From a virus, in the IMG/VR virus record IMGVR_UViG_3300044729_001198, positions 1-64,000 of that record: DNA of 64,000 nucleotides, one strand, 5' to 3'. Below the pieces are notes generated by a model. The model saw only the letters and a list, made by a program, of their open reading frames with translations. It had not been told where the DNA came from and did no database searches. The position numbers were made by a program, and so were the translations under genes. Of this stretch, positions 1 through 64,000 are shown one piece after another; position 1 is the stretch's first letter, and every line of letters begins with the position of its first letter.

Positions 1-1
1 G

Positions 2-2716
2 AGCGCCAGTAGCACCTTGAGCACCTTGAGCACCAACAGCACCTTGAGCGCCAGTAGGAGATGCTCCTTGAGCGCCGGTAGCACCTTGAGCGCCAACAGC
101 ACCTTGAGCGCCAGTAGCACCTTGTGGTGAAGCACCTTGAGCACCAGTAGAGCCAGTTGGACCTACAGCACCTTGAGCACCTTGAGGTGAAGCACCTTGA
201 GCGCCAGTAGCACCTTGAGCACCTTGAGCACCAACAGCACCTTGAGCGCCAGTAGGAGATGCTCCTTGAGCGCCAGTAGCACCTTGAGCGCCAACAGCAC
301 CTTGAGCGCCAGTAGCACCTTGTGGTGAAGCACCTTGAGCACCAGTAGAGCCAGTTGGACCTACAGCGCCTTGAGCACCTTGAGGTGAAGCACCTTGAGC
401 ACCAACTGCGCCTTGAGCGCCAGTAGCACCGGTAGCTCCTTGAGCCCCTTGAGGTGAAGCCCCTTGAGCGCCAGTAGCACCTTGAGCACCCGTTGGTCCT
501 GTCGCACCTTGTGAACCTTGAGGACCTGTAGAAGTCGAACCTTGTAAACCTTGGGCACCAGTAGCACCTTGTGACCCCTGAGCTCCTTGGGGTGAAGCAC
601 CTTGAGCGCCGGTAGCACCTTGAGCACCAGTTGGGCCAGTTGGTCCGGTAGGACCTTGAGCTCCGGTAGGACCTACTCCTCCTTGAGCGCCTGTAGAGCC
701 AGTAGCACCTTGAGCTCCTTGGGGTGACGACCCCTGAGCACCCGTAGCACCTTGAGCACCTTGAGCACCCGTAGCACCTTGTGGTGAAGCACCTTGAGCG
801 CCGGTAGCACCTTGAGCACCGGTAGCACCTTGAGCACCTTGAGCACCTTGAGGTGAAGAACCTTGAGCGCCAGTAGCACCTTGGGCTCCGGTAGCACCTT
901 GGGCTCCGATTGTACCCTGTGGTCCTTGAGCTCCACTAGCACCTTGAGCACCTTGAGCGCCGGTAGCACCTTGCGGTGAAGCACCTTGAGCACCAACAGC
1001 ACCTTGAGCTCCAGTTGGACCAGTTGGTCCGGTAGGACCTTGAGCACCCGTTGGGCCGGTAGCACCTTGAGCACCCGTTGGGCCGGTAGCACCTTGAGCA
1101 CCTTGAGGTGAAGCACCTTGAGCCCCAGTAGCACCTTGAGCACCTGTTGGACCTACAGCACCTTGAGCACCTTGAGGTGAAGCACCTTGAGCGCCAGTTG
1201 CACCAGTAGCACCTTGAGCGCCAGTAGCACCTTGTGGTGAAGCTCCTTGAGCACCAGTAGCACCTTGAGCGCCCGTTGGGCCGGTTGGGCCAGTTCCACC
1301 AGTATTTCCTTTATCACCTTGAACTCCTTGAGGGCCGGTAGCACCCTGAGCTCCTTGAACACCTTGTGGGCCAGTAGTACCTTGAGCACCCGTTGGACCA
1401 GTAGCACCTTGAGGGCCGGTCGGTCCCGTTGGACCGGTAGCACCTTGAGCGCCTTGAGATCCCGTAGCACCTTGAGCTCCCGTAGAACCCGTAGCACCTT
1501 GAGCTCCAGTAGAACCCGTAGCACCTTGAGGACCGGTAGCACCTTGAGCTCCAGTAGAACCAGTAGCACCTTGAGGGCCAGTAGCACCTTGAGCGCCTTG
1601 AACACCTTGTGGGCCGGTTGGGCCAACAGAACCTTGAGCACCAGTAGCTCCTTGTGGACCGGTAGCTCCTTGTGGACCTGTACCACCTTGTGCGCCGGTA
1701 GCCCCCTGAGCACCAGTTGGACCAGTACCACCCTGTGCGCCAGTAGCACCTTGAGCACCTTGAACACCTTGTGGGCCGGTTGGGCCAACAGAACCTTGAG
1801 CACCAGTAGCACCTTGAGGGCCGGTTGAGCCGGTTGGACCAGTACCACCTTGAGCACCAGTAGCGCCCGTTGGACCAGTACCACCTTGAGCTCCGACAGC
1901 CCCTTGAGCTCCAGTAGCACCTTGTGGGCCGGTTGAGCCGGTTGGACCAGTTGGACCAGTACCGCCCGTAGCACCTTGAGCGCCGGTAGCTCCTTGTGGG
2001 CCGGTTGGGCCGGTTGGGCCAGTTGGTCCAACAGCGCCTTGTGGGCCGGTGGAACCAGTAGCCCCGGTATTGCCTGTAGGACCAGTTGGTCCTTTAGCTC
2101 CTTGAGGACCGGTTGGTCCTAAATTTCCTTTTGAACCTTGAGGGCCCGTTGGACCAGTAGCTCCTTGAGGACCAGTTGGTCCGGTAGCACCCTGAGCTCC
2201 TTGTGGGCCGGGACCACCAGTTACCCCTTGAGGACCTTTAGCACCCGTTGGGCCGGTAGCACCTTGAGCGCCCGTTGGACCAGTACCACCTTGAGGACCA
2301 GCGGGTCCCTGAGCTCCTTGGTTTCCTTGAATACCTTGGGGACCGGTAGCACCAGCAGGTCCTTGTGGACCAGTAGCACCTTGAGCACCCGTTGCGCCCG
2401 TATTACCCTTATCACCGACAGTTCCTTGTGGGCCAGTACCACCTGTAGCACCTTGAGCTCCTTGTGCGCCCGTAGCACCAGCGGTACCCGTAGCACCTTG
2501 AGCTCCTTGAGCTCCAGTAGAACCTGCGGGTCCGGCAGAACCTTGAGCTCCTGTGGCTCCCGTTGGTCCAGTCGGTCCTACACCACCTTGAGCGCCGGTA
2601 GCTCCTTGTGGGCCGGTTGGGCCGGTTGGACCTGCGGGACCTGCGGGGCCGGTAGGACCAGTACCACCAGTATCACCCTTTTGACCTTGTGGGCCGGTTG
2701 GACCGGTTGGGCCGGT
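2..2716 (-). repeat. Collagen-coding tandem 9-bp-based repeats (GGT GCT CAA etc.) with a near-exact 198-bp duplication at the left end
   Basis: Continuous agcaccttg-type units; the sequence at position 1 recurs at 199; GC far above the flanks. Confidence 0.95.
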
Positions 2717-3136
2717 ATTGTGTACAAGTAAACTACCTACAAAATAATTGTGGTCTGGCTCAACAGTAATTGATATAGTTTGTATAGTCTCATTAACTAC
2801 TTCTAAATTTGTAATAGTTAATGGGGTTGAATCTTTACTAAATAAATTTAGCGAAGAATAATTTTCTTCAGTTGGAGTCACCCAAGTTCCAGCAGTTGTA
2901 TATACTGAAAGGTCTGATGATGCTTTAACTATCTGACCATTGGAAAGAGTAACTTTAATGTATGTGGTTAATTCTACATCACGAACTTCCGTAACTTCAG
3001 ACGTTGATTGTTGTGATGTTTGTGTATTGTATGAATCAACAAAACTACCAGATTGTATATGGTAAAAGAATGGACATGAATTACCATTGATAACCACACC
3101 TTCTATCGAATTATGTAAACTATGTATAGCGCTCAT
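2..3136 (-). CDS. N-terminal Hint (intein-like) domain + very long collagen-like G-X-Y fibre protein; 3' end runs off the window
   Basis: Not in the ORF track (no stop in window). ATG at 3136 gives [13 protein letters not shown]...[20 protein letters not shown]|[14 protein letters not shown], then about 905 aa of GAQ/GAT/GPT triplets. Frame checked at 2-10, 1322-1330 and 2702-2728. Confidence 0.9.
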
Positions 3137-3144
3137 TTTATACC

Positions 3145-3828
3145 TTATGTAAATGGTTGAATCTTGTATGTTATCATCAACGTATATAAGTCACAAGTAT
3201 TTGTGTTTTTATTCAATTCAAATTCAATTTTATCACCACGTTGAAATGAATATCCAGACCCAAATGCAAAATCATAAACAGCATATTGTGTACTTGCTAA
3301 TGCGTTAGTAACAGGAGTGCCAACAGTCGCAGCATTTACATATGGTTGAATTGTATAATTAGCGGTTGTGGTATTTGTTTGACCAACCATCAATTGAATT
3401 GTATGGACGAATCCAGCATAAGGAGCTATCCAAGTTCCATATGGTGATTGTGCGGGTTGTAAATCTGATATGATTGCCAATGGTGAAAACCCATCAGGTT
3501 GACCTCTGTGTTCTACAGGTATCAACGTGGTTACAATGTCATATCCTTGTAATAATTCATTATTTACAACACGAGTTTGCACTACACCACCCGAACCGGA
3601 TACAAATATCCGTGTTGATGTTGTGCTTGTAGCAGCAGATGTTAATATTAAACCAGTAAACGTAGGAGCATCGCTCGTCTGAAGTCCTAAATCAATATTA
3701 GAACCATTTACCGTTAAATTACCCTGTGAGGGTGATGATATAGCGGAAGCGGATACAAATCCGGTCCCACCGAAATTAAGTTGACTGGCACTTGAGCCAG
3801 ATACTATGACTTTTTTCCAATTTGGCAT
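3145..3828 (-). CDS. Virion fibre/structural protein ([13 protein letters not shown]-terminal module)
   Basis: 227 aa, Ser/Thr/Gly-rich; N-terminus and SASA..SPSQG.LTVNG.NIDLG segment shared with 4319..5845; SD AAGGA. Confidence 0.7.
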
Positions 3829-3848
3829 ATTCCATTTCCTTTACTGCG

Positions 3849-3888
3849 GTTGGTAACACTTTCGTGCCCACTTCCCTTTCGGGCCAAC
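3849..3888 (-). ncRNA. Candidate 40-nt three-way-junction RNA element in a 5' leader
   Basis: GTTGG-CCC GAAA GGG-AAGTGG-GCAC GAAA GTGT-TA-CCAAC: closing stem plus two GAAA-tetraloop hairpins; GC-rich island in AT-rich spacer. Confidence 0.55.
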
Positions 3889-3918
3889 ATTAAAAGTAGT
3901 TTTTTCTATTATACTACA

Positions 3919-3925
3919 ATAAATA
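3919..3925 (-). promoter_or_regulatory. Putative late promoter motif TATTTAT
   Basis: Recurrent motif upstream of structural genes; lies between a terminator and the structured leader. Confidence 0.6.
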
Positions 3926-3935
3926 GAGTTTTATA

Positions 3936-3967
3936 AAATAAAAAATCCCCCTATGATGGAGGATTTT
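3936..3967 (-). terminator. Probable intrinsic terminator
   Basis: AAAATCC..GGATTTT stem followed by a T-run on the minus strand. Confidence 0.55.
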
Positions 3968-4127
3968 CTTTGGAATCATGTTTCACTTGTAATAGTGCAA
4001 TTTCTTTTTCTATTTTATTAAGAAGTGTTGCGATTGTGACCGCTTCAACCCCTTTAATATCTAATTTATGAATAGCAAATTTTATAATAGCAAAATCAGC
4101 TTCAGTAAATCCTTCGTATGGTTTCAT
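3951..4127 (-). CDS. Small hypothetical protein, 58 aa (possible fibre chaperone)
   Basis: Manual translation MKPYEGFTEADFAIIKFAIHKLDIKGVEAVTIATLLNKIEKEIALLQVKHDSKENPPS*; not in track. Confidence 0.7.
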   Translation of the reverse strand: MKPYEGFTEADFAIIKFAIHKLDIKGVEAVTIATLLNKIEKEIALLQVKHDSKENPPS

Positions 4128-4130
4128 AAC

Positions 4131-4301
4131 TTATTTTAATTTTAAAATGTTTTCTTGTAATTTAACAGCGAGTTTATAAACAAACTCGATGTCTTTTCCT
4201 TTGAATGGAACTTCACCCAAACCTATTAGAAGCGCCTCAAGCTCTCGTTTTGAGAGCTTGAGGGTTGCTTCCGTAGGAATATTGTTTTTATTTTCTGCCA
4301 T
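4131..4301 (-). CDS. Small hypothetical protein, 56 aa, resembling 3951..4127
   Basis: Manual translation MAENKNNIPTEATLKLSKRELEALLIGLGEVPFKGKDIEFVYKLAVKLQENILKLK*; not in track. Confidence 0.7.
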   Translation of the reverse strand: MAENKNNIPTEATLKLSKRELEALLIGLGEVPFKGKDIEFVYKLAVKLQENILKLK

Positions 4302-4318
4302 AACCCTTTCAAGTTAGA

Positions 4319-5845
4319 TTATGAGTAGATAAAAATATCTCCATCAGCAGAAATTGCGATGTTACCTTCGTCATCATAACCAGCAGCTGTAGCCGCTGTA
4401 GATGCAGCAAATCCATTGGCAACCGACACATAGGCGGTAGTCATGAATGCGTCAGCAGTTACACTTGTAGCAGTAGAAGCTACACCATTAGCAACAGCCC
4501 AACGTTGGTCAAGGAAATCATAGTAGAATGCAGTACCTATACCAGCAGAACCTGATTCAACAATAATACCACCTTCGCCTGCTGGTACTACTGAACCAGA
4601 ACCAGCGTTCAAGAAGACAAATCTATCTTCAACAACAAGGTTAGATGTATTGATTGTAGTAGTTGTACCATTTACAGTCAAATCGCCAGTGATGGTCAAT
4701 GCAGCAAATGTTGGTGAATCGCCAGTCTGAACACCCAAGTCGATGTTAGTACCATTTACAGTCAAAGTACCTTGAGATGGTGATGTAACAGCCGAAGCGG
4801 AAACTACACCAGTACCATTCAAGATTGTAGCAGCAGTAATAGAACCACCCAATGATGTGGAAGTTCCAGCAATTGTAATAGCAGAGTTAGCCAATTTAGC
4901 ATTAGCTATCGTACCATTTACAATGTGTCCGTTTTGAATTGATGAAGAAGCAATTTTGACATCAGTTACGTTAGCATCAGCAATTTTAGCAGTAACCACA
5001 GCACCAGCAGCAATCTTACCACTTGTAACAGCATCGTTGTCGATTTTAGCGGTAGTTACACCAAGGTTTGCTAATTGACCACTATCAATAGAACCTGAAA
5101 TCACAACAGCACTAAGCGTACCCGCTGTATTTGTTAAATCGATAGTAGCACTATCAGTTACACCTGTAATAGCACCAGAACCTGATAAGATACCAGAACC
5201 TGCGAAACTAATCTTTGTGTATTCAATAGCAGCAGCAGCGGCTACAGCAGCGTTAACAATCTGACCTGCACCAATTTTAGCACTTGTAATAGCATTGTTA
5301 GCAATAGTAGCAACACCAGGCGCAGTAATTGTGATATCACCACTTACGTTTGTTAAGTTAGCGTAAGATGCTGAAGTAGCGGTTGAAGCGTTACCTGTTA
5401 AAGCACCAACAAATGTAGTAGATGTTACTGAAGATAAACCAGAAATTGTAGTAGCAGATGAACCTAATGAAACTGCGGTAGAACCAATAGTTACTGATGA
5501 GTTAGCCAATTTCGCGTTAGTTACGTTACCATCAATGATGTTTGCACTTGCAACTGAACCAGTAGCCAAAGCGGCTGTGATTACAGCACCAGCAGCAATT
5601 TTACTACTAACTACAGCATTATCAGCAATTTTACTAGCTATTACAGCACCAGCAGCCAACTGACCTTGGTCAATAGAACCTGAAGCTACCACACCACTAA
5701 TAGAACCTGCGGATAATGTTAAATCAATTGTTGCTGTATCGGTTACGGCGGTGACTGCGCCAGATCCAGACAAAATACCAGTACCAGCGAAACTCAATTG
5801 AGATACGGCTGAGCCCGATACTATCACTTTTTTCCATGTTGCCAT
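4319..5845 (-). CDS. Tail-fibre-like protein with repeated AV(T/V)xxKIA motifs
   Basis: 508 aa; [12 protein letters not shown]; repeats such as NAVVSSKIAAGAV and DAVTSGKIAAGAVVTAKIAD; SD AGGAG. Confidence 0.75.
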   Translation of the reverse strand: MATWKKVIVSGSAVSQLSFAGTGILSGSGAVTAVTDTATIDLTLSAGSISGVVASGSIDQGQLAAGAVIASKIADNAVVSSKIAAGAVITAALATGSVASANIIDGNVTNAKLANSSVTIGSTAVSLGSSATTISGLSSVTSTTFVGALTGNASTATSASYANLTNVSGDITITAPGVATIANNAITSAKIGAGQIVNAAVAAAAAIEYTKISFAGSGILSGSGAITGVTDSATIDLTNTAGTLSAVVISGSIDSGQLANLGVTTAKIDNDAVTSGKIAAGAVVTAKIADANVTDVKIASSSIQNGHIVNGTIANAKLANSAITIAGTSTSLGGSITAATILNGTGVVSASAVTSPSQGTLTVNGTNIDLGVQTGDSPTFAALTITGDLTVNGTTTTINTSNLVVEDRFVFLNAGSGSVVPAGEGGIIVESGSAGIGTAFYYDFLDQRWAVANGVASTATSVTADAFMTTAYVSVANGFAASTAATAAGYDDEGNIAISADGDIFIYS

Positions 5846-5909
5846 TTAATTTCTCCTATTTTAATGCATTAAAAATTTAACATAGTGTTTTTGTATACAT
5901 GAATAAATA

Positions 5910-6557
5910 TTATAATCCAAAGTAAAACGAAGAACCGGAATAAATAATTCCACCTTCAATTGCTTCTAAATTCAAATTTGAACTATCACCAATAATTGTT
6001 CTACCAACGGAATCAACTTTCAATCCTTCAAATGAACCACTTGATACTGATAGTGAACCTGTAATTTGAACATTATTTGTTGTTGAGTAAAAAGAACCCG
6101 TTAATGAAAATATTCCACCAATTCCACCAAGTGTATCAAATCTAGATGCAATTGATGCTGATAATGACGTGAAAGCCCCACTAATATCAGTTTTTAGTGC
6201 GTATGAACTTGTAACTGAATTTAAACCATTTACTTGACTTTGAATTGAACCTGTAAATGTGTTAAGTGCTGAAATATCAGTTCCACCTGAAGATGGGAAT
6301 TGGAATGTAGCAAATGAAGCTGAATCATCAAATCCAGCATAACCTGGAGTTTCAAATGCTACAAATTTTGAAGTAACATAAAGTTGGTTTTGACTTTGTA
6401 CATATACAATTTGACCATCCTTTAACCGGTCGTGGTATAAGGAGTACATAGTCGAGGATGACGCAACCGTAATCCAACCGCCTTGTACATAAGTAATGTC
6501 GGTAAATGAGCCGGAAGCCCCACTCCTAACGTAAATATCACCTGCTGTAGTTGCCAT
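5910..6557 (-). CDS. Putative virion structural protein
   Basis: 215 aa, SGS/TGS-rich, within the fibre cluster; SD TAAGGAG. Confidence 0.6.
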   Translation of the reverse strand: MATTAGDIYVRSGASGSFTDITYVQGGWITVASSSTMYSLYHDRLKDGQIVYVQSQNQLYVTSKFVAFETPGYAGFDDSASFATFQFPSSGGTDISALNTFTGSIQSQVNGLNSVTSSYALKTDISGAFTSLSASIASRFDTLGGIGGIFSLTGSFYSTTNNVQITGSLSVSSGSFEGLKVDSVGRTIIGDSSNLNLEAIEGGIIYSGSSFYFGL

Positions 6558-6571
6558 TCTATCTAATCTCC

Positions 6572-9500
6572 TTATGGTGCGGATGCCGTATCCGGCATCA
6601 AATAATATCTTGAGTTGTTAGTATTTTTACCTTCAGCAAAAATCATACCCCAACGGGTATATCCTTGATATGCTGATTGTAAATCGAAGTAATACACACC
6701 GGTCCCAATCGTACCTGGAATAGCAGCGTCTTTAGCATATGTGTAATATTCATTAGCAGTTCCAATAGAATCGGGCGGAACGCCATCATACATACTTGCG
6801 GGTTTACCTCCTAAATTAGAAGCGGATGGGAAAATTATTAACAATCGTTGTGATGTGGAACTAAAATTAAAATACCCAAGTGTGGATATTCCTGTAGCTG
6901 ATGTATCTGACATAGTTGATAGCGAACTACTCTTATGTAAAGTACAAGCACCACCAATATAAGATGGTGTAAACGTACTACCTAATGACCCACTTTGTAA
7001 CATAGCTATTACCGACCCACTTGTAATTCCAATACCATCAGCATCAGTATCACCTAAAGATGCGATAGCCGTGGATTGGTTAGCAGCAGAACCACCACTC
7101 CAACCATATCCATATACAAGGCCTATTTGGTCTGATATAGTTATTGTATTTGAAGAATATGTTCTTGACTTACCATGCACATCCGTAATTGTAGCATCGT
7201 ATGTCAATGTTTGACCACTTGAAATTGTTGATACATTTTTTATAACATATGATGATGAATTTGCGTTTTGTGGAACTGCGTATAAGTCAGACCCATTTGT
7301 ACCACCAAGTGACATTAAGAATGGAGTATCAGTTTCCATGTCAGTTATACTTGCACTTACTAATCCGGTATTGGCCGATATAGATGCCGTTAGGTTAGTA
7401 GTAATTGGGGTGAATGATGCCGTTGGTACACTATTAGAAGCCACATTTATTGTTATACTACCACTACCAATGTTATTGTATTGGTCACGGAATGTTATAT
7501 TTGATGTAAATGTTTGACCTGATGTGTAAGAGCCACTAACATTTTGTGCTATTGATATAGCGCCAGTTGAGGTAACACCTACAAGAGCATTCGATGATGT
7601 AAATGATTGAACCGCAGCCAAATTGTATTGTGGTGAGTATGTAACTCCCAAATCACCTTGAGTACCACTTCTACCATTTGTACTTGTGTAAATCAAAGCA
7701 CCACTTCTTGCAGTTTCTATAACGTAGAACGTACCATTTGTTGTTAAAGTACCAACAGGAGCTTGAGCGATGGTTATTGAGAATGGGAATGAAGCAGAAC
7801 CACTTCCCACTTTACCAAAACTATCAGCAACGCTTCCACTAAATGTATAAGTTCCAGCGGGTACATTTGTATTAGCATAAATGTAATAGTTGTCACCACT
7901 TTGAAGATGACTAAATCCAGCTGAAGAAGATACTAATTGGAAACTTGAATGATTTATAGTATCACCAATACCAGGTTGTGGTTCTCCAAATGAAACAATG
8001 GCTAGATTTTGAGGTGACCTAGCCCCATTTGTATTTAAATAACTCGAATACGCAACCGTATTAGAAGCAATGATGGGTGCTAAATTTGGAGTAACTCTTA
8101 ATGTGTGAGTTCTATATTGTTTTGTGGTTTCAAACGAAGTTTCTGAAGCCGTTACTTGTACTTGAATTGTAGAGCCAGACGTGTATATAGAACCACTTAT
8201 ATGACTTGCTAGTTCAAGAGCAAGTGATGTAGAGCCGGTATATTGTGTAGTTCCGTTTGTAAATCTAACATACCCAGCCGGTGAACTATTGACTTTCCAC
8301 ATTTGTGAAACGGCTGACGAGTATGTAATACTACCAGCAGTATATCCATCGGTGTTTGTGGTTAAATCAGCACCAGATACTGCGGATTCTACTATGTAAT
8401 ACGTTTGTGTATCAGACCCAATAGTTGAACTAGCATCAGCATCAATTGGTATGGTGATTTCTGCGGTATCGGTAGTGGTATTGTAAGCATCACTCACGGT
8501 CACTAAATAAACATATCTATCAGCTACATCAGAGTTTAAGTAAACTCCATTTTTACGAGTTACACTTCCACCGGATGTACATTGGAATGGGTCAGCGTGT
8601 GGGTCATATAAAGACGTACCACCTAAAGACGAAGTAATGTTTGTACCAACACTATTAAGATATGCGGATATTAATGTGAAGTTACTAAATACTATAGTAT
8701 CACTCTCCGAATCAGTAGCAGTTATTGAACCAACAGTCGTACCATTTGATGAGTTTTCATTTATAGCAGTTAAAGTCTGATTATTTACTACAGGAACTAC
8801 GTTATCGACTACTGAAACTCTAAATGGTAAGTATGTAATTGAATCAGAATCATCACCATCTTGATAATGTTGGTCACTTGCCGTGAGTACAAAATTGTAA
8901 TGAGTTGTGGTCTCATAATCCAATGAAGCAGTTACTTGATTCAATTGAACATATGTAGCGCCAAGCGTCAATGAGAATTCGGATGGTACTGACCCCGTTC
9001 CTATTGTGATTGTATCACTTTCAGCATCGGTAAAATATACTCTAACTTTGTTATTAGCAGCTGTAGAGTTTTCGTTTAAAGATTGTGTATATGATGTTAC
9101 AATAGAGCCCCCAGTTGAAGTTTGTCTCCAAACAGGAGCCGTATTTGGATTAACACGGATATATACAGTTTGAGAACCAACTCCAAAAAATGTATCAACG
9201 GCTTCTACCAAAAATGGATGTGAACCAGAACCCGGAGTGGTATCCGTATTCATAGATGCGGTTGATTTTGTGTTCAATGTAATTTGACCGGCCGATGATA
9301 TCTTGAATAAGTCAGCGGTGTACAAACTTGAAGTTCTAAATGTAATTGATTGTGCTTCAGCATCGGTAGCAGATACAATACCGACCACCGAACCACTAAC
9401 CTCAAATTCTTGAATAGTAAATCCAGTAGTTGTTATTACAGGAACACTATTTGGAAAGAATACTTTTTCAATAAAATTTGCAAGAGAACCACTTGTAGCG

Positions 9501-10216
9501 AAATTTGTATTATATACGCCAGCGGGTAAATTAGTATTAGATACCACACGATTACCATCAAATGTGGTTAACGGATTTGTTGATTGTGATAACGCAGTAT
9601 CAGACCCATTCGATGATGTATTGATTGTAATGGTGATAGCGTTGCCGGTATTTGTTGCAACTACACCATTTCCTACAAAATCTATACTTCTAACATTTAC
9701 CGATAGAACAGAACCTTCATCTGAAGCGGTAATTGCTAAACCAGAACCACCACCACCACCTGCAAGTGCTGATAAATCAACAGAATTACCATTTGATATA
9801 GTGAGCGCATTTGTAGATGGATTAAATGAAAGTGTTTGAGCGTCTGAACCGGTAGCGTCTACGTCATTTTCGATAGCAGACATTCGTGTAGCAATTGAGC
9901 TTGAAAATGATGATATAGTAGATACTATTGAACTTGAAACAGCGGAAGTGTTTTGAGATTGTGATACAATTCTATCTTGAATAGACGCTGAAAAATATGG
10001 GAATGTTCCCGGAGTAAGAACACTACCTTGTTTAAATTCAGTAAACGCCTTTATCTGATTAGATTGAAATGGTGTTATGTATTGACTTTGCGCGGGTTTG
10101 TTTGGTATGGCTGTAAAGTCTATTTGTGCAGACGATGAATATATACCGCTGCCAATTAGTGAACCACTAATTGACCCTTGAAACGAACCGCTAAAAGAAC
10201 CGCTGTAATCCGGCAT
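6572..10216 (-). CDS. Large virion protein with cadherin-like Ig repeats
   Basis: Cadherin motifs IQEFEVSGSVVGIVSATDAE, LDYETTTHYNFVLTASD, INENSSNGTTVGSITATDSE. Confidence 0.75.
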   Translation of the reverse strand: MPDYSGSFSGSFQGSISGSLIGSGIYSSSAQIDFTAIPNKPAQSQYITPFQSNQIKAFTEFKQGSVLTPGTFPYFSASIQDRIVSQSQNTSAVSSSIVSTISSFSSSIATRMSAIENDVDATGSDAQTLSFNPSTNALTISNGNSVDLSALAGGGGGSGLAITASDEGSVLSVNVRSIDFVGNGVVATNTGNAITITINTSSNGSDTALSQSTNPLTTFDGNRVVSNTNLPAGVYNTNFATSGSLANFIEKVFFPNSVPVITTTGFTIQEFEVSGSVVGIVSATDAEAQSITFRTSSLYTADLFKISSAGQITLNTKSTASMNTDTTPGSGSHPFLVEAVDTFFGVGSQTVYIRVNPNTAPVWRQTSTGGSIVTSYTQSLNENSTAANNKVRVYFTDAESDTITIGTGSVPSEFSLTLGATYVQLNQVTASLDYETTTHYNFVLTASDQHYQDGDDSDSITYLPFRVSVVDNVVPVVNNQTLTAINENSSNGTTVGSITATDSESDTIVFSNFTLISAYLNSVGTNITSSLGGTSLYDPHADPFQCTSGGSVTRKNGVYLNSDVADRYVYLVTVSDAYNTTTDTAEITIPIDADASSTIGSDTQTYYIVESAVSGADLTTNTDGYTAGSITYSSAVSQMWKVNSSPAGYVRFTNGTTQYTGSTSLALELASHISGSIYTSGSTIQVQVTASETSFETTKQYRTHTLRVTPNLAPIIASNTVAYSSYLNTNGARSPQNLAIVSFGEPQPGIGDTINHSSFQLVSSSAGFSHLQSGDNYYIYANTNVPAGTYTFSGSVADSFGKVGSGSASFPFSITIAQAPVGTLTTNGTFYVIETARSGALIYTSTNGRSGTQGDLGVTYSPQYNLAAVQSFTSSNALVGVTSTGAISIAQNVSGSYTSGQTFTSNITFRDQYNNIGSGSITINVASNSVPTASFTPITTNLTASISANTGLVSASITDMETDTPFLMSLGGTNGSDLYAVPQNANSSSYVIKNVSTISSGQTLTYDATITDVHGKSRTYSSNTITISDQIGLVYGYGWSGGSAANQSTAIASLGDTDADGIGITSGSVIAMLQSGSLGSTFTPSYIGGACTLHKSSSLSTMSDTSATGISTLGYFNFSSTSQRLLIIFPSASNLGGKPASMYDGVPPDSIGTANEYYTYAKDAAIPGTIGTGVYYFDLQSAYQGYTRWGMIFAEGKNTNNSRYYLMPDTASAP

Positions 10217-10285
10217 TATGTTTTCCTCATATAATTTTCTATTACTATCCTTAATAAATAGTAAGATTTATACGGAACTTGTTTC

Positions 10286-10945
10286 TTAAAAGGATGCTAA
10301 CAACATTAATATGTCGTCAAGAGCTTCATGTCTATGATTATCTTTCAAAACTACAGTGTAAGCATACTTACTTCCTTTTAGCTTTGGAACTTCATGGATT
10401 GCAGAGTCATTTTGGTATTTTAAGTCAATTTGTTGTGAATCACCACACAAAATCATCGTAGAACCTTTACCAAGTCGAGCTAAAACCATTTGCAATTGTT
10501 GTTTTGTCAAGTTTTGGAACTCATCTACGATACAAACCGCATTATCAAACGTTCTACCTCTAAAATGCGTTAATGATACTAACTCAAGGTTACCATCCTT
10601 CTCCATTTTCTCTAATATGTCAGGTTTGTTATAAACTTTTCTCATATTATCACGGATTGGTACTAACCATGGTTCTAATTTTTCTTCTAATGAACCGGGA
10701 AGAAATCCATTGTCTTCATTTGACACAGTAGGTCGTGTCATTATGATTTTGTTAACTTGTCTTTTAAAGAATAAATCCAATGCAATCTGACAGGCAAGTA
10801 ATGTCTTACCACTACCGGCTTTACCAACGATAAAGTTAAATGGTGTTTGGATAATTTGAGACTTTGCCTCTTTTTGTTCGTCAGATAAGGTTATCGAAAA
10901 CTTGATATCACTTTTTGGAACTCGTCTTTGAATATTTTCGGCCAT
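10286..10945 (-). CDS. phoH: PhoH-family ATPase
   Basis: GKAGSGKT Walker A, RGRTFDNAVCIVDEFQN, LCGDSQQIDL. Start moved from 10957 to 10945 because GGAG precedes that ATG. Confidence 0.95.
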   Translation of the reverse strand: MAENIQRRVPKSDIKFSITLSDEQKEAKSQIIQTPFNFIVGKAGSGKTLLACQIALDLFFKRQVNKIIMTRPTVSNEDNGFLPGSLEEKLEPWLVPIRDNMRKVYNKPDILEKMEKDGNLELVSLTHFRGRTFDNAVCIVDEFQNLTKQQLQMVLARLGKGSTMILCGDSQQIDLKYQNDSAIHEVPKLKGSKYAYTVVLKDNHRHEALDDILMLLASF

Positions 10946-10981
10946 ATTTTTCTCCATATTTCGTAAACCTTGTTTATAAAT

Positions 10982-10988
10982 ATAAATA
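10982..10988 (-). promoter_or_regulatory. Putative late promoter motif TATTTAT (tandem copy at 10976)
   Basis: Between the capsid terminator and phoH. Confidence 0.6.
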
Positions 10989-11001
10989 TCCCTATGGCAA
11001 T

Positions 11002-11027
11002 AAAAAAGGGGGTCGTTTGACCCCCTT
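11002..11027 (-). terminator. Intrinsic terminator after the major capsid gene
   Basis: GGGGGTC-loop-GACCCCC stem followed by T6 on the minus strand. Confidence 0.85.
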
Positions 11028-11050
11028 CTCTATTTTAATAAAGATTTATA

Positions 11051-12646
11051 TTAGATAGTTGAACCCAATGTGTTCAAACCATCAACAAATACTTTACCGT
11101 AGAACTCACCACGAATCATTTCCTTCGCGTAACGAGTCATTACACCCTTACGAGGTTGGAAGTTTTTCGGGTCGTACACCAAAGGAGTCATGATTAATGG
11201 AATGTATGGAGCGTATACAGCACCAGTTTCCAAGAATTGAGCACCTTTGAAACCTAACAAGATAACGTTTTCAGTCATGTAAGGGTTTTTGTACACTTGG
11301 TAGCGGTTAGCGAATGAACCTACTTGAGATACACCCATTGCGAACTGCATTTCAGCACCAGTACCACTAGCAGCGAATCCAGGGATAGATTCAAGGATAG
11401 TTGCAACGTCAGGAGATACTACCATAAAGTTAGCTCCACCTCTCATGGTTTTAGCATGGATTTGGTTAGAAACTCTCTGAAGTACAGTACCTAATGTAGC
11501 GAACCATGTACCTTGAATGTAAGCAGTGTAGTTAGCAGCTGATTGAGCAAAAGCTGAACCATTCCATTCGTAACCAACACGAGCTGACCAGTAACCTGTA
11601 GTCAATGCGTTAGTCATCAACATATCCAAGATTTCGAAATCGATTTCTTGAGAAACGTATTCTGACAACATTGAAGTTAATTCAGCCTCGGCGTCAATTG
11701 AATGGTAAGCGTTCAAATCTTGAGCAAATTCAGGAGTCCATTGTGCTTTCAACTTACGAGTCTTAGCAACGATAGGAACTGAACGAAGTTCAACGTTTAA
11801 TTCAGGAATACCCAAATCAGTTTCAGGGTTTGCAGCGAAACCTGAAGTGGTTTGTTCGAAGTCACCACGAGTGATATCGCTTGGTTGTTTGTGGTAAGCA
11901 ACTTGTACAGCGGTAGCATTTGTTACAGCACCATCAGCTACTACGAATTCAACATAAGTAGAACCATCAGTTGTAGTCAAGTTTTCGATTACGTTAACGT
12001 AAGCAGAAGCGGACAACAATTGGAATGCACGAACGCCTTCGAAGTCAGCATTAAGACCAGCCAAGTTAACTTTTACAACATCGTAAGAGGTTGGAGCACC
12101 ATAACGTGAGTCGAAGTTAATAGAAGCTGAAGTAGCGTTTGAAGCTGTAGCGAATACAGTAGCAAATTGGTCGTTGATAGTATAACCAAAACGACCACCA
12201 CCATAAAGACCACCAGTTGCTTGACCAGCAGTTTCGGTGATACCGAATACTGAATCAGCTTGTGAATCTTTACCTGAACCGGTTGTGAAACCAGGTTGAC
12301 CTGAACCATACTTGAAATCCAAGTAGAATACAAGACCAGATGGTAAGTTCATAGGTTGTACTGAAACGAATTCTTTAGCAGCGATTTCAGAGAAGATACG
12401 TCTTACTAAAGGAAGAGCTACACCAGCCCATTCTTCAGAGTTAGCAGCAGTACCAGTAGCAGATGCTTCAGATACTAATTGTTTTGCTTGGTTTTCCAAC
12501 AAAGTAGCCATACCACTTCTTTCGAAGTCAGACTTGATACCTTCTAAAAGACCGGTCTTAGCCCATTTAGCTACGATACCTTTGCTCTCTTCAGATAATC
12601 TTTTGTTGAAACCAGCAGATTCATTTAAAATGTTATTGATTTTCAT
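11051..12646 (-). CDS. gp23: T4-like major capsid protein
   Basis: VQPMNLPSGLVFYLDF, KTRKLKAQWTPEFAQDLNAYHSIDAEAELTSMLSE, YAPYIPL, PRKGVMTRY. Confidence 0.97.
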   Translation of the reverse strand: MKINNILNESAGFNKRLSEESKGIVAKWAKTGLLEGIKSDFERSGMATLLENQAKQLVSEASATGTAANSEEWAGVALPLVRRIFSEIAAKEFVSVQPMNLPSGLVFYLDFKYGSGQPGFTTGSGKDSQADSVFGITETAGQATGGLYGGGRFGYTINDQFATVFATASNATSASINFDSRYGAPTSYDVVKVNLAGLNADFEGVRAFQLLSASAYVNVIENLTTTDGSTYVEFVVADGAVTNATAVQVAYHKQPSDITRGDFEQTTSGFAANPETDLGIPELNVELRSVPIVAKTRKLKAQWTPEFAQDLNAYHSIDAEAELTSMLSEYVSQEIDFEILDMLMTNALTTGYWSARVGYEWNGSAFAQSAANYTAYIQGTWFATLGTVLQRVSNQIHAKTMRGGANFMVVSPDVATILESIPGFAASGTGAEMQFAMGVSQVGSFANRYQVYKNPYMTENVILLGFKGAQFLETGAVYAPYIPLIMTPLVYDPKNFQPRKGVMTRYAKEMIRGEFYGKVFVDGLNTLGSTI

Positions 12647-12678
12647 CTTAATTTTCCTTTTTTCTTTTGGTTTTAGAA

Positions 12679-13644
12679 TTATTTAATTAAACCAGCCAAC
12701 TTCTTAAATCTTTCAGCTACTGCAGTTCCTTCAGAAATGATTTCTTTTTTAGGAGCAGATGACTTCATAGGTTTAGAAGCAAGTGATTCTTTTACAACAG
12801 TTTTGTTTTTTCTTGCAACATTTAAGTTTTCACCTAATGTAGCATAAACTAATTTAACTTCTCTCAAAGATGCAGCTCTATCGAAGTTTTCGATAACTTT
12901 CATCTTTTGATTTTCGTTCAAGTCGAATGTTCTGAACAATTTGTTAGTGTATAACAATTTAGCGTTCAAAAGATTCACCTCGTTAATGGTTTTCTTTAAA
13001 GAAGTGATAACTTTATAAGCCTCTTCCAACTCTTCCTTGTAACCTTCAGTAGATTCTTCTTCTTCAGCAACGGGCTCTTCTTCTTCGCCATCCATTTCTT
13101 GTAAGGCTTTGATGATTTCGTTGATGTCAAGTTCTTCCTCTTCTTCAGATACAGGTTCATCTTCCATTTCTTCTTCAGCAACGGGCTCTTCACCCATTTC
13201 ATCTTCTTCAGAAACTTCTTCTTCACCGGCCATAGCGTCTTCAAGTTCTCTGATTACAGCTTCAAGGTCTAAATCGTCTTCTTCAGTCTCTTCTTCCTCG
13301 TCACCAGTAACATCGTACTCTTCACCATCTTCTTCAGAATCCATGTCCATTTCCATGTCTTCTTCACCCTCTTCAGAATACATTTCCTCATCTTCTTCAG
13401 TAGCCATCTCGTCTTCTTCAGTAGCCATCTCGTCTTCTACAGGTTCGTCAGTAGTCATTGCGTCCATCTCTGGTGCAACTTCTTCTTCGTCTTCCTCTTC
13501 CAACTCTTCAGCAATCTTATGAGACAACATAGATTGTAGTTTTGGGGTAAATGCTTCTTCGAGAGCCATTTTAGCGTTAGCTAATGCAGTTTCCTTAACG
13601 GCTTTGGCATCGGCAATTGCTTCTTTTAACAAATCTGATTTCAT
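12679..13644 (-). CDS. gp22: Prohead core scaffold protein
   Basis: Very acidic 321 aa directly upstream of gp23; many (L/I/V)xE sites. Confidence 0.8.
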   Translation of the reverse strand: MKSDLLKEAIADAKAVKETALANAKMALEEAFTPKLQSMLSHKIAEELEEEDEEEVAPEMDAMTTDEPVEDEMATEEDEMATEEDEEMYSEEGEEDMEMDMDSEEDGEEYDVTGDEEEETEEDDLDLEAVIRELEDAMAGEEEVSEEDEMGEEPVAEEEMEDEPVSEEEEELDINEIIKALQEMDGEEEEPVAEEEESTEGYKEELEEAYKVITSLKKTINEVNLLNAKLLYTNKLFRTFDLNENQKMKVIENFDRAASLREVKLVYATLGENLNVARKNKTVVKESLASKPMKSSAPKKEIISEGTAVAERFKKLAGLIK

Positions 13645-13677
13645 TTGTTTTTCTCCTAAATTAAGCTTTTTGGATAA

Positions 13678-13743
13678 TAAGATTATTGAGAATCTTAATA
13701 GAATATTTTTTCAAATAATAGTAATCACTCATTGGGGAGTGAT
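13678..13743 (-). promoter_or_regulatory. Two-hairpin 5' leader of the scaffold/capsid operon
   Basis: ATCACTC-6nt-GAGTGAT (13724-13743) and TAAGATT-6nt-AATCTTA (13678-13697). Confidence 0.5.
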
Positions 13744-13752
13744 ATTTTTAAA

Positions 13753-13759
13753 ATAAATA
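13753..13759 (-). promoter_or_regulatory. Putative late promoter motif TATTTAT
   Basis: About 110 nt upstream of the scaffold ATG. Confidence 0.6.
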
Positions 13760-13794
13760 GGGTTACTTTTTCTGAAACGATAAAGTGTTTACTA

Positions 13795-14076
13795 TTAACC
13801 TTCGTTTATTCTTCGAATATACTCTTTTCGTTGAGCATCTTCTCTTTGTTTTCTACGAAGTGTTGTGGGTTTTGTGTACTCTTTCTTATCTCGTAAGATA
13901 TCCATCATCCCACTATCTTTTACAGTACGTTTTAGTAATCGAAGTGCGGCTTCTAAATTACCATCTACTACTTTTACACCAAGCGCGTTCCCATACATGA
14001 ACATATCATCTTTACGGGCCCTCTTCTTCTTTTTGAAGTCTTTGTTTTGATTGTCTCTGTTGTTCTTTTTATACAT
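13795..14076 (-). CDS. rpsU: Phage-encoded ribosomal protein bS21 with basic N-terminal extension
   Basis: VKVVDGNLEAALRLLKRTVKDSG...LRDKKEYTKPTTLRR is the bS21 signature; sits next to the scaffold and capsid genes as in known bS21 phages. Confidence 0.92.
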   Translation of the reverse strand: MYKKNNRDNQNKDFKKKKRARKDDMFMYGNALGVKVVDGNLEAALRLLKRTVKDSGMMDILRDKKEYTKPTTLRRKQREDAQRKEYIRRINEG

Positions 14077-14128
14077 AAAATTTATTTGATTAAAAAAAAT
14101 ACACCTACCAAGTTAATGATAGGTGTAT

Positions 14129-14135
14129 ATAAATA
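14129..14135 (-). promoter_or_regulatory. Putative late promoter motif TATTTAT upstream of bS21
   Basis: About 50 nt upstream of the bS21 ATG. Confidence 0.6.
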
Positions 14136-14155
14136 TGAAAATGTTTTTTATAAAA

Positions 14156-14326
14156 TTACTTTTGAGTATTTTCGGTCAAGTCATCTAATCCATCTTTGAA
14201 CATTGACATCAACTTACCAATTTCCTTTTGTTGATTCGGTGGTAACTTTTTAATGTCTGATAAGTTATTCTTAATCAGCTTTGAAAAGTCCACCGACAAT
14301 TGTTGTAATATGTCAGATGGGTTCAT
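14156..14326 (-). CDS. Small hypothetical protein, 56 aa
   Basis: Manual translation MNPSDILQQLSVDFSKLIKNNLSDIKKLPPNQQKEIGKLMSMFKDGLDDLTENTQK*; not in track. Confidence 0.65.
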   Translation of the reverse strand: MNPSDILQQLSVDFSKLIKNNLSDIKKLPPNQQKEIGKLMSMFKDGLDDLTENTQK

Positions 14327-14328
14327 AA

Positions 14329-15732
14329 TTAGGCCTTCTTTTCTTTTCTCTTCTTTTCAATATCAGCAACAAGTTTACTCAACTTGACGTATTCAGCTTT
14401 CAATGATGAGTCGATGTATCTATTCAATCCCCAGTGGAAAGAAGCTCTAAGCAACATATAGAATGGTAAGTCTTTGTAGTTACGACCATATGTAGATAAT
14501 CTCAACCAATTCATAAATGCTTCAGCCATTGGTTTTGATAAAGGAATACCTTCAACACGAGATGTCTGACCATTGATTACCGATTGAACCAATTTAGTTG
14601 CCATACCATGAGCACCCTCGTTTACTGATTTTTTAGACTTTATAAGTGAAGTCAATTTCATAGACTCATTAGCAAAGTCTTCAGCATTCTCTTTGTCTTC
14701 AGCATCTACATCAGTAACCTTAAACGTTTTATCACCTACTTGGAATGTGTCTTGACCTGCAGCAATGGCTTTAGCTCTTGCAGCACCGAACTCATTACCC
14801 TCTTCCATTTCTTCTTCGTTTACCGATTCGTTCATGTTAGAGTAAAAATACTTTCTCATATAGTCTAATGACTTTAGGATACTTTGTAATTCTCTTTTAC
14901 CCTTTGGTCCAAGTTCTTCATCTCTCAAATATGCATTTAAAACAGCATATGCGCCATTTACAAATTGATATGGGTTTTCAGCTTTTACAGTATACGAAGC
15001 CTCGTTTACTGATTCTAAATTCAAACTTCTTTGTGCGTTAGTCAAACCACTAATGATAGATTTTAATCCACCCTTAACACCTTCAGTATCTTTAGCTTGA
15101 ACTCTTTTATCCAAAATTTTAGTATTGGCTTTTAAGAAGTTGATGATTGCGTTTTGAACAGCGTTCCACTTGATTTCTTCTTCGTTTACTGATTCGTTAG
15201 TGAACTCTTCAGCATTCTTTTTGTCAGAATCATCTACATCAGTCACTTTGTAAGATTTACCATCAACTTCAAATGAATCTTCACCAGCAGCAATTGCTTT
15301 AGCTCTTGCAGCACCAAACTCATTACCTTCTTTGATTTCGTAGTATTTACCAAGAACTTCACCAATCTCATCGTAAGCAGATTCCATTCTTTGTTGTAAA
15401 GTAGAAACCTCTTTAATTGTATTTGAAAATACTTTGAATGACTCATTCATAGACTTCATGTGTCTCTGAACAGTTACTCTATCGAACCAATCGCCGGTTT
15501 CTTTTAAAGTGATGTTGTTAGCGTTTTCTACAATATTTTTAATAGAATCGTGAATCTCACCAAGATTACCTTTGTGTGAAATCATCTCACCTAATTGTTT
15601 GTATGCAGCAACGGCTTCAACGAATGCACGTTTTTCTTCTTTGGTCATTCCTTTTTCATCCTCTTCACCCACATTCATTCTGCGGTAATCAAGTTCTTGT
15701 GATTCTTTTAAAAGGTCTTTTAATTTCTTCAT
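14329..15732 (-). CDS. Modular internal-head-like protein with ESVNE linkers and a duplicated EGNEFGAARAKAIAAG module
   Basis: 467 aa; ESVNE three times; two copies of a ~45-aa repeat. Confidence 0.7.
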   Translation of the reverse strand: MKKLKDLLKESQELDYRRMNVGEEDEKGMTKEEKRAFVEAVAAYKQLGEMISHKGNLGEIHDSIKNIVENANNITLKETGDWFDRVTVQRHMKSMNESFKVFSNTIKEVSTLQQRMESAYDEIGEVLGKYYEIKEGNEFGAARAKAIAAGEDSFEVDGKSYKVTDVDDSDKKNAEEFTNESVNEEEIKWNAVQNAIINFLKANTKILDKRVQAKDTEGVKGGLKSIISGLTNAQRSLNLESVNEASYTVKAENPYQFVNGAYAVLNAYLRDEELGPKGKRELQSILKSLDYMRKYFYSNMNESVNEEEMEEGNEFGAARAKAIAAGQDTFQVGDKTFKVTDVDAEDKENAEDFANESMKLTSLIKSKKSVNEGAHGMATKLVQSVINGQTSRVEGIPLSKPMAEAFMNWLRLSTYGRNYKDLPFYMLLRASFHWGLNRYIDSSLKAEYVKLSKLVADIEKKRKEKKA

Positions 15733-15749
15733 TTTAGTATCCGTTTGTT

Positions 15750-16574
15750 TTATGATTTAGATTCAACAAGTTTTTCAATTTTTTGACCAAGTGGTCTACC
15801 AATTGTCATCGAAGTATAAAAAGCAATTGCGTCAGCAATAGCACCACCATCCCATTGTGCCATATTAGCAATTTTTGGACCAAGGTCGTATTCGTATATA
15901 TCAATGGTATCTTCTTTACCCATCGGGTCACCTTCGTATTCAGCTTTAGGGAATAAAGCAGGTACTTTCTTTGCGTCTGAATGGAAGTTTGCATCTCTTA
16001 ATGCGCCAATCAAAACGTGCATTACTGCAAACTGATGGTTAGGACCACCCGTTCTCAAATCACCGAGCTCTTTCATCAAAAGTTTATAAACTTTTTTGTT
16101 GAGCATACCATCTACTTCATTTATGGATTCAGAAATACCATCATAATCATGATAGTTTGATGATGCTTGTGAAATGTAGTTTTCAGCGTTAGTGATATGG
16201 TCTTGAATCCAAGCAGGAATGTCCTTTTCCATCTCACCCATTTTTTGTTTTAATTCAGTAGCGTATTTGATAATAGAGTCTAATGAATTTTGTGACATAG
16301 ATACTTCGTGGTCTTGTTCTTGGATGCTTTCATTTGTTCCAAATTTGGATACAATCATTTTAAACATTTTATTACCAGGATTACCAACAAGAGCTGACAC
16401 AAATGCCATTCTTTCGGGCATTTTACCATTTTTTACATACTTGTATAATGCAGATGCATCGATACCATTATCATCTATAAATTTTTGAACAGCATCACCA
16501 CGAGTTGCGGTAAAAGCGGCAATGCCCATGGCTTCTTTCGAAGCAGATTCAGTAATAAGTTTCTTTAAATTCAT
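15750..16574 (-). CDS. Modular internal-head-like protein
   Basis: Start revised to MNLKKLITES (16574), which has a GGAG SD and removes the overlap with gp21; ESIQE/ESINE linkers. Confidence 0.65.
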   Translation of the reverse strand: MNLKKLITESASKEAMGIAAFTATRGDAVQKFIDDNGIDASALYKYVKNGKMPERMAFVSALVGNPGNKMFKMIVSKFGTNESIQEQDHEVSMSQNSLDSIIKYATELKQKMGEMEKDIPAWIQDHITNAENYISQASSNYHDYDGISESINEVDGMLNKKVYKLLMKELGDLRTGGPNHQFAVMHVLIGALRDANFHSDAKKVPALFPKAEYEGDPMGKEDTIDIYEYDLGPKIANMAQWDGGAIADAIAFYTSMTIGRPLGQKIEKLVESKS

Positions 16575-16575
16575 T

Positions 16576-17214
16576 TTATTTAACTCCAAAATCACATTCG
16601 CAATATCCACCAACTTCACAAATGATATCTCTCATGATGGTATTCGCTTTAGTATAATTAGTTTGTTTTCTTTGAACACTTTCGTTTATAACACCCTCAT
16701 TTGTGGGTCTCAAGAAAGCACCTTGGGTTGATGGGTTTGATACAAAGTCCCAACAGATTAATTCGAAATCATTTTCAACTGCAACTGTACCATCTTCTTT
16801 GATTTGTTTTACCGAACCCATACCTCGTGATGAGATACCAACAGTACAACCGGCCTTGACCAATTCTTGTAAAATTTTACCAGCAGGTGTATTTAAAATC
16901 TCAACTTGACCCACTACATCATCACCATTCCACCAAACTTCACGGATAATGTGTGACGTATTCTTCAATTCAACAACTGAAGATTCAGGGTGGTCAAGTT
17001 CACCATATGCACGGTTCTCTCTGATTTCTCTACCCTTGTATTTTTCAATTTCTCTTTCAAGAATATCTTTTGGGTAAACTCTACCATTTTGATTTTTAGC
17101 ATTAGCTCTTTGAAGTACACCGCTGACAACGAATCTACCACTTTTATCGTATGATTCTTTTAACATTTGAGGTGTAATCTCAAATAAACTAACATCAATC
17201 AGTAATTGTTTCAT
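16576..17214 (-). CDS. gp21: Prohead core protease
   Basis: NQNGRVYP, GELDHPE, GISSRGMGS, WDFVSNPS; start revised to 17214 (TAATG coupling, GGGAG SD). Confidence 0.95.
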   Translation of the reverse strand: MKQLLIDVSLFEITPQMLKESYDKSGRFVVSGVLQRANAKNQNGRVYPKDILEREIEKYKGREIRENRAYGELDHPESSVVELKNTSHIIREVWWNGDDVVGQVEILNTPAGKILQELVKAGCTVGISSRGMGSVKQIKEDGTVAVENDFELICWDFVSNPSTQGAFLRPTNEGVINESVQRKQTNYTKANTIMRDIICEVGGYCECDFGVK

Positions 17215-17357
17215 TATTTCTCCCAAACTTGTCTTTTACGATATAAATCAAAAAATATTCTTGCAATTTCCCTGCGGATTATATAACGAACCTGCTCAAG
17301 GTCATCAACTTCAAGAGCTTCTTTCAATTTTGAATTTTTGTTACATCCACAAGACAT
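17214..17357 (-). CDS. Small hypothetical protein, 47 aa
   Basis: Manual translation MSCGCNKNSKLKEALEVDDLEQVRYIIRREIARIFFDLYRKRQVWEK*; stop overlaps the gp21 ATG. Confidence 0.7.
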   Translation of the reverse strand: MSCGCNKNSKLKEALEVDDLEQVRYIIRREIARIFFDLYRKRQVWEK

Positions 17358-17358
17358 A

Positions 17359-17862
17359 TTAAGCACCCAATTCTTTAATCTTACGAGAAATCTTTAACAT
17401 TCTTTCGGAAATCTTACCAAATCTTACTTTTGTAGATTCCCAATACTGACCTTGACTCAATCCCATTTCAGTTTTAAGTTTTGTGTTCTGATTTACCAAT
17501 TGTTCAACCTCATATAACTTGCGATTGATTTCTTTGATAGCCAAATTTACTTTCTTTTTAGCAGAAAGGGTTTCGTCTTTTTTATACGCTCTATAAGTAG
17601 CCTCGATTAGACTTTCCAATTGGTCTTCCATACGAGATACAGCCTCAAAGTGTGCTTTTTCTTTTTTGGACTTTTTGTAACCTAAAACCTCAATGTGGTC
17701 GGAGTCTAAATCGTCTTCATCTTGTGATTTAGCAAATGCGTTAGGTGTCCGTGGTGGTCCAGCGCCACCATCCATATTACCTGTAACATTTGCCTCTTCA
17801 AGCTCTTCTTCTTCGAATTGCTTAAATTTTAAGTCAAGTTGTTCTAATAAAAATTTAGACAT
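17359..17862 (-). CDS. Hypothetical head-module protein
   Basis: 167 aa; SD TAAGGAG; located between portal and protease. Confidence 0.65.
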   Translation of the reverse strand: MSKFLLEQLDLKFKQFEEEELEEANVTGNMDGGAGPPRTPNAFAKSQDEDDLDSDHIEVLGYKKSKKEKAHFEAVSRMEDQLESLIEATYRAYKKDETLSAKKKVNLAIKEINRKLYEVEQLVNQNTKLKTEMGLSQGQYWESTKVRFGKISERMLKISRKIKELGA

Positions 17863-18703
17863 TTGATACTCTCCTTAATTCTTGTAGCAATTCGTGGTAT
17901 CTTAACAACGATAAAATTTGATTTTCGTTGATTACCTTTGAATTTGATATATTATCAATTAAATTTACAGTCTCATTAACTTTAATACTTGCAACTTTAT
18001 CAGTCACCTTCACTTTTGAAAATTCAGACTTTAGTCTTTTAACTTCAGACAATACAAACTTTCTCAAATTGTTTGAGTTGTCCACATTGTTGATATAGTT
18101 ACGAAGAACCTTCTTTTGTGATTCTGAAAGTGTTGTATATTTTGAATTAAACGAATCAACCAAGAATTTATAAGCCAACATACGAACCTCTTTAGGTTGT
18201 TGAGCATATTCTTTGGTTGTGGTTGACTCTGAAATGATTTCTACGTCTTTTGTAGTAATGGTTTCGAGAATTGTCGTTTTACATTCTACGAATTCTTTTG
18301 GAGAAACTGATTGAGTGTACTCAAATACCTTGTATATAGAAGCCAATTGTTTGTAGTTCGATACACGATACTTAAAAAAATCTTCCATTACAAAAGATTC
18401 TTTAATTGACTTAATTAAATTATATTTTTGTCTCTTCAATGTCGTTTCAACCAATGAACCTCGTTCTTGTAGAATAATATTCATAAATTCTTGAGCTTTA
18501 TATTGAGAATCAAAGTTTTCCTTTGTTAAAGATTGATATAGTTTCAATTCTTTACTCAATTCACTCCCTCTCTTGAAATGCTTTTTAATAATTTCAAGGG
18601 CAAGGGAATTTTTACCCGCCAAAGTGTCTGAAGCGATTTGTCTTACGAGTAATTCGAATAGAATACCCGTATTTTTAAATTTACTATGTTTAAGTTTCGT
18701 CAT
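17855..18703 (-). CDS. Hypothetical head-module protein
   Basis: 282 aa helical ORF; late motif at 18732. Confidence 0.7.
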   Translation of the reverse strand: MTKLKHSKFKNTGILFELLVRQIASDTLAGKNSLALEIIKKHFKRGSELSKELKLYQSLTKENFDSQYKAQEFMNIILQERGSLVETTLKRQKYNLIKSIKESFVMEDFFKYRVSNYKQLASIYKVFEYTQSVSPKEFVECKTTILETITTKDVEIISESTTTKEYAQQPKEVRMLAYKFLVDSFNSKYTTLSESQKKVLRNYINNVDNSNNLRKFVLSEVKRLKSEFSKVKVTDKVASIKVNETVNLIDNISNSKVINENQILSLLRYHELLQELRRVSNV

Positions 18704-18750
18704 CTTAAACTTTCTCTTTTGTTTCTACTTTATAAATATTAGATTTATAC

Positions 18751-20604
18751 TCAAATCGTGTCATCTAACAAATTAGATTCGTCCATCATACCAAACTCTT
18801 CCGATTCTTCATCGGTTTTTAAAGATTCAATTATCATTTTTTTAGTTTTGACTTTACTCATAGACCTTTTCAATGACTCCAATGTGTTTGGTGAGTTTCT
18901 AAATGAATGATATGCTGAATCAGCACCGACATCGGTCTTTTTACCCAATGGGTCACGACCCATATTAGCAGCATCAGTACCATATGTACCACCTTCAGTA
19001 GGTCTACCAGCACCTTCTTGACCACCTTCAGGTGAACCACCCTCATCTTCAGCCGGTTGTTGTGATACAACAGCCAAATCATGTGGCGTACCAAACGATT
19101 CACCGGTCTTAACGGGATCATTACCTTCATTTACGATTTGTTCTTGTCTAAATCCAAGTTTTAAGTCGTTAATAACTTTAGCTTGTTCAAGTTTCCACTC
19201 ATCCTCTGACATATTAAAGATGTTTTTATACATCCATTCTTGAGATATCATTTTCAACTCCTTCATAGAGTTTACCAATGAAACTTTTTCAGTCCATAGA
19301 GCAGCTTTTTCTTGTTCGTAAATAACTGATGGAGTTGTTAACTCTAATTCAAAATTTACAAGTTCAGCGCCTTCATACCCCTGTGAGTACAAATGTACAA
19401 TAGCAATTTTTGTAAGTTCTGAAAGAGCAATCTTTTGAATTCTCTCAACAGTTCTAGCAAAACGAATATCTTGTTGAGCAAGTGTAGCTTTACCTTCAAC
19501 ACCTTCTTCATATCCAATGAATGCTTTAGGAACTTTTAAAGCAGCCATCATTCTATTTTTCAAGTATTCAATATCATCAATACCACCGAATTCCATTCCA
19601 CTCAATGAATCGATTTCAGTACCACTCTGACCACCTCTAACTGGAAGATAATAATCCTCCAACATATTCTGCATATTGAATTTTAGATTGTAATCGCCAG
19701 TTTGTTGGTCGATGTACGGAACTTTTTTCATCTGGTCGATGATATTCCTCATATGTTGGTCAACTTCACTTGGTGGAATGTTACCAACATCAATTTTAAA
19801 GATTCTTTTTTCAGGAGCTCTCATGATACGATGAATCATCATAGCATCTTCCATCAGGGTTAATTGCTTCCAAGTCTTACGAGCTGGCTCCAACATAGAA
19901 CGACCATATGGTAAGAAGTTTGAATCAGCCATAAGTCTGAAGTGAGCTACTTGGTAGAAGTCAAACTCAACACCCTCTTTGGCTTTACCCATGATGTTAT
20001 ATGAGTTTGGCGCATTTGACATAGAACTCAATTTAAACTTAACTTCATACGGATTTTCGGGATTAAAACCCTCAACACGTTCTATCTCATAAGTGGACAT
20101 TGGTGATACGTTTACAATACCAACTTCAGGTTCAATATCAAGATGTAAATAATAATCACCATACTTGTTCATACCACGAATCCAAGCCCAAAGGTTAAAT
20201 TCAATATTAAGAACATCGTAAAATAAATTATGTAATACTTTTTTAAGATTCTCATCGGACGATTTGATTCTTAAAACATCACCCATGTCATTCTTTAATG
20301 TACACTCATCGGAGTAGATATCGAGAACTGAAGCGATAATGGAGTCTTTATCCATAGCTTCGTAGTCAGTATATAACTCTAATTTATTGGAGTAGTAGTT
20401 AAATTGTTGATTGTACGTTTCCCAGTTTCTTCGAGACGTGTGTAATCTTCCAAATCGGTCGTAATATGAGCTTTGTCTCATATTACCTTGAGATTGGAGT
20501 CTTTGAGTATCGACAGTCTGAATTTTATCCTTCCCAATACGTCTAACGACCACTTGGGTATTGAATAATTTTTTCAGTCTACCATATAATGAATTATCTG
20601 CCAT
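18751..20604 (-). CDS. gp20: Portal vertex protein
   Basis: LTLMEDAMMIHRIMRAPEKRIFKIDVGNIP, MLEDYYLPVRGG, YLKNRMMAALKVP. Confidence 0.97.
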   Translation of the reverse strand: MADNSLYGRLKKLFNTQVVVRRIGKDKIQTVDTQRLQSQGNMRQSSYYDRFGRLHTSRRNWETYNQQFNYYSNKLELYTDYEAMDKDSIIASVLDIYSDECTLKNDMGDVLRIKSSDENLKKVLHNLFYDVLNIEFNLWAWIRGMNKYGDYYLHLDIEPEVGIVNVSPMSTYEIERVEGFNPENPYEVKFKLSSMSNAPNSYNIMGKAKEGVEFDFYQVAHFRLMADSNFLPYGRSMLEPARKTWKQLTLMEDAMMIHRIMRAPEKRIFKIDVGNIPPSEVDQHMRNIIDQMKKVPYIDQQTGDYNLKFNMQNMLEDYYLPVRGGQSGTEIDSLSGMEFGGIDDIEYLKNRMMAALKVPKAFIGYEEGVEGKATLAQQDIRFARTVERIQKIALSELTKIAIVHLYSQGYEGAELVNFELELTTPSVIYEQEKAALWTEKVSLVNSMKELKMISQEWMYKNIFNMSEDEWKLEQAKVINDLKLGFRQEQIVNEGNDPVKTGESFGTPHDLAVVSQQPAEDEGGSPEGGQEGAGRPTEGGTYGTDAANMGRDPLGKKTDVGADSAYHSFRNSPNTLESLKRSMSKVKTKKMIIESLKTDEESEEFGMMDESNLLDDTI

Positions 20605-20672
20605 ATGTTGTTTCTCTAATTTGTATACTCTTACAAGTTATAAATATACAAAAAATAAACTTAACTACCAAA

Positions 20673-22247
20673 TTAAAGTATCCATGTCATGTCAAGGTCG
20701 TTACCACGACCATCCTTAACAACCCATGGGTTTTTACTACCAAGCCGTGAGTTGTAAGCTCCACCGTCACTTTTTCCAATATGTGTAAGCGCAGTTCGTG
20801 TTAAATCAATACCTTGTTGTCTTAATTTAAGAGCGGTATCTCTTACCCATAGTCCTGTGGAAAATGACATTACCAAGTCATCATTATAACCTTGTTGAGC
20901 TTCAGCCCGTGAACCATTCCAAATGAATACAAACAACTCATCAATCAATCTTTTAGAATGAATGATTGGAGCTTTCTCTCTCATGTATGTATCTAATTTA
21001 GAAATGACTAATGGTCGTGTTCTTGATGTCATCGAAAACCCAGGAACCATGTCTTCTTTTTTCTTTAAGTCCCATCCCTTTCGTAGATGAACATCTTCGT
21101 CAACGTACCCTACTTCACGATATGAATAATAAAGATTTTGATAATTTCGGTCAATAACTTCTTGTATAACAGCCCAACCAATGTTTGCGTTTTCAATCAC
21201 CAACATAGCATTGTTCCATTCAGCGGCAATAGAGGTTAGCATCGCTCCAAATTGTTTTGTTTCAATCTTACCTTTATATTCTGCAACTTGTTCTACTGTC
21301 TCCACATCTATAACATGGAATGCTGAGTAATCTTGACCATCTCCACGAGCAACGTCAGCTACAACCACATAGTCACGAGAATAGTTTGGATATTCCCAAA
21401 CCCAATAGTTACTATCGAATCCACGTTTTTCAACTGGATCTTTGATATAAGTTTCTTGATACCATGTTAGGATTGATGAATCAACTACAGTGTAACCTGA
21501 ACTGATAAAGTCACAATCACATTCTTGTGCTGCTCCTTTTTCACCAAGTAGTTTAGTTTGGTCATCTCTCCACTTTTGATTTCGTTCAGGGTGAACAGTC
21601 CAGTGAAGTTTAATTGGATTCCAACTATCACCAGCCTCACCTTTTAACCAAATTTTATGAAACCAATTACCAACACCATTTGGTGTTGAAAGTACAATAG
21701 CTTTACCACCTGTAGACAAAGTTGATTGAGCCGATGTCCAAATGTCTTCGATATTTTGAATAAATGCAGCCTCGTCAATGATTAACATTGATAATGCTTC
21801 AGAACGACCAGCGTCACCTGCAGCAGAGGTTGCTTTAATTTGAGAACCATTTCGTAATCGTAAGGAAAGTTTGTTGTCTTCGATAGTTTCACTCTTTAAC
21901 CAACTTGGTAAACTATCATGCATAAATCTAACCTTTGTTACAAGGTTTTTTGCTACTTCTTGTTTGGTGGCAATTACCAATATGTTTTTATCCTCATGAA
22001 ATAACATCATCCACAACGAATATCCTGCTGATAGGGTTGAGATACCCAACTGACGTGACTTTAAGATTACGTTGAACCGATTATCATTGAAATCAGTCAT
22101 CAAATCTTCTTGGAACGGGTACAAGTTGAATAAAATCTTACCTCGGTGTGGGTGTTGGATGTAACAATATTTTTTAAAGAAATATACGGGATCTTTCGCA
22201 CACTTAATGTACTCCTCCCGTATCATTTCCTTTAAAGTTTTTGCCAT
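20673..22247 (-). CDS. gp17: Terminase large subunit
   Basis: KSRQLGIST, IIDEAAF, ADVARGDGQDYSA, NDDLVMS. Confidence 0.97.
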   Translation of the reverse strand: MAKTLKEMIREEYIKCAKDPVYFFKKYCYIQHPHRGKILFNLYPFQEDLMTDFNDNRFNVILKSRQLGISTLSAGYSLWMMLFHEDKNILVIATKQEVAKNLVTKVRFMHDSLPSWLKSETIEDNKLSLRLRNGSQIKATSAAGDAGRSEALSMLIIDEAAFIQNIEDIWTSAQSTLSTGGKAIVLSTPNGVGNWFHKIWLKGEAGDSWNPIKLHWTVHPERNQKWRDDQTKLLGEKGAAQECDCDFISSGYTVVDSSILTWYQETYIKDPVEKRGFDSNYWVWEYPNYSRDYVVVADVARGDGQDYSAFHVIDVETVEQVAEYKGKIETKQFGAMLTSIAAEWNNAMLVIENANIGWAVIQEVIDRNYQNLYYSYREVGYVDEDVHLRKGWDLKKKEDMVPGFSMTSRTRPLVISKLDTYMREKAPIIHSKRLIDELFVFIWNGSRAEAQQGYNDDLVMSFSTGLWVRDTALKLRQQGIDLTRTALTHIGKSDGGAYNSRLGSKNPWVVKDGRGNDLDMTWIL

Positions 22248-22256
22248 AGAGTTCTC

Positions 22257-22664
22257 TTATAGTAAGAATAACAGGGTCATAGCGACAATACCAATACTAC
22301 CACCAGTAGCTAACCCACTAAAATACTTTTTTCGTTTTTCCGATTTCAATACTTTGATTTCAGATTCTTTTATAGCAATAATGTTATCCTTTTCAATAAT
22401 AATTGATTCGGTATTTTTTACTATAGTATTTAGATTTACAATTTGTGAATCTTTCAATTCAATTTTCTTCTCAAGTAAACTAACTTTATCCTTTACAAGG
22501 ATTAGTTCAGCATCACACAATTCATATTGTGCTTTAATTACCAACGCTTTTTGTAAAGTGTGTCTTGGTACAGCTATTAAAGTAGAATCACTTGAATGCG
22601 TCTGTGAAAGCAGAGGTGAGCTCGTCATCAGACATAGAATCAAACTTAGCAACGTCTTTTTCAT
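22257..22664 (-). CDS. Secreted/membrane coiled-coil protein, possible outer spanin-like component
   Basis: N-terminal signal-like segment with Cys; C-terminal hydrophobic tail; 77-bp overlap with the upstream gene. Confidence 0.4.
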   Translation of the reverse strand: MKKTLLSLILCLMTSSPLLSQTHSSDSTLIAVPRHTLQKALVIKAQYELCDAELILVKDKVSLLEKKIELKDSQIVNLNTIVKNTESIIIEKDNIIAIKESEIKVLKSEKRKKYFSGLATGGSIGIVAMTLLFLL

Positions 22665-22929
22665 GTTGTTTCTTTAATTTTTTAATTTGAGAATCTTTTG
22701 CATCAAGTTGTGAATCCACTTTTGCAATCTCTTTTTCAATTTCAGAGTTTACAACCTTTAGAGAATCCACACTACCTTGTAATCTTTCGATTTCTTTTTT
22801 AGAAGTTTGTTCTTGTTCCTTTAACATTTTCATGTACTCCTTTTTATAAGAGTTTCCCATGAACAAGTTTTGAACTATTAATAGCCCAACTGCTACAATG
22901 ATTACAATGTGTACTGATTTCAGTTTCAT
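22588..22929 (-). CDS. N-terminal TM + coiled-coil protein, possible inner spanin
   Basis: Hydrophobic VHIVIIVAVGLLIV then heptad-rich region. Confidence 0.45.
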   Translation of the reverse strand: MKLKSVHIVIIVAVGLLIVQNLFMGNSYKKEYMKMLKEQEQTSKKEIERLQGSVDSLKVVNSEIEKEIAKVDSQLDAKDSQIKKLKKQHEKDVAKFDSMSDDELTSAFTDAFK

Positions 22930-23222
22930 TATTTTGATACCTTACCAGCAGAAGCTGCTGATGAACCTTTTTTCTTTGGATAGTATCTTTTTCTCGGTTT
23001 TACATCACCAGCAGAAGCTTTACCAGAACCTTTAGGTTTGTTAGCTGATTTCTTGACTTCTTTTACGGCAGCTTTAGTTTCGGCAACTTTTTGTTCTACA
23101 ACGTTAACTTGCTTCTTAACTACTTCTACTTCTTTTTTGACTTGAGAAACAGTTTCCATGACTTTTTCGTCAATGTTAGTTTTACCCAAAATCCAATTCC
23201 AAATTTTTGTTAGTGTTTTCAT
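22929..23222 (-). CDS. Basic hypothetical protein
   Basis: 97 aa with Lys-rich tail; SD TAGGA; late motif at 23240. Confidence 0.6.
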   Translation of the reverse strand: MKTLTKIWNWILGKTNIDEKVMETVSQVKKEVEVVKKQVNVVEQKVAETKAAVKEVKKSANKPKGSGKASAGDVKPRKRYYPKKKGSSAASAGKVSK

Positions 23223-23257
23223 AATATTCCTATTTTAAAATAAATATTGATTTTTAA

Positions 23258-24205
23258 TTAATTAAGTAAATCGGTTAATAACTTATCAAATGGTTCTTTT
23301 AACTTATCGTAATAAGAACTACCTTCAACAAGGTATCTCCCACCATACAACATATCACGAGTTGATATGTGTAGTTCGTGTGTTTTATCATTCTGGTATT
23401 GTTTAGCTCCCCATAAATGATATAACGTATTGTTTAATTCTTCAGTAGCATCGTCATGACCCAAATCCATGTCATATGAATAAAATCCTTCGGATGAATA
23501 CAAAACTTTACATACCGCTTGTGTTTTGATTGGTACTCCAACTATATTAGACCAATAACTAGCAAGTGCTGCAAGAAACCACTGTTCCATCATGATTTGA
23601 GCTGATGATAATGGGTGCATCCTATGTGAATTTTCAGTAGCATATACCATATCACCACTTGAATCTAAAACATAGTCAAAGTACCTACTAACAAAGTCCA
23701 TTTTGAAAGATTCGTTGAACATACCAAGTACAGCACAATTCATTGGCTGTGTATTTCTAAATGAGGTTGTCATATCCTCATCCCAAACAAACCCATCGGG
23801 CCCTTTGATATCAAAAATGTTAGGATACGAAGCGGTGGTCTCTCTATGTAGATACAAAACATCACATCCAATGTAAGATGTTAATGGTTTGTGTAACATT
23901 AAGTCGGTATCAAATATTATAAATGGAGATTGTAACTTTGACATAGCCCAAATCTTTGGAGATGCCCAAAAATTGTCAGATATTCTATCGTATGGATAGT
24001 CGTCAAATATGTTCGTGATAACCTCATCATATAATGAGGTAATGTTCCACTTATCATAGAACTCTTTTGTTTTTACATCTGTTATTAAACACAAAGGAAC
24101 GTCTGGGTTGACATTCCTATGGTTTATACAAGAATACATATGAGTTATTAACTCAAATGTTTGGGGGTCTCTATTACGAATTATGTAGACGTGGTAAGCC
24201 TTCAT
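23258..24205 (-). CDS. Putative nucleotide-sugar transferase-like (GT-A type) protein
   Basis: WASPKIWAMSKLQSPFIIFDTDL (DxD motif), MNCAVLG, MEQWFL, YHLWG. Confidence 0.5.
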   Translation of the reverse strand: MKAYHVYIIRNRDPQTFELITHMYSCINHRNVNPDVPLCLITDVKTKEFYDKWNITSLYDEVITNIFDDYPYDRISDNFWASPKIWAMSKLQSPFIIFDTDLMLHKPLTSYIGCDVLYLHRETTASYPNIFDIKGPDGFVWDEDMTTSFRNTQPMNCAVLGMFNESFKMDFVSRYFDYVLDSSGDMVYATENSHRMHPLSSAQIMMEQWFLAALASYWSNIVGVPIKTQAVCKVLYSSEGFYSYDMDLGHDDATEELNNTLYHLWGAKQYQNDKTHELHISTRDMLYGGRYLVEGSSYYDKLKEPFDKLLTDLLN

Positions 24206-24255
24206 CAAAACTTGTTTATAATAAGTATTGTTTTAAAATTAGTAAATCTAATACA

Positions 24256-26733
24256 TTACCATTTTTTACAAGACCAATAACGAGCTTTCCATCTTGGCCC
24301 AGGACTATCACAATTGTGTCTGGCTCTGAATGATGCTCTTGCTTCGGGATTGTCTTTACGGATTCTCATCGTACCACCCTTAGCATCACCACCTTGTCCA
24401 AAGTTTACTTTAACAACATTACCTTTGTCGTTCTTAACATATACTTTGAATTTCTTAACATCACCTTGCATGATTTTACCAAGCTTTACTTTACGACCTT
24501 GGTATTCAGCCTCACCTAATTGCTTTTTGTATTTTTTAATATCATCACGAACTTCTTCAAAGTCCGACCACATTCCGTTTTTGATAAAATATACGGCGCC
24601 TTTAAAATCTTTGAATCCCAAATATTTAACTAAATTCTTATCAGAGTATAATTGCTTTAGAACTTCTTTAACACCAGCAGACGCAAGATTCATTTCTTCT
24701 ATTTTTGATTCAAAAACAGGAACCTGAATACCAAATGATTTTAATTTGGCTTGTAATGATTGTTGCTCTTCTTGGTCACCAAATTTAATGTAAGACAACA
24801 CTTCTTTGAATGACTTGAATCCGAGTTTAGGTAACACCTCTTTATTATTAAAAATCGTAGTCAATAATTCTTTGACACCGGCCGATTTGAATTTCAATTC
24901 TCTTAACCCAGCTCGTTCTGATGTCATATATGATTCAAGGTACTCTTTAAAATCTTCAATCTCTTCGTAATTTTCAACATCATACTCATCAACCACTTCT
25001 TCCTCTTCTTCTTTTACAAAAGATTTAGCTTGTGGGTTTGAATATAATTTACCAATCTCAATTCCGTTTTGTTCCATGAATGATTTGATAGCATGGTATT
25101 CTTCTTTGATGATAGTTTTTAATACGTTGAGTTTTTTGTTCTCATCTAATTTTTCTTCTTCGGTTTCTTCATCAAGTTTTTTAACAGGATACATTTTTCC
25201 GTTGAATTCGAATTCAGTCAAACCTTCTTGACGAGCTTTGAACAAAGCGCCAGTAAAAGCATTACCTTCTACCATTTGCTTTTTATTCATCATACTTTCC
25301 ATGATACCAACAGCAATATCACCAACCAAAAAGTCAGGTTTAGTTGCGTATTTTTTGTTCACAATAGCAACTCTATTACCACTCTTATCTTGAACTACAT
25401 AAATCGGCATTGGTGAAGTAGCAAAGATGTATCTCATGCCGGTTTTCTTTAATTCAGTACCAACACTCATAAATGAAGAAGCAGCTTCAACAGCCGACTT
25501 GATTTTTTCCATATCATTTGATGATATACCTTCATTTACATTATCTTGATAAAGAACTTGAATATCTTTAATGTCACCTGTGAATGGTCCGTTCAATGTA
25601 TTAATGGTTACTTTGTTACCACTAATTTTCATTACCATGCCGGTTTTGTTTTTTGATTTGAAATGTACAAAATCACCAATCTCAAAATCACCAACGTTTG
25701 CTTCAGTTAATGAACTATCACTAACAATACCTTCATAATTAGCCATGGTTAATACATCATTTTCTTTTGACATTTTAATCACATTCTGACTAACGTTGTG
25801 TAAGTCCATATCACTTTTTGCATCTTCACGAGAATATTCTAATAAACGAATAAAAAGCGGAACATCCATTGAGATGGTGTCTATACTATCATTAGCTTCT
25901 GAAATTCCTTGTTGTTTGTTTTTCATATCAGCAAAGGCTTGTGCTTCTTCTTTGGTAGCAAACCCCTTTACTCTAACCTCACCTTCCCAAACAGCCCACG
26001 GCTCATTTGGATTCTTACAAGGTCTTACTACATATTTGTCATTTGGGTCACCGGTATGTGATTCATTTATCGACTCTTCAATACCTTTTTTAGAACGGAT
26101 TTTGTATTTCTTGTAAAGGTAATCCATTGACTTGATGTTTTGTTTTAACTGCCATGCGTGGTCATCATTTACTCTTTTTAAACGAACCATTAATTGAATG
26201 TCAGAATCAGACGCTACTTCAGCAAATTTAGGACCAATTACCCAAGATTGTTTACCTCTATAAAGGTCAACATTAATATCAGCCTCGTTTACGGATTCTG
26301 ATTTAGTTTTCCAAGTACCACCTTTTTCTTTGTACCACTTTGATGCAAATGCGTTAGCGTATGCTGATGGATATACATCGTATTTAGCCTTTGCAGCAGC
26401 AACGGCTCTATCCCAAAGAGCAGGGTTGTTGGGTTCGTTTTCTTCGTTAATCGATTCCTTTACACAATTTGGAACTTCTTTACCATTTTTCATTTTCATT
26501 CCTATTTGTTTGTATCCATCCCAACACGGGCTGTCTTCCTTGATAGATTCAAATCTAAACTTACCTTTAGGCGCTTCTTGTTTAAAATATTTTAAAGCAA
26601 ACTCTGATTTAAGGTTTGGAGCATATTGGCCGATTTCTTTTCCGTTCTTTAAAACGATATGAGTTAACATACCACCCCAACGGAAAACTTTTGCAAGTTC
26701 ATAATCACCAATTTTAGCAACAACTTTAGCCAT
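24256..26733 (-). CDS. Multi-module polyprotein-like protein (about 10 short domains separated by ESxNE-type linkers)
   Basis: Modules include CWDGYKQIGMK..VPNCV, PALWDRAVAAAKAKYDVYPSAYAN, DVPLFIRLLEY, a KOW/SH3-like unit, EGNAFTGAL and C-terminal SFRARHNC..ARYWSC. Confidence 0.75.
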   Translation of the reverse strand: MAKVVAKIGDYELAKVFRWGGMLTHIVLKNGKEIGQYAPNLKSEFALKYFKQEAPKGKFRFESIKEDSPCWDGYKQIGMKMKNGKEVPNCVKESINEENEPNNPALWDRAVAAAKAKYDVYPSAYANAFASKWYKEKGGTWKTKSESVNEADINVDLYRGKQSWVIGPKFAEVASDSDIQLMVRLKRVNDDHAWQLKQNIKSMDYLYKKYKIRSKKGIEESINESHTGDPNDKYVVRPCKNPNEPWAVWEGEVRVKGFATKEEAQAFADMKNKQQGISEANDSIDTISMDVPLFIRLLEYSREDAKSDMDLHNVSQNVIKMSKENDVLTMANYEGIVSDSSLTEANVGDFEIGDFVHFKSKNKTGMVMKISGNKVTINTLNGPFTGDIKDIQVLYQDNVNEGISSNDMEKIKSAVEAASSFMSVGTELKKTGMRYIFATSPMPIYVVQDKSGNRVAIVNKKYATKPDFLVGDIAVGIMESMMNKKQMVEGNAFTGALFKARQEGLTEFEFNGKMYPVKKLDEETEEEKLDENKKLNVLKTIIKEEYHAIKSFMEQNGIEIGKLYSNPQAKSFVKEEEEEVVDEYDVENYEEIEDFKEYLESYMTSERAGLRELKFKSAGVKELLTTIFNNKEVLPKLGFKSFKEVLSYIKFGDQEEQQSLQAKLKSFGIQVPVFESKIEEMNLASAGVKEVLKQLYSDKNLVKYLGFKDFKGAVYFIKNGMWSDFEEVRDDIKKYKKQLGEAEYQGRKVKLGKIMQGDVKKFKVYVKNDKGNVVKVNFGQGGDAKGGTMRIRKDNPEARASFRARHNCDSPGPRWKARYWSCKKW

Positions 26734-26741
26734 TTTAAACC

Positions 26742-27212
26742 TTATGAAATATATACGTTTAACTCGTATGCGCTACGCATTCCATACACTTGGATTGCCA
26801 AAGCTTTACGTTGTGGTTTTCCACCTTTTGTAAGAGAAATTATAAATCTATTGGTTTTACCTTCAGAGGGTTTTTTTGGACCTAATCCAATTTTTGTTGA
26901 AGTTTCTTCTTCATCAAAATCATAACCAGCTTTTTTAGCATATTCTAATGCGGTTTGGATTGCTGAAGTATATGTTTTATGGTAAACTTGATATGCCGCT
27001 TCTTTGATTACGGATTCATTTCTCTTATTAGAAGTGTACATACCTTTTAACCATGCAATAGCATCTTTGGTTAAGTCAAATTGTGGAAATTCTTTTTTGA
27101 ATTCTTTTATGAATTCTTGAAACGTTTCCGCTTCTTGAACCATAATGTCAATTTCGCTCATCGATGACTCATTGACTTTTTTAGATTCGGTTATAAGTGA
27201 TTTTAATCTCAT
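26742..27212 (-). CDS. Two-module internal-head-like protein
   Basis: MRLKSLITESKKVNES; NESVIKE linker; SD GGAG; late motif at 27232. Confidence 0.6.
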   Translation of the reverse strand: MRLKSLITESKKVNESSMSEIDIMVQEAETFQEFIKEFKKEFPQFDLTKDAIAWLKGMYTSNKRNESVIKEAAYQVYHKTYTSAIQTALEYAKKAGYDFDEEETSTKIGLGPKKPSEGKTNRFIISLTKGGKPQRKALAIQVYGMRSAYELNVYIS

Positions 27213-27267
27213 AATGTGTCTCCCTCAAGAAATAAATAGGTAGTTTATAACACTTTCGTGTTTTATT

Positions 27268-27876
27268 TTAACCTTCTACTTGGGTTTCTATTGGATTTTC
27301 TAATTTTGCTATAAATTCGGTTTTAAATTTTTCAAAATCAGAATCTAATTTAGCTTCAAATTCTTCAAATGACATTCCACCAGACCAATCTTCAAATGAA
27401 CCATCTTCATTGATGTATTGTGTTCGGAGCCCAGCCTTCAAAACTTCTTTTTCAATTTCAGCTTGTTTTAACCAAGCTTTTGCGTTTTCTAAAATTTTAC
27501 TACGTTCGTACTCTTCGTATTTACCATCAAGTTTTAGTTGAGTCTCCATATCAGTAACACACTCCAAACACATACCATGAAATGCTTTCATTTTTTCATC
27601 AGCTTGAGATGGTTTGTTACAAGTACACGTTTCTTTAGGACAGTTTGGAAAAGACTTTAAATCACTTCTCAAATCTGAAAGTTTTCCAAGTTTTACCTTG
27701 TAACCTTTCTTTTGTTCCCAAAGATTACCTTCTTCATCGGTCCATTGGTCACCAACTTCACGTTTTATATAATCTAAACTTTCACCAAAAGTAATACTTT
27801 TACGAGTTTGTGTTTTGTGAGTTCCGGCCAACATCTCTTTGACCGCTTTAACATTTCTTAATTTATCAGATGCCAT
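27268..27876 (-). CDS. Hypothetical protein (Cys cluster CPKETCTC...CLEC)
   Basis: 202-aa ORF; late motif at 27899. Confidence 0.65.
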   Translation of the reverse strand: MASDKLRNVKAVKEMLAGTHKTQTRKSITFGESLDYIKREVGDQWTDEEGNLWEQKKGYKVKLGKLSDLRSDLKSFPNCPKETCTCNKPSQADEKMKAFHGMCLECVTDMETQLKLDGKYEEYERSKILENAKAWLKQAEIEKEVLKAGLRTQYINEDGSFEDWSGGMSFEEFEAKLDSDFEKFKTEFIAKLENPIETQVEG

Positions 27877-27910
27877 AACTTTTTTTTTGTTTCAGTATAT
27901 AAATATAAAA

Positions 27911-30910
27911 TTATTCGTAGAAAAGACCAAGTATTTGATTTAACGGAGCGAATGTTCCCGTTAACTTATAAGTTTGACCCTTGTATACAAATACAATACC
28001 CTCGTTAGGTACAATTTTGTCTTTACCGCCAATAGCAGCAAGTCTTTCCAATTCCAATCTCAATTTAGAAATCTTTTTAGGGTCACCTAACTTTTGAACG
28101 TCTTTGATTGTTTGGTCAAGTCGGTCTTTCATATTACGAACTGCCGTGTCTGGATTTACAGTCAATACTGATGACATAAATGATAATACTTCAGCACCAA
28201 CCCCCAAGAATATATCTTCAAATGGTCTAATATTATCTTTTGCAATTTTAGCGTGGTCATTTTTGTCCACACCTTGAGCCCAAGCTAATACTTTAGGGTC
28301 GGTGATGTTTTTGTTGTCTAATCTAAACGACTTATCATAGAACGCCCATCTCTTAACAAGACCCATCTTGGTTTTATTGTCAATTGTAGATGGTGATTTC
28401 GTATCAACGTAATTTTCCCACCATCTTTGATGGTATTCAGCAACACCATCTGTGTCTTTTAAATTAAATTGCTTTTGAAGTTTACCTAACTGACCATCAA
28501 ACTTTGATTTCAATGAAGATAACTTTTGTGACTTTGGTAATTGTTGAATTGGTGGACCTTGAATAGTATATTGTGATTGTACATCAGCATTTACTTGTTT
28601 AATCATACCGGCAAGAATCTTTGCATCACTTTGTTCAGCTCCAATAGCAACACCATCCTCATTATATTCCGTTGTATTGTGGAATACCAATAACGGCTGA
28701 CCGTATGGGATTACGTTTACGGATGTTGGCCAGATTACTTCAAGGTTCATAAATTTTGCACCTTGTTTGAATATCTTGTCACGTTGAGCTTTTGATAAAC
28801 TTTTGATAGCTGACGTTAGGTCTTTCATTGCAAAGTTGTAAGCATCCGTGAGACCACCACGACCTTGGAACTTACTCGCAACACCACTAATATCAAGTGC
28901 TTTTTCACCACGATTGGCAAGATGACCTTTATTTCTAGCAGCAATTAATCCACCTTTATCATCTCTCCACGAAATGGCAAGTGCTTGTCCATCGGTCTTT
29001 TCTCTGGCAAGTTCTAACTCACCATTTAGAGCACCATGGATGATTTGTTTTAGGTCACCAAAGGTAAGATTCATTTCAGTATCAAATGGATGAGCCATGT
29101 GTCCATAAGCACCACCTTCCATCAACATACCCTCATCGAGTTTATCAATAATTCTAAACTTCAGTAAGGGCTTTCCGTTGATTGTAATATCTCCCTTTTC
29201 ATTTTTACCTATAGACTTAACTACTATTCTTTTGTTTTTAAACTTACCACCAAGTACAGTATCACCAACACTAATTGGTACGTTTATATCTTCATCCAAT
29301 AAAGTTTCTTTTAATACGTTTTCGTTTGTATTGATAATATAATCTAATGTAGCATCTTTACCTTTTAAGTCTAGCCAATATTTTGATTTTATAAATTGAG
29401 AATATAAAGTTTTCATATTTGAAACGGCTTCAACTTCCCAAGGTAGTTTCATATATTCAGCAGGATTGGATTTCATTAACTTACCATAATCTTTTGCAGT
29501 TATATATTCCTTACCTTTCCACAATATTGCAGTGTAATCTTTATTTGGTAATAATTCTTTTTTACAAACCTGTTTGACATGAGTTAATTCATGTATCATT
29601 GTTTGAATTATTCTCTGATATGATTGATTAGGATTAAAGTTTAAATAAAATTTATTACCATCTACTGATGTGGAACTCAAAGATATATCACCTATCAATC
29701 CAACTTTTTCTTTTTTCTTTACTATAATTTTCGCGTTAAAACCATATTTGTCCATCATAAAAGCAACAACAGATTTAACCATTAAAGTTTCATGTTGTTT
29801 CAATTTCATTGATGTGCCAAATAAGTCTTCATCTAAAAATTTCATGAACGAATTTCCCAAAGAATAAGCTGTGGTATGGATATTTTCTGATAGCGGTAAG
29901 TGGCCCATCATATACTCTATGATTTCATATCCAAGATTAATGGCGTGTTCTTTTTTTAAGTCTTGAACATCTAACTCCTTTCTACCTTGTTTAGCGGTCG
30001 TGAAGTCATCACTTACAGGTGGAATTTCCAAATCAGTATTATTACGAATATTTCGTTTGGATGAGTATTGGTAATAATCAGATGACCCCTTTGCATCTGG
30101 TGAGACAATCACATCAGCAACCGGAAAATGCATTTGAACATAACCACCATTCACAAACCACACATCATCTTTTTGACCAGGATTCTTCGTTCCAAGTTTA
30201 CGAGTTTTTCCCGGTAATACAAACATAGTATCAGGTTCACCAGCATCAGCGCCATATTCACTACCTTCGAGTATTGAGTTTACATTATATCTTTTGAAGA
30301 ACTCTTCCATTACTGATTCTACTTTAATAAGTCGAGTAGTAATCAGATTATAAATTTTTGGGTCGAACTTTGGATATGCTTTTTGGAATCCAGCTTTTCT
30401 TTGAGATTCGTCTGAAGCTGATAACCAATCACGAACATCAGTACCACTTATAGCATTTGGTTGTTTTGGAGATACATAAACATAACCATGTTCTTTATAT
30501 CCAAATTCAGGTTTACCATCATACTTTTTAAAGTATTTACCACCCAAACGAGCTTCATCCTTTTCACCAACTACAGTAATAAAAGCCGTTGAAGTTTCAT
30601 CGAATTTAGAAATAACTTCAGTAGGAGCATATGGGTTTTTTACTTGTACAATTTGTGAAGATGGTATCTTAAACATCTTCATCATTATGTCTCTTTTTTC
30701 TTTGAAGTTAAATGGGTGTCTTGGCCCACCTTGTTGGTTTGAAGTTCCGATAAATACGTTTTCTTTACCAAACTTTTTTACAAGATGTGAATATGTAGCG
30801 TAATGACCATTATGAAATGGTTGGAATCTGCCAGCATATACAACAACTTGTCTTTTGATATTGCTTTCAACAATAACCGACTTGACCCATTCTTTAATTA
30901 AATTTCCCAT
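27911..30910 (-). CDS. Multi-enzyme protein: HxGH nucleotidyltransferase (NMNAT/cytidylyltransferase-like) + HExxH zincin-like + ATP-dependent ligase-like domain
   Basis: AGRFQPFHNGH; IHELTHVKQ; EKTDG...NLEVI...EGIVF...YKL. Confidence 0.7.
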   Translation of the reverse strand: MGNLIKEWVKSVIVESNIKRQVVVYAGRFQPFHNGHYATYSHLVKKFGKENVFIGTSNQQGGPRHPFNFKEKRDIMMKMFKIPSSQIVQVKNPYAPTEVISKFDETSTAFITVVGEKDEARLGGKYFKKYDGKPEFGYKEHGYVYVSPKQPNAISGTDVRDWLSASDESQRKAGFQKAYPKFDPKIYNLITTRLIKVESVMEEFFKRYNVNSILEGSEYGADAGEPDTMFVLPGKTRKLGTKNPGQKDDVWFVNGGYVQMHFPVADVIVSPDAKGSSDYYQYSSKRNIRNNTDLEIPPVSDDFTTAKQGRKELDVQDLKKEHAINLGYEIIEYMMGHLPLSENIHTTAYSLGNSFMKFLDEDLFGTSMKLKQHETLMVKSVVAFMMDKYGFNAKIIVKKKEKVGLIGDISLSSTSVDGNKFYLNFNPNQSYQRIIQTMIHELTHVKQVCKKELLPNKDYTAILWKGKEYITAKDYGKLMKSNPAEYMKLPWEVEAVSNMKTLYSQFIKSKYWLDLKGKDATLDYIINTNENVLKETLLDEDINVPISVGDTVLGGKFKNKRIVVKSIGKNEKGDITINGKPLLKFRIIDKLDEGMLMEGGAYGHMAHPFDTEMNLTFGDLKQIIHGALNGELELAREKTDGQALAISWRDDKGGLIAARNKGHLANRGEKALDISGVASKFQGRGGLTDAYNFAMKDLTSAIKSLSKAQRDKIFKQGAKFMNLEVIWPTSVNVIPYGQPLLVFHNTTEYNEDGVAIGAEQSDAKILAGMIKQVNADVQSQYTIQGPPIQQLPKSQKLSSLKSKFDGQLGKLQKQFNLKDTDGVAEYHQRWWENYVDTKSPSTIDNKTKMGLVKRWAFYDKSFRLDNKNITDPKVLAWAQGVDKNDHAKIAKDNIRPFEDIFLGVGAEVLSFMSSVLTVNPDTAVRNMKDRLDQTIKDVQKLGDPKKISKLRLELERLAAIGGKDKIVPNEGIVFVYKGQTYKLTGTFAPLNQILGLFYE

Positions 30911-30927
30911 AATAATAAATATCCAAA

Positions 30928-33900
30928 TTACGCGCCAACCGGCGGGTCCCCAATAGTTTCATCACCACCACTATAATCAGCAGCAAATCCTCTAGCAGTA
31001 ACTATACTTAATCCTTTTACAAATGTACCCGTATTTGAGTCAGCTGTTCCTGTTACAACATTACAATTTATGTGTAAACTTATTCTACAATAACTTGACG
31101 TATATTGGTCAGGAATATTTACCACTGTGTTATATTCTGCAATACTACGACTTCCTGTTGTATTTGTGAATGCGGTCGTACACACCACATCCGAACTACC
31201 CCCACCATTCCAACTATCATATGCACTCAAATCATTAACAAGTCCAGAAGAGCCAGTCACACTTTTCCATAGTCTATATTGTACACCATGACTCACGCTC
31301 GTAGCACCGCCTTTTGTACCCTTTACTGAATATGAAAATATCATTTTATTTTCACCGGGAAGTAAATATACTGTGTATTGAGATGATGATACATAGTAGT
31401 AACCATTAGTGTCGGTATTTGTAACGGAGTATTCCGAGTAGTCACTTACAATTTGCCTACCTAAATTTCTAGCGTCTAAAATACCATTTGAGGTGTCCAT
31501 CAAAGTATATAAAGTCCCACCCACACTACGTCTAATTAATACTTCAGACCCACTAATTTGTCCATTTGATTTTAATACTAATGATGGAGTTCCAGCTATC
31601 ACTTGAGTAGATGAACTGATTGATGTCGTATTTAAAGCAAATCCACCAACAACACCACCGTTAAGTAATACATTTGATGCTGTGATTTGTCCATTTGATT
31701 TTAAAGATAAAGCGCCATTTGATGATGAGATTATATCACTACCCAAGGTAAATCCACCAATCACACCACCATTTAGCAAAGCGTTTGATGCTGTGATATC
31801 GCCATTAGATTTTACTTTAAAGTTTGTGGAATCTAATTCAAAATTACTAACAACAATCTTAACATCACTACCACTAATTAAAGCAGCCGATGCTGTGATT
31901 TGTCCGTTATCTCTTAAAATTATATTTCCGTTGGATGAACTAATTGTGTTTGCTGAAATGCCATACCCACCAATTGAACCAAATGTAGCAGTAATACCAC
32001 CTTGTAAGTATACGTTATCGGTAGCAAGACCAAAACCTGGATTTGGATTTCCAAATACCATGTTACTTCCTGCCAACCCGCTCAAGTCTCCTAATCTGGC
32101 TTTTAGTTCAACATCATAGATTCCACTACCAGTTCTTTCAACAATATCCATGTAAGGAGTAGCTTCGTCATTTGGATTTGCATTAATACGAATAAATCCG
32201 GTGTTTAATTTACCAGTTGATACTAAAACTTGACCGGCTTCATATGATTGTGAAATTGCAGGAGCATCACCAAGTGATGATGAATCACCCGTAATACCAT
32301 ATCCGTATGAACGAGTAACATACAAGTATCCTTTGAAGTTAGTACCACTTGCAGGTTCTAATCGTGACGCGGTTTCGACCTTCACATATTCAGTAGAGAA
32401 TCCAGTATCGTTTACTTTTTTAAGAACAAGGATTTCGCCATTTACAAATCCCGTAACATTATCCACCACAAAAACACTTGCCGATGGTGAAACGTTGGTG
32501 TATAGTACATCAACACTACTTTGACTACCAGCTGTTATTGTTGCTGATGTATTTGTGGAACTTGAGTATATGATAACACTTGACGTGTAGGTTGTTTGTA
32601 ATGGCGCTTGAATTGACGAGGTGTCAATCTTGATATTATTTGAATCAATTCGTTCAAGAATTGGATATGTTCTTGTAGTACCACCAGCATCAAACGTTAT
32701 CTGACCCTTTTGTGCAATAGACGTTGGAAAGGTGCTACCTAACGTAGAAACCACATTAGACGAGGTTTGTGAGTAAGAAATCGAAGAAGATAGTCTTGAC
32801 ATCGTAATCTTCGTTCCTTGTGGATGTGGTGCTGTTGATGGGTCAAACGTGTAACCAGCATCAAAGTTAAATGAGAAAACACCACTTGCTAAATTAAAAA
32901 TAGTAGCACGTGCTGTAGTTGACGGCGTACCATTGTCGGTAAAGATTGGGTCTACAGCAGCTATGTCTAATAATGGACCTATGAATGATGCGGTAGGCAC
33001 CGATGTATTGGGTAATAATGATGAATAAGAATCACTATCAAATCCCGGCTCGTTACCATTGTAATCATTTGATAAAAACGTTTCAGCTTCAAGATACGTT
33101 TGAATCGTAGTTGATAGCTGACGAGATGCTGTTACGTTTATACTTGTGTTTGTATTACTTTGTGAATAGTATAGTGTAGCAGAAGCTACATTTGCGTATA
33201 TTGGAGTACCTATTGTAAAATGTGTTGAATCTGCTTTAGATACTAACAAATAGTTGTTTCCACTATAATTTACATAATCATTACCAATTTGATTTCCAAA
33301 TCCACTTGGTAAACTTGTGGATGATGTAATCATTGAAGATGATATTGTTAATAATGTACTTACAGCAGAACCACTCACAGTAGTTGAATTTGCTATATAT
33401 AATTGACCACCAACAGCGTTTACGGATTCCTTTTCGAACGTAGTTGTTTTTAAAGTACCTCTTACTGAAATGTTTTCGAATTCAGCTTTACCATCTTGTC
33501 CGATTTTCCAACCCTTAACACCACTTGCGAAGTCTCGTGTTTGTATCTTACCACTTGAATTTATATCCAAGTTACTACTGAATATACTGCCAGTATTTAC
33601 ACCCCACCCACCAATACTTGCAGATACGAATTTTGCAAAACCTTGTGAGGTTATAGATGAAGATGCGTTATTGATATTTGATGGGGCTCCATCGATTGTA
33701 GCCGGTGTAAACAATTGATTGACTGATAGTCCAGCGTTGATAACTGCGTCAGCTCCAATAATCAATAAATTATTTTGAGGGTCAAGGTGGAATAATGATG
33801 AACTAATTTCAATGTTACCGTCAGAGCCACTTATAAATTGTGAACCAGTAGTACCAATAAAGAACTTTTCAGCTTTAATGTCAAGACTACCACCATCCTC

Positions 33901-35334
33901 GGTGGAGAATATCAAATGAGCATTATCATTAGGACCTACGAGTTGCATACCAACACCGGTCAATGTGTCAGCTCCAACTTGTAAAGCACCACTACCACTA
34001 TAGATTATGAATCCACCAGGACCAATTCCTTGTGATGCAGAAGTTTGACCTTCGTATCCAACCGAGCGTAAGAATCCACTTGATACGCCAGCAAGTTCTA
34101 TACCACTACCAATTGTATTACCAATGAAAAAAGAACCTGTGATTATAGATTGGTTTCCAGCAATGTATACGTTACCGCCAGGAAAAACAATATTATCAAC
34201 AATCAAAGAATAATCTGAAACTTCTCCGTTGATATTTAAAAATTGTAATTTAACACTCTTCGGGTCGTTGAGGTGTTCGGTTGGAATCGGTACTCTAAAA
34301 TATTGACTACCAGTTAATGGTACTCGTGTACTTCCTATGATTTGATAATCACCAGATATACCTTTGGATTTTATTAAGGTAGTGATACTATAAACACGAC
34401 CTACCAATGGTTCAAGGTTTGAGAGAGTTATGTTAGCGAACGAAATTTGATTTTGAGTCGCTACATATGATGATGTTGAATAATATGAAATGTTGGCTGA
34501 AACAATACCATCTGAATAATCATATGTGTGAATTGATTTAGAACTTCTATTATCACTTTGAGTTATTGGTGAATCAATTCTTAATACATTATTAGAATAT
34601 ACTTCAGTAATACTTGATGTAAATCGAGTTGGTTGTGATTGTCCAGTTAATCTTGGAAATAATGTTACGTTTCCAAAATCCAAACGTAAAGAACCACTAA
34701 CCATTTCACCATTAAATAAATCACCACTAACACGTTCTATGGAGATTTTATCACCCCAATTTGATTTTTTATAATATACTAACGATGAAGCCGTTACAGC
34801 ATTTAAACTACCACTTGTTGATGGTATGTTTACAAAAGTTTCTATTGATGCTGAAATTGTACATTTTGGTAATGAGGTTTGGTCAAATACAATTTTTGAT
34901 GTAGATGGTAAGTCCACTCTAATAGGAACTCTTCGTGACCATCTAATGTTTTGTCGATTCACCCACTCCGATGGGACGTTTGCAGAAGTTCCTACAAATA
35001 TCACCTCACCAACACCAGGAGCCGTGTCGTATTTATCATTTCTATTAGCGTAAACCCAAATAGAAATTAAACGAGTTTCATCCTCATCCTTTATATCAGA
35101 AATTTCCCAATAAACAGGTCGACCCGATTGGTCCAATATCTCGATATCAATTTCAGTATTGTCTTCGAGGTTTTTGGAATTACCACGAACTTTAATAGAA
35201 GATTTACCATCACCTAAATATGATGGGAAATCCACGATTGCGAAGTATTCAGCCGAATCTACCGAGGTATCTTCGATGTATACATCTATATCTTTTAGGT
35301 TCTCTTTACTCTTTACTTTGAGTTCTAAAGCCAT
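30928..35334 (-). CDS. Large tail/baseplate-associated structural protein
   Basis: 1468 aa, Ser/Gly/Thr-rich beta-type repeats; late motif at 35355; GGAG SD. Confidence 0.6.
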   Translation of the reverse strand: MALELKVKSKENLKDIDVYIEDTSVDSAEYFAIVDFPSYLGDGKSSIKVRGNSKNLEDNTEIDIEILDQSGRPVYWEISDIKDEDETRLISIWVYANRNDKYDTAPGVGEVIFVGTSANVPSEWVNRQNIRWSRRVPIRVDLPSTSKIVFDQTSLPKCTISASIETFVNIPSTSGSLNAVTASSLVYYKKSNWGDKISIERVSGDLFNGEMVSGSLRLDFGNVTLFPRLTGQSQPTRFTSSITEVYSNNVLRIDSPITQSDNRSSKSIHTYDYSDGIVSANISYYSTSSYVATQNQISFANITLSNLEPLVGRVYSITTLIKSKGISGDYQIIGSTRVPLTGSQYFRVPIPTEHLNDPKSVKLQFLNINGEVSDYSLIVDNIVFPGGNVYIAGNQSIITGSFFIGNTIGSGIELAGVSSGFLRSVGYEGQTSASQGIGPGGFIIYSGSGALQVGADTLTGVGMQLVGPNDNAHLIFSTEDGGSLDIKAEKFFIGTTGSQFISGSDGNIEISSSLFHLDPQNNLLIIGADAVINAGLSVNQLFTPATIDGAPSNINNASSSITSQGFAKFVSASIGGWGVNTGSIFSSNLDINSSGKIQTRDFASGVKGWKIGQDGKAEFENISVRGTLKTTTFEKESVNAVGGQLYIANSTTVSGSAVSTLLTISSSMITSSTSLPSGFGNQIGNDYVNYSGNNYLLVSKADSTHFTIGTPIYANVASATLYYSQSNTNTSINVTASRQLSTTIQTYLEAETFLSNDYNGNEPGFDSDSYSSLLPNTSVPTASFIGPLLDIAAVDPIFTDNGTPSTTARATIFNLASGVFSFNFDAGYTFDPSTAPHPQGTKITMSRLSSSISYSQTSSNVVSTLGSTFPTSIAQKGQITFDAGGTTRTYPILERIDSNNIKIDTSSIQAPLQTTYTSSVIIYSSSTNTSATITAGSQSSVDVLYTNVSPSASVFVVDNVTGFVNGEILVLKKVNDTGFSTEYVKVETASRLEPASGTNFKGYLYVTRSYGYGITGDSSSLGDAPAISQSYEAGQVLVSTGKLNTGFIRINANPNDEATPYMDIVERTGSGIYDVELKARLGDLSGLAGSNMVFGNPNPGFGLATDNVYLQGGITATFGSIGGYGISANTISSSNGNIILRDNGQITASAALISGSDVKIVVSNFELDSTNFKVKSNGDITASNALLNGGVIGGFTLGSDIISSSNGALSLKSNGQITASNVLLNGGVVGGFALNTTSISSSTQVIAGTPSLVLKSNGQISGSEVLIRRSVGGTLYTLMDTSNGILDARNLGRQIVSDYSEYSVTNTDTNGYYYVSSSQYTVYLLPGENKMIFSYSVKGTKGGATSVSHGVQYRLWKSVTGSSGLVNDLSAYDSWNGGGSSDVVCTTAFTNTTGSRSIAEYNTVVNIPDQYTSSYCRISLHINCNVVTGTADSNTGTFVKGLSIVTARGFAADYSGGDETIGDPPVGA

Positions 35335-35352
35335 TAATTAACTCCAACTTTC

Positions 35353-38300
35353 TTATAAATATCTAATAGATGAAAACCCCTTCACTTTATTGATATCTAT
35401 AATTTGGTCTACCATGTCTCGTGTCTTGTCAATATGAGATATTGTAATAATAAAATCAAATTGTGTCTTTAAGTAATCAAATAATAAATAGAGAGAATTA
35501 AAGTTGTCCGTGTCAAGTGACCCAAATCCTTCGTCAATAGCAATAAAGTTTGGTCTTGGTAAATTTGATACATTGATTAAAGCAGTTCTAATTGCAATCG
35601 AACTAACAAACTTTTCCATACCACTTGTTAGCTCTAATGGCCACACCTTATCATCACCATAACATATGTAGGAGTTTATATTTTTACCATCAGTATTCAA
35701 TAGGATTTGGAAGTCAACAATCGGTTGTAAAATGTTATTGATTTCAATTTCAAGTTTTGGTAGTATTTCAGAAATCAACTGATATGGAACTCCATCACGT
35801 TTTACACATTTTAAATAGTATTCGTAACCATCGTATTTTGCTTCCATGTGTTGAAGTTTGCCAATAGATTGATTCACCATTTCGATTGTTTTTTCAGCAA
35901 TTTTAATATCACTATACACCGACATGATTTCATTAGTAACTTCTTGAATCTCATTTGAGATAGAGGTTTGTGTGAGTTTAAGAGAATTTACATTCATCAT
36001 AACATCAGCATTGAACTCAACTGCTTTTTGTTGGAGTTTAGCTCTACCAATAGTTTCAATTAAGGTATCAATCTCCCTACTATAAGTCATTAACATGGCG
36101 TTACAAGAGTCATAGTTTTTAGAAGTCTGATAACTTAATTTTGATAACTCAACATCCATCTGATTTAGTTTGTTGACTTTTTCGAGAGATTCTTTAACAT
36201 TATATTTTGTCTTGTTTTCACGAGCAGTTTCCAACTCACCAAGTCGAGTTAGTAAAGTTAAATGTAATCCACGAATTTCTTTTTGTAAAGACTGCGCTTG
36301 TTTAGCAAATGGTGTATTTTTATTTTGAACACAATGTTCACAATTATCATCAAATGTAAGCGAACCAATACCATCCAAATGTTTTTGTTTGTGTTTAATT
36401 TCCGATTCAAGTTGGTTTTGGCTTATAAGAATATCAGATTCAATACCATTCCACTTTTGCCATTCTAAATCCATCTCCTTCAACTTATCAACGTCTAGTT
36501 CAATAAGTTTATCAGAAACACGTTTACGTTTTTCTTCAACATCATTTAATTCTACTTTGATTGAATCACACTCTTCTTGATGTTTTTCAAGTTTCTCAAT
36601 AACACTACCAAGTTTAGATTCTAAAGAATCAACATCTTCAATATCTTCAACCGGTTTTAAAGTCATTACATAATCTGATATTTGATTTTGTATCTCAAGT
36701 GTCTTGGATTCCAATTCGTCTTTTTTTGATTGATACTCCGTAAGAGAACCTGTGATTGATGTCAACGTAGTTTGGGAATCAGCAAGTTGACCAGGTAGGT
36801 CTTGGTTTTTATAGTCTTTAAGTAGAGCTGATAATTCTTTAATCTCTTCACTTGCTACTTGATACAAATCTTCAAACACATCCATATCCAAGAATTGCGC
36901 AAGAAGTTCCTTACGTTCTTTTTGAGATTTATCAATGAACCCACTATTGTTTGATTGTGTTGACATAGCGGTCAAAACAAAATCATCATAAGTACCAACG
37001 TAATCACGGATAATAAAGTTTGTATCTCTACGTTGTTCACCATTCAGAGATTCAGCAACACCATTTACAAGTTTATAAAAGTTTACGTCAACTTTAACAG
37101 TACCACGTTTTGGGCTCTTTTTAGCAGCCCTTTCAATTACATATACTTCACCATTGACATCAAAAGTGAACTTACAATCAAATGACATCTTTGAGTAATT
37201 CATAACGTCTTCAGCCTTTGAGGTTCGTGAACACTTATCAAAGATACAAAACGCAAGAGCATCCCATAATGTAGACTTACCACTTGCGTTTGGGGCAAAG
37301 ATACCATAAGCACCTTTCATATTTGTAAAGTCAATAACGTTGTTAGGTCCATATGAAAACATATTTGAGAACTCAAATCTAACAGGAGTCCAAATAGAAT
37401 TTTTCATGGTGTGATTAGAACCCAACTTTGCGTTTATATCATTATTGATTGATTTTACAATCTGAAGTTGTTCATCGGAGATTTGGTCGTTAGTAGTTAG
37501 GTAATCCTCAATCAGTCGATTTTGAAAAGCAACGTCTCTGACATTTTGTAATGTTATTTGATGTGCTCCATTTTGTGAATTTTTACTGATAATCTTTTGA
37601 ATCGTAAGTTCTTCAATTTTGGTTTCTTTTTTCAACTCTGCAATTACACCATTCAAATCGGATTGTTTAGTATCCTTAACACGAATTCTCATCCGTGACT
37701 TCGTTGGGAATTTAGGTTTGTTTACAATAACACCCTCATCTACGTCAACAGTTACATATCCAAAATCATTTTCAATAGCAACAAATTCATGAGTACATGA
37801 TTTAGAATCCCAAACCAATAATCCATGGTTTGGATATAAAGATTCACTATGGTTTTGCATAATCAATGAACCGGGGTACATGATTAATTTATTACCATTT
37901 ACAGCATTGTTTGGAACGTGAATGTCACCCAACAACACCATATCGTAACCAGCAAACGAATCAGCGTTTATGTTATGGTTCTCAATTTCAAAACCATGTT
38001 CGGTTTGAATCTTGTCAACGGCTCCGTGGAACAAAGCAATCTTTACACTGTCTTTGATTTCCGATGATGGTATAAACCCTTTAGCGTCATCAAATACCGA
38101 TTGATGTGTGAATGTGTAGTCTCCATTCAACGTTTGCCAAACACCACTATCTTTTAAATAAAATAAGTTATTATGATTTAGAGCGTTGACAATTGGTTGA
38201 ATAGCATCCATCCGTGATGGGTTATTCAAGTTAGCATCGTGGTTGCCCGGAATGACAATGGTTGGTAGTAAATCGGCTAATGACTTCAAAAACTTTTGAG

Positions 38301-38520
38301 TCATCTCGATAACTTCAGGAGTCATATCAGTTTTTGCGTGTACTATATCACCAGCAACTACGATAATGTCATCGATTTCCATAGTCGATGATATGTACTG
38401 ATACAACCTATCAAACACTACATTGTATTCGGAGTGTCTTTTTAGGTTTCTAATATGTATATCTGCTACATGGTATATTTTACCAATTGTATCGATAGGT
38501 AGTTTCTTTGCTTTTCTCAT
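35353..38520 (-). CDS. Fused Mre11/SbcD nuclease-Rad50/SbcC ATPase (gp47-gp46-like)
   Basis: ADIH, AGDIVH, GNHD; then APNASGKST, coiled coil with CEHC hook, TSGMEK, IDEGFGSLD in one ORF. Confidence 0.92.
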   Translation of the reverse strand: MRKAKKLPIDTIGKIYHVADIHIRNLKRHSEYNVVFDRLYQYISSTMEIDDIIVVAGDIVHAKTDMTPEVIEMTQKFLKSLADLLPTIVIPGNHDANLNNPSRMDAIQPIVNALNHNNLFYLKDSGVWQTLNGDYTFTHQSVFDDAKGFIPSSEIKDSVKIALFHGAVDKIQTEHGFEIENHNINADSFAGYDMVLLGDIHVPNNAVNGNKLIMYPGSLIMQNHSESLYPNHGLLVWDSKSCTHEFVAIENDFGYVTVDVDEGVIVNKPKFPTKSRMRIRVKDTKQSDLNGVIAELKKETKIEELTIQKIISKNSQNGAHQITLQNVRDVAFQNRLIEDYLTTNDQISDEQLQIVKSINNDINAKLGSNHTMKNSIWTPVRFEFSNMFSYGPNNVIDFTNMKGAYGIFAPNASGKSTLWDALAFCIFDKCSRTSKAEDVMNYSKMSFDCKFTFDVNGEVYVIERAAKKSPKRGTVKVDVNFYKLVNGVAESLNGEQRRDTNFIIRDYVGTYDDFVLTAMSTQSNNSGFIDKSQKERKELLAQFLDMDVFEDLYQVASEEIKELSALLKDYKNQDLPGQLADSQTTLTSITGSLTEYQSKKDELESKTLEIQNQISDYVMTLKPVEDIEDVDSLESKLGSVIEKLEKHQEECDSIKVELNDVEEKRKRVSDKLIELDVDKLKEMDLEWQKWNGIESDILISQNQLESEIKHKQKHLDGIGSLTFDDNCEHCVQNKNTPFAKQAQSLQKEIRGLHLTLLTRLGELETARENKTKYNVKESLEKVNKLNQMDVELSKLSYQTSKNYDSCNAMLMTYSREIDTLIETIGRAKLQQKAVEFNADVMMNVNSLKLTQTSISNEIQEVTNEIMSVYSDIKIAEKTIEMVNQSIGKLQHMEAKYDGYEYYLKCVKRDGVPYQLISEILPKLEIEINNILQPIVDFQILLNTDGKNINSYICYGDDKVWPLELTSGMEKFVSSIAIRTALINVSNLPRPNFIAIDEGFGSLDTDNFNSLYLLFDYLKTQFDFIITISHIDKTRDMVDQIIDINKVKGFSSIRYL

Positions 38521-39461
38521 ACACGAAATAATTTGTACTCCATGAGTTTCTGAAGATTCATAGGAGTTGTATTATAAATTTCTTTGTTAATCTTTTCATA
38601 TCCCATTTCGTTTGGGTCATCGTTACCCAAGTCCACAAGATAGGTTTCTATACCATAGTTCATAAATTTCTCTGCAAATCTAATTGCGTTCTTTAACGCA
38701 TCAGAGTCAAGACATATATAAACTTTACTTACTTTTTTATCTATGATTTTTTTCTCAAGATTAGATGGAATTGTTTTACCAAATAATGGTACTGCGTTTC
38801 TACGAATTGCGATAGCATCAAAAGCCCCCTCACAAAGTACCAATGGAATATCCCAATTGACAAAAATATCAAAACCAATGATGTCTTTTGAAACCTTTGG
38901 ATTCTTATGTTTAAATTTCGTAGGGTAGAATGACCTACCAACAAAGAAATTAAGTTTACCACTCTCATCGTAAGATGGGATAATAATTTTTTCATCATAT
39001 TCACCAGATTCACAATATCCTATATTATATTTTACAATTTGCTCAGGAGTTATACCACGACTCATTACATAATTTAAAGCGTGTTTCCACTTAATAGAAT
39101 CTGACTTTTGATATAGTGGTTTAAACTCTTTTGGTAACTCAACCAACTCAACACTTGTCGAGTTATTTAGGGAATTACTTGTAGGGTCGTATCTATTTAC
39201 CTTACTGAATATAGCATTGTATTCATCCCACGTTTGTTTTGATACGTTGAGTTTTTTGAATAGGGATTTGATAGTCTTACCCTTTTCATCAGAAATCCAA
39301 CAATGCCATGGGTTCTCACCACGAGGGGTAATCCGAATGTTGATTTCTAACTTTGGTTTGTAGTGGTCAACAAACGGAGAGTAGAACGCATAATTGTCAC
39401 CCGAAGTTTTCTTCGATTTACCTAATACAAGTTCTAATAGAGCAAGTAGTCTATCTTCCAT
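38517..39461 (-). CDS. DNA primase (DnaG/gp61-like)
   Basis: N-terminal Zn-finger-like region (WHCW), FFVGRSF, TOPRIM LCEGAFDA, CLDSDA. Confidence 0.88.
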   Translation of the reverse strand: MEDRLLALLELVLGKSKKTSGDNYAFYSPFVDHYKPKLEINIRITPRGENPWHCWISDEKGKTIKSLFKKLNVSKQTWDEYNAIFSKVNRYDPTSNSLNNSTSVELVELPKEFKPLYQKSDSIKWKHALNYVMSRGITPEQIVKYNIGYCESGEYDEKIIIPSYDESGKLNFFVGRSFYPTKFKHKNPKVSKDIIGFDIFVNWDIPLVLCEGAFDAIAIRRNAVPLFGKTIPSNLEKKIIDKKVSKVYICLDSDALKNAIRFAEKFMNYGIETYLVDLGNDDPNEMGYEKINKEIYNTTPMNLQKLMEYKLFRV

Positions 39462-39466
39462 TAGGT

Positions 39467-39497
39467 CAAATATACGAAATTATTTTGAATAATCAAA
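39467..39497 (-). promoter_or_regulatory. Bacteroidetes-type sigma-A promoter
   Basis: TTTG-N19-TATATTTG immediately upstream of the primase ATG. Confidence 0.8.
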
Positions 39498-39912
39498 AAA
39501 AACTTTGTGTTGGTGTTTCGTCCAACCATTCTTGTGGTATTTCTTTCTTTGCCCACTTGAATCCGTACTTATCACACCATTCAGCATATGTCGTTTTTGA
39601 CCCTTTGTAAATTTTACCATTAGGCGATTGTAAGACAAATCGAATATCAAGTTCAGGATGTTGTTCTTTAATCAATAAGTGTTTTTTTCGGTCTTCAGGT
39701 AAGAACCAACCTTTTGATTCTATAAAGATACCATTTGGTAATCTGAAATCCGGCTTGTAAGTGTGATGTGATGCTGGGATGGTGTAGTTTATTTCATGCT
39801 TTTCATACTCACCATCAACACCTTGAATTCGTAACTGTTCGTTTATCTTATCTTCAAGACCCGACTTATGTCCTTTGGTCTTTTGGATATGACTCCAATT
39901 TCCTTTTGCCAT
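39493..39912 (-). CDS. T7 endonuclease I-like Holliday junction resolvase
   Basis: SGLEDKINEQL, YKPDFRLPNGIFIESKG, EDRKKHLLIKEQHPELDIRFV. Confidence 0.9.
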   Translation of the reverse strand: MAKGNWSHIQKTKGHKSGLEDKINEQLRIQGVDGEYEKHEINYTIPASHHTYKPDFRLPNGIFIESKGWFLPEDRKKHLLIKEQHPELDIRFVLQSPNGKIYKGSKTTYAEWCDKYGFKWAKKEIPQEWLDETPTQSFF

Positions 39913-39921
39913 AACTTATTT

Positions 39922-40554
39922 TTATCCCGCGTTAAATGTCCTTTGAATAAAATATATAACTCCGGCTATACTAACATTACCGCCGGTACATTGTACTTTC
40001 CATTGGTTACCATTTGTTACAAAATCAACATCACCATAAAAATGAAACACTTCGTAAAAGTTTTCCCATGTATCATTACCTTTTCCAAAAACCAATGTTT
40101 TAGAAACTCTATCATATGGAGTAGCTCCTGTGGATGATAATGATACATCCATATGTGTTTGATTTGCATTTGAACTTTTGGCTTTAAATGTGACAACCAC
40201 CGTATGGACATCGCCTTCATTTTCAATTTGAATTTTTTTAGAAGAACCATCATAAAAATTAATGGATGAATTCATATATGAATTTATTGTATTAGCTGCA
40301 TTATTTGGTAAAACTACAGCAGTAGCTCCATCCGTAACTACATATGCTGATGATGTTGTATATTGACCATCATCATATCTAGCCCACCCAAGACCAGTAC
40401 CACCTAAACCACTTGGTAAAGAACCTGTTATATTATTAACTAAATCTTGGAAGTCTACTTTTTTAGTTTCACCGGCACTAACGTCTACTACGGCAAAAAC
40501 ATCATTTGATGCAATTTCATTAAGTTCAGTAAATTGTGTTATTCTTTTATCCAT
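39922..40554 (-). CDS. Putative virion structural protein
   Basis: N-terminal KRITQFTEL..FAVVD..ETKK fibre-type module. Confidence 0.55.
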   Translation of the reverse strand: MDKRITQFTELNEIASNDVFAVVDVSAGETKKVDFQDLVNNITGSLPSGLGGTGLGWARYDDGQYTTSSAYVVTDGATAVVLPNNAANTINSYMNSSINFYDGSSKKIQIENEGDVHTVVVTFKAKSSNANQTHMDVSLSSTGATPYDRVSKTLVFGKGNDTWENFYEVFHFYGDVDFVTNGNQWKVQCTGGNVSIAGVIYFIQRTFNAG

Positions 40555-40558
40555 TTTC

Positions 40559-40765
40559 TTACCAAATTATTCGTGAACCATCTTGTTGTAATATATATGA
40601 ACCATCTTCTTGTAGAATATATCGACCCCCAGGTCGTCTATGTGATTGTTGCCTCAATATAAATTCTTGTTGTTCTTTTAGTAATAAAAAATTATAAGAC
40701 CTTACAATCTCATTTAATGGTAACTTATCTTTGTGTTGTTGATAATAATGTGACCATTGTATCAT
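40559..40765 (-). CDS. Small hypothetical protein
   Basis: 68 aa; C-terminal ILQEDG repeat; collinear with neighbours. Confidence 0.55.
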   Translation of the reverse strand: MIQWSHYYQQHKDKLPLNEIVRSYNFLLLKEQQEFILRQQSHRRPGGRYILQEDGSYILQQDGSRIIW

Positions 40766-40767
40766 GA

Positions 40768-42195
40768 TTAATCCAAATCAAATTTTACATTTATAGTGAC
40801 ATCAACGTCTTGTCTTTTTTTCAAAGGTGAGCCTAATTTAGCAACAGCTAACAAGTCACCAAAGTCATTATACAAACCAACTTGAGTAATATATGGTCTG
40901 AAGTCTGAACCAGTTACCATTGATTTTAGTCTTGGTTCGTTTTCATCATAAGTTACTTTTAAAGATGGGTTGGACGATACATTATATTCATCACGATTAA
41001 TTTCACAAAGAATCGATACCTCTTCAATTTGTTTGGTAGCTTTATAATTTAACTCAAAGCCTTTGTTTGTGTAATCAAAATCACCATTACCCAAAAACAT
41101 ATTTTGATATCGAGGTCGAGGGTCGGTAACTACAACCATACCATGTTTATAAAAAACATATCCAACTTCTTTTCGTTGCAGAGCAGAGCCGCTGGTTGAA
41201 TTATTTGATAATGATGATATAACACTCGATGATAACTCATTCCTATGTAGTCTAAATTGTGCAATTGAACCCGAAAACCCTAAACCGCCAGGAGATATGG
41301 TATCACTACCAATTACAATATCATTATCATTACTAACTAATTCAGCAAATGAGTATGACCCACTAACGTCCTTAACCCCATCTATATACAATGCTAATTC
41401 ATTTCCCACTTTATTTAAAGCGTAGTGGTGAAATGTCCCATCATTAACAGCAGTAGATGAAGATATATTTAGAGTTGAAATACCATCTGATGCTCTGACA
41501 AAAACGTGACCGGGAGATGCTGGGTGTAGTTCGGTATAAACTGAAAAGTCAAATGGGTAGTTTGGTAAATTATTTGTTTGAGTTCTCTCTATCCCATTTG
41601 CATCAAAGTATGTTTGTACATTTCTTTTTTGTATGATGGTTTGAGTTCCAACACCAGCCAATGATTGTGATGGTGGGATGTTAGCCCAAAATGAAACAGC
41701 CCAGTTATCTACCTTGTTAAGTATATTAAAGTTTTGTTTGTGTTTGATTTGGATATTATTATATTGATTAAAATTATAAAAATTACCAACACCTAAACTT
41801 GGGTTTGAAACCACACCACCAACGGAAATGGGAGTGCTTTCAGATGGAGTCGGCTCCGATTGTAAGGTAGCAGCTCCATTAATTGTCAAGGCATATATAT
41901 TATTTGGATTTAACTTTACAGTTTGAATTATTATCAAACCACTTTGTATGTAAGCTCCAATAACACCAGACCCATTTGTATACGGTACGCCATCAAGTAC
42001 AAAAGAAATATCACCAACAGAAGTAAATTCATAACCACTATCAGGATGAAGATATGCTACGTTATATAGATATGCTCCGGCTTGTGTTCCGGTTACTACT
42101 CGTGTCGTGATAGCCGACCCATATGGATTTGTATCGGCTCTTAAAGTAGAGTTAGTTACGTTGTTTGTATAATTGGTTCTTAATGAATATGACAT
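40768..42195 (-). CDS. Tail/baseplate protein with LamG-like domain and tail-collar-like C-terminus
   Basis: WAVSFW, NDGTFHHYAL, LYIDG (LamG-like); PYITQVGLYNDFGDLLAVAKL. Confidence 0.7.
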   Translation of the reverse strand: MSYSLRTNYTNNVTNSTLRADTNPYGSAITTRVVTGTQAGAYLYNVAYLHPDSGYEFTSVGDISFVLDGVPYTNGSGVIGAYIQSGLIIIQTVKLNPNNIYALTINGAATLQSEPTPSESTPISVGGVVSNPSLGVGNFYNFNQYNNIQIKHKQNFNILNKVDNWAVSFWANIPPSQSLAGVGTQTIIQKRNVQTYFDANGIERTQTNNLPNYPFDFSVYTELHPASPGHVFVRASDGISTLNISSSTAVNDGTFHHYALNKVGNELALYIDGVKDVSGSYSFAELVSNDNDIVIGSDTISPGGLGFSGSIAQFRLHRNELSSSVISSLSNNSTSGSALQRKEVGYVFYKHGMVVVTDPRPRYQNMFLGNGDFDYTNKGFELNYKATKQIEEVSILCEINRDEYNVSSNPSLKVTYDENEPRLKSMVTGSDFRPYITQVGLYNDFGDLLAVAKLGSPLKKRQDVDVTINVKFDLD

Positions 42196-42770
42196 TAGAC
42201 AATCCTATTTTCACTTGAATAGTTAGACATATCATTTAAATTATCATTAAAATCTAAATAAACCAATACGTCACGAGTATTTACATAAGTCGAACTTGTC
42301 AATTCATTTGCTATTAATATACCATACTCATCGGTGACTTTTAGGTCAGACAATGAAATAGAAGATGATGGATAATTGCTATTATCTATAATAGTGACCG
42401 AACCCGGTTTTATGCCTTCTCCAAATTTATTTTGAGGTATGGATACAATTGATGCGGTATCGTATAATGTGATATCACGTCTTCTTTTAAAAAATGTAGA
42501 ATTAAGAGAATACCAATTAATTTGTTGCGGTATGTGATTTAACTCATCACTTGATGCACCCGAACCACTAATGATTCGTGGGTCAGGTACATTTACACCA
42601 TTGACTGAACTTGATACTTCTAACAAAACTCCATTGTCTGAAATAGCTCTCAATATTGATATTTCAAATGACGATGAATAGTTAACATCAGTCACCTCAT
42701 ATCTTTTATGAGCTTCAAAGGGTCTCTGTTGGATACCCTCTCGAAATATTTTCTTGAAAACTACTCCCAT
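42195..42770 (-). CDS. Tail/baseplate protein, possibly the N-terminal half of a split gene
   Basis: SIPQNKFGEGIKPGS; ends in LVYLDFNDNLNDMS; TAATG junction with the next gene. Confidence 0.6.
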   Translation of the reverse strand: MGVVFKKIFREGIQQRPFEAHKRYEVTDVNYSSSFEISILRAISDNGVLLEVSSSVNGVNVPDPRIISGSGASSDELNHIPQQINWYSLNSTFFKRRRDITLYDTASIVSIPQNKFGEGIKPGSVTIIDNSNYPSSSISLSDLKVTDEYGILIANELTSSTYVNTRDVLVYLDFNDNLNDMSNYSSENRIV

Positions 42771-42782
42771 GTGGGTTCATCT

Positions 42783-43985
42783 TTAAAAGTCTAATTTAAC
42801 CTTAACCAAGATTTCGTTTGAGAACGATTTCAAGATTGGTTTAGATAGTTTAGCAACTGCTAATAATTGATTATCATTATTGTAAAGTCCAACTTGAGTG
42901 ATGTACACTTTAGGGTCGCCGACAAACGTTTGTTGCCTTAATTGACCATTTGAACCAGTAATAAATGATGGGTTATTAGAAAAGTTATATTCAGCATTCT
43001 TTGCTCTTACAAAAAAGAAAGTCGATTTAACCTCTTCTTCGTTTCTGGCTTGAAATCCGTATGTAGCGTCAACAATAGCAGCACCACTAATGGCTGTAAA
43101 TAGTTTTTTGTGATTGTGTCTATCTTCACCGCCCGTAAGAGTTGGGACTACAGAACTTGCACTACGTTCAGTATTTAAAGAACAACTAGCATCTAATGTA
43201 GCAGCACTTAATACAAGAATTCCTTGTTGTGGATATACCGCTCCATAAACACCGGTACTATATACACCATTCAATAATGAGCCACTAACAATATTGTAAC
43301 TTGTAGCGGTAGAAACGCCTGTTTGATTTACATCACCACTGTCATCAATTAGAGACATCACTCTACCATTAGAACCCGACAATCTTAATTCCCAGTTACC
43401 TGGATCAAGTTTATCTTTTAAACGAGCTCTATTAATTGCTACAACATATATGTCATTTTGAGTTACACCGCCAAATGTAAAAGTTCTTTGGTTTGATGGT
43501 AATAATATTTGTTGAAATTGTGAATAGATTGCTTTAGATGGTGAATCTTCATTCTGACCATATGAACCACTACCTAATCTATGACCATATGTAATCGCAA
43601 ATTGCGGTTCTGATGTAGATGCTGATGGTATACCATTATAGATTTCATAATAGTATTGTTTTTGAGTTGATGATTGGTAAGACGATGTAAAGAACGATGT
43701 CAATTCGGCAACGTTACCACTCCATAAACCACGAGTCACTCGTTGTGTACCACCTTCAACTACGTCTTCAGTAGTGAATGCGTTATAAACTTTACCACTT
43801 CCATAATCATAAGCACCTGCTGGTACAGTTGGAGTTGCGTCTTGTTTGATATCATTTGCTAATATACTGGCTGCTGATGCTGGTTGTGCTGTTCCGGCTG
43901 AAGTTCCACCCGAAAGCGCTCCACCAAACATAGTACCAACTGTACCTGCACCACCTTGACCTTGACCTAAACTTACTACTGGCAT
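42783..43985 (-). CDS. Tail/baseplate protein, paralog of the 40768..42195 C-terminus
   Basis: EYNFSNNPS, VYITQVGLYNNDNQLLAVAKLSKP; SD AAGGA. Confidence 0.7.
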   Translation of the reverse strand: MPVVSLGQGQGGAGTVGTMFGGALSGGTSAGTAQPASAASILANDIKQDATPTVPAGAYDYGSGKVYNAFTTEDVVEGGTQRVTRGLWSGNVAELTSFFTSSYQSSTQKQYYYEIYNGIPSASTSEPQFAITYGHRLGSGSYGQNEDSPSKAIYSQFQQILLPSNQRTFTFGGVTQNDIYVVAINRARLKDKLDPGNWELRLSGSNGRVMSLIDDSGDVNQTGVSTATSYNIVSGSLLNGVYSTGVYGAVYPQQGILVLSAATLDASCSLNTERSASSVVPTLTGGEDRHNHKKLFTAISGAAIVDATYGFQARNEEEVKSTFFFVRAKNAEYNFSNNPSFITGSNGQLRQQTFVGDPKVYITQVGLYNNDNQLLAVAKLSKPILKSFSNEILVKVKLDF

Positions 43986-44001
43986 TTTATTCCTTCCTTA
44001 A

Positions 44002-44673
44002 TTATGAGAATGTTGCTGATGTTCTTGTTGCTGTGATTACATCGTTAATAGGATTAACAGTCAAATCAATTTCAACTCTACCACCGGTCTCATTACCAAT
44101 AACAATAATACGGGTACTGATTGCGGTTCTTGTAGGGAGAACTTTAGTGGTTATTTTAATTTGGTTTTTACCAACAACACTTTGAGTCAAGTTTCTTGAG
44201 TAAGATGAAACGTTGATAATCGGATTAACACCACCAGGAACTCCAGGGTTACCAGAGATACTTGCAGCATCCGAGTTTAAAAGAATTGCAGTGTATCCAA
44301 GATTCTCGTTACCACCATTTTTAGTTGTTAAATCAATCGTAGCAGTTCTGCCGGATTCATCTAAACTTAATGTGGTAACTGATGCTTGAATATATGGTAA
44401 TTTTAATGTTGTTTTTGGTAATGTCAACAACTTGTATTTCATTGAATAGCTTTCATCAGTAAGCGCTTCAACTACAGGCATATTCTCTATAATAATACCA
44501 TAGTAATCCGTACCCAGCGGGTGTGCTGGATTCCATAATTCATAATCCACCTCATCATCTGCTAATGCAAATTGAGTAATTTGAAATTTGTCACGACCTT
44601 GTGCAAGTAACTCTCTACCCTTTTTTGTGAGGATAGCGTCTACAGTTACTGATGAGTTATCTAAAAATCCCAT
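44002..44673 (-). CDS. Tail-collar-fibre-like baseplate protein
   Basis: LTKKGRELLAQG..FQITQFALADDE; late motif at 44697; SD TAGGA. Confidence 0.65.
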   Translation of the reverse strand: MGFLDNSSVTVDAILTKKGRELLAQGRDKFQITQFALADDEVDYELWNPAHPLGTDYYGIIIENMPVVEALTDESYSMKYKLLTLPKTTLKLPYIQASVTTLSLDESGRTATIDLTTKNGGNENLGYTAILLNSDAASISGNPGVPGGVNPIINVSSYSRNLTQSVVGKNQIKITTKVLPTRTAISTRIIVIGNETGGRVEIDLTVNPINDVITATRTSATFS

Positions 44674-44722
44674 GTTGTTTTCCTAATTTATATAATATAA
44701 ATATTGTTTTTTCTTTTTTATG

Positions 44723-47700
44723 TTACAATCTGCTTATGTTACTTTTGATATTCGTTATAGGGCTTGGTGCAAATACACTCGCTTGTGACTTAATTATACC
44801 TGCACTAGCAGAACCACTACCCTTATAATTAGTTGCTACCAAGTTTTTCGGATTCATCGCTTTAACAACTTTACCAGTAGGACTCTTAACATCAAGAACC
44901 CCACCACCGGCAGTTGTTGTTGAGAATACCAACTTGTTTGGTTTAACTTTAGTTACAACAATAACAGGACCACCATCCGGCGTATCTGGTGAATTTGTTG
45001 TTAGTGAATCAGAACTCACTCGACATCCGTTGAATTTTAAATTTTCAAGAGCCAATCCTTGATAATCAGAACCTTGTGCTGGTTTGTATGATGCTGAGGA
45101 TGGTAATCCTAAACTTGCTGAAAGAGCTGTACTATAGAATAGGTTTACAATTTGACCACCATTTTGAGATGGCCGAGCGTTCAACACACTACTGCCAGTC
45201 GGAATATACTCCCAATATCCATTTGTTGTTGTAAAGTATTCACCTGAAGAACTTAATTGAGATATGTAATACTTGTATGTGGATGCTTCATAATTATACA
45301 AATCAATTACACCATCAACCGACCCACTACCAAAACCATAATCTTGTCGTGAAGCGGTTATCATCGGAATAACTCTACCAATATTAGCAGAGTAGTCATG
45401 TCGTGTATAAGATACTTTACGGGGTCTACGATACTTACTACGTTCGAGGACGTGTGGTTCTATCAAGATACCTTTACGCCAATCAACCCGAGCAGGTAGT
45501 AGTTGTCGTATTTGTTCGAATACAGACATATCGTAACGAGCCAACATATCCATAATTAAATCAATAGCAGTTCCCGTTGTGTACTTTTGAAAGTAATTTT
45601 TGGCTTTGTATTTTAATAACGGATAGTCATCGTTGTATCTTTCGTCAGGATCACCAACGTAATCATCGGCTTCAAAATATCCTTCAGAATTAAATATGTC
45701 GTGGTTGATTGTATCTACAGTTGAAAAATAAGTTCCAATCAAGTTTGAATCTAATGCCGCAAAATCATATTCACTTTGTTCAACGCTATAATCAGGATTT
45801 AATACACCTTTTAATGAAGAGGATTCTATTCTGATTTTATTATTCATTAAGTTTAAAGCACCAACCGATGGTATTGACATCCATTGAGTATCAACCTCAC
45901 CAACAAGATTCGATGCTGATACACTTACAAACGAAGCACTTAAAATCTGACCTTGGTCGGTTTGTGTTACTTTTTGGTTTGGGTGAATAGATGAAATTGA
46001 AGCTGACTTAAATGTACTGTCCGGATAAATTCTATATAACAATTTATCATATGCGGTTAACATATTTAAGTCCGTTGTATTGTCATCAGCAAAATAGGCC
46101 TCTCTATTTTTTGCGTGTTCGGTTACAATCTCATTACTTAATACAGTGTTGTAATATCTAACTTCTTGAATACTTGCTGTATAATTGTTGGATGGGAATG
46201 TATATGGGCCTGGAACTTGTAATGTGGCGGAACTAACCGACCATATTGAGTTTAAAGTTGAAGCTGATGCTGGAGTAGACGTAGATGCTGTTGGATTTGC
46301 TAATATAAATCCAAAGTCATCAACCATAGCAGCATTTATAGAAAGACTTGAGGATGCTATTGTAAACACAACATCACGTCTCGTTTTATAAGGTACATAA
46401 CTCGAACTAACAATATCCGTACCATTTACACCGGCTCTGATTCGTGCTGATTTTGTATTTGGATTATAATCCCAAAAATAATCAAGGTAATCAGACCCGC
46501 TTGTCAACCTCATCAGATGGTAACTACCTACCGGCATTTTACCAATAATTTCAATTGTAGATGGTCTATATGAATTTATATCACCCCATGGGTGTGTTGA
46601 ATATTGGTCTTTGGCAAGTTCTAACTTGTATAAGAATACGTCATGCTCGTAAACATTTTTCTTTTCATTTACAGCAGGACCACCCCATTCTCTAATTTGT
46701 AAAAATGATTGTGGTATTCCATATGCTGATAGAATTGATTTGATGGAACGTGCTGTACCCTTTGTCTTATATAGCAATGGTATATTATTTACAATACGTC
46801 TCCACGTTTCATGTGTTATTTGCTCTCTAGCTTTTGATTGTAGAGAACTGCTTTGATATAGAGTACCATTATTCTCAACACCCAATGCATATTTCCACAA
46901 ACTTACATCAGAGTACCCATTGGATAATTGCCATCCAACCGATTGTGCTACTGATTTTAAAATCTCATCAGCCATACCATCTCGTGGGTGTTCTTCACGT
47001 TTATTGATATCCGTAAGTGCTTTTATATATGTCCAATATACATCAAAATGTTGACCAATCATGTCGACAAATGTAATGTAGTCAGAATTTTTATCATCTT
47101 CTTGTAGATGTATCGGAATGAAATTTCGTAAACGAGAGTCATTCAATTCATCATATAAAGAAGCCGATGCGTATACACCACTATACCACGTTTCTGCTTG
47201 AGAACTTGTGATGTGTCTTAAAATATGAGGATATGTTGCTACTTTTGGATATGGTTCGATTTGATAAGCAGATGATGACCAAAACGTATAATTGTTTTTA
47301 TTTACATCGTAATACATCCATTGTTCAAAATCATCAAACCCACCAACAATTCTATCTCTACGAACAAGCGATTGTGATATGTTTGTGATTGCTTCAGAAC
47401 CACTAACGCTACCCAATACATTTATACGATTATTATAGTTTTCTATTTGCTGTAGTTTGTATATAAAATTATCAACCCTCTCGGTTGCGGATGAAAAGTG
47501 TACAAAGTTAGCGAAATCGGAGTAGTCAATATTTAATTTGGTTTGACCAAGTGAACCACTAAAATAGTGATTTATTATTTGTTGAGACGTTGTAAGGTCA
47601 GCGTCTAACAAACTATCCCATGTTTGCCAGTCGGTTGAGTTTCCTGAATTTAAGGTTACATCTATAGCAAAATTTGGCTCTGAAAAATCATCTCTATCTG

Positions 47701-49009
47701 GCTTTACTGATGCTTCTGGAAATACTATAATCTTTTCTACATATGATTTCAATAAACGACCACACACAGCAACACTTGTTCTATTCTGAACTTCGTTACC
47801 AATTGGTTTTGTTAATTTAACAACAACCGAGGTCCATTGAGTTGGCGTTGTGTCGAATCGTGAATATGTTAATGAATCAAACCCAGCAGTTGTATTTATA
47901 ACCTTTATAGTGGTGTCAGGAACTTGAACTGCGTTTGGTAAAAAGAAATACCAAGCAACACCAAGTTCGGATGTAGGTACGGCGGCTCCACTTTTAGTTC
48001 CCCAAAAGTATGCAAGAGTAGAATCGTTTATTGTGGAATTTCTAACAGCATTTGCCGTTGCGTTACCAGCACTACCTGGAATTGCATCTAAAGCGGCTAT
48101 AATATCATCTTTTGATACTTCACGTTGTACAAACCCATAACCATTGTTTACACCAGTTTCTTGTAATTTAAAATAAGCAAATCTACCAGTCGGTTTACCA
48201 TCTTTATCAGCACCATTGGTAGTGCCACCAATAACAATAGTTGGGGTGTAAACTTCCATGAACAAGTCCCACTCGCCACTTGAAAAACTTGTTTTCAAAA
48301 AACGTGTACTGATATTGTCAAATGTCCCCCTTGGACATTGTAGTTCACTATCAACAACACCTTTTGATGGTCCAAAGAATTCCATCGATACGATGTCGTA
48401 TAAATTATTATCACCAAAGTTTAATACAAAATCTCTGAATACATTACCACCTTTGTTAAAAGAATTAGTAGCACTTGGTTCAAGATATATATCTCTTAAC
48501 AATGAAAAATTCTTTTCAGCAGGAGCAAGTTCATCTTTAATATCAATTGTTGTTTCACCAACAACTATAGAACCAGCACTTGCTTTTGCGGAAGATGGTG
48601 CTTTAAATGATAATTTAACTTCAGTTCTATCAGATGAAATAGCACTTACAATTACATCAGAGTTTTTAGGCGTACCATTAAATCTTTGCAAGAAGTTATA
48701 CACCATGGAATATGTACCTTGGTTAATTCCAGCGTCGCGTATATCCTTTTCAGGTTGAATATACAACTTTGACCCAATGTAATCAATTGGATTGCTATAA
48801 TACGATTTGATTAGGTTTTCACCAGCGTATATATGAACTTCAGATACGACATCCACATCACCTTCATCGTAATTACCTTTGAGGTCGTTTTCGGTAAGTT
48901 GAAGAATGTATTCTTTTAATGCTTCACGACTCTCCATAGGAATAGTCTCTCCGAATACAGGAACGTACCCAAGCACTTCATCGATATTTGTAAATCTATT
49001 TAACGACAT
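44723..49009 (-). CDS. Large baseplate/structural protein
   Basis: 1428 aa in the baseplate cluster; LYKTKGTARSIKSILSAYGIP. Confidence 0.65.
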   Translation of the reverse strand: MSLNRFTNIDEVLGYVPVFGETIPMESREALKEYILQLTENDLKGNYDEGDVDVVSEVHIYAGENLIKSYYSNPIDYIGSKLYIQPEKDIRDAGINQGTYSMVYNFLQRFNGTPKNSDVIVSAISSDRTEVKLSFKAPSSAKASAGSIVVGETTIDIKDELAPAEKNFSLLRDIYLEPSATNSFNKGGNVFRDFVLNFGDNNLYDIVSMEFFGPSKGVVDSELQCPRGTFDNISTRFLKTSFSSGEWDLFMEVYTPTIVIGGTTNGADKDGKPTGRFAYFKLQETGVNNGYGFVQREVSKDDIIAALDAIPGSAGNATANAVRNSTINDSTLAYFWGTKSGAAVPTSELGVAWYFFLPNAVQVPDTTIKVINTTAGFDSLTYSRFDTTPTQWTSVVVKLTKPIGNEVQNRTSVAVCGRLLKSYVEKIIVFPEASVKPDRDDFSEPNFAIDVTLNSGNSTDWQTWDSLLDADLTTSQQIINHYFSGSLGQTKLNIDYSDFANFVHFSSATERVDNFIYKLQQIENYNNRINVLGSVSGSEAITNISQSLVRRDRIVGGFDDFEQWMYYDVNKNNYTFWSSSAYQIEPYPKVATYPHILRHITSSQAETWYSGVYASASLYDELNDSRLRNFIPIHLQEDDKNSDYITFVDMIGQHFDVYWTYIKALTDINKREEHPRDGMADEILKSVAQSVGWQLSNGYSDVSLWKYALGVENNGTLYQSSSLQSKAREQITHETWRRIVNNIPLLYKTKGTARSIKSILSAYGIPQSFLQIREWGGPAVNEKKNVYEHDVFLYKLELAKDQYSTHPWGDINSYRPSTIEIIGKMPVGSYHLMRLTSGSDYLDYFWDYNPNTKSARIRAGVNGTDIVSSSYVPYKTRRDVVFTIASSSLSINAAMVDDFGFILANPTASTSTPASASTLNSIWSVSSATLQVPGPYTFPSNNYTASIQEVRYYNTVLSNEIVTEHAKNREAYFADDNTTDLNMLTAYDKLLYRIYPDSTFKSASISSIHPNQKVTQTDQGQILSASFVSVSASNLVGEVDTQWMSIPSVGALNLMNNKIRIESSSLKGVLNPDYSVEQSEYDFAALDSNLIGTYFSTVDTINHDIFNSEGYFEADDYVGDPDERYNDDYPLLKYKAKNYFQKYTTGTAIDLIMDMLARYDMSVFEQIRQLLPARVDWRKGILIEPHVLERSKYRRPRKVSYTRHDYSANIGRVIPMITASRQDYGFGSGSVDGVIDLYNYEASTYKYYISQLSSSGEYFTTTNGYWEYIPTGSSVLNARPSQNGGQIVNLFYSTALSASLGLPSSASYKPAQGSDYQGLALENLKFNGCRVSSDSLTTNSPDTPDGGPVIVVTKVKPNKLVFSTTTAGGGVLDVKSPTGKVVKAMNPKNLVATNYKGSGSASAGIIKSQASVFAPSPITNIKSNISRL

Positions 49010-49014
49010 AATCT

Positions 49015-49449
49015 TTACTGATAATATGGGATGTTTTCAATGAATACCCAAGTTTGTGATGTAGCATTCCAATTATAGACATCATCACTTCCATCTTGAA
49101 GAGGAACTCTATTTTCTTCACCATCGGTCGTACCGGCATACCCAAATGGGTCATACGATGCTGGGGTTGAACTTGTACTCGATGGTGGTCGTGTATCTAT
49201 TTCGGTTTGATATTGTGGATTTGGTTTTATTTTAACAGCGGTTATTTTTGGTTTTATTTCGTTTGATATTTCATCAATAAATTCATTAAAGAATGAATAT
49301 TGTGTATACTTTGCAGTGTCGGTAAAATCACCAGCACCAATACCAAGTTTTCCGTATTGTTGTAATGGAGTTCCATTCTCATCAAATGAAACCGGGTATG
49401 ATATTATCTGACCCCTACCATTCCTTTTAATGTTTCTTTCTACTGCCAT
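49015..49449 (-). CDS. Hypothetical protein
   Basis: 144-aa ORF, coupled to the upstream gene. Confidence 0.6.
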   Translation of the reverse strand: MAVERNIKRNGRGQIISYPVSFDENGTPLQQYGKLGIGAGDFTDTAKYTQYSFFNEFIDEISNEIKPKITAVKIKPNPQYQTEIDTRPPSSTSSTPASYDPFGYAGTTDGEENRVPLQDGSDDVYNWNATSQTWVFIENIPYYQ

Positions 49450-51542
49450 TATTTAACCACTTTGAAATAGAAGTTATCGTCATAGTATTTTGTAGTACCA
49501 TTCATGACAACTTTAAATACAAACTTATAGAACCTTTCGGGTTGTAATCCATTGAACCAAAAATTAAAATAATTGGATGTTGAATCGCAACTTATCTTTG
49601 TATAAGTATCATCGAACGGAATAATTGTCTGATGTGTTTCAGCATCAACTACCGAGTAATATGTGGTTGTTGGTAAATACTTAACAACTTTTGTCGGTGA
49701 TGATGAAAATGTTCTCGTAGCGTATCTTTCTCTACCAAATACTCTAATTTTAGCTTGAGAGGTTTCTTTATATTCGGTAAGTAACCCTTTAACATATAAT
49801 ATTACATCATCAGCTCCAGATGCACTCGAAAGTGCTGACAATGAACCTGTAGTAAATGTAAAATTATTCCATCGTATATCGAGAGTTGGTGGGTATATTG
49901 TATGTGTGTCGGATGAGAAATACTTCATCGAACCGAATTTTTTGGTAGATGCTTCATCGACTCTGCTTTTCAATACAATAAGTCCATTATTTAACCTATC
50001 ACCTCGTAACCAATCGTTTACATATTCAGTAACTTCAACATTTACATTTTGAACATATTTGTCAAATGATTGTGAATATGTTGTATTAGTCCCCCATGAT
50101 GAGGTATACCATGTGCCACCACCGGAATTAACATTATATCGCGCTTCAAACGTTCTATCAGAATAATAAGCTCCGGTTGGATATAAGGTGGGGTCAGTCT
50201 TTAAAATAAATGATGACAATGATGCGCTTGCGTCACCGATGGTATCATTATAATATGTCCATCTAAAATAGTAATGACCATCTTGGGCTGCTACAAAACT
50301 TGAAGTGAATTGTATAGACCCACTTAAATATTCCGAATAACCATCCATTTCCGATGCTTGTAATTGACGACCATCGGGTTCTAATATGGTGAATGCTATA
50401 GAACTGCTAACATCGGAATTTGATGCAAACATATTTCCACTATTAGCATTAAAGCTTGCGGTATATCCAATTCCACCAAATAATTCAAATCGTTTAAATA
50501 ATGTAGCTCCGCCGAAATTAGAAGCACTCATATTTAGTTTACTTTGACTTACAAATATAGTTGGAATCTCACCAAGGCTACCCGTGATTGGTTCACTTAA
50601 AAAATAACTTGCTGAAGCAGGTGTACCATTAACTACAAACGTGTCATTTACTAAAGTTCCGGGAGATACCATTTTGTATATGAAAAAGTTATCAATTGTA
50701 GCTGTTACTCCATTTGAATTATTTTCATCAAAGAATGTAAATTGTATATTATGATTACCACTATTTGATGCAGTAAATGATACAGAGTGTGTAGCGGCTG
50801 TCGTTAAGTTTTGTGTATAATTTGAAACTTCAGCTGCTGTATAATATGTATTATCTGGCCTTTGTATTCTAAAGTCTATGCCATTTATATTAGTCGGGTC
50901 TACTTCAAAATCTATGTAGTATATTGAACCACTACTTAATGATGCTGATAGATTTGCAGTTCCACCACCATACGCTGATGCTGACATTTCCATCTTAAAA
51001 CTACTTGATATATTAAGTTCTGTAGCAGTACCATTAATACCATTTATAGCATCAATTAATGTAAATTCACCAAGGGTTGATACAAAATCGTAATATAAAC
51101 TTAAACCAGGAACGTTGGATGGGTGTTTTCCGGTATTAGCATTTGCATTAATAACATCCCAAACATCAGTACCATTTCTATAGACCCAAGATACACCATC
51201 AACATTGTGTGGTGTGTCTGGTTCCGAACCAACGCCCTCATCCCATGATTCTTTTAACGGATATACATATAGTGTATAGTTTGACGCTATTTGAGATTCA
51301 TCAATAGATTCGAGATGTAAGTAGTATTTAATACTACCGCTAATGTCACCATCAACAATAGATTGACTTATAGTAGATAGGTCATATTGTAGTAGGGCTC
51401 TACTATTACCAAATAATGTAGTGTTATCGGTGTCATACAATTTTATAACTTCAAGAATCTCGTCCTTGCCGGTGTTCTGATTCTTACGAAGTGTATCTTC
51501 GTAGATTGTTGCGTCCTTCTTTGGATAAAGTCTATAAATCAT
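49449..51542 (-). CDS. Structural protein with DNRLRE-like N-terminus and inserted carbohydrate-binding-like repeats
   Basis: YPKKDATIYED..NTGKDEILEV..RALLQYDLS; SD GAGGT. Confidence 0.55.
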   Translation of the reverse strand: MIYRLYPKKDATIYEDTLRKNQNTGKDEILEVIKLYDTDNTTLFGNSRALLQYDLSTISQSIVDGDISGSIKYYLHLESIDESQIASNYTLYVYPLKESWDEGVGSEPDTPHNVDGVSWVYRNGTDVWDVINANANTGKHPSNVPGLSLYYDFVSTLGEFTLIDAINGINGTATELNISSSFKMEMSASAYGGGTANLSASLSSGSIYYIDFEVDPTNINGIDFRIQRPDNTYYTAAEVSNYTQNLTTAATHSVSFTASNSGNHNIQFTFFDENNSNGVTATIDNFFIYKMVSPGTLVNDTFVVNGTPASASYFLSEPITGSLGEIPTIFVSQSKLNMSASNFGGATLFKRFELFGGIGYTASFNANSGNMFASNSDVSSSIAFTILEPDGRQLQASEMDGYSEYLSGSIQFTSSFVAAQDGHYYFRWTYYNDTIGDASASLSSFILKTDPTLYPTGAYYSDRTFEARYNVNSGGGTWYTSSWGTNTTYSQSFDKYVQNVNVEVTEYVNDWLRGDRLNNGLIVLKSRVDEASTKKFGSMKYFSSDTHTIYPPTLDIRWNNFTFTTGSLSALSSASGADDVILYVKGLLTEYKETSQAKIRVFGRERYATRTFSSSPTKVVKYLPTTTYYSVVDAETHQTIIPFDDTYTKISCDSTSNYFNFWFNGLQPERFYKFVFKVVMNGTTKYYDDNFYFKVVK

Positions 51543-51552
51543 TTCTTACCTC

Positions 51553-53469
51553 TTAAAACAATCTAACTACCTTACCACGGATGTCCGTGTCAGGATATTT
51601 TACTTCAAAAATAGCTGGGTCTTTGGGTGGGTATATCATACCATTTCGAGTTGCGTTTTTCATATCGTATTTGTTTGATGAATATAATCCATCATATTTG
51701 TTTACTATTTGTAAACCACCCTCACCATTTTCATTTGGTCTAACTACACTTTGTACACCCTTTACACCATCCAATAATACATACACATCCGATAGGTTTA
51801 TTGGTTGATTTATTTGCATATTATCAATGTGGAAATATTTCTTTAGAGCATCTACACATCTTAATAAAACTTCATTAGAGTTGTAGTTTGGTAATACAAT
51901 GATTTCAAAATCAATACCAACGTTGACTATATGTGCGTTTTTAATATTTACAGCATCAGTTAAAATTCTATAATATGACAAATAGTTTTTAAGATTCTCT
52001 TTGGTAGCTGTATTTAAGTTTTTTAATCTTTGATTAGCATCATAACCAAGAATATAGAAGTTTATAGCTAATGGATTTGGAATTCCGTTTTTCACATAAG
52101 TACCATCAAGAGCGGTTGATACTTGGAAATCAGGAGCAACATAAGCTTTAGATACCGACCCAAATTGAGGCGGCATTGCGTACGCTCTTAATACATAGTC
52201 TTCACGAGTTACTGCTCGATTTTGAGCTCTGAAATATGATATAGCATTTTGGCGTACTTCTTCAATTTCTTCTTCGTATTTACCACCACCAGCAGCCGCT
52301 TCATTTGTTGCGGCTATTGAACGTTGAACCACACGATATACTGTACCATCCAAATCAGTAGCATCGTTTTCTAAAATTAAATCGGATATTTTTGTAAGGT
52401 CTTGAGATGGTACGTTATCGACTACACCATTACCAACTCGATATGTAACAGTTAATGTTGTATTCGCTGGAGCTACACCATATGTTTTTGAATACATAAA
52501 GTTAGATGGGTCAATTCCTTGGTCAAGATTTGAAGTAGCATTGTATAACGCAGAACCAACATTAGTTGGGTTTGGTAAGATTTCTTCATCAGCATTTGAT
52601 GATACGCCTGCCCCAAACTGAATGTCTATTGAACCATCGTCAACAATTCGAGTTACGAATCGCTTTGGAACTTTTTTAAGTCTTAATAGATATGGAGTTT
52701 CTGAAGCGTATACTGACATTTGTAGTGAATAGTCGGTTGTATTTGGTACTTGTTCAAATACAGTATCTTGAGCAAGATATTCTACTTTAGACCACACGTC
52801 ACCATCATCATCCATGATTTTAATCACATCAATCAAACCATCATCTTCGATTTTTATTTTGTCGTAAATCTTTGGAGTAGTAAATGTAAATGTGGATGTT
52901 TTTTCTTCACCACTTACAGCTTTTACATATTTTTTAAGAAGATAATAGATTGGTTCATTCGTAGTTTCGTCTATCTGATAAACCGTTACTTCAGTTGGGT
53001 CATATGATGATGAGAACGAAAAGTTTACTTTTTCAATTGTTGAGAATACCACATTCGGATTTGATACCGATGAGGCCTTCATACCTTCTTTGATTGTTAA
53101 TGCGTAGTCAAAATCAGGAGCTACATTATCACCAACACCCTTTGATGGTACAATTTGATAAACACTTAAAGTTGTACTCGCAGGAACATTCAGTTTTGGT
53201 TTGTAACCAAATGATTGTGCTATTGTAAATACATTCTTTTTTTCTTGAGCTTCTTCAAGAATAGATTCTCTCAATTGAACGTCTGTATAATATGAAAGTA
53301 CGTCACCAACATATGAAGCCATTTCCATGAACATCATTCCGGGTGACGACTCGTTAAAATCGTTATATGTTTGTGGGAAGTAATTCTTTGTGAAGTCAAT
53401 TAGATTTTGTCTAATATCTCCAAAATCACGACCAATTAAATTAACTTCTTTTTTTATTTTGTCTGCCAT
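51553..53469 (-). CDS. gp6: Baseplate wedge subunit (baseplate J-like)
   Basis: RDFGDIRQNLIDF, FNESSPGMMFMEMASYVGDVLSYY, AQNRAVTREDY. Confidence 0.9.
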   Translation of the reverse strand: MADKIKKEVNLIGRDFGDIRQNLIDFTKNYFPQTYNDFNESSPGMMFMEMASYVGDVLSYYTDVQLRESILEEAQEKKNVFTIAQSFGYKPKLNVPASTTLSVYQIVPSKGVGDNVAPDFDYALTIKEGMKASSVSNPNVVFSTIEKVNFSFSSSYDPTEVTVYQIDETTNEPIYYLLKKYVKAVSGEEKTSTFTFTTPKIYDKIKIEDDGLIDVIKIMDDDGDVWSKVEYLAQDTVFEQVPNTTDYSLQMSVYASETPYLLRLKKVPKRFVTRIVDDGSIDIQFGAGVSSNADEEILPNPTNVGSALYNATSNLDQGIDPSNFMYSKTYGVAPANTTLTVTYRVGNGVVDNVPSQDLTKISDLILENDATDLDGTVYRVVQRSIAATNEAAAGGGKYEEEIEEVRQNAISYFRAQNRAVTREDYVLRAYAMPPQFGSVSKAYVAPDFQVSTALDGTYVKNGIPNPLAINFYILGYDANQRLKNLNTATKENLKNYLSYYRILTDAVNIKNAHIVNVGIDFEIIVLPNYNSNEVLLRCVDALKKYFHIDNMQINQPINLSDVYVLLDGVKGVQSVVRPNENGEGGLQIVNKYDGLYSSNKYDMKNATRNGMIYPPKDPAIFEVKYPDTDIRGKVVRLF

Positions 53470-53478
53470 TTATATTCC

Positions 53479-53913
53479 TCAAACTAATGTCATACTTCCT
53501 TGTGATGTTATTGTCATTGTGATATTTCTATTAGCCCCATTTTCAGTAACTTTATAATTTAAAGATATGTTTATCCTATTTGTATCTTCATTAACGTTTA
53601 CGTTGATAGAGTCAATTATTATGTATGGTAACCAGTATTTAATATCTTCTGTCAATGAATTTGAAAGTGAGTCTTCAAGGTCATCGGTCATTTGTTCAAA
53701 TAACAATGAGTAAACATCAGTACCAAAAAATGGTTGAAATGGACGTTCACCCTTTCGAGTCAACAATAAATTCTTTAGATTTGAAATAGACTGCTCTTCG
53801 GTAGTGTAGGATAATTTAAATAAGGGGTCACCACCCAATGGTAACATAACACCAATGGCTGTATTCTTTTTTAAATCAAGTGGATTTATTTTCCATTCCC
53901 TACGAGTAGCCAT
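53479..53913 (-). CDS. gp25: gp25-like baseplate wedge protein
   Basis: NLKNLLLTRKGERPFQPFFGTD..LLFE..IKYWLPYI. Confidence 0.92.
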   Translation of the reverse strand: MATRREWKINPLDLKKNTAIGVMLPLGGDPLFKLSYTTEEQSISNLKNLLLTRKGERPFQPFFGTDVYSLLFEQMTDDLEDSLSNSLTEDIKYWLPYIIIDSINVNVNEDTNRINISLNYKVTENGANRNITMTITSQGSMTLV

Positions 53914-54413
53914 TACATACCCTTCTTCTTGGCGTCAATTGCTTTCATTAAAGCTGAATAGTCTTTTGTTAAAGCGTCAACAACAGCAGCACCAGCTTCA
54001 GTTTTTTGAAGTTGTTCTACCGATACCGACCTACCTTCTGCCGTTTCAAGAACTCCGCTTTGTATTGAACCAAACCCTTGAGCCACGTTAGATGTGAATA
54101 CACGACTACCGCCAGTTGAATTGATACTTCTCCACTCACCACTTTCGGCGGTCTCATTTAGTAAATTTGAAAACTTCCCACCAAATTGGACTGTTGCCTT
54201 TTTTGTTACAGTGTTTGTGGTGTTTGATTCAAATAGATGGTCAACGTCTAATGGGTCTTTTTCAACCTTTTTAGCTATCGGTTTTTTGTTGGAGGTCAGT
54301 TTCATTTCTTTCAAAATGGATTCACGAATGGCTTTTTCACGTTTAGCCATTTCTTTTTTAACCTCTTCTTTAACGATGATTTGAATCGCTTTAAATAGTT
54401 TATTTGTGTCCAT
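53913..54413 (-). CDS. Hypothetical protein
   Basis: 166-aa ORF; late motif 4 nt upstream. Confidence 0.65.
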   Translation of the reverse strand: MDTNKLFKAIQIIVKEEVKKEMAKREKAIRESILKEMKLTSNKKPIAKKVEKDPLDVDHLFESNTTNTVTKKATVQFGGKFSNLLNETAESGEWRSINSTGGSRVFTSNVAQGFGSIQSGVLETAEGRSVSVEQLQKTEAGAAVVDALTKDYSALMKAIDAKKKGM

Positions 54414-54436
54414 AGTAATAAATATCTTTAAATTAA

Positions 54437-55423
54437 TTATTGTTTCATTAATTGTAGCTTTACTAAAGCTTGTGTGAGTCCAGCCACATCCATGGGAACT
54501 CCAAGGCCGGTTAACAAAGCAGCTGCTTTATTAAGTTCGGTAGTAAGTAGTTCAATCGTATTTACAAGTTCATCAACATTAGATTTCCAATTTGGTGTAG
54601 AAATGTGAACTCCCTTACCACCACTTAAAATAATGTGGTCGTTTCGTGAGTTTAACACTAACCTATCAGAGGTTAATATCAATTGTGGTTTATTATAAAT
54701 TGAAACCGGCTGAACTCCTAATGTAATTTGTTGAGATAATTTTAACCCAACTTGCTGTTGAGAACACATCCAAATAGAAGTGTCATCTTTGTTAATATCT
54801 TCTACTACAAATTTATTATAACCCCGACTGACGCCAGCTCCATTTCTAAATATGGTAATTGGGGATTCGGGTTTAGTTGATGACCATGATGGTTCTATAG
54901 TAGCACCATCAATATACGGGTCTGATTTTTTAACATTTTTAGGAGTGTATCCAAATCGAATTGACTGACCAAATCTACCTTCAAATATCACATCACCAAT
55001 GTAACCTTGTAATTGTGATATGCTCGGCACCTCAACAAACCCATTACCAAGTTCCGGCTTTGAGTCGGTTGACGATACCGCAGGTATACCAGCAGAAGCT
55101 TGAGTTATAGCAGCAGCACCACTACCACCTGGTTTTAAATAATTTAAGGTTGGTAGTGAATTGTGGTTTATATTAAATTGTAACGATACAGGTGATATGT
55201 AATAATTTTTTATCTTTTTAGCAGTAGCTGATGATGCTGAATCAGAACCACCCACCACATAGATTTGTTCACCTATAATTGGTATTTGTCTTAAATTTAA
55301 AGATAAAGGATAACATTCAATATTAGAACCAACTCCACCAGATTGAGTTGAGGCTATAATTGAATTTATTTTATTAGGGTCTTTATCGTTTAGTATGACC
55401 TTTTGAACTGTGGCTAATTTCAT
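54437..55423 (-). CDS. gp5-like baseplate hub/spike N-terminal (OB-fold) protein
   Basis: CYPLSLNLRQIPIIGEQIYVV, GDVIFEGRFGQSIRFG; no lysozyme motif seen. Confidence 0.6.
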   Translation of the reverse strand: MKLATVQKVILNDKDPNKINSIIASTQSGGVGSNIECYPLSLNLRQIPIIGEQIYVVGGSDSASSATAKKIKNYYISPVSLQFNINHNSLPTLNYLKPGGSGAAAITQASAGIPAVSSTDSKPELGNGFVEVPSISQLQGYIGDVIFEGRFGQSIRFGYTPKNVKKSDPYIDGATIEPSWSSTKPESPITIFRNGAGVSRGYNKFVVEDINKDDTSIWMCSQQQVGLKLSQQITLGVQPVSIYNKPQLILTSDRLVLNSRNDHIILSGGKGVHISTPNWKSNVDELVNTIELLTTELNKAAALLTGLGVPMDVAGLTQALVKLQLMKQ

Positions 55424-55785
55424 CTATCATCTCCATCGGATTCTTTAGGTAGGTCCTTTTCCACTTCGTCAATGGCAGCCATCAATTGTTTCTTTTCTTC
55501 GTCCGACAATATAAAACCACCGGTTTCAGCAGCAGCATTGTCTTTCATCATACGTTGTACTATAGCAGCCAACTTAATTAATGCGTCATCATTTTTAACA
55601 GACACATCAAGATATTCTTTAATCAAAGGCACGACAACAGCCGCATCGTTAAGGTTTCTAACGAGCGGCTCAAGTTGTGCTATCAGTAATTTAATTTGTC
55701 GGTCTTTCTTTTTCTGATTTTCATAAATGTCCTTCATTAAATCTGAAAATGACTTACCTCTAAATATTTCATCGTTTTTATCCAT
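55420..55785 (-). CDS. Hypothetical protein
   Basis: ATG at 55785 with GGAG SD (track start is TTG). Confidence 0.65.
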   Translation of the reverse strand: MDKNDEIFRGKSFSDLMKDIYENQKKKDRQIKLLIAQLEPLVRNLNDAAVVVPLIKEYLDVSVKNDDALIKLAAIVQRMMKDNAAAETGGFILSDEEKKQLMAAIDEVEKDLPKESDGDDR

Positions 55786-56503
55786 TGAATTCTCCAATCC
55801 GATGTGTTATACTCATATTATCACCTCTACTATAGTCGGAGTATAATGTAGCGTAAATGATTTTCATTTTACCAACTACCTTTGTGATATATTGAGTTTG
55901 AACACCAGTTCGTTCTCTAATAAGTATGTACAGAGCCTTTTTGTTATACGAATATAAGTTTTGTCGTGTTCTAAACAATTCCGTTAAAGCATCTGCGATT
56001 TTTCTATCTCTATCTTTTTCAAATAAGGTGTATATGTTAGAGTCCATATATCTAACATAGTAATCCATAAAATCAGATTGAGTTTCGTATTGTTGTGATT
56101 GCCAAACCTCATTTACAATATTACGAGAGGTATCAATCATATCAACCTCTTCTCGCGCTTTAAATTGAGCATAGTTTTGATTGTTCTCATTGAATAGATA
56201 GTTTCTTGCAATTACCGTGAAGTATGAAAAGGCTCTACCATTTTCACCTTTGAATTTATGAATCTTTTCATTTAAAAACGCAACTACATTTTGTTTGACA
56301 TCTTCGTATGGTACATCAAAGTAATAAGTCTTGTAAGTGTGAATTACATTCTCGACTAATTTGTCAAATGGATAATGAATAAACCTATTATAGATTTTAT
56401 TCTTTAATCGTTGGTCATCACACTTATTATAAGCGTTGATAGCGATTTCAGTTATCGCTGTAAAATACCTCTTACTCTTTGGTTTCGTCGCCCTTCTCGC
56501 CAT
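55778..56503 (-). CDS. gp55-like phage (late) sigma factor
   Basis: Sigma region-2-like KIHKF...GRAFSYFTVIARNYL. Confidence 0.7.
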   Translation of the reverse strand: MARRATKPKSKRYFTAITEIAINAYNKCDDQRLKNKIYNRFIHYPFDKLVENVIHTYKTYYFDVPYEDVKQNVVAFLNEKIHKFKGENGRAFSYFTVIARNYLFNENNQNYAQFKAREEVDMIDTSRNIVNEVWQSQQYETQSDFMDYYVRYMDSNIYTLFEKDRDRKIADALTELFRTRQNLYSYNKKALYILIRERTGVQTQYITKVVGKMKIIYATLYSDYSRGDNMSITHRIGEFNG

Positions 56504-56780
56504 AGTATGTCTCTAAATCTTCAATAATTTGATACATCTCTTTAAAGATGAATCCGGTTTCGTCATCAGCTTCAAATGAGCCGATTCTATCAATCTCTTT
56601 CATACGAGCCACAGCAGCATCAATATGTCCTGCCATATTTGATAGTTGTACTTCAGCTGCTTCATATTCAGTATATAAAGCATCGTACTCATATTCTAAA
56701 GCTTCATATTTTTTGAAAAGATTGTATGTGATATAAGAAAGAACACTTACAATTAGTAATAATATAATAATAGTCATCAT
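56472..56780 (-). CDS. N-terminal TM hypothetical protein
   Basis: Hydrophobic N-terminus, acidic coiled coil. Confidence 0.6.
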   Translation of the reverse strand: MMTIIILLLIVSVLSYITYNLFKKYEALEYEYDALYTEYEAAEVQLSNMAGHIDAAVARMKEIDRIGSFEADDETGFIFKEMYQIIEDLETYYGEKGDETKE

Positions 56781-56782
56781 AA

Positions 56783-57574
56783 TTAGTCTTCAATTAAATC
56801 TTTAAAAGCGTCAAATACATTTGTCGAATCAAACCCACCAGAAAGTGTATTTGACATAACATCTCCTAATTTCGCTTTAGTAGCAGGTCTACCATTTGGG
56901 TTTCTTGTTGATTTTTCAGCTGACATTTCTTTCAACCAACGTTCGTTTTCAAATCGTGCAGCAAACAAGTCAGCCGTATGCATGATGAATGGTAGTGAGG
57001 TTTTGATTGCCTGGTCCTTATCGAACTTGATAAAATACTCTTTATTGTTTTCATCATACAAACCATCGGTAAGTTTAATACCAATCCACTCTTCTTGACT
57101 ACACTTAACACCAAACTGATTGAGTAAATAAAACGTTCTATCGGTAAGATTCATCCAATGGATATTTGAATTGTATTTGTAAATCTTACCTTGATTTTTA
57201 ACATGCCACTCGGAATCGTTTTTGATATACAAATCTTCCTCAAGTGTTCCCAGTTTTCCAAGGTCATGGTGAAGTGCTGTAAAGATTACGTTTTCACGGG
57301 TGTAGTCTCCTTGACCCATACCAAGTTCAGTATATAGGTCGTATACCTTTAAAGCGTTCTTGGTCACACGAAGAACGTGGTCAATATATCCACCTGGAAA
57401 AGCATTGTGAAAATGTTCAGTAGATGATGCGGGTGTATAAATGATACGTTCCTCAAAGTGGTCGTACATTTTATTTAAAGCATCAAGACGTTCGCCTGTA
57501 AATGTTTTGTTGATTACGGAACGGAACTTTTCATAGTTGGATACCAACTCTTCTGCGGTAAAATAGTTAATCAT
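56783..57574 (-). CDS. HD-domain phosphohydrolase
   Basis: HNAFPGGYIDHVLRV, ALHHDLGK, MHTAD. Confidence 0.88.
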   Translation of the reverse strand: MINYFTAEELVSNYEKFRSVINKTFTGERLDALNKMYDHFEERIIYTPASSTEHFHNAFPGGYIDHVLRVTKNALKVYDLYTELGMGQGDYTRENVIFTALHHDLGKLGTLEEDLYIKNDSEWHVKNQGKIYKYNSNIHWMNLTDRTFYLLNQFGVKCSQEEWIGIKLTDGLYDENNKEYFIKFDKDQAIKTSLPFIMHTADLFAARFENERWLKEMSAEKSTRNPNGRPATKAKLGDVMSNTLSGGFDSTNVFDAFKDLIED

Positions 57575-57577
57575 ATA

Positions 57578-58213
57578 TTATATAATTTGGTCAATAATTC
57601 CAAGTTCAAGTGCTTGTTCAGCATTTAAGAAGTAATCTGATTTTTGATTCTCTTCCCAATACGTTTTATCTTTTTTAGTGAATTGCCCCATTAACTCATT
57701 ACATTCATCCTCAAGTTGTTCGGAGAATTTAGCATTTGATTTAACATCACTTAATTTACCAATGGCAAATGTGGATAATTGGTGAACCATGATTTTGGAG
57801 TGTTTACTTGCGGTTCGAGTACCCGTACCAGCCGCCAATAATAAAGCAGCAGCGGACATAGCCATACCTCTACAAATTATATTAAACGTGACTCCTTGAG
57901 ATTTCATACTATGAATATAGTCGATTAAAGCAAGAGTCTCCACCACATCACCACCCGGTGAGTTAAGCATAACATTAATTACACTAGCGTCTTTGTTTAT
58001 TTTACGAATCAATCTCACTTTAGAGATTACATCAAAAGTTAAACCATGTACAATCTCGTCTTGAATTAAAATTACATTATCAGTAAAGTCAATACCATAA
58101 TCAAATTCACGAAAATATTTTCTTTGGTTATCGGTATCACTACCATCAACATTAGTGTCTTCAAATCTAATGTTGGTGGTGTCACCGGTAGTAGTTACAT
58201 ACAATTCATCCAT
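57578..58213 (-). CDS. clpP: ClpP-family serine protease
   Basis: LNSPGGDV, GMAMSAA (Ser), IMVHQ (His), DYFLNAEQALELGIIDQI. Confidence 0.92.
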   Translation of the reverse strand: MDELYVTTTGDTTNIRFEDTNVDGSDTDNQRKYFREFDYGIDFTDNVILIQDEIVHGLTFDVISKVRLIRKINKDASVINVMLNSPGGDVVETLALIDYIHSMKSQGVTFNIICRGMAMSAAALLLAAGTGTRTASKHSKIMVHQLSTFAIGKLSDVKSNAKFSEQLEDECNELMGQFTKKDKTYWEENQKSDYFLNAEQALELGIIDQII

Positions 58214-58235
58214 AACTTTTTATATTATATTAAAT

Positions 58236-58267
58236 CAAATATACGAAATTCTTTTGAAGAATCCAAA
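58236..58267 (-). promoter_or_regulatory. Bacteroidetes-type sigma-A promoter
   Basis: TTTG-N20-TATATTTG upstream of clpP. Confidence 0.8.
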
Positions 58268-59392
58268 TTATTTTTGATATCTTTTTGCATTAGCATATGT
58301 ATGCTGATGTCTTGGTGCTGGTGGATTTTTTACTTCACCATACAACTCTTTAGCAACCTCATCATCAGTTGGTACAAATATTACTTCTTCTTTTTCTTTT
58401 TTAATTTGTTCTTCAATTGGTCTATCTTCAATCTCAATTGTGTCTTCATTTGTTTCGATTGGTTCTCCGATTGTAGTTTCTGGTTGTAATACTTCTTCAT
58501 CAACGGAGTCGCTAATAAGAACCCCATCGCCAATGTGAATATCAGTAGTGTTATCATTGATACTATTTGATTGATTTCCATCAGTTTCCTTTTTTGTTTT
58601 AGTTAATTTATTTAAAGCGATAACCATAGAAATGGCTAACGGGTCGAATACGAATACAATCAAAAGGGTAAACCAGTTCACGATTACATTCATAGGTTTG
58701 CCTGTGATTTCAGACATATATCGTAACGGACCAACTTCGGCGGCTACCTCATTGTTGGTTTGTAAATCCAATACTTGTAAATCTAATTGGGTAACTGAAT
58801 CAGTTAATACCTCTATTTTTTTGGATACGGATTCTCGTTGTTCAACGGCTGTTGTAAGTTGTGACTCCAATGCTCTACGTTGTGCCGATGATGTAGATGT
58901 AATTATATTACCATTCCTATCAACACGAGATTGTGTGTTGTTAGCCAAACCACCACGGAGCCCATTTATGGATTCATTGAGTTTTGATTTTTCATCAGTA
59001 TAGTAAGTTAGTTGTTCTTGAAATCGAGACTTCTTTAACTCAACAACCTCAACCATTTTATCAGTAACACCCAACTTGTCAGCGGTGGATTGATATGCTG
59101 ATGTTAAGAATCCATAGATACCAGCCGAGGTGATTAACATCAGTACACCTACAGCTAACGTTAGATACCATTTCATCCAACCAGCTTTACTCCAATGGTT
59201 GTGTAGGTATGAAGCAAGTATGAGTTTAGAGAACTCAAGAGCTCCGGCCATTATGATTACTTCAGTTCTAGCTCCAGCAAACAAGGAACTTAAACCAAAC
59301 ACGGAATAGTAAGCCGCTGAACCGGCTAATGCAAACGTACTGATAACCATCAGAACGATGAACCCATTTTCCCTTGTTAAAAACTTTTTCAT
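58268..59392 (-). CDS. Multi-pass membrane protein with long coiled coil
   Basis: Three N-terminal hydrophobic helices, coiled coil, VFVFDPLAI TM; SD TAGGA; late motif at 59502. Confidence 0.7.
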   Translation of the reverse strand: MKKFLTRENGFIVLMVISTFALAGSAAYYSVFGLSSLFAGARTEVIIMAGALEFSKLILASYLHNHWSKAGWMKWYLTLAVGVLMLITSAGIYGFLTSAYQSTADKLGVTDKMVEVVELKKSRFQEQLTYYTDEKSKLNESINGLRGGLANNTQSRVDRNGNIITSTSSAQRRALESQLTTAVEQRESVSKKIEVLTDSVTQLDLQVLDLQTNNEVAAEVGPLRYMSEITGKPMNVIVNWFTLLIVFVFDPLAISMVIALNKLTKTKKETDGNQSNSINDNTTDIHIGDGVLISDSVDEEVLQPETTIGEPIETNEDTIEIEDRPIEEQIKKEKEEVIFVPTDDEVAKELYGEVKNPPAPRHQHTYANAKRYQK

Positions 59393-59537
59393 TTTTTTTC
59401 CTAAAACCTAATTTTATTAACTTTCTAATCTGTACTTATTATCACAATCAAGTTACTGATAACCGCTTAACGCTTAAGCAAACAAGCTGCTTGTGACTAA
59501 CATAAATATCAAGCAGATTGTTAATAATAATATATTA

Positions 59538-60467
59538 TTAAGCATTGCCCATATTATGCCCCTTTGGGTGTTTACCAAATTTGGAAATGTAATCTAACAC
59601 AGTCAGTTCTTTCATCTTGGCTTCAATGTCAATATCAAGGTCATGACCATATGTATTGATTTCCGAATAGATGAAGTCAGAGTGTGCTTGTGGTTTAGCA
59701 GTAGGGTCTTCTAACGTCTTTGATTCTGAATAGTGGACAAGTGGTTTGACATCACCCCAAGTAGACATAGCAAGTTCAAGGGCTTCTTGTTCGGTCAGTC
59801 CGCCAGTATTGAATGTATGGTGGTGGTAGTCGAACACAATAGGGATACCAGTACGTTCGTGGATATACATAAGGTCTTTAACTGAATACATACTACCTTT
59901 GTCATCATTCTCAACAGTCAGTCGTGTTTGAACTGATTCTGGTAACAATTCAAAATTCTTACAAAATCTATCCATAGCAGATTGCTTGTCACCATACACA
60001 CCATTACAATGGATGTTAATAAGGTTGTACGGACTACGTTCCAATCCCATAAGGTCAAAGTGTTCACCATGAATAGATAAGTCTTTGATGGTGTTCTTAA
60101 CCACGTTCTCGTTAGGTGATACTAACACATTGAATGGACCAGGATGAGACGTGATACGTTGATTGTACATATTAGCGAGACTACCGGCACCACGAAGTAC
60201 ATTTGAAAACTTGTCAAAGTCTGGCATATCTGATAACTGAAATTCAGTAGCCCATGGTACAAGGTCCGATGTCATACGAAATAGTCCGAACCCATTTTGG
60301 TGATTCCACTTGATAATCTCTACAAGGTCACGAGCGTTTTGGAGTGCTAGATTGGATGACCTACTAATACCTTCCTTGAGAAATGTCTTCTTGACCATAG
60401 AACGATTTGTGGTAATCTTTTGTTTACCAAGGGTCATGTTAATACAGCAATATCCTAATTGTGTCAT
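59538..60467 (-). CDS. uvsE: UV-damage endonuclease
   Basis: LGYCCIN, SHPGPF, VENDD, PIVFDYHHH, VHYSES, AHSD, DIEAKMKE. Confidence 0.95.
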   Translation of the reverse strand: MTQLGYCCINMTLGKQKITTNRSMVKKTFLKEGISRSSNLALQNARDLVEIIKWNHQNGFGLFRMTSDLVPWATEFQLSDMPDFDKFSNVLRGAGSLANMYNQRITSHPGPFNVLVSPNENVVKNTIKDLSIHGEHFDLMGLERSPYNLINIHCNGVYGDKQSAMDRFCKNFELLPESVQTRLTVENDDKGSMYSVKDLMYIHERTGIPIVFDYHHHTFNTGGLTEQEALELAMSTWGDVKPLVHYSESKTLEDPTAKPQAHSDFIYSEINTYGHDLDIDIEAKMKELTVLDYISKFGKHPKGHNMGNA

Positions 60468-60483
60468 ATCTTTTAGTTATATA

Positions 60484-60515
60484 CAAATGTAATAAAAAAA
60501 AAGGACTTATACAAG
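60484..60515 (-). promoter_or_regulatory. Bacteroidetes-type sigma-A promoter overlapping a terminator
   Basis: CTTG-N20-TACATTTG upstream of uvsE. Confidence 0.75.
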
Positions 60516-60523
60516 CCCTTTTT
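60494..60523 (-). terminator. Intrinsic terminator
   Basis: AAAAGGGCTT-GTAT-AAGTCCTTTT followed by a T-run. Confidence 0.75.
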
Positions 60524-60532
60524 CATTTTTAT

Positions 60533-61657
60533 TTAAAGTTTTTCAAATTTAGGTTTTAACGCCTTCCAAATTATCTTATCATAATCCTTACCATCCCACA
60601 TAGCAAACATGATTGATTTTGCAATTGGATGATGGTCTTTGATATGTTCGGCAAATTGTTTTTTAGTTGGTTCTGGGTCAACATCACCATATTTACCAAA
60701 CCTAAAGTAATCGTAGGTTTTACCTAATTGATTCCAGTATTGGTAGTACCCATATTTAAGAGTTGAAACATAAAGCTTTATCTTTGTATAAAACTCATCA
60801 GGAACATCTTTAAGAATGTCATCTATATTACCACCACTTGATACTACTTCCCAAATTGAGGTTGTAGACAAATTGGTCATTATTTTATGTAAACGAACAT
60901 ATTCTTCAAATTTGATTTTCATTCTAAAATTACCTGGGTGGAATCTTAAAACAAAACCCTCTTTGTTAATTTCATTCTTTTCCTTCAATGACTTATAAAG
61001 TTCATCAGAGAAATTAAAGTGTTGTTCAGTTTTAACAATGTCTGATTTTTTAATTCCATTTCCAGCAAAGATAGAACAAGCAGTTGTCCAATGAAGTTCG
61101 ATTTCGTCTGTCGGTTTCCAACCTGTAAATCCTTCGTTTAAAACCACCGATAGAAAAACTACCGTTTCTTTACCATAATCTACTACAATTCGGTTTTCAG
61201 GATAAATGATTTCTACAAGGTAAGCATATTCCCTCATCCAAACATTATCAAAGACCGGATAGTTTCTTTTAAGAATTTCCATACCTCTGATTGCTTGGTC
61301 TGAAGTAAATGAACCACGAGTTGCCATAACCCACTCACCTTCGTAGTTAAATAGGATACCCAACGAACCGTCCATTTTTTCTTGGACATAGACATAATCC
61401 CCTTTAGTAGGAATTTGACTTTCACTCCACTTACCACCCACTAACTCTTCGTAATTAAAGAATTTTTTAAATGGACGTACTATTACTTTACCAGAATCCG
61501 TGTTGGTTATAAGACCTCGACATTGAATGGTTACATCATCCCATAGACTCTCATATTGAACCTTTTCAGTATAGTTCCAAATAGTAAGTGGTAACGTGGG
61601 ATGTGTCTGACTATACAACAACCCATCCGATTCATATTTTTTAAGTACGTCTAACAT
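60533..61657 (-). CDS. T4 Rnl1-like RNA ligase
   Basis: QCRGLI, EKMDGSLG, EGFVLRF, MKIKFEEY. Confidence 0.92.
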   Translation of the reverse strand: MLDVLKKYESDGLLYSQTHPTLPLTIWNYTEKVQYESLWDDVTIQCRGLITNTDSGKVIVRPFKKFFNYEELVGGKWSESQIPTKGDYVYVQEKMDGSLGILFNYEGEWVMATRGSFTSDQAIRGMEILKRNYPVFDNVWMREYAYLVEIIYPENRIVVDYGKETVVFLSVVLNEGFTGWKPTDEIELHWTTACSIFAGNGIKKSDIVKTEQHFNFSDELYKSLKEKNEINKEGFVLRFHPGNFRMKIKFEEYVRLHKIMTNLSTTSIWEVVSSGGNIDDILKDVPDEFYTKIKLYVSTLKYGYYQYWNQLGKTYDYFRFGKYGDVDPEPTKKQFAEHIKDHHPIAKSIMFAMWDGKDYDKIIWKALKPKFEKL

Positions 61658-62067
61658 AACTTCAATTCAAATCGATTTTTCATTTGTTCTAACTTATCGT
61701 CAGGCACACCATGTACGTTTACACCACCATGTCTATTTTCAACTACTAATGAGTAAACTCTATATCCATATTGTTTAGCCAATTCAAAGTATGTTTGCAT
61801 TTCCCATTCTTGGGTAAATGTATTTGATACTACAATTTTTCGATAGAATTGGTCATTAACCAAAGAATCTTTCATATAAGTTTCAACTGTATTTCTACAA
61901 AACTCATGTGCATCTTTTAATTTAGAACCATCAAAGTTGTAGTTACCTTCTTTATCATAAAAATACTTATCAGCTTCACATATTAAGAAATCACTTCCTA
62001 CTATTGAATTTGCTAATGTTGATTTACCACTGCCGGGCAATCCTCTTAATAAAAATAACTCTTTCAT
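61651..62067 (-). CDS. P-loop polynucleotide kinase (AAA_33-like)
   Basis: LRGLPGSGKST, ICEADKYF, VSNTFT, NVHGVP. Confidence 0.88.
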   Translation of the reverse strand: MKELFLLRGLPGSGKSTLANSIVGSDFLICEADKYFYDKEGNYNFDGSKLKDAHEFCRNTVETYMKDSLVNDQFYRKIVVSNTFTQEWEMQTYFELAKQYGYRVYSLVVENRHGGVNVHGVPDDKLEQMKNRFELKLC

Positions 62068-62714
62068 ATTAATCTTTTTTCGTGATGGTCTTTAGGTAAA
62101 CATAATTTTTTAATAGGTCGGTCTTTTAACAAGTCTAAAATTTCAACAAGTTCGATTGGGTATAGTTCGTTACCATCCATACCAACATCCATAGCACGAC
62201 CCTCGGCAATACGATGTTGTGGATACAGGTGACAATGACCATGTAAGTGCATTATACCAGCATTCATGTTATCCCAACTTGCAATTGGATAATGCATACA
62301 CACAAATGAAAACTTATCTACAAATTTACCATTTGGGATTCGTAAGTCAAGATACAAATACTCATGGATTGACTTGAACAACCTCTGAATGTTTTCTTTA
62401 TTTCTACGAATGTGGTGGTCGTGGTTACCAAGAACCAAGTGTATGTTTTTACAAAGAATCCTATTCCTAAACTCTTCAATCTTATCAAACCCACCAAACG
62501 ACCAATCTCCCATGTGAATCAAAACATCGTTTTCACCCACCACCTCGTTGATGTTGTTCACAATAGCATCGTTCATCTCTTCAATAGAATCAAAGTGACG
62601 AGCGGTATCATCAGCATCCTTCCAATTCGTGGTAGCTGAACAAATGTTTGCGTGACTATAATGGGTATCGGATGTGAACCACAATCGTTGACCCTTTTCT
62701 AATACTAATTTCAT
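62064..62714 (-). CDS. Calcineurin-like metallophosphoesterase
   Basis: FTSDTHYSH, GDWS, LGNHD, MHYP, HLHGHCH. Confidence 0.92.
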   Translation of the reverse strand: MKLVLEKGQRLWFTSDTHYSHANICSATTNWKDADDTARHFDSIEEMNDAIVNNINEVVGENDVLIHMGDWSFGGFDKIEEFRNRILCKNIHLVLGNHDHHIRRNKENIQRLFKSIHEYLYLDLRIPNGKFVDKFSFVCMHYPIASWDNMNAGIMHLHGHCHLYPQHRIAEGRAMDVGMDGNELYPIELVEILDLLKDRPIKKLCLPKDHHEKRLI

Positions 62715-62718
62715 AATA

Positions 62719-62750
62719 CAAATGTAAATAAAAAAGGGGACTTAAACAAG
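62719..62750 (-). promoter_or_regulatory. Bacteroidetes-type sigma-A promoter overlapping a terminator
   Basis: CTTG-N20-TACATTTG directly upstream of the phosphoesterase ATG. Confidence 0.75.
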
Positions 62751-62758
62751 CCCCCTTT
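62730..62758 (-). terminator. Intrinsic terminator
   Basis: AAAGGGGGCTT-GTTT-AAGTCCCCTTT followed by a T-run. Confidence 0.8.
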
Positions 62759-62777
62759 GTTAAAAAATTGTTAAGTT

Positions 62778-63128
62778 TTACTTTATCTTAACACGAACGG
62801 ATTCTTTTTTAGAACTTTTAACTTTGGGGATTCTAACAATCAAAATACCATTCTTTAATTCAGCCGTAGTTGATTCGGTATCAAAGCTTGAATTAATCTT
62901 GTACTTACGAGAAAAATGTCTAACTGAATTTTCAGCGTTCATAACCAAGACTCCCTCTTCAATGTTAATTGATACTTCGTCTTTTTCAAAACCGGGAATT
63001 TCAAATTCCATTTTTAATTCTGAATCAGTAACTTCCATGTGGTCATTTCTGATATCATAGTTTGTAGCAGCTGTTGACCACAAACTAAAATCTTTGTCGT
63101 CTAATAGATGTTTTAATAACGATGTCAT
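62778..63128 (-). CDS. Hsp20 small heat-shock protein
   Basis: EIPGFEKDEVSI, RHFSRKY, AELKNGILIVRIPK; start revised to 63128 (AAGGAG SD). Confidence 0.9.
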   Translation of the reverse strand: MTSLLKHLLDDKDFSLWSTAATNYDIRNDHMEVTDSELKMEFEIPGFEKDEVSINIEEGVLVMNAENSVRHFSRKYKINSSFDTESTTAELKNGILIVRIPKVKSSKKESVRVKIK

Positions 63129-63194
63129 AAATTTCTCCTTTTTTTGATATACCATTTACCAATGTCATACCAATCTTAATTTCATGACATATTG

Positions 63195-63530
63195 TCAGTT
63201 AACTGACCTTGCTGGTGTAGTTCCAATCAGGTTATATATGTCAACATTTCCTTTATTCTCACGAAATGTCAGGATTAACCCATCCATCATAAAAGTTCCT
63301 ATGGTCTTTTTTCTTAAAACAGCATCATCACACTTTATAAGAAATGCATTTTCAGTAATAATAACATCTATATCTAACGGATGTGATTGAGGTGAATTGA
63401 AATCAATACCATCAATAGTTTCAGAGTCGTAATTAAAGAACTCATAGATGTATTCTAATTTATCTGTATCTGACATCGACATGAAGAAATCAAACTCTTC
63501 AGCATCCCAAATCCAATCAGAGTCTTCCAT
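63195..63530 (-). CDS. Acidic hypothetical protein
   Basis: Start revised to 63530 (GGGAGG SD, 7-nt spacer); TACTTAT variant motif at 63551. Confidence 0.65.
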   Translation of the reverse strand: MEDSDWIWDAEEFDFFMSMSDTDKLEYIYEFFNYDSETIDGIDFNSPQSHPLDIDVIITENAFLIKCDDAVLRKKTIGTFMMDGLILTFRENKGNVDIYNLIGTTPARSVN

Positions 63531-63559
63531 ATACAACCCTCCCATATTATATAAGTATT

Positions 63560-63913
63560 TTATTTATGGGATTTGTATATGTCATTCAAAAAAAGTAAAC
63601 CCTCTTTAGACATTGCGGTTTCTGATTCTGAAATATAATCCATACAAATTTTTATAAAATTTTTAGAAAATTCATCGGTTACTTTCCAATACACTTCAGT
63701 TAGCTTATCCATCATACGAACCTTATACTCTTCCGATATTGGAGTATCTGATGTTAGATACATTTTAACTTTAGATGATACTATAGTAAAAACGGGGTCT
63801 CGTTTATCTCTTATGATTTCGATGACCCCGCTTGTACCTGTTAACCAATCTTTTAAATCTGAAGATTCAGAATCAGACCCCATGTTCACTATCTTACTAA
63901 TAAGGTCTGCCAT
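63560..63913 (-). CDS. Hypothetical protein
   Basis: 117-aa ORF collinear with neighbours. Confidence 0.6.
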   Translation of the reverse strand: MADLISKIVNMGSDSESSDLKDWLTGTSGVIEIIRDKRDPVFTIVSSKVKMYLTSDTPISEEYKVRMMDKLTEVYWKVTDEFSKNFIKICMDYISESETAMSKEGLLFLNDIYKSHK

Positions 63914-64000
63914 CTTTTTAATTTAAAGTACCAATTCTAAATCTTTTTTGTGAACTTGTCACAGCATCATCCAAGGTGTGAATGATTCTTTCAGCCTCTG

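Follow-up and report, generated by a model that had tools for sequence, protein, structure and literature searches.

The known kinds of Hint domain are inteins, BILs, Hedgehog processing domains and pretoxin modules. Three residues contribute to the N-terminal acyl shift: the nucleophile at position 1, the His of block B and the Asp at F:4, which is the F:4 residue of canonical inteins such as Npu DnaE and Mtu RecA. In inteins mutated at Cys1 the C-terminal cleavage by Asn cyclisation persists. PT-HINT (PF07591), the pretoxin Hint of polymorphic toxins, is found within long secreted proteins that have a large N-terminal part, before a C-terminal toxin module. Asn cyclisation is the third step of protein splicing and cuts the bond after the terminal Asn; it is used likewise by type A BILs, and in BIL autoprocessing, where cleavage dominates, it frees the downstream polypeptide (PMC4031507). 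The N-terminal thioester of BIL2 is used to conjugate a ubiquitin-like domain (PMC8616854), and inteins with Ala1 that splice by direct +1 attack also exist (PMC4031507, PMC2807308). A domain that removes itself from a trimeric phage fibre is an idea also embodied by the Peptidase_S74/endosialidase-type C-terminal chaperones of tailspikes and fibres, which differ from Hint domains in having an unrelated fold and a Ser-Lys dyad, in their C-terminal position and in being known to drive trimerisation.

The domain described here forms residues 1-140 of a collagen-like fibre protein encoded on the minus strand at the start of the window, i.e. the first 64 kb of an IMG/VR virus record of 186,631 bp that is rated 98% complete. 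It is placed outside canonical inteins, type A BILs and PT-HINT, because when tested against the defining features of these classes it departed from each of them. Among the features of canonical class 1 inteins, His-Asn and a Cys, Ser or Thr at +1 are present, while the position 1 nucleophile (Gly or Ala in 12 of 16 orthologues), the T-x-x-H of block B and insertion between two exteins are lacking. The type A BILs (CthBIL, PDB 2LWY) and the Tetrahymena BUBL BIL2 (PDB 6TMM/6Y75) gave the best profile and structure matches, and the fibre Hint resembles BILs in its small size, in having no endonuclease and in its C-terminal His-Asn. However, BILs retain Cys1 as well as the block B His, and a thioester forms at their N-terminus, whereas the fibre Hint has Ser, Gly or Ala at position 1 and no block B His; BILs have no +1 nucleophile, whereas the +1 residue of the fibre Hint is an invariant Thr; and the fibre Hint, unlike BILs, lies at the extreme N-terminus with only five residues ahead of it and carries a phage collagen fibre as its cargo.

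Mini-inteins (gp41-1, Npu and Ssp DnaE, Ssp DnaB) share the fold, the His-Asn and a hydroxyl residue at +1, but the fibre Hint interrupts no host protein, is without a real N-extein and has lost the catalytic residues of blocks A and B. PT-HINT, its best Pfam match, likewise sits directly N-terminal to a module thought to be released, whereas the fibre Hint has no toxin module and is followed by about 1,000 aa of collagen and a 45-aa knob. Judging from its residues, we infer that in its action the fibre Hint comes closest to a type A BIL or to an intein mutant with C-terminal cleavage. Its predicted chemistry equals that by which Cys1-mutant intein tags release a target protein through Asn cyclisation, and the domain would thus appear to be a natural counterpart of engineered N-terminal inteins with C-terminal-only cleavage.

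A Hint domain at the N-terminus of a collagen-like fibre protein

Translation of the window yielded one ATG-started ORF at 2..3136 (-), of which the first 140 residues are non-collagen and map exactly to 2717-3136; this part ends with His139-Asn140, followed by Thr141-Gly-Pro-Thr-Gly and unbroken G-X-Y repeats. All of the Hint strings quoted by the first-pass annotation were found in this translation, and the estimate of approximately 15.5 kDa given there for the Hint fragment compares with a computed 15.4 kDa for residues 1-140. The start codon is considered reliable, since all 16 orthologues share Met1 and most loci have an in-frame stop 0-8 codons 5' of the ATG (33 codons in L021 and L022). 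The gene upstream (3145..3828 (-), 227 aa) is in another frame, its stop lies 8 nt before the Hint ATG, and its position is occupied in orthologous loci by a fibre-type gene with an MPNWKK... N-terminus; it is not an N-extein. A true intein fused to the upstream ORF through a missed frameshift was considered and rejected, given the different frames, the stop between them, the invariance of Met1 and the variation in upstream distances among loci. The earlier statement that nothing lies upstream to splice therefore holds insofar as there is no real N-extein, but five residues do precede Hint position 1 according to the alignment offset to 6y75.

The ORF exits the start of the record and resumes in frame at its end (L002:9636-9998(-)), where the final 363 bases encode, on the same strand, more collagen, a globular C-terminus of about 45 residues and a stop. 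An exact overlap of 18 nt is common to the two record ends (window 1-18 and G000:C1:186614-186631), and this overlap together with the in-frame join of the collagen ORF indicates that the "linear" record is a circularly permuted genome. It was opened by the assembler within the collagen repeat, and many other family contigs likewise stop inside the repeat. The joined protein is approximately 1,160-1,166 aa, compared with 1,171 aa in the closest orthologue.

The collagen-like G-X-Y region was delimited by translation and Pfam Collagen (PF01391; E 1.3e-13 in the fibre protein) and spans residues 141-1045 at 2..2716 (-), with approximately 120 more residues across the record ends. G-X-Y runs hold 945 of the 1,026 residues of the collagen part, in triplets where Ala or Pro predominates at X and Thr or Gln at Y, and Lys is rare. 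Nineteen two-residue breaks of the G-A-S-P-Q-G type (PQ 14 times, PT 3 times) occur in the C-terminal half only, at residues ~633-1045 (window 2-1240 (-)). The C-terminal knob of about 45 aa is conserved in the family (alignment A4), and its profile found no match in the PDB. By analogy with T4 fibritin, and given its conservation, the knob is a candidate trimerisation nucleus; the suggestion of the first-pass annotation that the Hint itself acts as a trimerisation or folding chaperone found no support. Furthermore, no Peptidase_S74/endosialidase-type domain was detected in the fibre protein by Pfam. Neighbouring genes encode a T4-type portal, the large terminase, baseplate wedge proteins, an RNA ligase/tail-fibre attachment catalyst and tail-fibre proteins, and by portal protein the closest relatives in culture are Microcystis phage Mel-JY01 (57%) and, at 49%, the Flavobacterium 'immuto' phages, all with fibres that lack the Hint domain. 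The protein is a collagen-like virion fibre of a T4-like myovirus from an uncultured aquatic (marine) lineage.

The Hint (intein/BIL-like) domain at 2717..3136 (-) was identified by Pfam, by profile comparison with the PDB, by AF2 and by Foldseek. Pfam PT-HINT matched the window protein at E 4.7e-6 and 27.4 bits, 0.3 bits short of the gathering cutoff of 27.7, and matched 15 of 16 family members at E<=0.01 (best 1.2e-7). Comparison of the family profile with the PDB recovered solved Hint structures with E-values of 6e-11 for BIL2 (Tetrahymena BUBL1 locus), 1.6e-7 for the BIL of Clostridium thermocellum and 2e-5 for the gp41-1 intein, among others. From the family alignment, AF2 built a model with a pLDDT of 87, and Foldseek aligned it to BIL2, CthBIL and many mini-inteins at TM 0.75-0.83 (probability 1.00) and to the Hedgehog processing domain at TM ~0.7. 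With a profile E of 6e-11 and a Foldseek E of 1e-9 (TM 0.81), the match is far above chance, and residues 1-140 are a member of the Hint (Hedgehog/intein) fold superfamily. The Hint hallmarks proposed for this 140-aa domain were thus borne out by profile, AF2 model and Foldseek alike: HMM and structure searches of residues 1-140 against Hint, BIL and PT-HINT returned BIL2, CthBIL and inteins, with PT-HINT just under its cutoff.

The same architecture was found in 23 other viral contigs and approximately 12 metagenomic protein clusters. Members with both Hint and collagen comprise 22 IMG/VR loci, one ENA contig and a further member, L035. Scanning IMG/VR with the Hint domain returned the 22 loci in which collagen follows the Hint directly, plus a terminase-like gene with a genuine intein. 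When 1.84 billion representative proteins were searched with a profile, 3,821 Hint relatives were obtained, including about 12 clusters (at 50% identity) of the fibre-Hint family, and the junction reads HN followed by TGP in every one of these clusters that shows it. One metagenomic protein of 350 aa (P0002) contains the same three parts in shortened form. Complete family genes encode 1,064-1,363 aa, with 700-1,090 aa of G-X-Y and a shared C-terminal knob; their Hint domains are 133-153 aa long, and 16 orthologue domains are 36-82% identical to that of the window. A search started from the knob added further members, in which the Hint is present wherever the contig includes the N-terminus, and among loci with a visible N-terminus no closely related fibre without a Hint or with a disrupted Hint was found. 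The Hint appears to be vertically conserved with the fibre gene, unlike sporadic mobile inteins.

The architecture was not found in cultured phages: tblastn with the Hint gave only weak matches, in Erwinia jumbo phages, and megablast of 6 kb around the gene gave no match. No description of a Hint or intein-like domain on a phage collagen or tail fibre was found in the literature. An N-terminal Hint on a collagen fibre had been called unusual, and neither cultured phages nor the literature supplied a precedent. In most orthologues (L004-L015, L017, L019 and L023, not the clade of the window) a Cys-rich insert, e.g. SCGCSDCKCG, occupies Hint residues ~95-110, the loop that is the endonuclease site of inteins. 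Pfam Metallothio_Euk matches 5 of 16 family Hints, and the insert may be a metal site.

Conservation of catalytic residues in the two halves of the domain

Numbering of the Hint was set by a constant alignment offset to 6y75, whose chain has the N143A position at residue 148 and its residue 11 aligned with profile position 11. This constant offset places Hint position 1, the equivalent of intein Cys1, at family residue 6, which in the window is Ser6 (3119..3121 (-); family alignment and BIL2 numbering). Cys21 was also considered as the Cys1 equivalent and was ruled out, as it is unconserved and the BIL2 alignment sets position 1 at residue 6. The five residues that precede position 1, M-S-A-I-H in the window (3122..3136 (-); family alignment and 6y75 offset), read M-x-x-I-H in the family with Met1, Ile4 and His5 invariant, and this leader is extended to seven residues in one clade. 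Leu7 and His8 are also strongly conserved in the alignment of 16 orthologues.

The residues associated with the N-terminal step have drifted. Position 1 is Ser in the window and three other orthologues, Gly in eight and Ala in four, so there is no conserved nucleophile. The degenerate block B (S73-S74-D75-L76, 2909..2920 (-)) was located by hhalign against a canonical Hint (P0125) and by MAFFT with canonical units; hhalign sets these four residues on T-S-N-H, in agreement with the earlier proposal that SSDL replaces TxxH. Ser73 is invariant, and the His position is Leu, Ile or Ser in the family. The F:4 position carries Ser in place of Asp in the orthologues and corresponds to Ser122, seven residues before the block F His by hhalign against P0125, which itself has Asn there.

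The residues of the C-terminal step are retained in blocks F and G (residues 122-140, 2717..2773 (-)), a segment that includes Ser122, His129, His139 and Asn140. None of the 16 orthologues departs from His129 (block F), His139 (penultimate), Asn140 (terminal) or Thr141. Thr141 (2714..2716 (-)) is the +1 residue and the predicted first residue of the mature fibre (TGPTG...), as judged from the 16 orthologues and from those metagenomic fragments that include the junction. The intact His-Asn-Thr junction recognised in the first-pass annotation is therefore not only present in the window but kept without change throughout a diverged family. Of the 20 columns for residues 122-141, 15 are invariant, compared with approximately 14% in the remainder of the domain. 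The invariant residues of this segment are each encoded by two or three synonymous codons, with the exception of Asp128, which uses only one; Ser122, for example, is encoded by both AGT and TCA among orthologues. Synonymous codon changes at invariant residues imply that selection acts on the amino acids and not on the DNA. Blocks F and G of the fibre Hint are, furthermore, nearly identical to those of the bona fide intein recovered by the IMG/VR scan, a large intein (Cys1, TADH, HN followed by C) in a terminase-like gene of another viral contig (L025:4285-6400 (+)). From these alignments, the N-terminal acyl-shift machinery has been lost and the residues of the C-terminal step have been kept.

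A second giant collagen-like gene of 1,822 aa lies directly downstream of the first on the same strand (record end L002:4154-9622 (-), G000:C1 ~180785-186253). In its product, a ~158-aa N-terminal domain is followed by a Cys-rich segment and then by several blocks of collagen, with a PA14 domain and a knob that resembles the one on the first fibre. The N-terminal domain ends in ...IEPDDVYILNGYIVHN followed by Ser. In its orthologues, of which at least 11 are distinct, His-Asn is invariant while S, A, F, D, V or P occurs at +1; of these, Pro is unfavourable for cleavage. Aligned to the Hint profile with hhalign, only the last 25 residues of the domain matched (E 3.7e-4, probability 36%), and AF2 modelled the domain with a pLDDT of just 47.5. 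Profile comparison with the PDB returned nothing relevant, Pfam and NCBIfam returned nothing, a scan of the phage's own genome with the fibre Hint profile (A2) missed the domain, and cultured phages contained no tblastn match to the N-terminus of this gene. The downstream fibre may plausibly have a second Hint leader, of a more degenerate kind.

Predicted C-terminal cleavage and alternative readings

The asymmetric conservation within the first domain is the pattern expected if only the Asn-cyclisation step of splicing had been kept, and on the strength of this pattern the Hint leader probably cleaves only at its C-terminus by Asn cyclisation. Under the proposed mechanism, the fibre would be made as a precursor with an N-terminal Hint descended from an intein or BIL-type autoprocessing domain. 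Once folded, the side chain of Asn140 would attack its own peptide carbonyl to form a succinimide, breaking the Asn140-Thr141 bond; the products would be a 15.4-kDa Hint bearing the succinimide at its C-terminus and a mature fibre with TGPTG as its first residues. Ligation would not take place, since the N-terminal (thio)ester cannot form, and only the third step of protein splicing would be retained. The C-cleavage-only leader of the first-pass annotation is thus upheld with respect to the loss of the N-terminal residues and the invariance of the C-terminal ones, while cleavage itself is deduced from conservation. As a best guess, the leader would transiently cap the N-terminus, either to aid solubility or to act as an assembly checkpoint, in a chain of approximately 1,000 residues that would stay unfolded until triple-helix formation is nucleated by the C-terminal knob. 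The Hint would be such a checkpoint if, as may be the case, cleavage has to wait until the triple helix is complete.

Several considerations count against cleavage. Asn cyclisation is slow in many inteins unless it is coupled to the earlier steps, and the conservation of blocks F and G may be partly structural, because these blocks are core beta-strands. A cleaved, mature fibre would have no globular N-terminal domain and would need to attach to the virion through a bare triple helix or through the C-terminal knob. This last point keeps alive a non-cleaving role in anchoring: the fibre without its Hint has no N-terminal attachment domain, and the Hint could instead be a permanent globular head, e.g. 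an adaptor docking the collagen rod to the neck, baseplate or capsid, in which His-Asn-Thr is kept for structure or docking. Such a head would fit the strong conservation of Ile4, His5, Leu7 and His8, which have no obvious role in Asn cyclisation, and the presence of a Hint in annotated virion structural proteins, namely PHROG 38766 and Erwinia jumbo-phage gp110. It cannot account, however, for the block F His, the penultimate His and the Asn being invariant while three residues of the N-terminal half drifted, nor for the case of the paralogous fibre, whose N-terminal domain is unrecognisable except that it ends with His-Asn, the sole invariant motif there, and a docking head is on these grounds regarded as rather unlikely, although it is the most serious competitor to C-terminal cleavage.

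The conservation of the leader and of Thr141 also bears on a working splicing reaction of the class 2 type, in which Thr141 would directly attack the bond between His5 and residue 6 and the M-x-x-I-H peptide would be ligated onto the collagen. Thr+1 is an invariant potential nucleophile, and Ile4 (-2) and His5 (-1) are invariant as well; but the block B His and the F:4 Asp, the activators of the N-terminal scissile bond, are missing, Thr141 is perhaps conserved merely as the residue preceding the triplets, and ligating five residues brings no evident gain, making splicing of this type very improbable. That the Hint is a decaying, functionless relic of an intein or BIL would be compatible with the loss of three catalytic positions in its N-terminal half. 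Yet a full-length domain is present in every member down to approximately 35% identity, with no frameshifts, synonymous change accompanies amino-acid invariance and the AF2 model is confident, so that decay is scarcely credible as an explanation. Self-cleavage at the C-terminus is accordingly the reading preferred here.

Neighbouring genes, other Hint arrangements and implications

Three genes lie past the two collagen genes (record end L002:2-4113 (-)) and encode a 2OG-Fe(II) oxygenase, a GT2 glycosyltransferase and a fusion of GT4/GT1, GT25 and an OGFOD2-like oxygenase; this set resembles a toolkit for collagen hydroxylation and glycosylation. Upstream of the collagen genes are a 508-aa tail-fibre protein (4319-5845 (-)) and a 1,214-aa protein (6572-10216 (-)) whose match to the cadherin repeat is sub-threshold (26.9 bits, cutoff 28.8). 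An MPNWKK(V/I)xxSGS N-terminus is shared by several fibre genes that occupy the corresponding positions in related loci.

The only match in cultured phages is gp110 of Erwinia jumbo phages (Alexandravirus; PHROG 38766), a virion structural protein whose Hint also ends in HN followed by T. Unlike the fibre Hint, however, the gp110 Hint keeps Cys1 and T-H-E-H, is C-terminal with only 10 residues after HN, and is not associated with collagen. As a canonical Hint protein, gp110 of pEa_SNUABM_2 (L028:1813-3255 (+)) is a mirror image of the fibre arrangement. Among uncultured phages, a fibre-like protein of 1,352 aa on a 105-kb phage-like contig (P0049, L041:4348-8406 (+)) carries two canonical Hints (Cys1, T-x-x-H, HN followed by K) after a 6-residue leader, and N-terminal Hint leaders may be more widespread in such phages. 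Two metagenomic proteins (P0053 and P0013) consist of head-to-tail arrays of 4-8 canonical Hint units, with HN(K/R)C followed by CFLAGT at the junctions, and end in a poly-Gly/Pro stretch, a short collagen-like run and a C-x-E-E-C tail. It is a tentative proposal, somewhat more doubtful than cleavage in the first fibre itself, that N-terminal C-cleaving Hints are an obligatory, conserved maturation device of a class of phage collagen-like fibres, acting in both adjacent fibre genes and occurring in other forms elsewhere (e.g. P0049).

If C-terminal cleavage is true, a natural Hint cut down to its Asn-cyclisation half and used as an N-terminal propeptide would represent a further functional class of the superfamily, and a natural version of the intein tags used in protein purification. 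As the family is both compact (133-153 aa) and diverse, it could yield new cleavage tags that work next to Thr-Gly-Pro. For phages, such cleavage would constitute a second, chemically unrelated route of fibre maturation next to the C-terminal chaperone-proteases. It would also offer a handle on the folding and virion mounting of a bacterial-type collagen of 1,000 residues, at a locus where hydroxylase and glycosyltransferase genes point to collagen modification.

Follow-up and report, generated by a model that had tools for sequence, protein, structure and literature searches.

A bS21 gene and Shine-Dalgarno sites on late genes in a T4-like phage of predicted Bacteroidota host: a candidate switch in ribosome specificity

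Gene content and layout of the locus

The window analysed here, a 64,000-nucleotide stretch, is the first 64 kb of the 186,631-bp IMG/VR virus record IMGVR_UViG_3300044729_001198, which is rated 98% complete. A total of 240 open reading frames were called genome-wide, with 233 of these on the minus strand. The virus is a T4-like myophage and the window is its head and tail end. The major capsid gene (MCP, 11051-12646) is of the gp23 type, and its product was 53% identical to the capsid protein of Flavobacterium phage vB_FspM_immuto (NC_055915, immuto below). PHROGs matches within the window included the large terminase (TerL), portal, prohead protease, a baseplate wedge protein and a tail fibre. 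Beyond the window, matches at 171-186 kb included the tail sheath and a giant fibre, and those at 140-156 kb included DNA polymerase, RNR, DnaB and UvsX; many structural ORFs had no PHROGs match. Along the direction of transcription, the minus-strand order was TerL (20673-22247), portal (18751-20604), protease (16576-17214), bS21 (13795-14076) and MCP. This order, with bS21 between the prohead protease and the MCP, was also observed in 60 loci and in L195. The features considered below are as follows (SD, Shine-Dalgarno).

13795-14076, minus strand: phage bS21 gene, 93 aa, identified by Pfam PF01165 match, relatives' alignments and AF2 model
14077-14128, minus strand: bS21 leader with no SD core; stem-loop, U8 run, then A/U only up to the ATG
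14129-14136, minus strand: late-type promoter box ATATTTAT of the TATTTAT[AT] family, 52 nt before the bS21 ATG
13648-13657, minus strand: SD AGGAGAAAAA before the putative scaffold gene (12679-13644), kept in 18 of 19 distinct orthologue leaders
12652-12666, minus strand: purine run with an AGGA core before the major capsid gene, with an SD core in 50 of 56 distinct orthologue leaders of the bS21 clade
17217-17224, minus strand: SD GGGAGAAA before the prohead protease gene, kept in 21 of 36 orthologue leaders
18751-22247, minus strand: portal and large terminase, late genes without SD here and in relatives (0/26 and 2/19)
3835-63543, minus strand: the 22 SD sites listed earlier, purine runs with AGGA, GGAG or GAGG ending 0-9 nt before an ATG
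35353-39474, minus strand: early island with host-type promoter, primase (38517-39461) and Rad50/SbcC-like gene (35353-38520), both genes without SD
56472-62726, minus strand: block that is early or served by host-type promoters, without SDs, comprising metallophosphoesterase, AAA_33 kinase, RNA ligase, UvdE, ClpP-like, HD hydrolase and a 102-aa ORF

The host-type promoter of the early island, TATATTTG, ends 5 nt before the ATG, and the host-type boxes of the second early block have their first bases at 62726, 60491 and 58243 on the minus strand. One 374-aa gene within the span of this block (58268-59392) is not early; it has an AGGA site at 59393-59402 and a ATATTTAT box (first base 59509) located 109 nt before its ATG.

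The bS21 gene, its protein and its leader

The Ribosomal_S21 family (PF01165) matched residues 34-85 of the bS21 ORF with 47.8 bits (cut-off 27, E 1e-12), and a six-frame search of the genome with the same family recovered bS21 at 48.7 bits. The encoded protein consists of a basic N-terminal extension of approximately 30 residues followed by the S21 domain. An exhaustive HMMER search yielded 179 bS21 relatives, the majority of which were N-extended and aligned from residue 3-20 onward. The 50 distinct bS21 encoded at related phage loci kept an extension of 14-44 aa, as did the nearest database relatives that we inspected. Bacteroidia-type bS21, the form that occludes the anti-SD (ASD), differs in that its N-terminus lies some 5 residues ahead of the first strand, so that the phage protein has about 30 extra basic residues. 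Judging from its conservation at the protein level and the lack of a credible internal start, the extension is real. Initiation at an internal ATG (M25 or M27) was considered and rejected; the sole purine run lies 15-21 nt upstream, and relatives share the extension as protein.

The AF2 model of bS21 (pLDDT 83.6) contained helices at residues 41-55, 57-65 and 70-92, the last of which was continuous, with K69-P70 as the conserved K-P turn between helices. A structure search with this model returned mitochondrial bS21 only (Z 3.4-3.9), and the alignment to 7JIL was not among the results. By tblastn against cultured phages, bS21 had no match at E 1e-3 and distant matches only at E 5, while a word-indexed protein search found 3 near-identical proteins only.

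A late motif and an A/T-only leader had been claimed for bS21, and both were observed: the ATATTTAT box lies 52 nt before the ATG, and the sequence directly 5' of the start is A/T-only (...TTAATCAAATAAATTTT-ATG). The TATTTAT[AT] family to which this box belongs has 37 intergenic copies, is enriched approximately 8-fold in intergenic sequence, and is mostly found 12-30 nt before the starts of structural genes. By this box, bS21 is putatively expressed late. Upstream of the A/T-only stretch, the leader has a stem-loop with arms at 14101-14109 and 14118-14126 and the U8 run at 14092-14099. The stem-loop was conserved (alifold -16.8 kcal/mol for 14 sequences), with compensatory changes in four relatives (L011, L012, L029 and L034).

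Host assignment

Intergenic promoters of the Bacteroidota form (-33 TTG / -7 TAnnTTTG) were observed as 24 TTG-N-TAnnTTTG sites with the consensus ATTTCGTATATTTG, and a TAyCTTTAC variant was present at 13 further intergenic sites. The phage gene at genome positions 112511-114412 encodes a C-terminal sorting domain of the T9SS type (Por_Secre_tail PF18962, 32.9 bits with a cut-off of 27) together with a cohesin domain, and the nearest cultured relative infects Flavobacterium. The Bacteroidota host on which the original prediction depended was thus upheld, and taken together the -33/-7 promoters, the T9SS domain and the Flavobacterium phage relative make a host outside this phylum unlikely.

SD sites within the genome

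The original prediction listed 22 SD sites and we found all 22, before the starts at 3828, 5845, 6557, 10216, 10945, 12646, 13644, 16574, 17214, 17862, 23222, 27212, 35334, 43985, 44673, 51542, 53469, 55423, 55785, 59392, 63128 and 63530. Nineteen of these starts matched longest-ATG gene calls, and three (10945, 63128, 63530) were internal ATGs with strong sites. Genome-wide, an SD core (AGGA, GGAG or GAGG) at -17 to -5 was observed for 50 of 233 genes, compared with 9-16 of 231 at shifted offsets, and motif starts peaked sharply at -14 to -9 before start codons.

The SD cores were unevenly distributed over the 186.6-kb genome, with 25 of 55 genes in the structural region and 1 of 44 in the replication region having one (Fisher p 3.8e-7). 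When genes were instead classed by their nearest upstream promoter, an SD core was present in 35 of 111 late genes and 15 of 121 early/middle genes (host-type promoter; p 4e-4), and 3 of 232 circular shifts of the promoter-class labels reached the observed difference. The contrast between late and early classes that had been proposed as a check was therefore significant by either grouping. The promoter-class contrast is confounded, since 17 of the 37 host-type promoters end at most 11 nt before the ATG and the resulting mRNAs, leaderless or nearly so, cannot hold an SD. When the comparison was restricted to genes whose promoter leaves 12 nt or more before the ATG, the contrast persisted, with 19/30 (late) versus 3/20 (host-type; p 0.001). 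For genes inside operons, the promoter-based contrast was weak (17/77 versus 12/87, p 0.22), and the SD partition is therefore best described by region and function.

Ten early genes had been described as SD-less and directly behind host-type promoters. The first half of this description stood, with no site at any of the ten starts, but only four of the ten lay directly behind such a promoter, and two of those four have just 4-5 nt between promoter and ATG, which leaves no room for an SD. PHROGs or Pfam confirmed the primase, Rad50-like, ClpP-like, HD, UvdE, metallophosphoesterase, AAA_33 kinase and RNA ligase identities among the ten. The gene at 55778-56503 had been called a sigma factor, an identity that no family match confirmed.

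Predicted SD-ASD pairing was typically -6 to -10 kcal/mol, with 33 starts at -7 or below and 1 of 233 at -13 or below. Apart from that one start, the phage SDs did not reach the pairing of < -13 kcal/mol of the extended-SD class of the bS21-gated switch (McNutt 2023). By these predicted energies the phage SDs are moderate in strength. Among the short SD cores, GGAGA was commoner than GGAGG.

SD conservation and co-distribution with bS21

We compared 159 IMG/VR loci around capsid relatives, and counted a locus as bS21-negative when bS21 was missing and 3 kb or more of upstream sequence was visible (48 loci). In the 62 bS21-bearing loci, where bS21 was nearly always located 1.2-1.7 kb upstream of the capsid gene, 45% of genes (447 of 997) had an SD core, as had 56 of the 62 capsid genes. 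The corresponding values in the 48 loci without bS21 were 59 of 688 genes (8.6%) and 3 of 47 capsid genes. Whole-genome searches recovered no bS21 in immuto or in the complete 162-kb genome G006. SD motifs were found at 6 of 225 starts in immuto and 6 of 228 in G006, which is rarer than at shifted offsets (6 versus 21 and 6 versus 29, respectively), and none was found at the starts of the immuto structural region. Low SD use in relatives lacking bS21, which had been named as a check, was thus observed both in these genomes and across the loci.

The SDs were gene-specific and were kept although the leaders had otherwise diverged. By orthologue leader, an SD core was conserved before the capsid (50/56), scaffold (18/19), protease (21/36) and PhoH (21/38) genes, with 0/26 for the portal, 2/19 for the terminase and 0/30 for bS21. 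The weak sites of the late portal and terminase genes had been raised as a caveat, and it holds here and in relatives. A late/early difference in SD use stood, but abundance was as good a guide to it as timing (portal 0/26 and terminase 2/19 compared with capsid 50/56 and scaffold 18/19), which strains the temporal partition of the original prediction. The leader of bS21 itself had an SD core in 0 of 48 distinct relatives, in loci where approximately 45% of genes are SD-bearing. Such a leader is expected of a factor that is needed first and made by unmodified ribosomes, in agreement with the suggestion that bS21 is read by these. Across the comparison, conserved SDs were observed only in the bS21-bearing clade, on late genes for bulk products, and never on bS21.

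The contrast between structural and replication regions was repeated in the relative G001 (21/48 versus 4/32, p 0.003); in the more distant G004 it was not significant. On the MCP tree, a deep division separated the clade of bS21-free, SD-poor phages from that of the bS21-bearing, SD-rich ones, and bS21 changed state 3 times. This leaves 2-3 independent pairs, too few for any statistical test, and the association of bS21 with SDs amounts to little more than one event: a single deep split, with 2-3 changes besides. Sixteen genes, bS21 and 15 others, were common to the four bS21-positive genomes and absent from the two bS21-negative ones, and these 15 differences between the clades take in the entire replication module. 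Within this set bS21 was the only recognised translation-apparatus gene, and its phyletic pattern was shared by a ClpS-like adaptor and several unannotated ORFs (231, 153, 713, 98, 1468 and 999 aa).

Exceptions were observed within the bS21 clade. L083 has no bS21 and an SD core in 1 of 16 genes, a higher-GC trio has no bS21 and SDs at approximately 22%, and the pelagiphage-like L062/G005 has bS21 with no SD enrichment. The bS21 of G005/L062 was nearest to Pelagibacter and Methylophilales phage proteins, and host-type promoters were missing, so we did not retain it as a counter-example within Bacteroidota; by these features its host probably belongs to a different phylum. A search through divergent representatives for an independent, non-T4-like lineage of bS21 phages returned only the same head module or a 0.9-kb contig.

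Tyr54 and the contact with the anti-SD

In F. johnsoniae, Tyr54 and Ile55 of bS21 hold A1534 and the 3' tail (Jha 2021, PMC7797042), and either Y54A or C-terminal truncation of bS21 raised strong-SD reporters 1.7- to 5-fold and lowered SD-less translation (McNutt 2023, PMC9976891). Strong SDs, < -13 kcal/mol, responded best to bS21 loss, and in vitro the bS21-deficient ribosomes did not favour a weak-SD mRNA (PMC9976891). The same study describes bS21-free ribosomes as already existing and preferring SD mRNAs, and it speculates about exchange and a protease.

We took as the Bacteroidia-type signature Tyr54, which stacks on A1534, followed by Ile or Val at position 55, with Tyr54 two residues after the conserved Ala52 (A+2). 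Residues N40-A81 of the phage protein aligned gap-free to the Bacteroidota bS21 9i5v, which places Arg83 at the Tyr54 position and Tyr86-Ile87 three residues on. In the AF2 model Tyr86-Ile87 lies one helical turn past Arg83 on the same continuous helix. A pairwise HMMER match to 7jil_z covered phage residues 35-88 and residues 5-56 of that chain; this is a match range and not a residue-level alignment, and it implies gaps compatible with Tyr86 corresponding to Tyr54. An aromatic residue (Y or W) at A+5 with a basic A+2 was observed in 17 close relatives, and the canonical A+2 (Y or F) in 30 more distant ones.

Both types were SD-rich alike, with SDs at 48% in loci with a Tyr54-type bS21 (30 distinct proteins, one locus each) and 42% in those of the A+5 type. 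A lost Tyr54 contact therefore cannot be the general explanation of SD use, and we rejected it as such. What all the phage bS21 forms that we examined have in common, and host bS21 lacks, is the N-terminal extension of basic character. Overall, the original reading of a phage bS21 switch came through the computational comparisons that could have overturned it, namely those of gene classes, host and bS21-lacking relatives. Unmasking of the anti-SD through Tyr54 loss and a place for the phage SDs in the strong class were not sustained, and support for the unmasking step is mixed.

Interpretation

The anti-SD of Bacteroidota ribosomes is normally held in a pocket formed by bS21, bS18 and bS6. Given an anti-SD that is normally caged, the conserved SDs suggest that infected-cell ribosomes of this clade can pair with SDs. 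Our preferred reading, to which we assign a probability of roughly 0.48, is that phage bS21 re-tunes the host ribosome toward SD-led mRNAs for bulk virion proteins. Early and replication genes, SD-less and often leaderless behind host-type promoters, would be translated by host-style initiation. Late genes would be transcribed from the TATTTAT[AT] boxes, and those for bulk products (capsid, scaffold, protease, sheath, tube, fibres and a late T9SS/cohesin operon) carry SDs of 4-7 nt at canonical spacing, sites that selection has kept across a large clade of relatives. The likeliest agent would be the phage's own putatively late, SD-less and N-extended bS21, exchanging into 30S subunits, where it may free the 16S 3' tail to some degree or else, via its basic N-terminal tail, stabilise a short SD-ASD helix. 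Output would then shift to the SD-led bulk virion mRNAs. The analysis documents the bS21 gene with its leader and promoter, how SDs are partitioned and conserved, their co-distribution with bS21, and the phylum of the host; ribosome incorporation, release of the anti-SD and translational bias are the steps that we infer. The switch mechanism is partly supported; it is plausible and testable, and it is unproven.

The sixteen co-distributed genes, several of them unannotated, and the ClpS-like adaptor also bear on a different account, which we regard as unlikely. The SDs could be functional and yet be enabled by something other than bS21, whether another clade-specific gene, loss or proteolysis of host bS21, or a natural pool of bS21-free ribosomes, and the phage bS21 would then serve in sustaining SD-less translation, out-competing host bS21 or countering a translation-stalling defence. 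This account would accommodate the coexistence of Tyr54-type phage bS21 with SD-rich genes, the presence of bS21 without SDs in G005, which implies an SD-independent role at least there, and the existence of bS21-free ribosomes that already prefer SD mRNAs (McNutt et al.). It sits less well with bS21 being alone among the co-distributed genes in touching the anti-SD pocket, and with a bS21 leader that is always SD-less amid SD-bearing neighbours (0/48 versus approximately 45%), as would be expected of the factor made first.

We consider it improbable that the host lineage is a Bacteroidota group that is natively SD-responsive, with the SDs acting as ordinary expression tuners and bS21 as unrelated cargo of the head module. 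SDs are avoided by the 44 replication-region genes and by most genes behind host-type promoters, the Flavobacterium-infecting sister clade is SD-depleted, ASD-occluding residues are conserved in the phylum (PMC7797042), and SDs are rare across Bacteroidetes by the account given in the same paper. Native responsiveness would nonetheless fit an SD pattern that tracks expected protein abundance and not timing alone, as well as a bS21 association that is phylogenetically confounded, and the host was placed to phylum and not to species. Finally, the location of many sites just downstream of late boxes and the short cores with GGAGA over GGAGG could indicate a purine motif without any part in anti-SD pairing (one that belongs to the late transcription start region, governs mRNA stability or processing, or is bound by a phage protein, possibly by the basic tail of bS21 acting on mRNA), but this is highly improbable given a position fixed to the ATG (peak at -14 to -9) and not to the promoter, the presence of the motif on internal promoter-less genes (17/77), and the match to the ASD core at canonical spacing.

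If phage bS21 does re-tune the host ribosome, we tentatively propose that it would act as a ribosome-specificity factor that restores SD recognition, probably via its N-terminal extension and not via Tyr54 loss. Across this aquatic T4-like clade it would provide a private channel for bulk virion proteins, with SD-less host and early mRNAs handicapped. To our knowledge, Bacteroidota are the only large lineage where bS21 is known to cage the anti-SD. The conserved SDs, limited to one clade and to particular genes and absent from bS21, make the "ribosome hijack" proposal specific and testable in F. johnsoniae. If true, this would be a case from nature in which a virus changes the rule by which its host's ribosome selects mRNAs, and it would offer a tool for orthogonal translation in Bacteroidota. 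Gene calling is also affected, in that SD-based start models behave differently between the two sister clades.

Comparison with known systems

Bacteroidetes phages with bS21 in this gene context have been described, and late substitution into host ribosomes was proposed for them (Chen et al. 2022, ISME Commun 2:31, PMC9723584). The phage analysed here is of the same kind, being T4-like with a predicted Bacteroidetes host and with an N-extended bS21 encoded on the reverse strand in the TerL-portal-protease-MCP module, and our reading shares the proposal of late substitution favouring phage transcripts. N-terminal extensions of phage bS21 were also noted by Al-Shayeb et al. 2020. In the account of Chen et al. 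2022, phage bS21 keeps the Tyr54 contact, the ASD stays blocked and the protein acts like that of the host; here, in contrast, an Arg occupies the ungapped Tyr54 position and the aromatic residue follows three positions later. SD analysis was not reported there, and our data differ in the conserved late-gene SDs, the SD-less bS21 and the SD-poor, bS21-free sister phages. A full-text literature search of incomplete coverage found no paper tying phage bS21 to SD-bearing late genes. While late bS21 substitution into Bacteroidetes ribosomes has thus already been published, the co-distribution of SDs with bS21 and the SD-less bS21 leaders are new here.

Pelagibacter phage HTVC008M is likewise a T4-like aquatic myophage encoding bS21, and its bS21 is reported, as cited in PMC9976891, to enter E. 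coli ribosomes (Mizuno 2019). Pelagimyophages differ in infecting another host phylum, and the pelagiphage-like G005 has a bS21 with a short N-terminus and no SD enrichment. Immuto and its IMG/VR clade likewise have a T4-like head module (MCP 53% identical) and a Flavobacterium/Bacteroidota host, and they are similar to the phage analysed here in size and in having their genes laid out on one strand. They differ in having no bS21 anywhere and SD-depleted starts, and in a family A polymerase and RecA-type recombinase in place of a T4-type replication module.

The closest mechanistic parallel is rpsU autoregulation in F. johnsoniae (PMC7797042, PMC9976891), which shares the bS21/bS18/bS6 pocket and a switch between SD-less and SD-led mRNAs through bS21 occupancy or C-terminal contacts. 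Unlike host rpsU, the phage bS21 gene has no SD. In the F. johnsoniae circuit, bS21-lacking ribosomes act on one exceptionally strong SD (< -13 kcal/mol), whereas the phage would use a variant bS21 together with dozens of moderate SDs.

Leader of the bS21 gene

The gene for the phage ribosomal protein bS21 was preceded by a conserved architecture that begins with a late box (TATTTAT[AT] family, observed mostly before structural genes):

14092-14136, minus strand: late box, 9-bp stem-loop, U8 run and A/U-only leader

Only 1-2 nt separate the late box from the stem-loop. The stem was preserved through compensatory changes in 13 relatives, and in two related phage loci (L011 and L012) its arm sequences were wholly unlike with pairing retained. 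The stem-loop could be a terminator of the preceding unit that overlaps the promoter; alternatively, it could stabilise the 5' end or fix the dose of bS21 by attenuation.

Promoters and start contexts of genes lacking a Shine-Dalgarno core

In our genome-wide list, 17 of 37 host-type promoters (the Bacteroidota form found before early genes) ended 2-11 nt upstream of the ATG, for example:

39462-39474: primase promoter, ending 5 nt before the ATG
62715-62726: phosphoesterase promoter, its box beginning at 62726 and ending 4 nt before the ATG

This spacing implies that early mRNAs behind such promoters are leaderless or nearly so. Among the late boxes, seven were likewise no more than 11 nt from an ATG, and in five cases the distance was just 4 nt upstream of it.

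We also observed an element of about 30 nt, TAyCTTTACTCTGTAATCAATGAGAGAT-ATG, in seven copies:

Genome 68206-68235 (L003:8206-8235): first copy
Genome 87401, 89018, 89222, 104583, 160982 and 161739: other six copies

The element has its own -33 TTG, frequently with TTAACA...TTAACA pairs upstream, and none of the genes behind the seven copies has an SD. It looks like a third promoter class, possibly middle, with a fixed leader.

SD-less starts were often preceded by an A-rich run and then AAGTT-ATG or AAGTTAT-ATG, as in the bS21 leaders of related loci L038-L088 and in two window leaders:

27877-27890 and 58214-58226: AAGTT-type leaders

In most of the distant relatives the bS21 gene was among the SD-less starts that often have this AAGTT(AT)-ATG ending. 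Such an ending may serve initiation without an SD in the manner of a Kozak context.

Gene content

One SD-less block is probably an RNA/tRNA repair module. A gene outside the window carries a late promoter and an SD:

60533-62714: RNA ligase (T4 Rnl1-like), AAA_33 kinase and metallophosphoesterase
Genome 112511-114412 (L005:16511-18412): cohesin domain and type IX secretion C-terminal sorting domain

The latter gene is a marker of a Bacteroidota host, and it is evidence that SDs are used by late non-virion genes too.

A speculation of McNutt et al. is that host bS21 might be removed by a phage protease, encoded by the phages that carry bS21 (PMC9976891). Two protease-related genes were observed:

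57578-58213: ClpP-like protease
Genome 102638-102880 (L005:6638-6880): ClpS-like adaptor (Pfam E 3e-9)

The adaptor is among only 16 genes common to four bS21-bearing genomes and missing from two bS21-free ones (Flavobacterium phage immuto and G006).

Comparison with a divergent relative

In one relative (locus L062, genome G005, IMGVR_UViG_3300009537_000008), SDs were not enriched (6/60) and promoters of the Bacteroidota type were absent. Its bS21 gene lies 4 kb away from the capsid gene, and the protein has a short N-terminus with an aromatic residue at neither of the two positions compared (A+2, A+5). The closest proteins to this bS21 are those of Pelagibacter and Methylophilales myophages.
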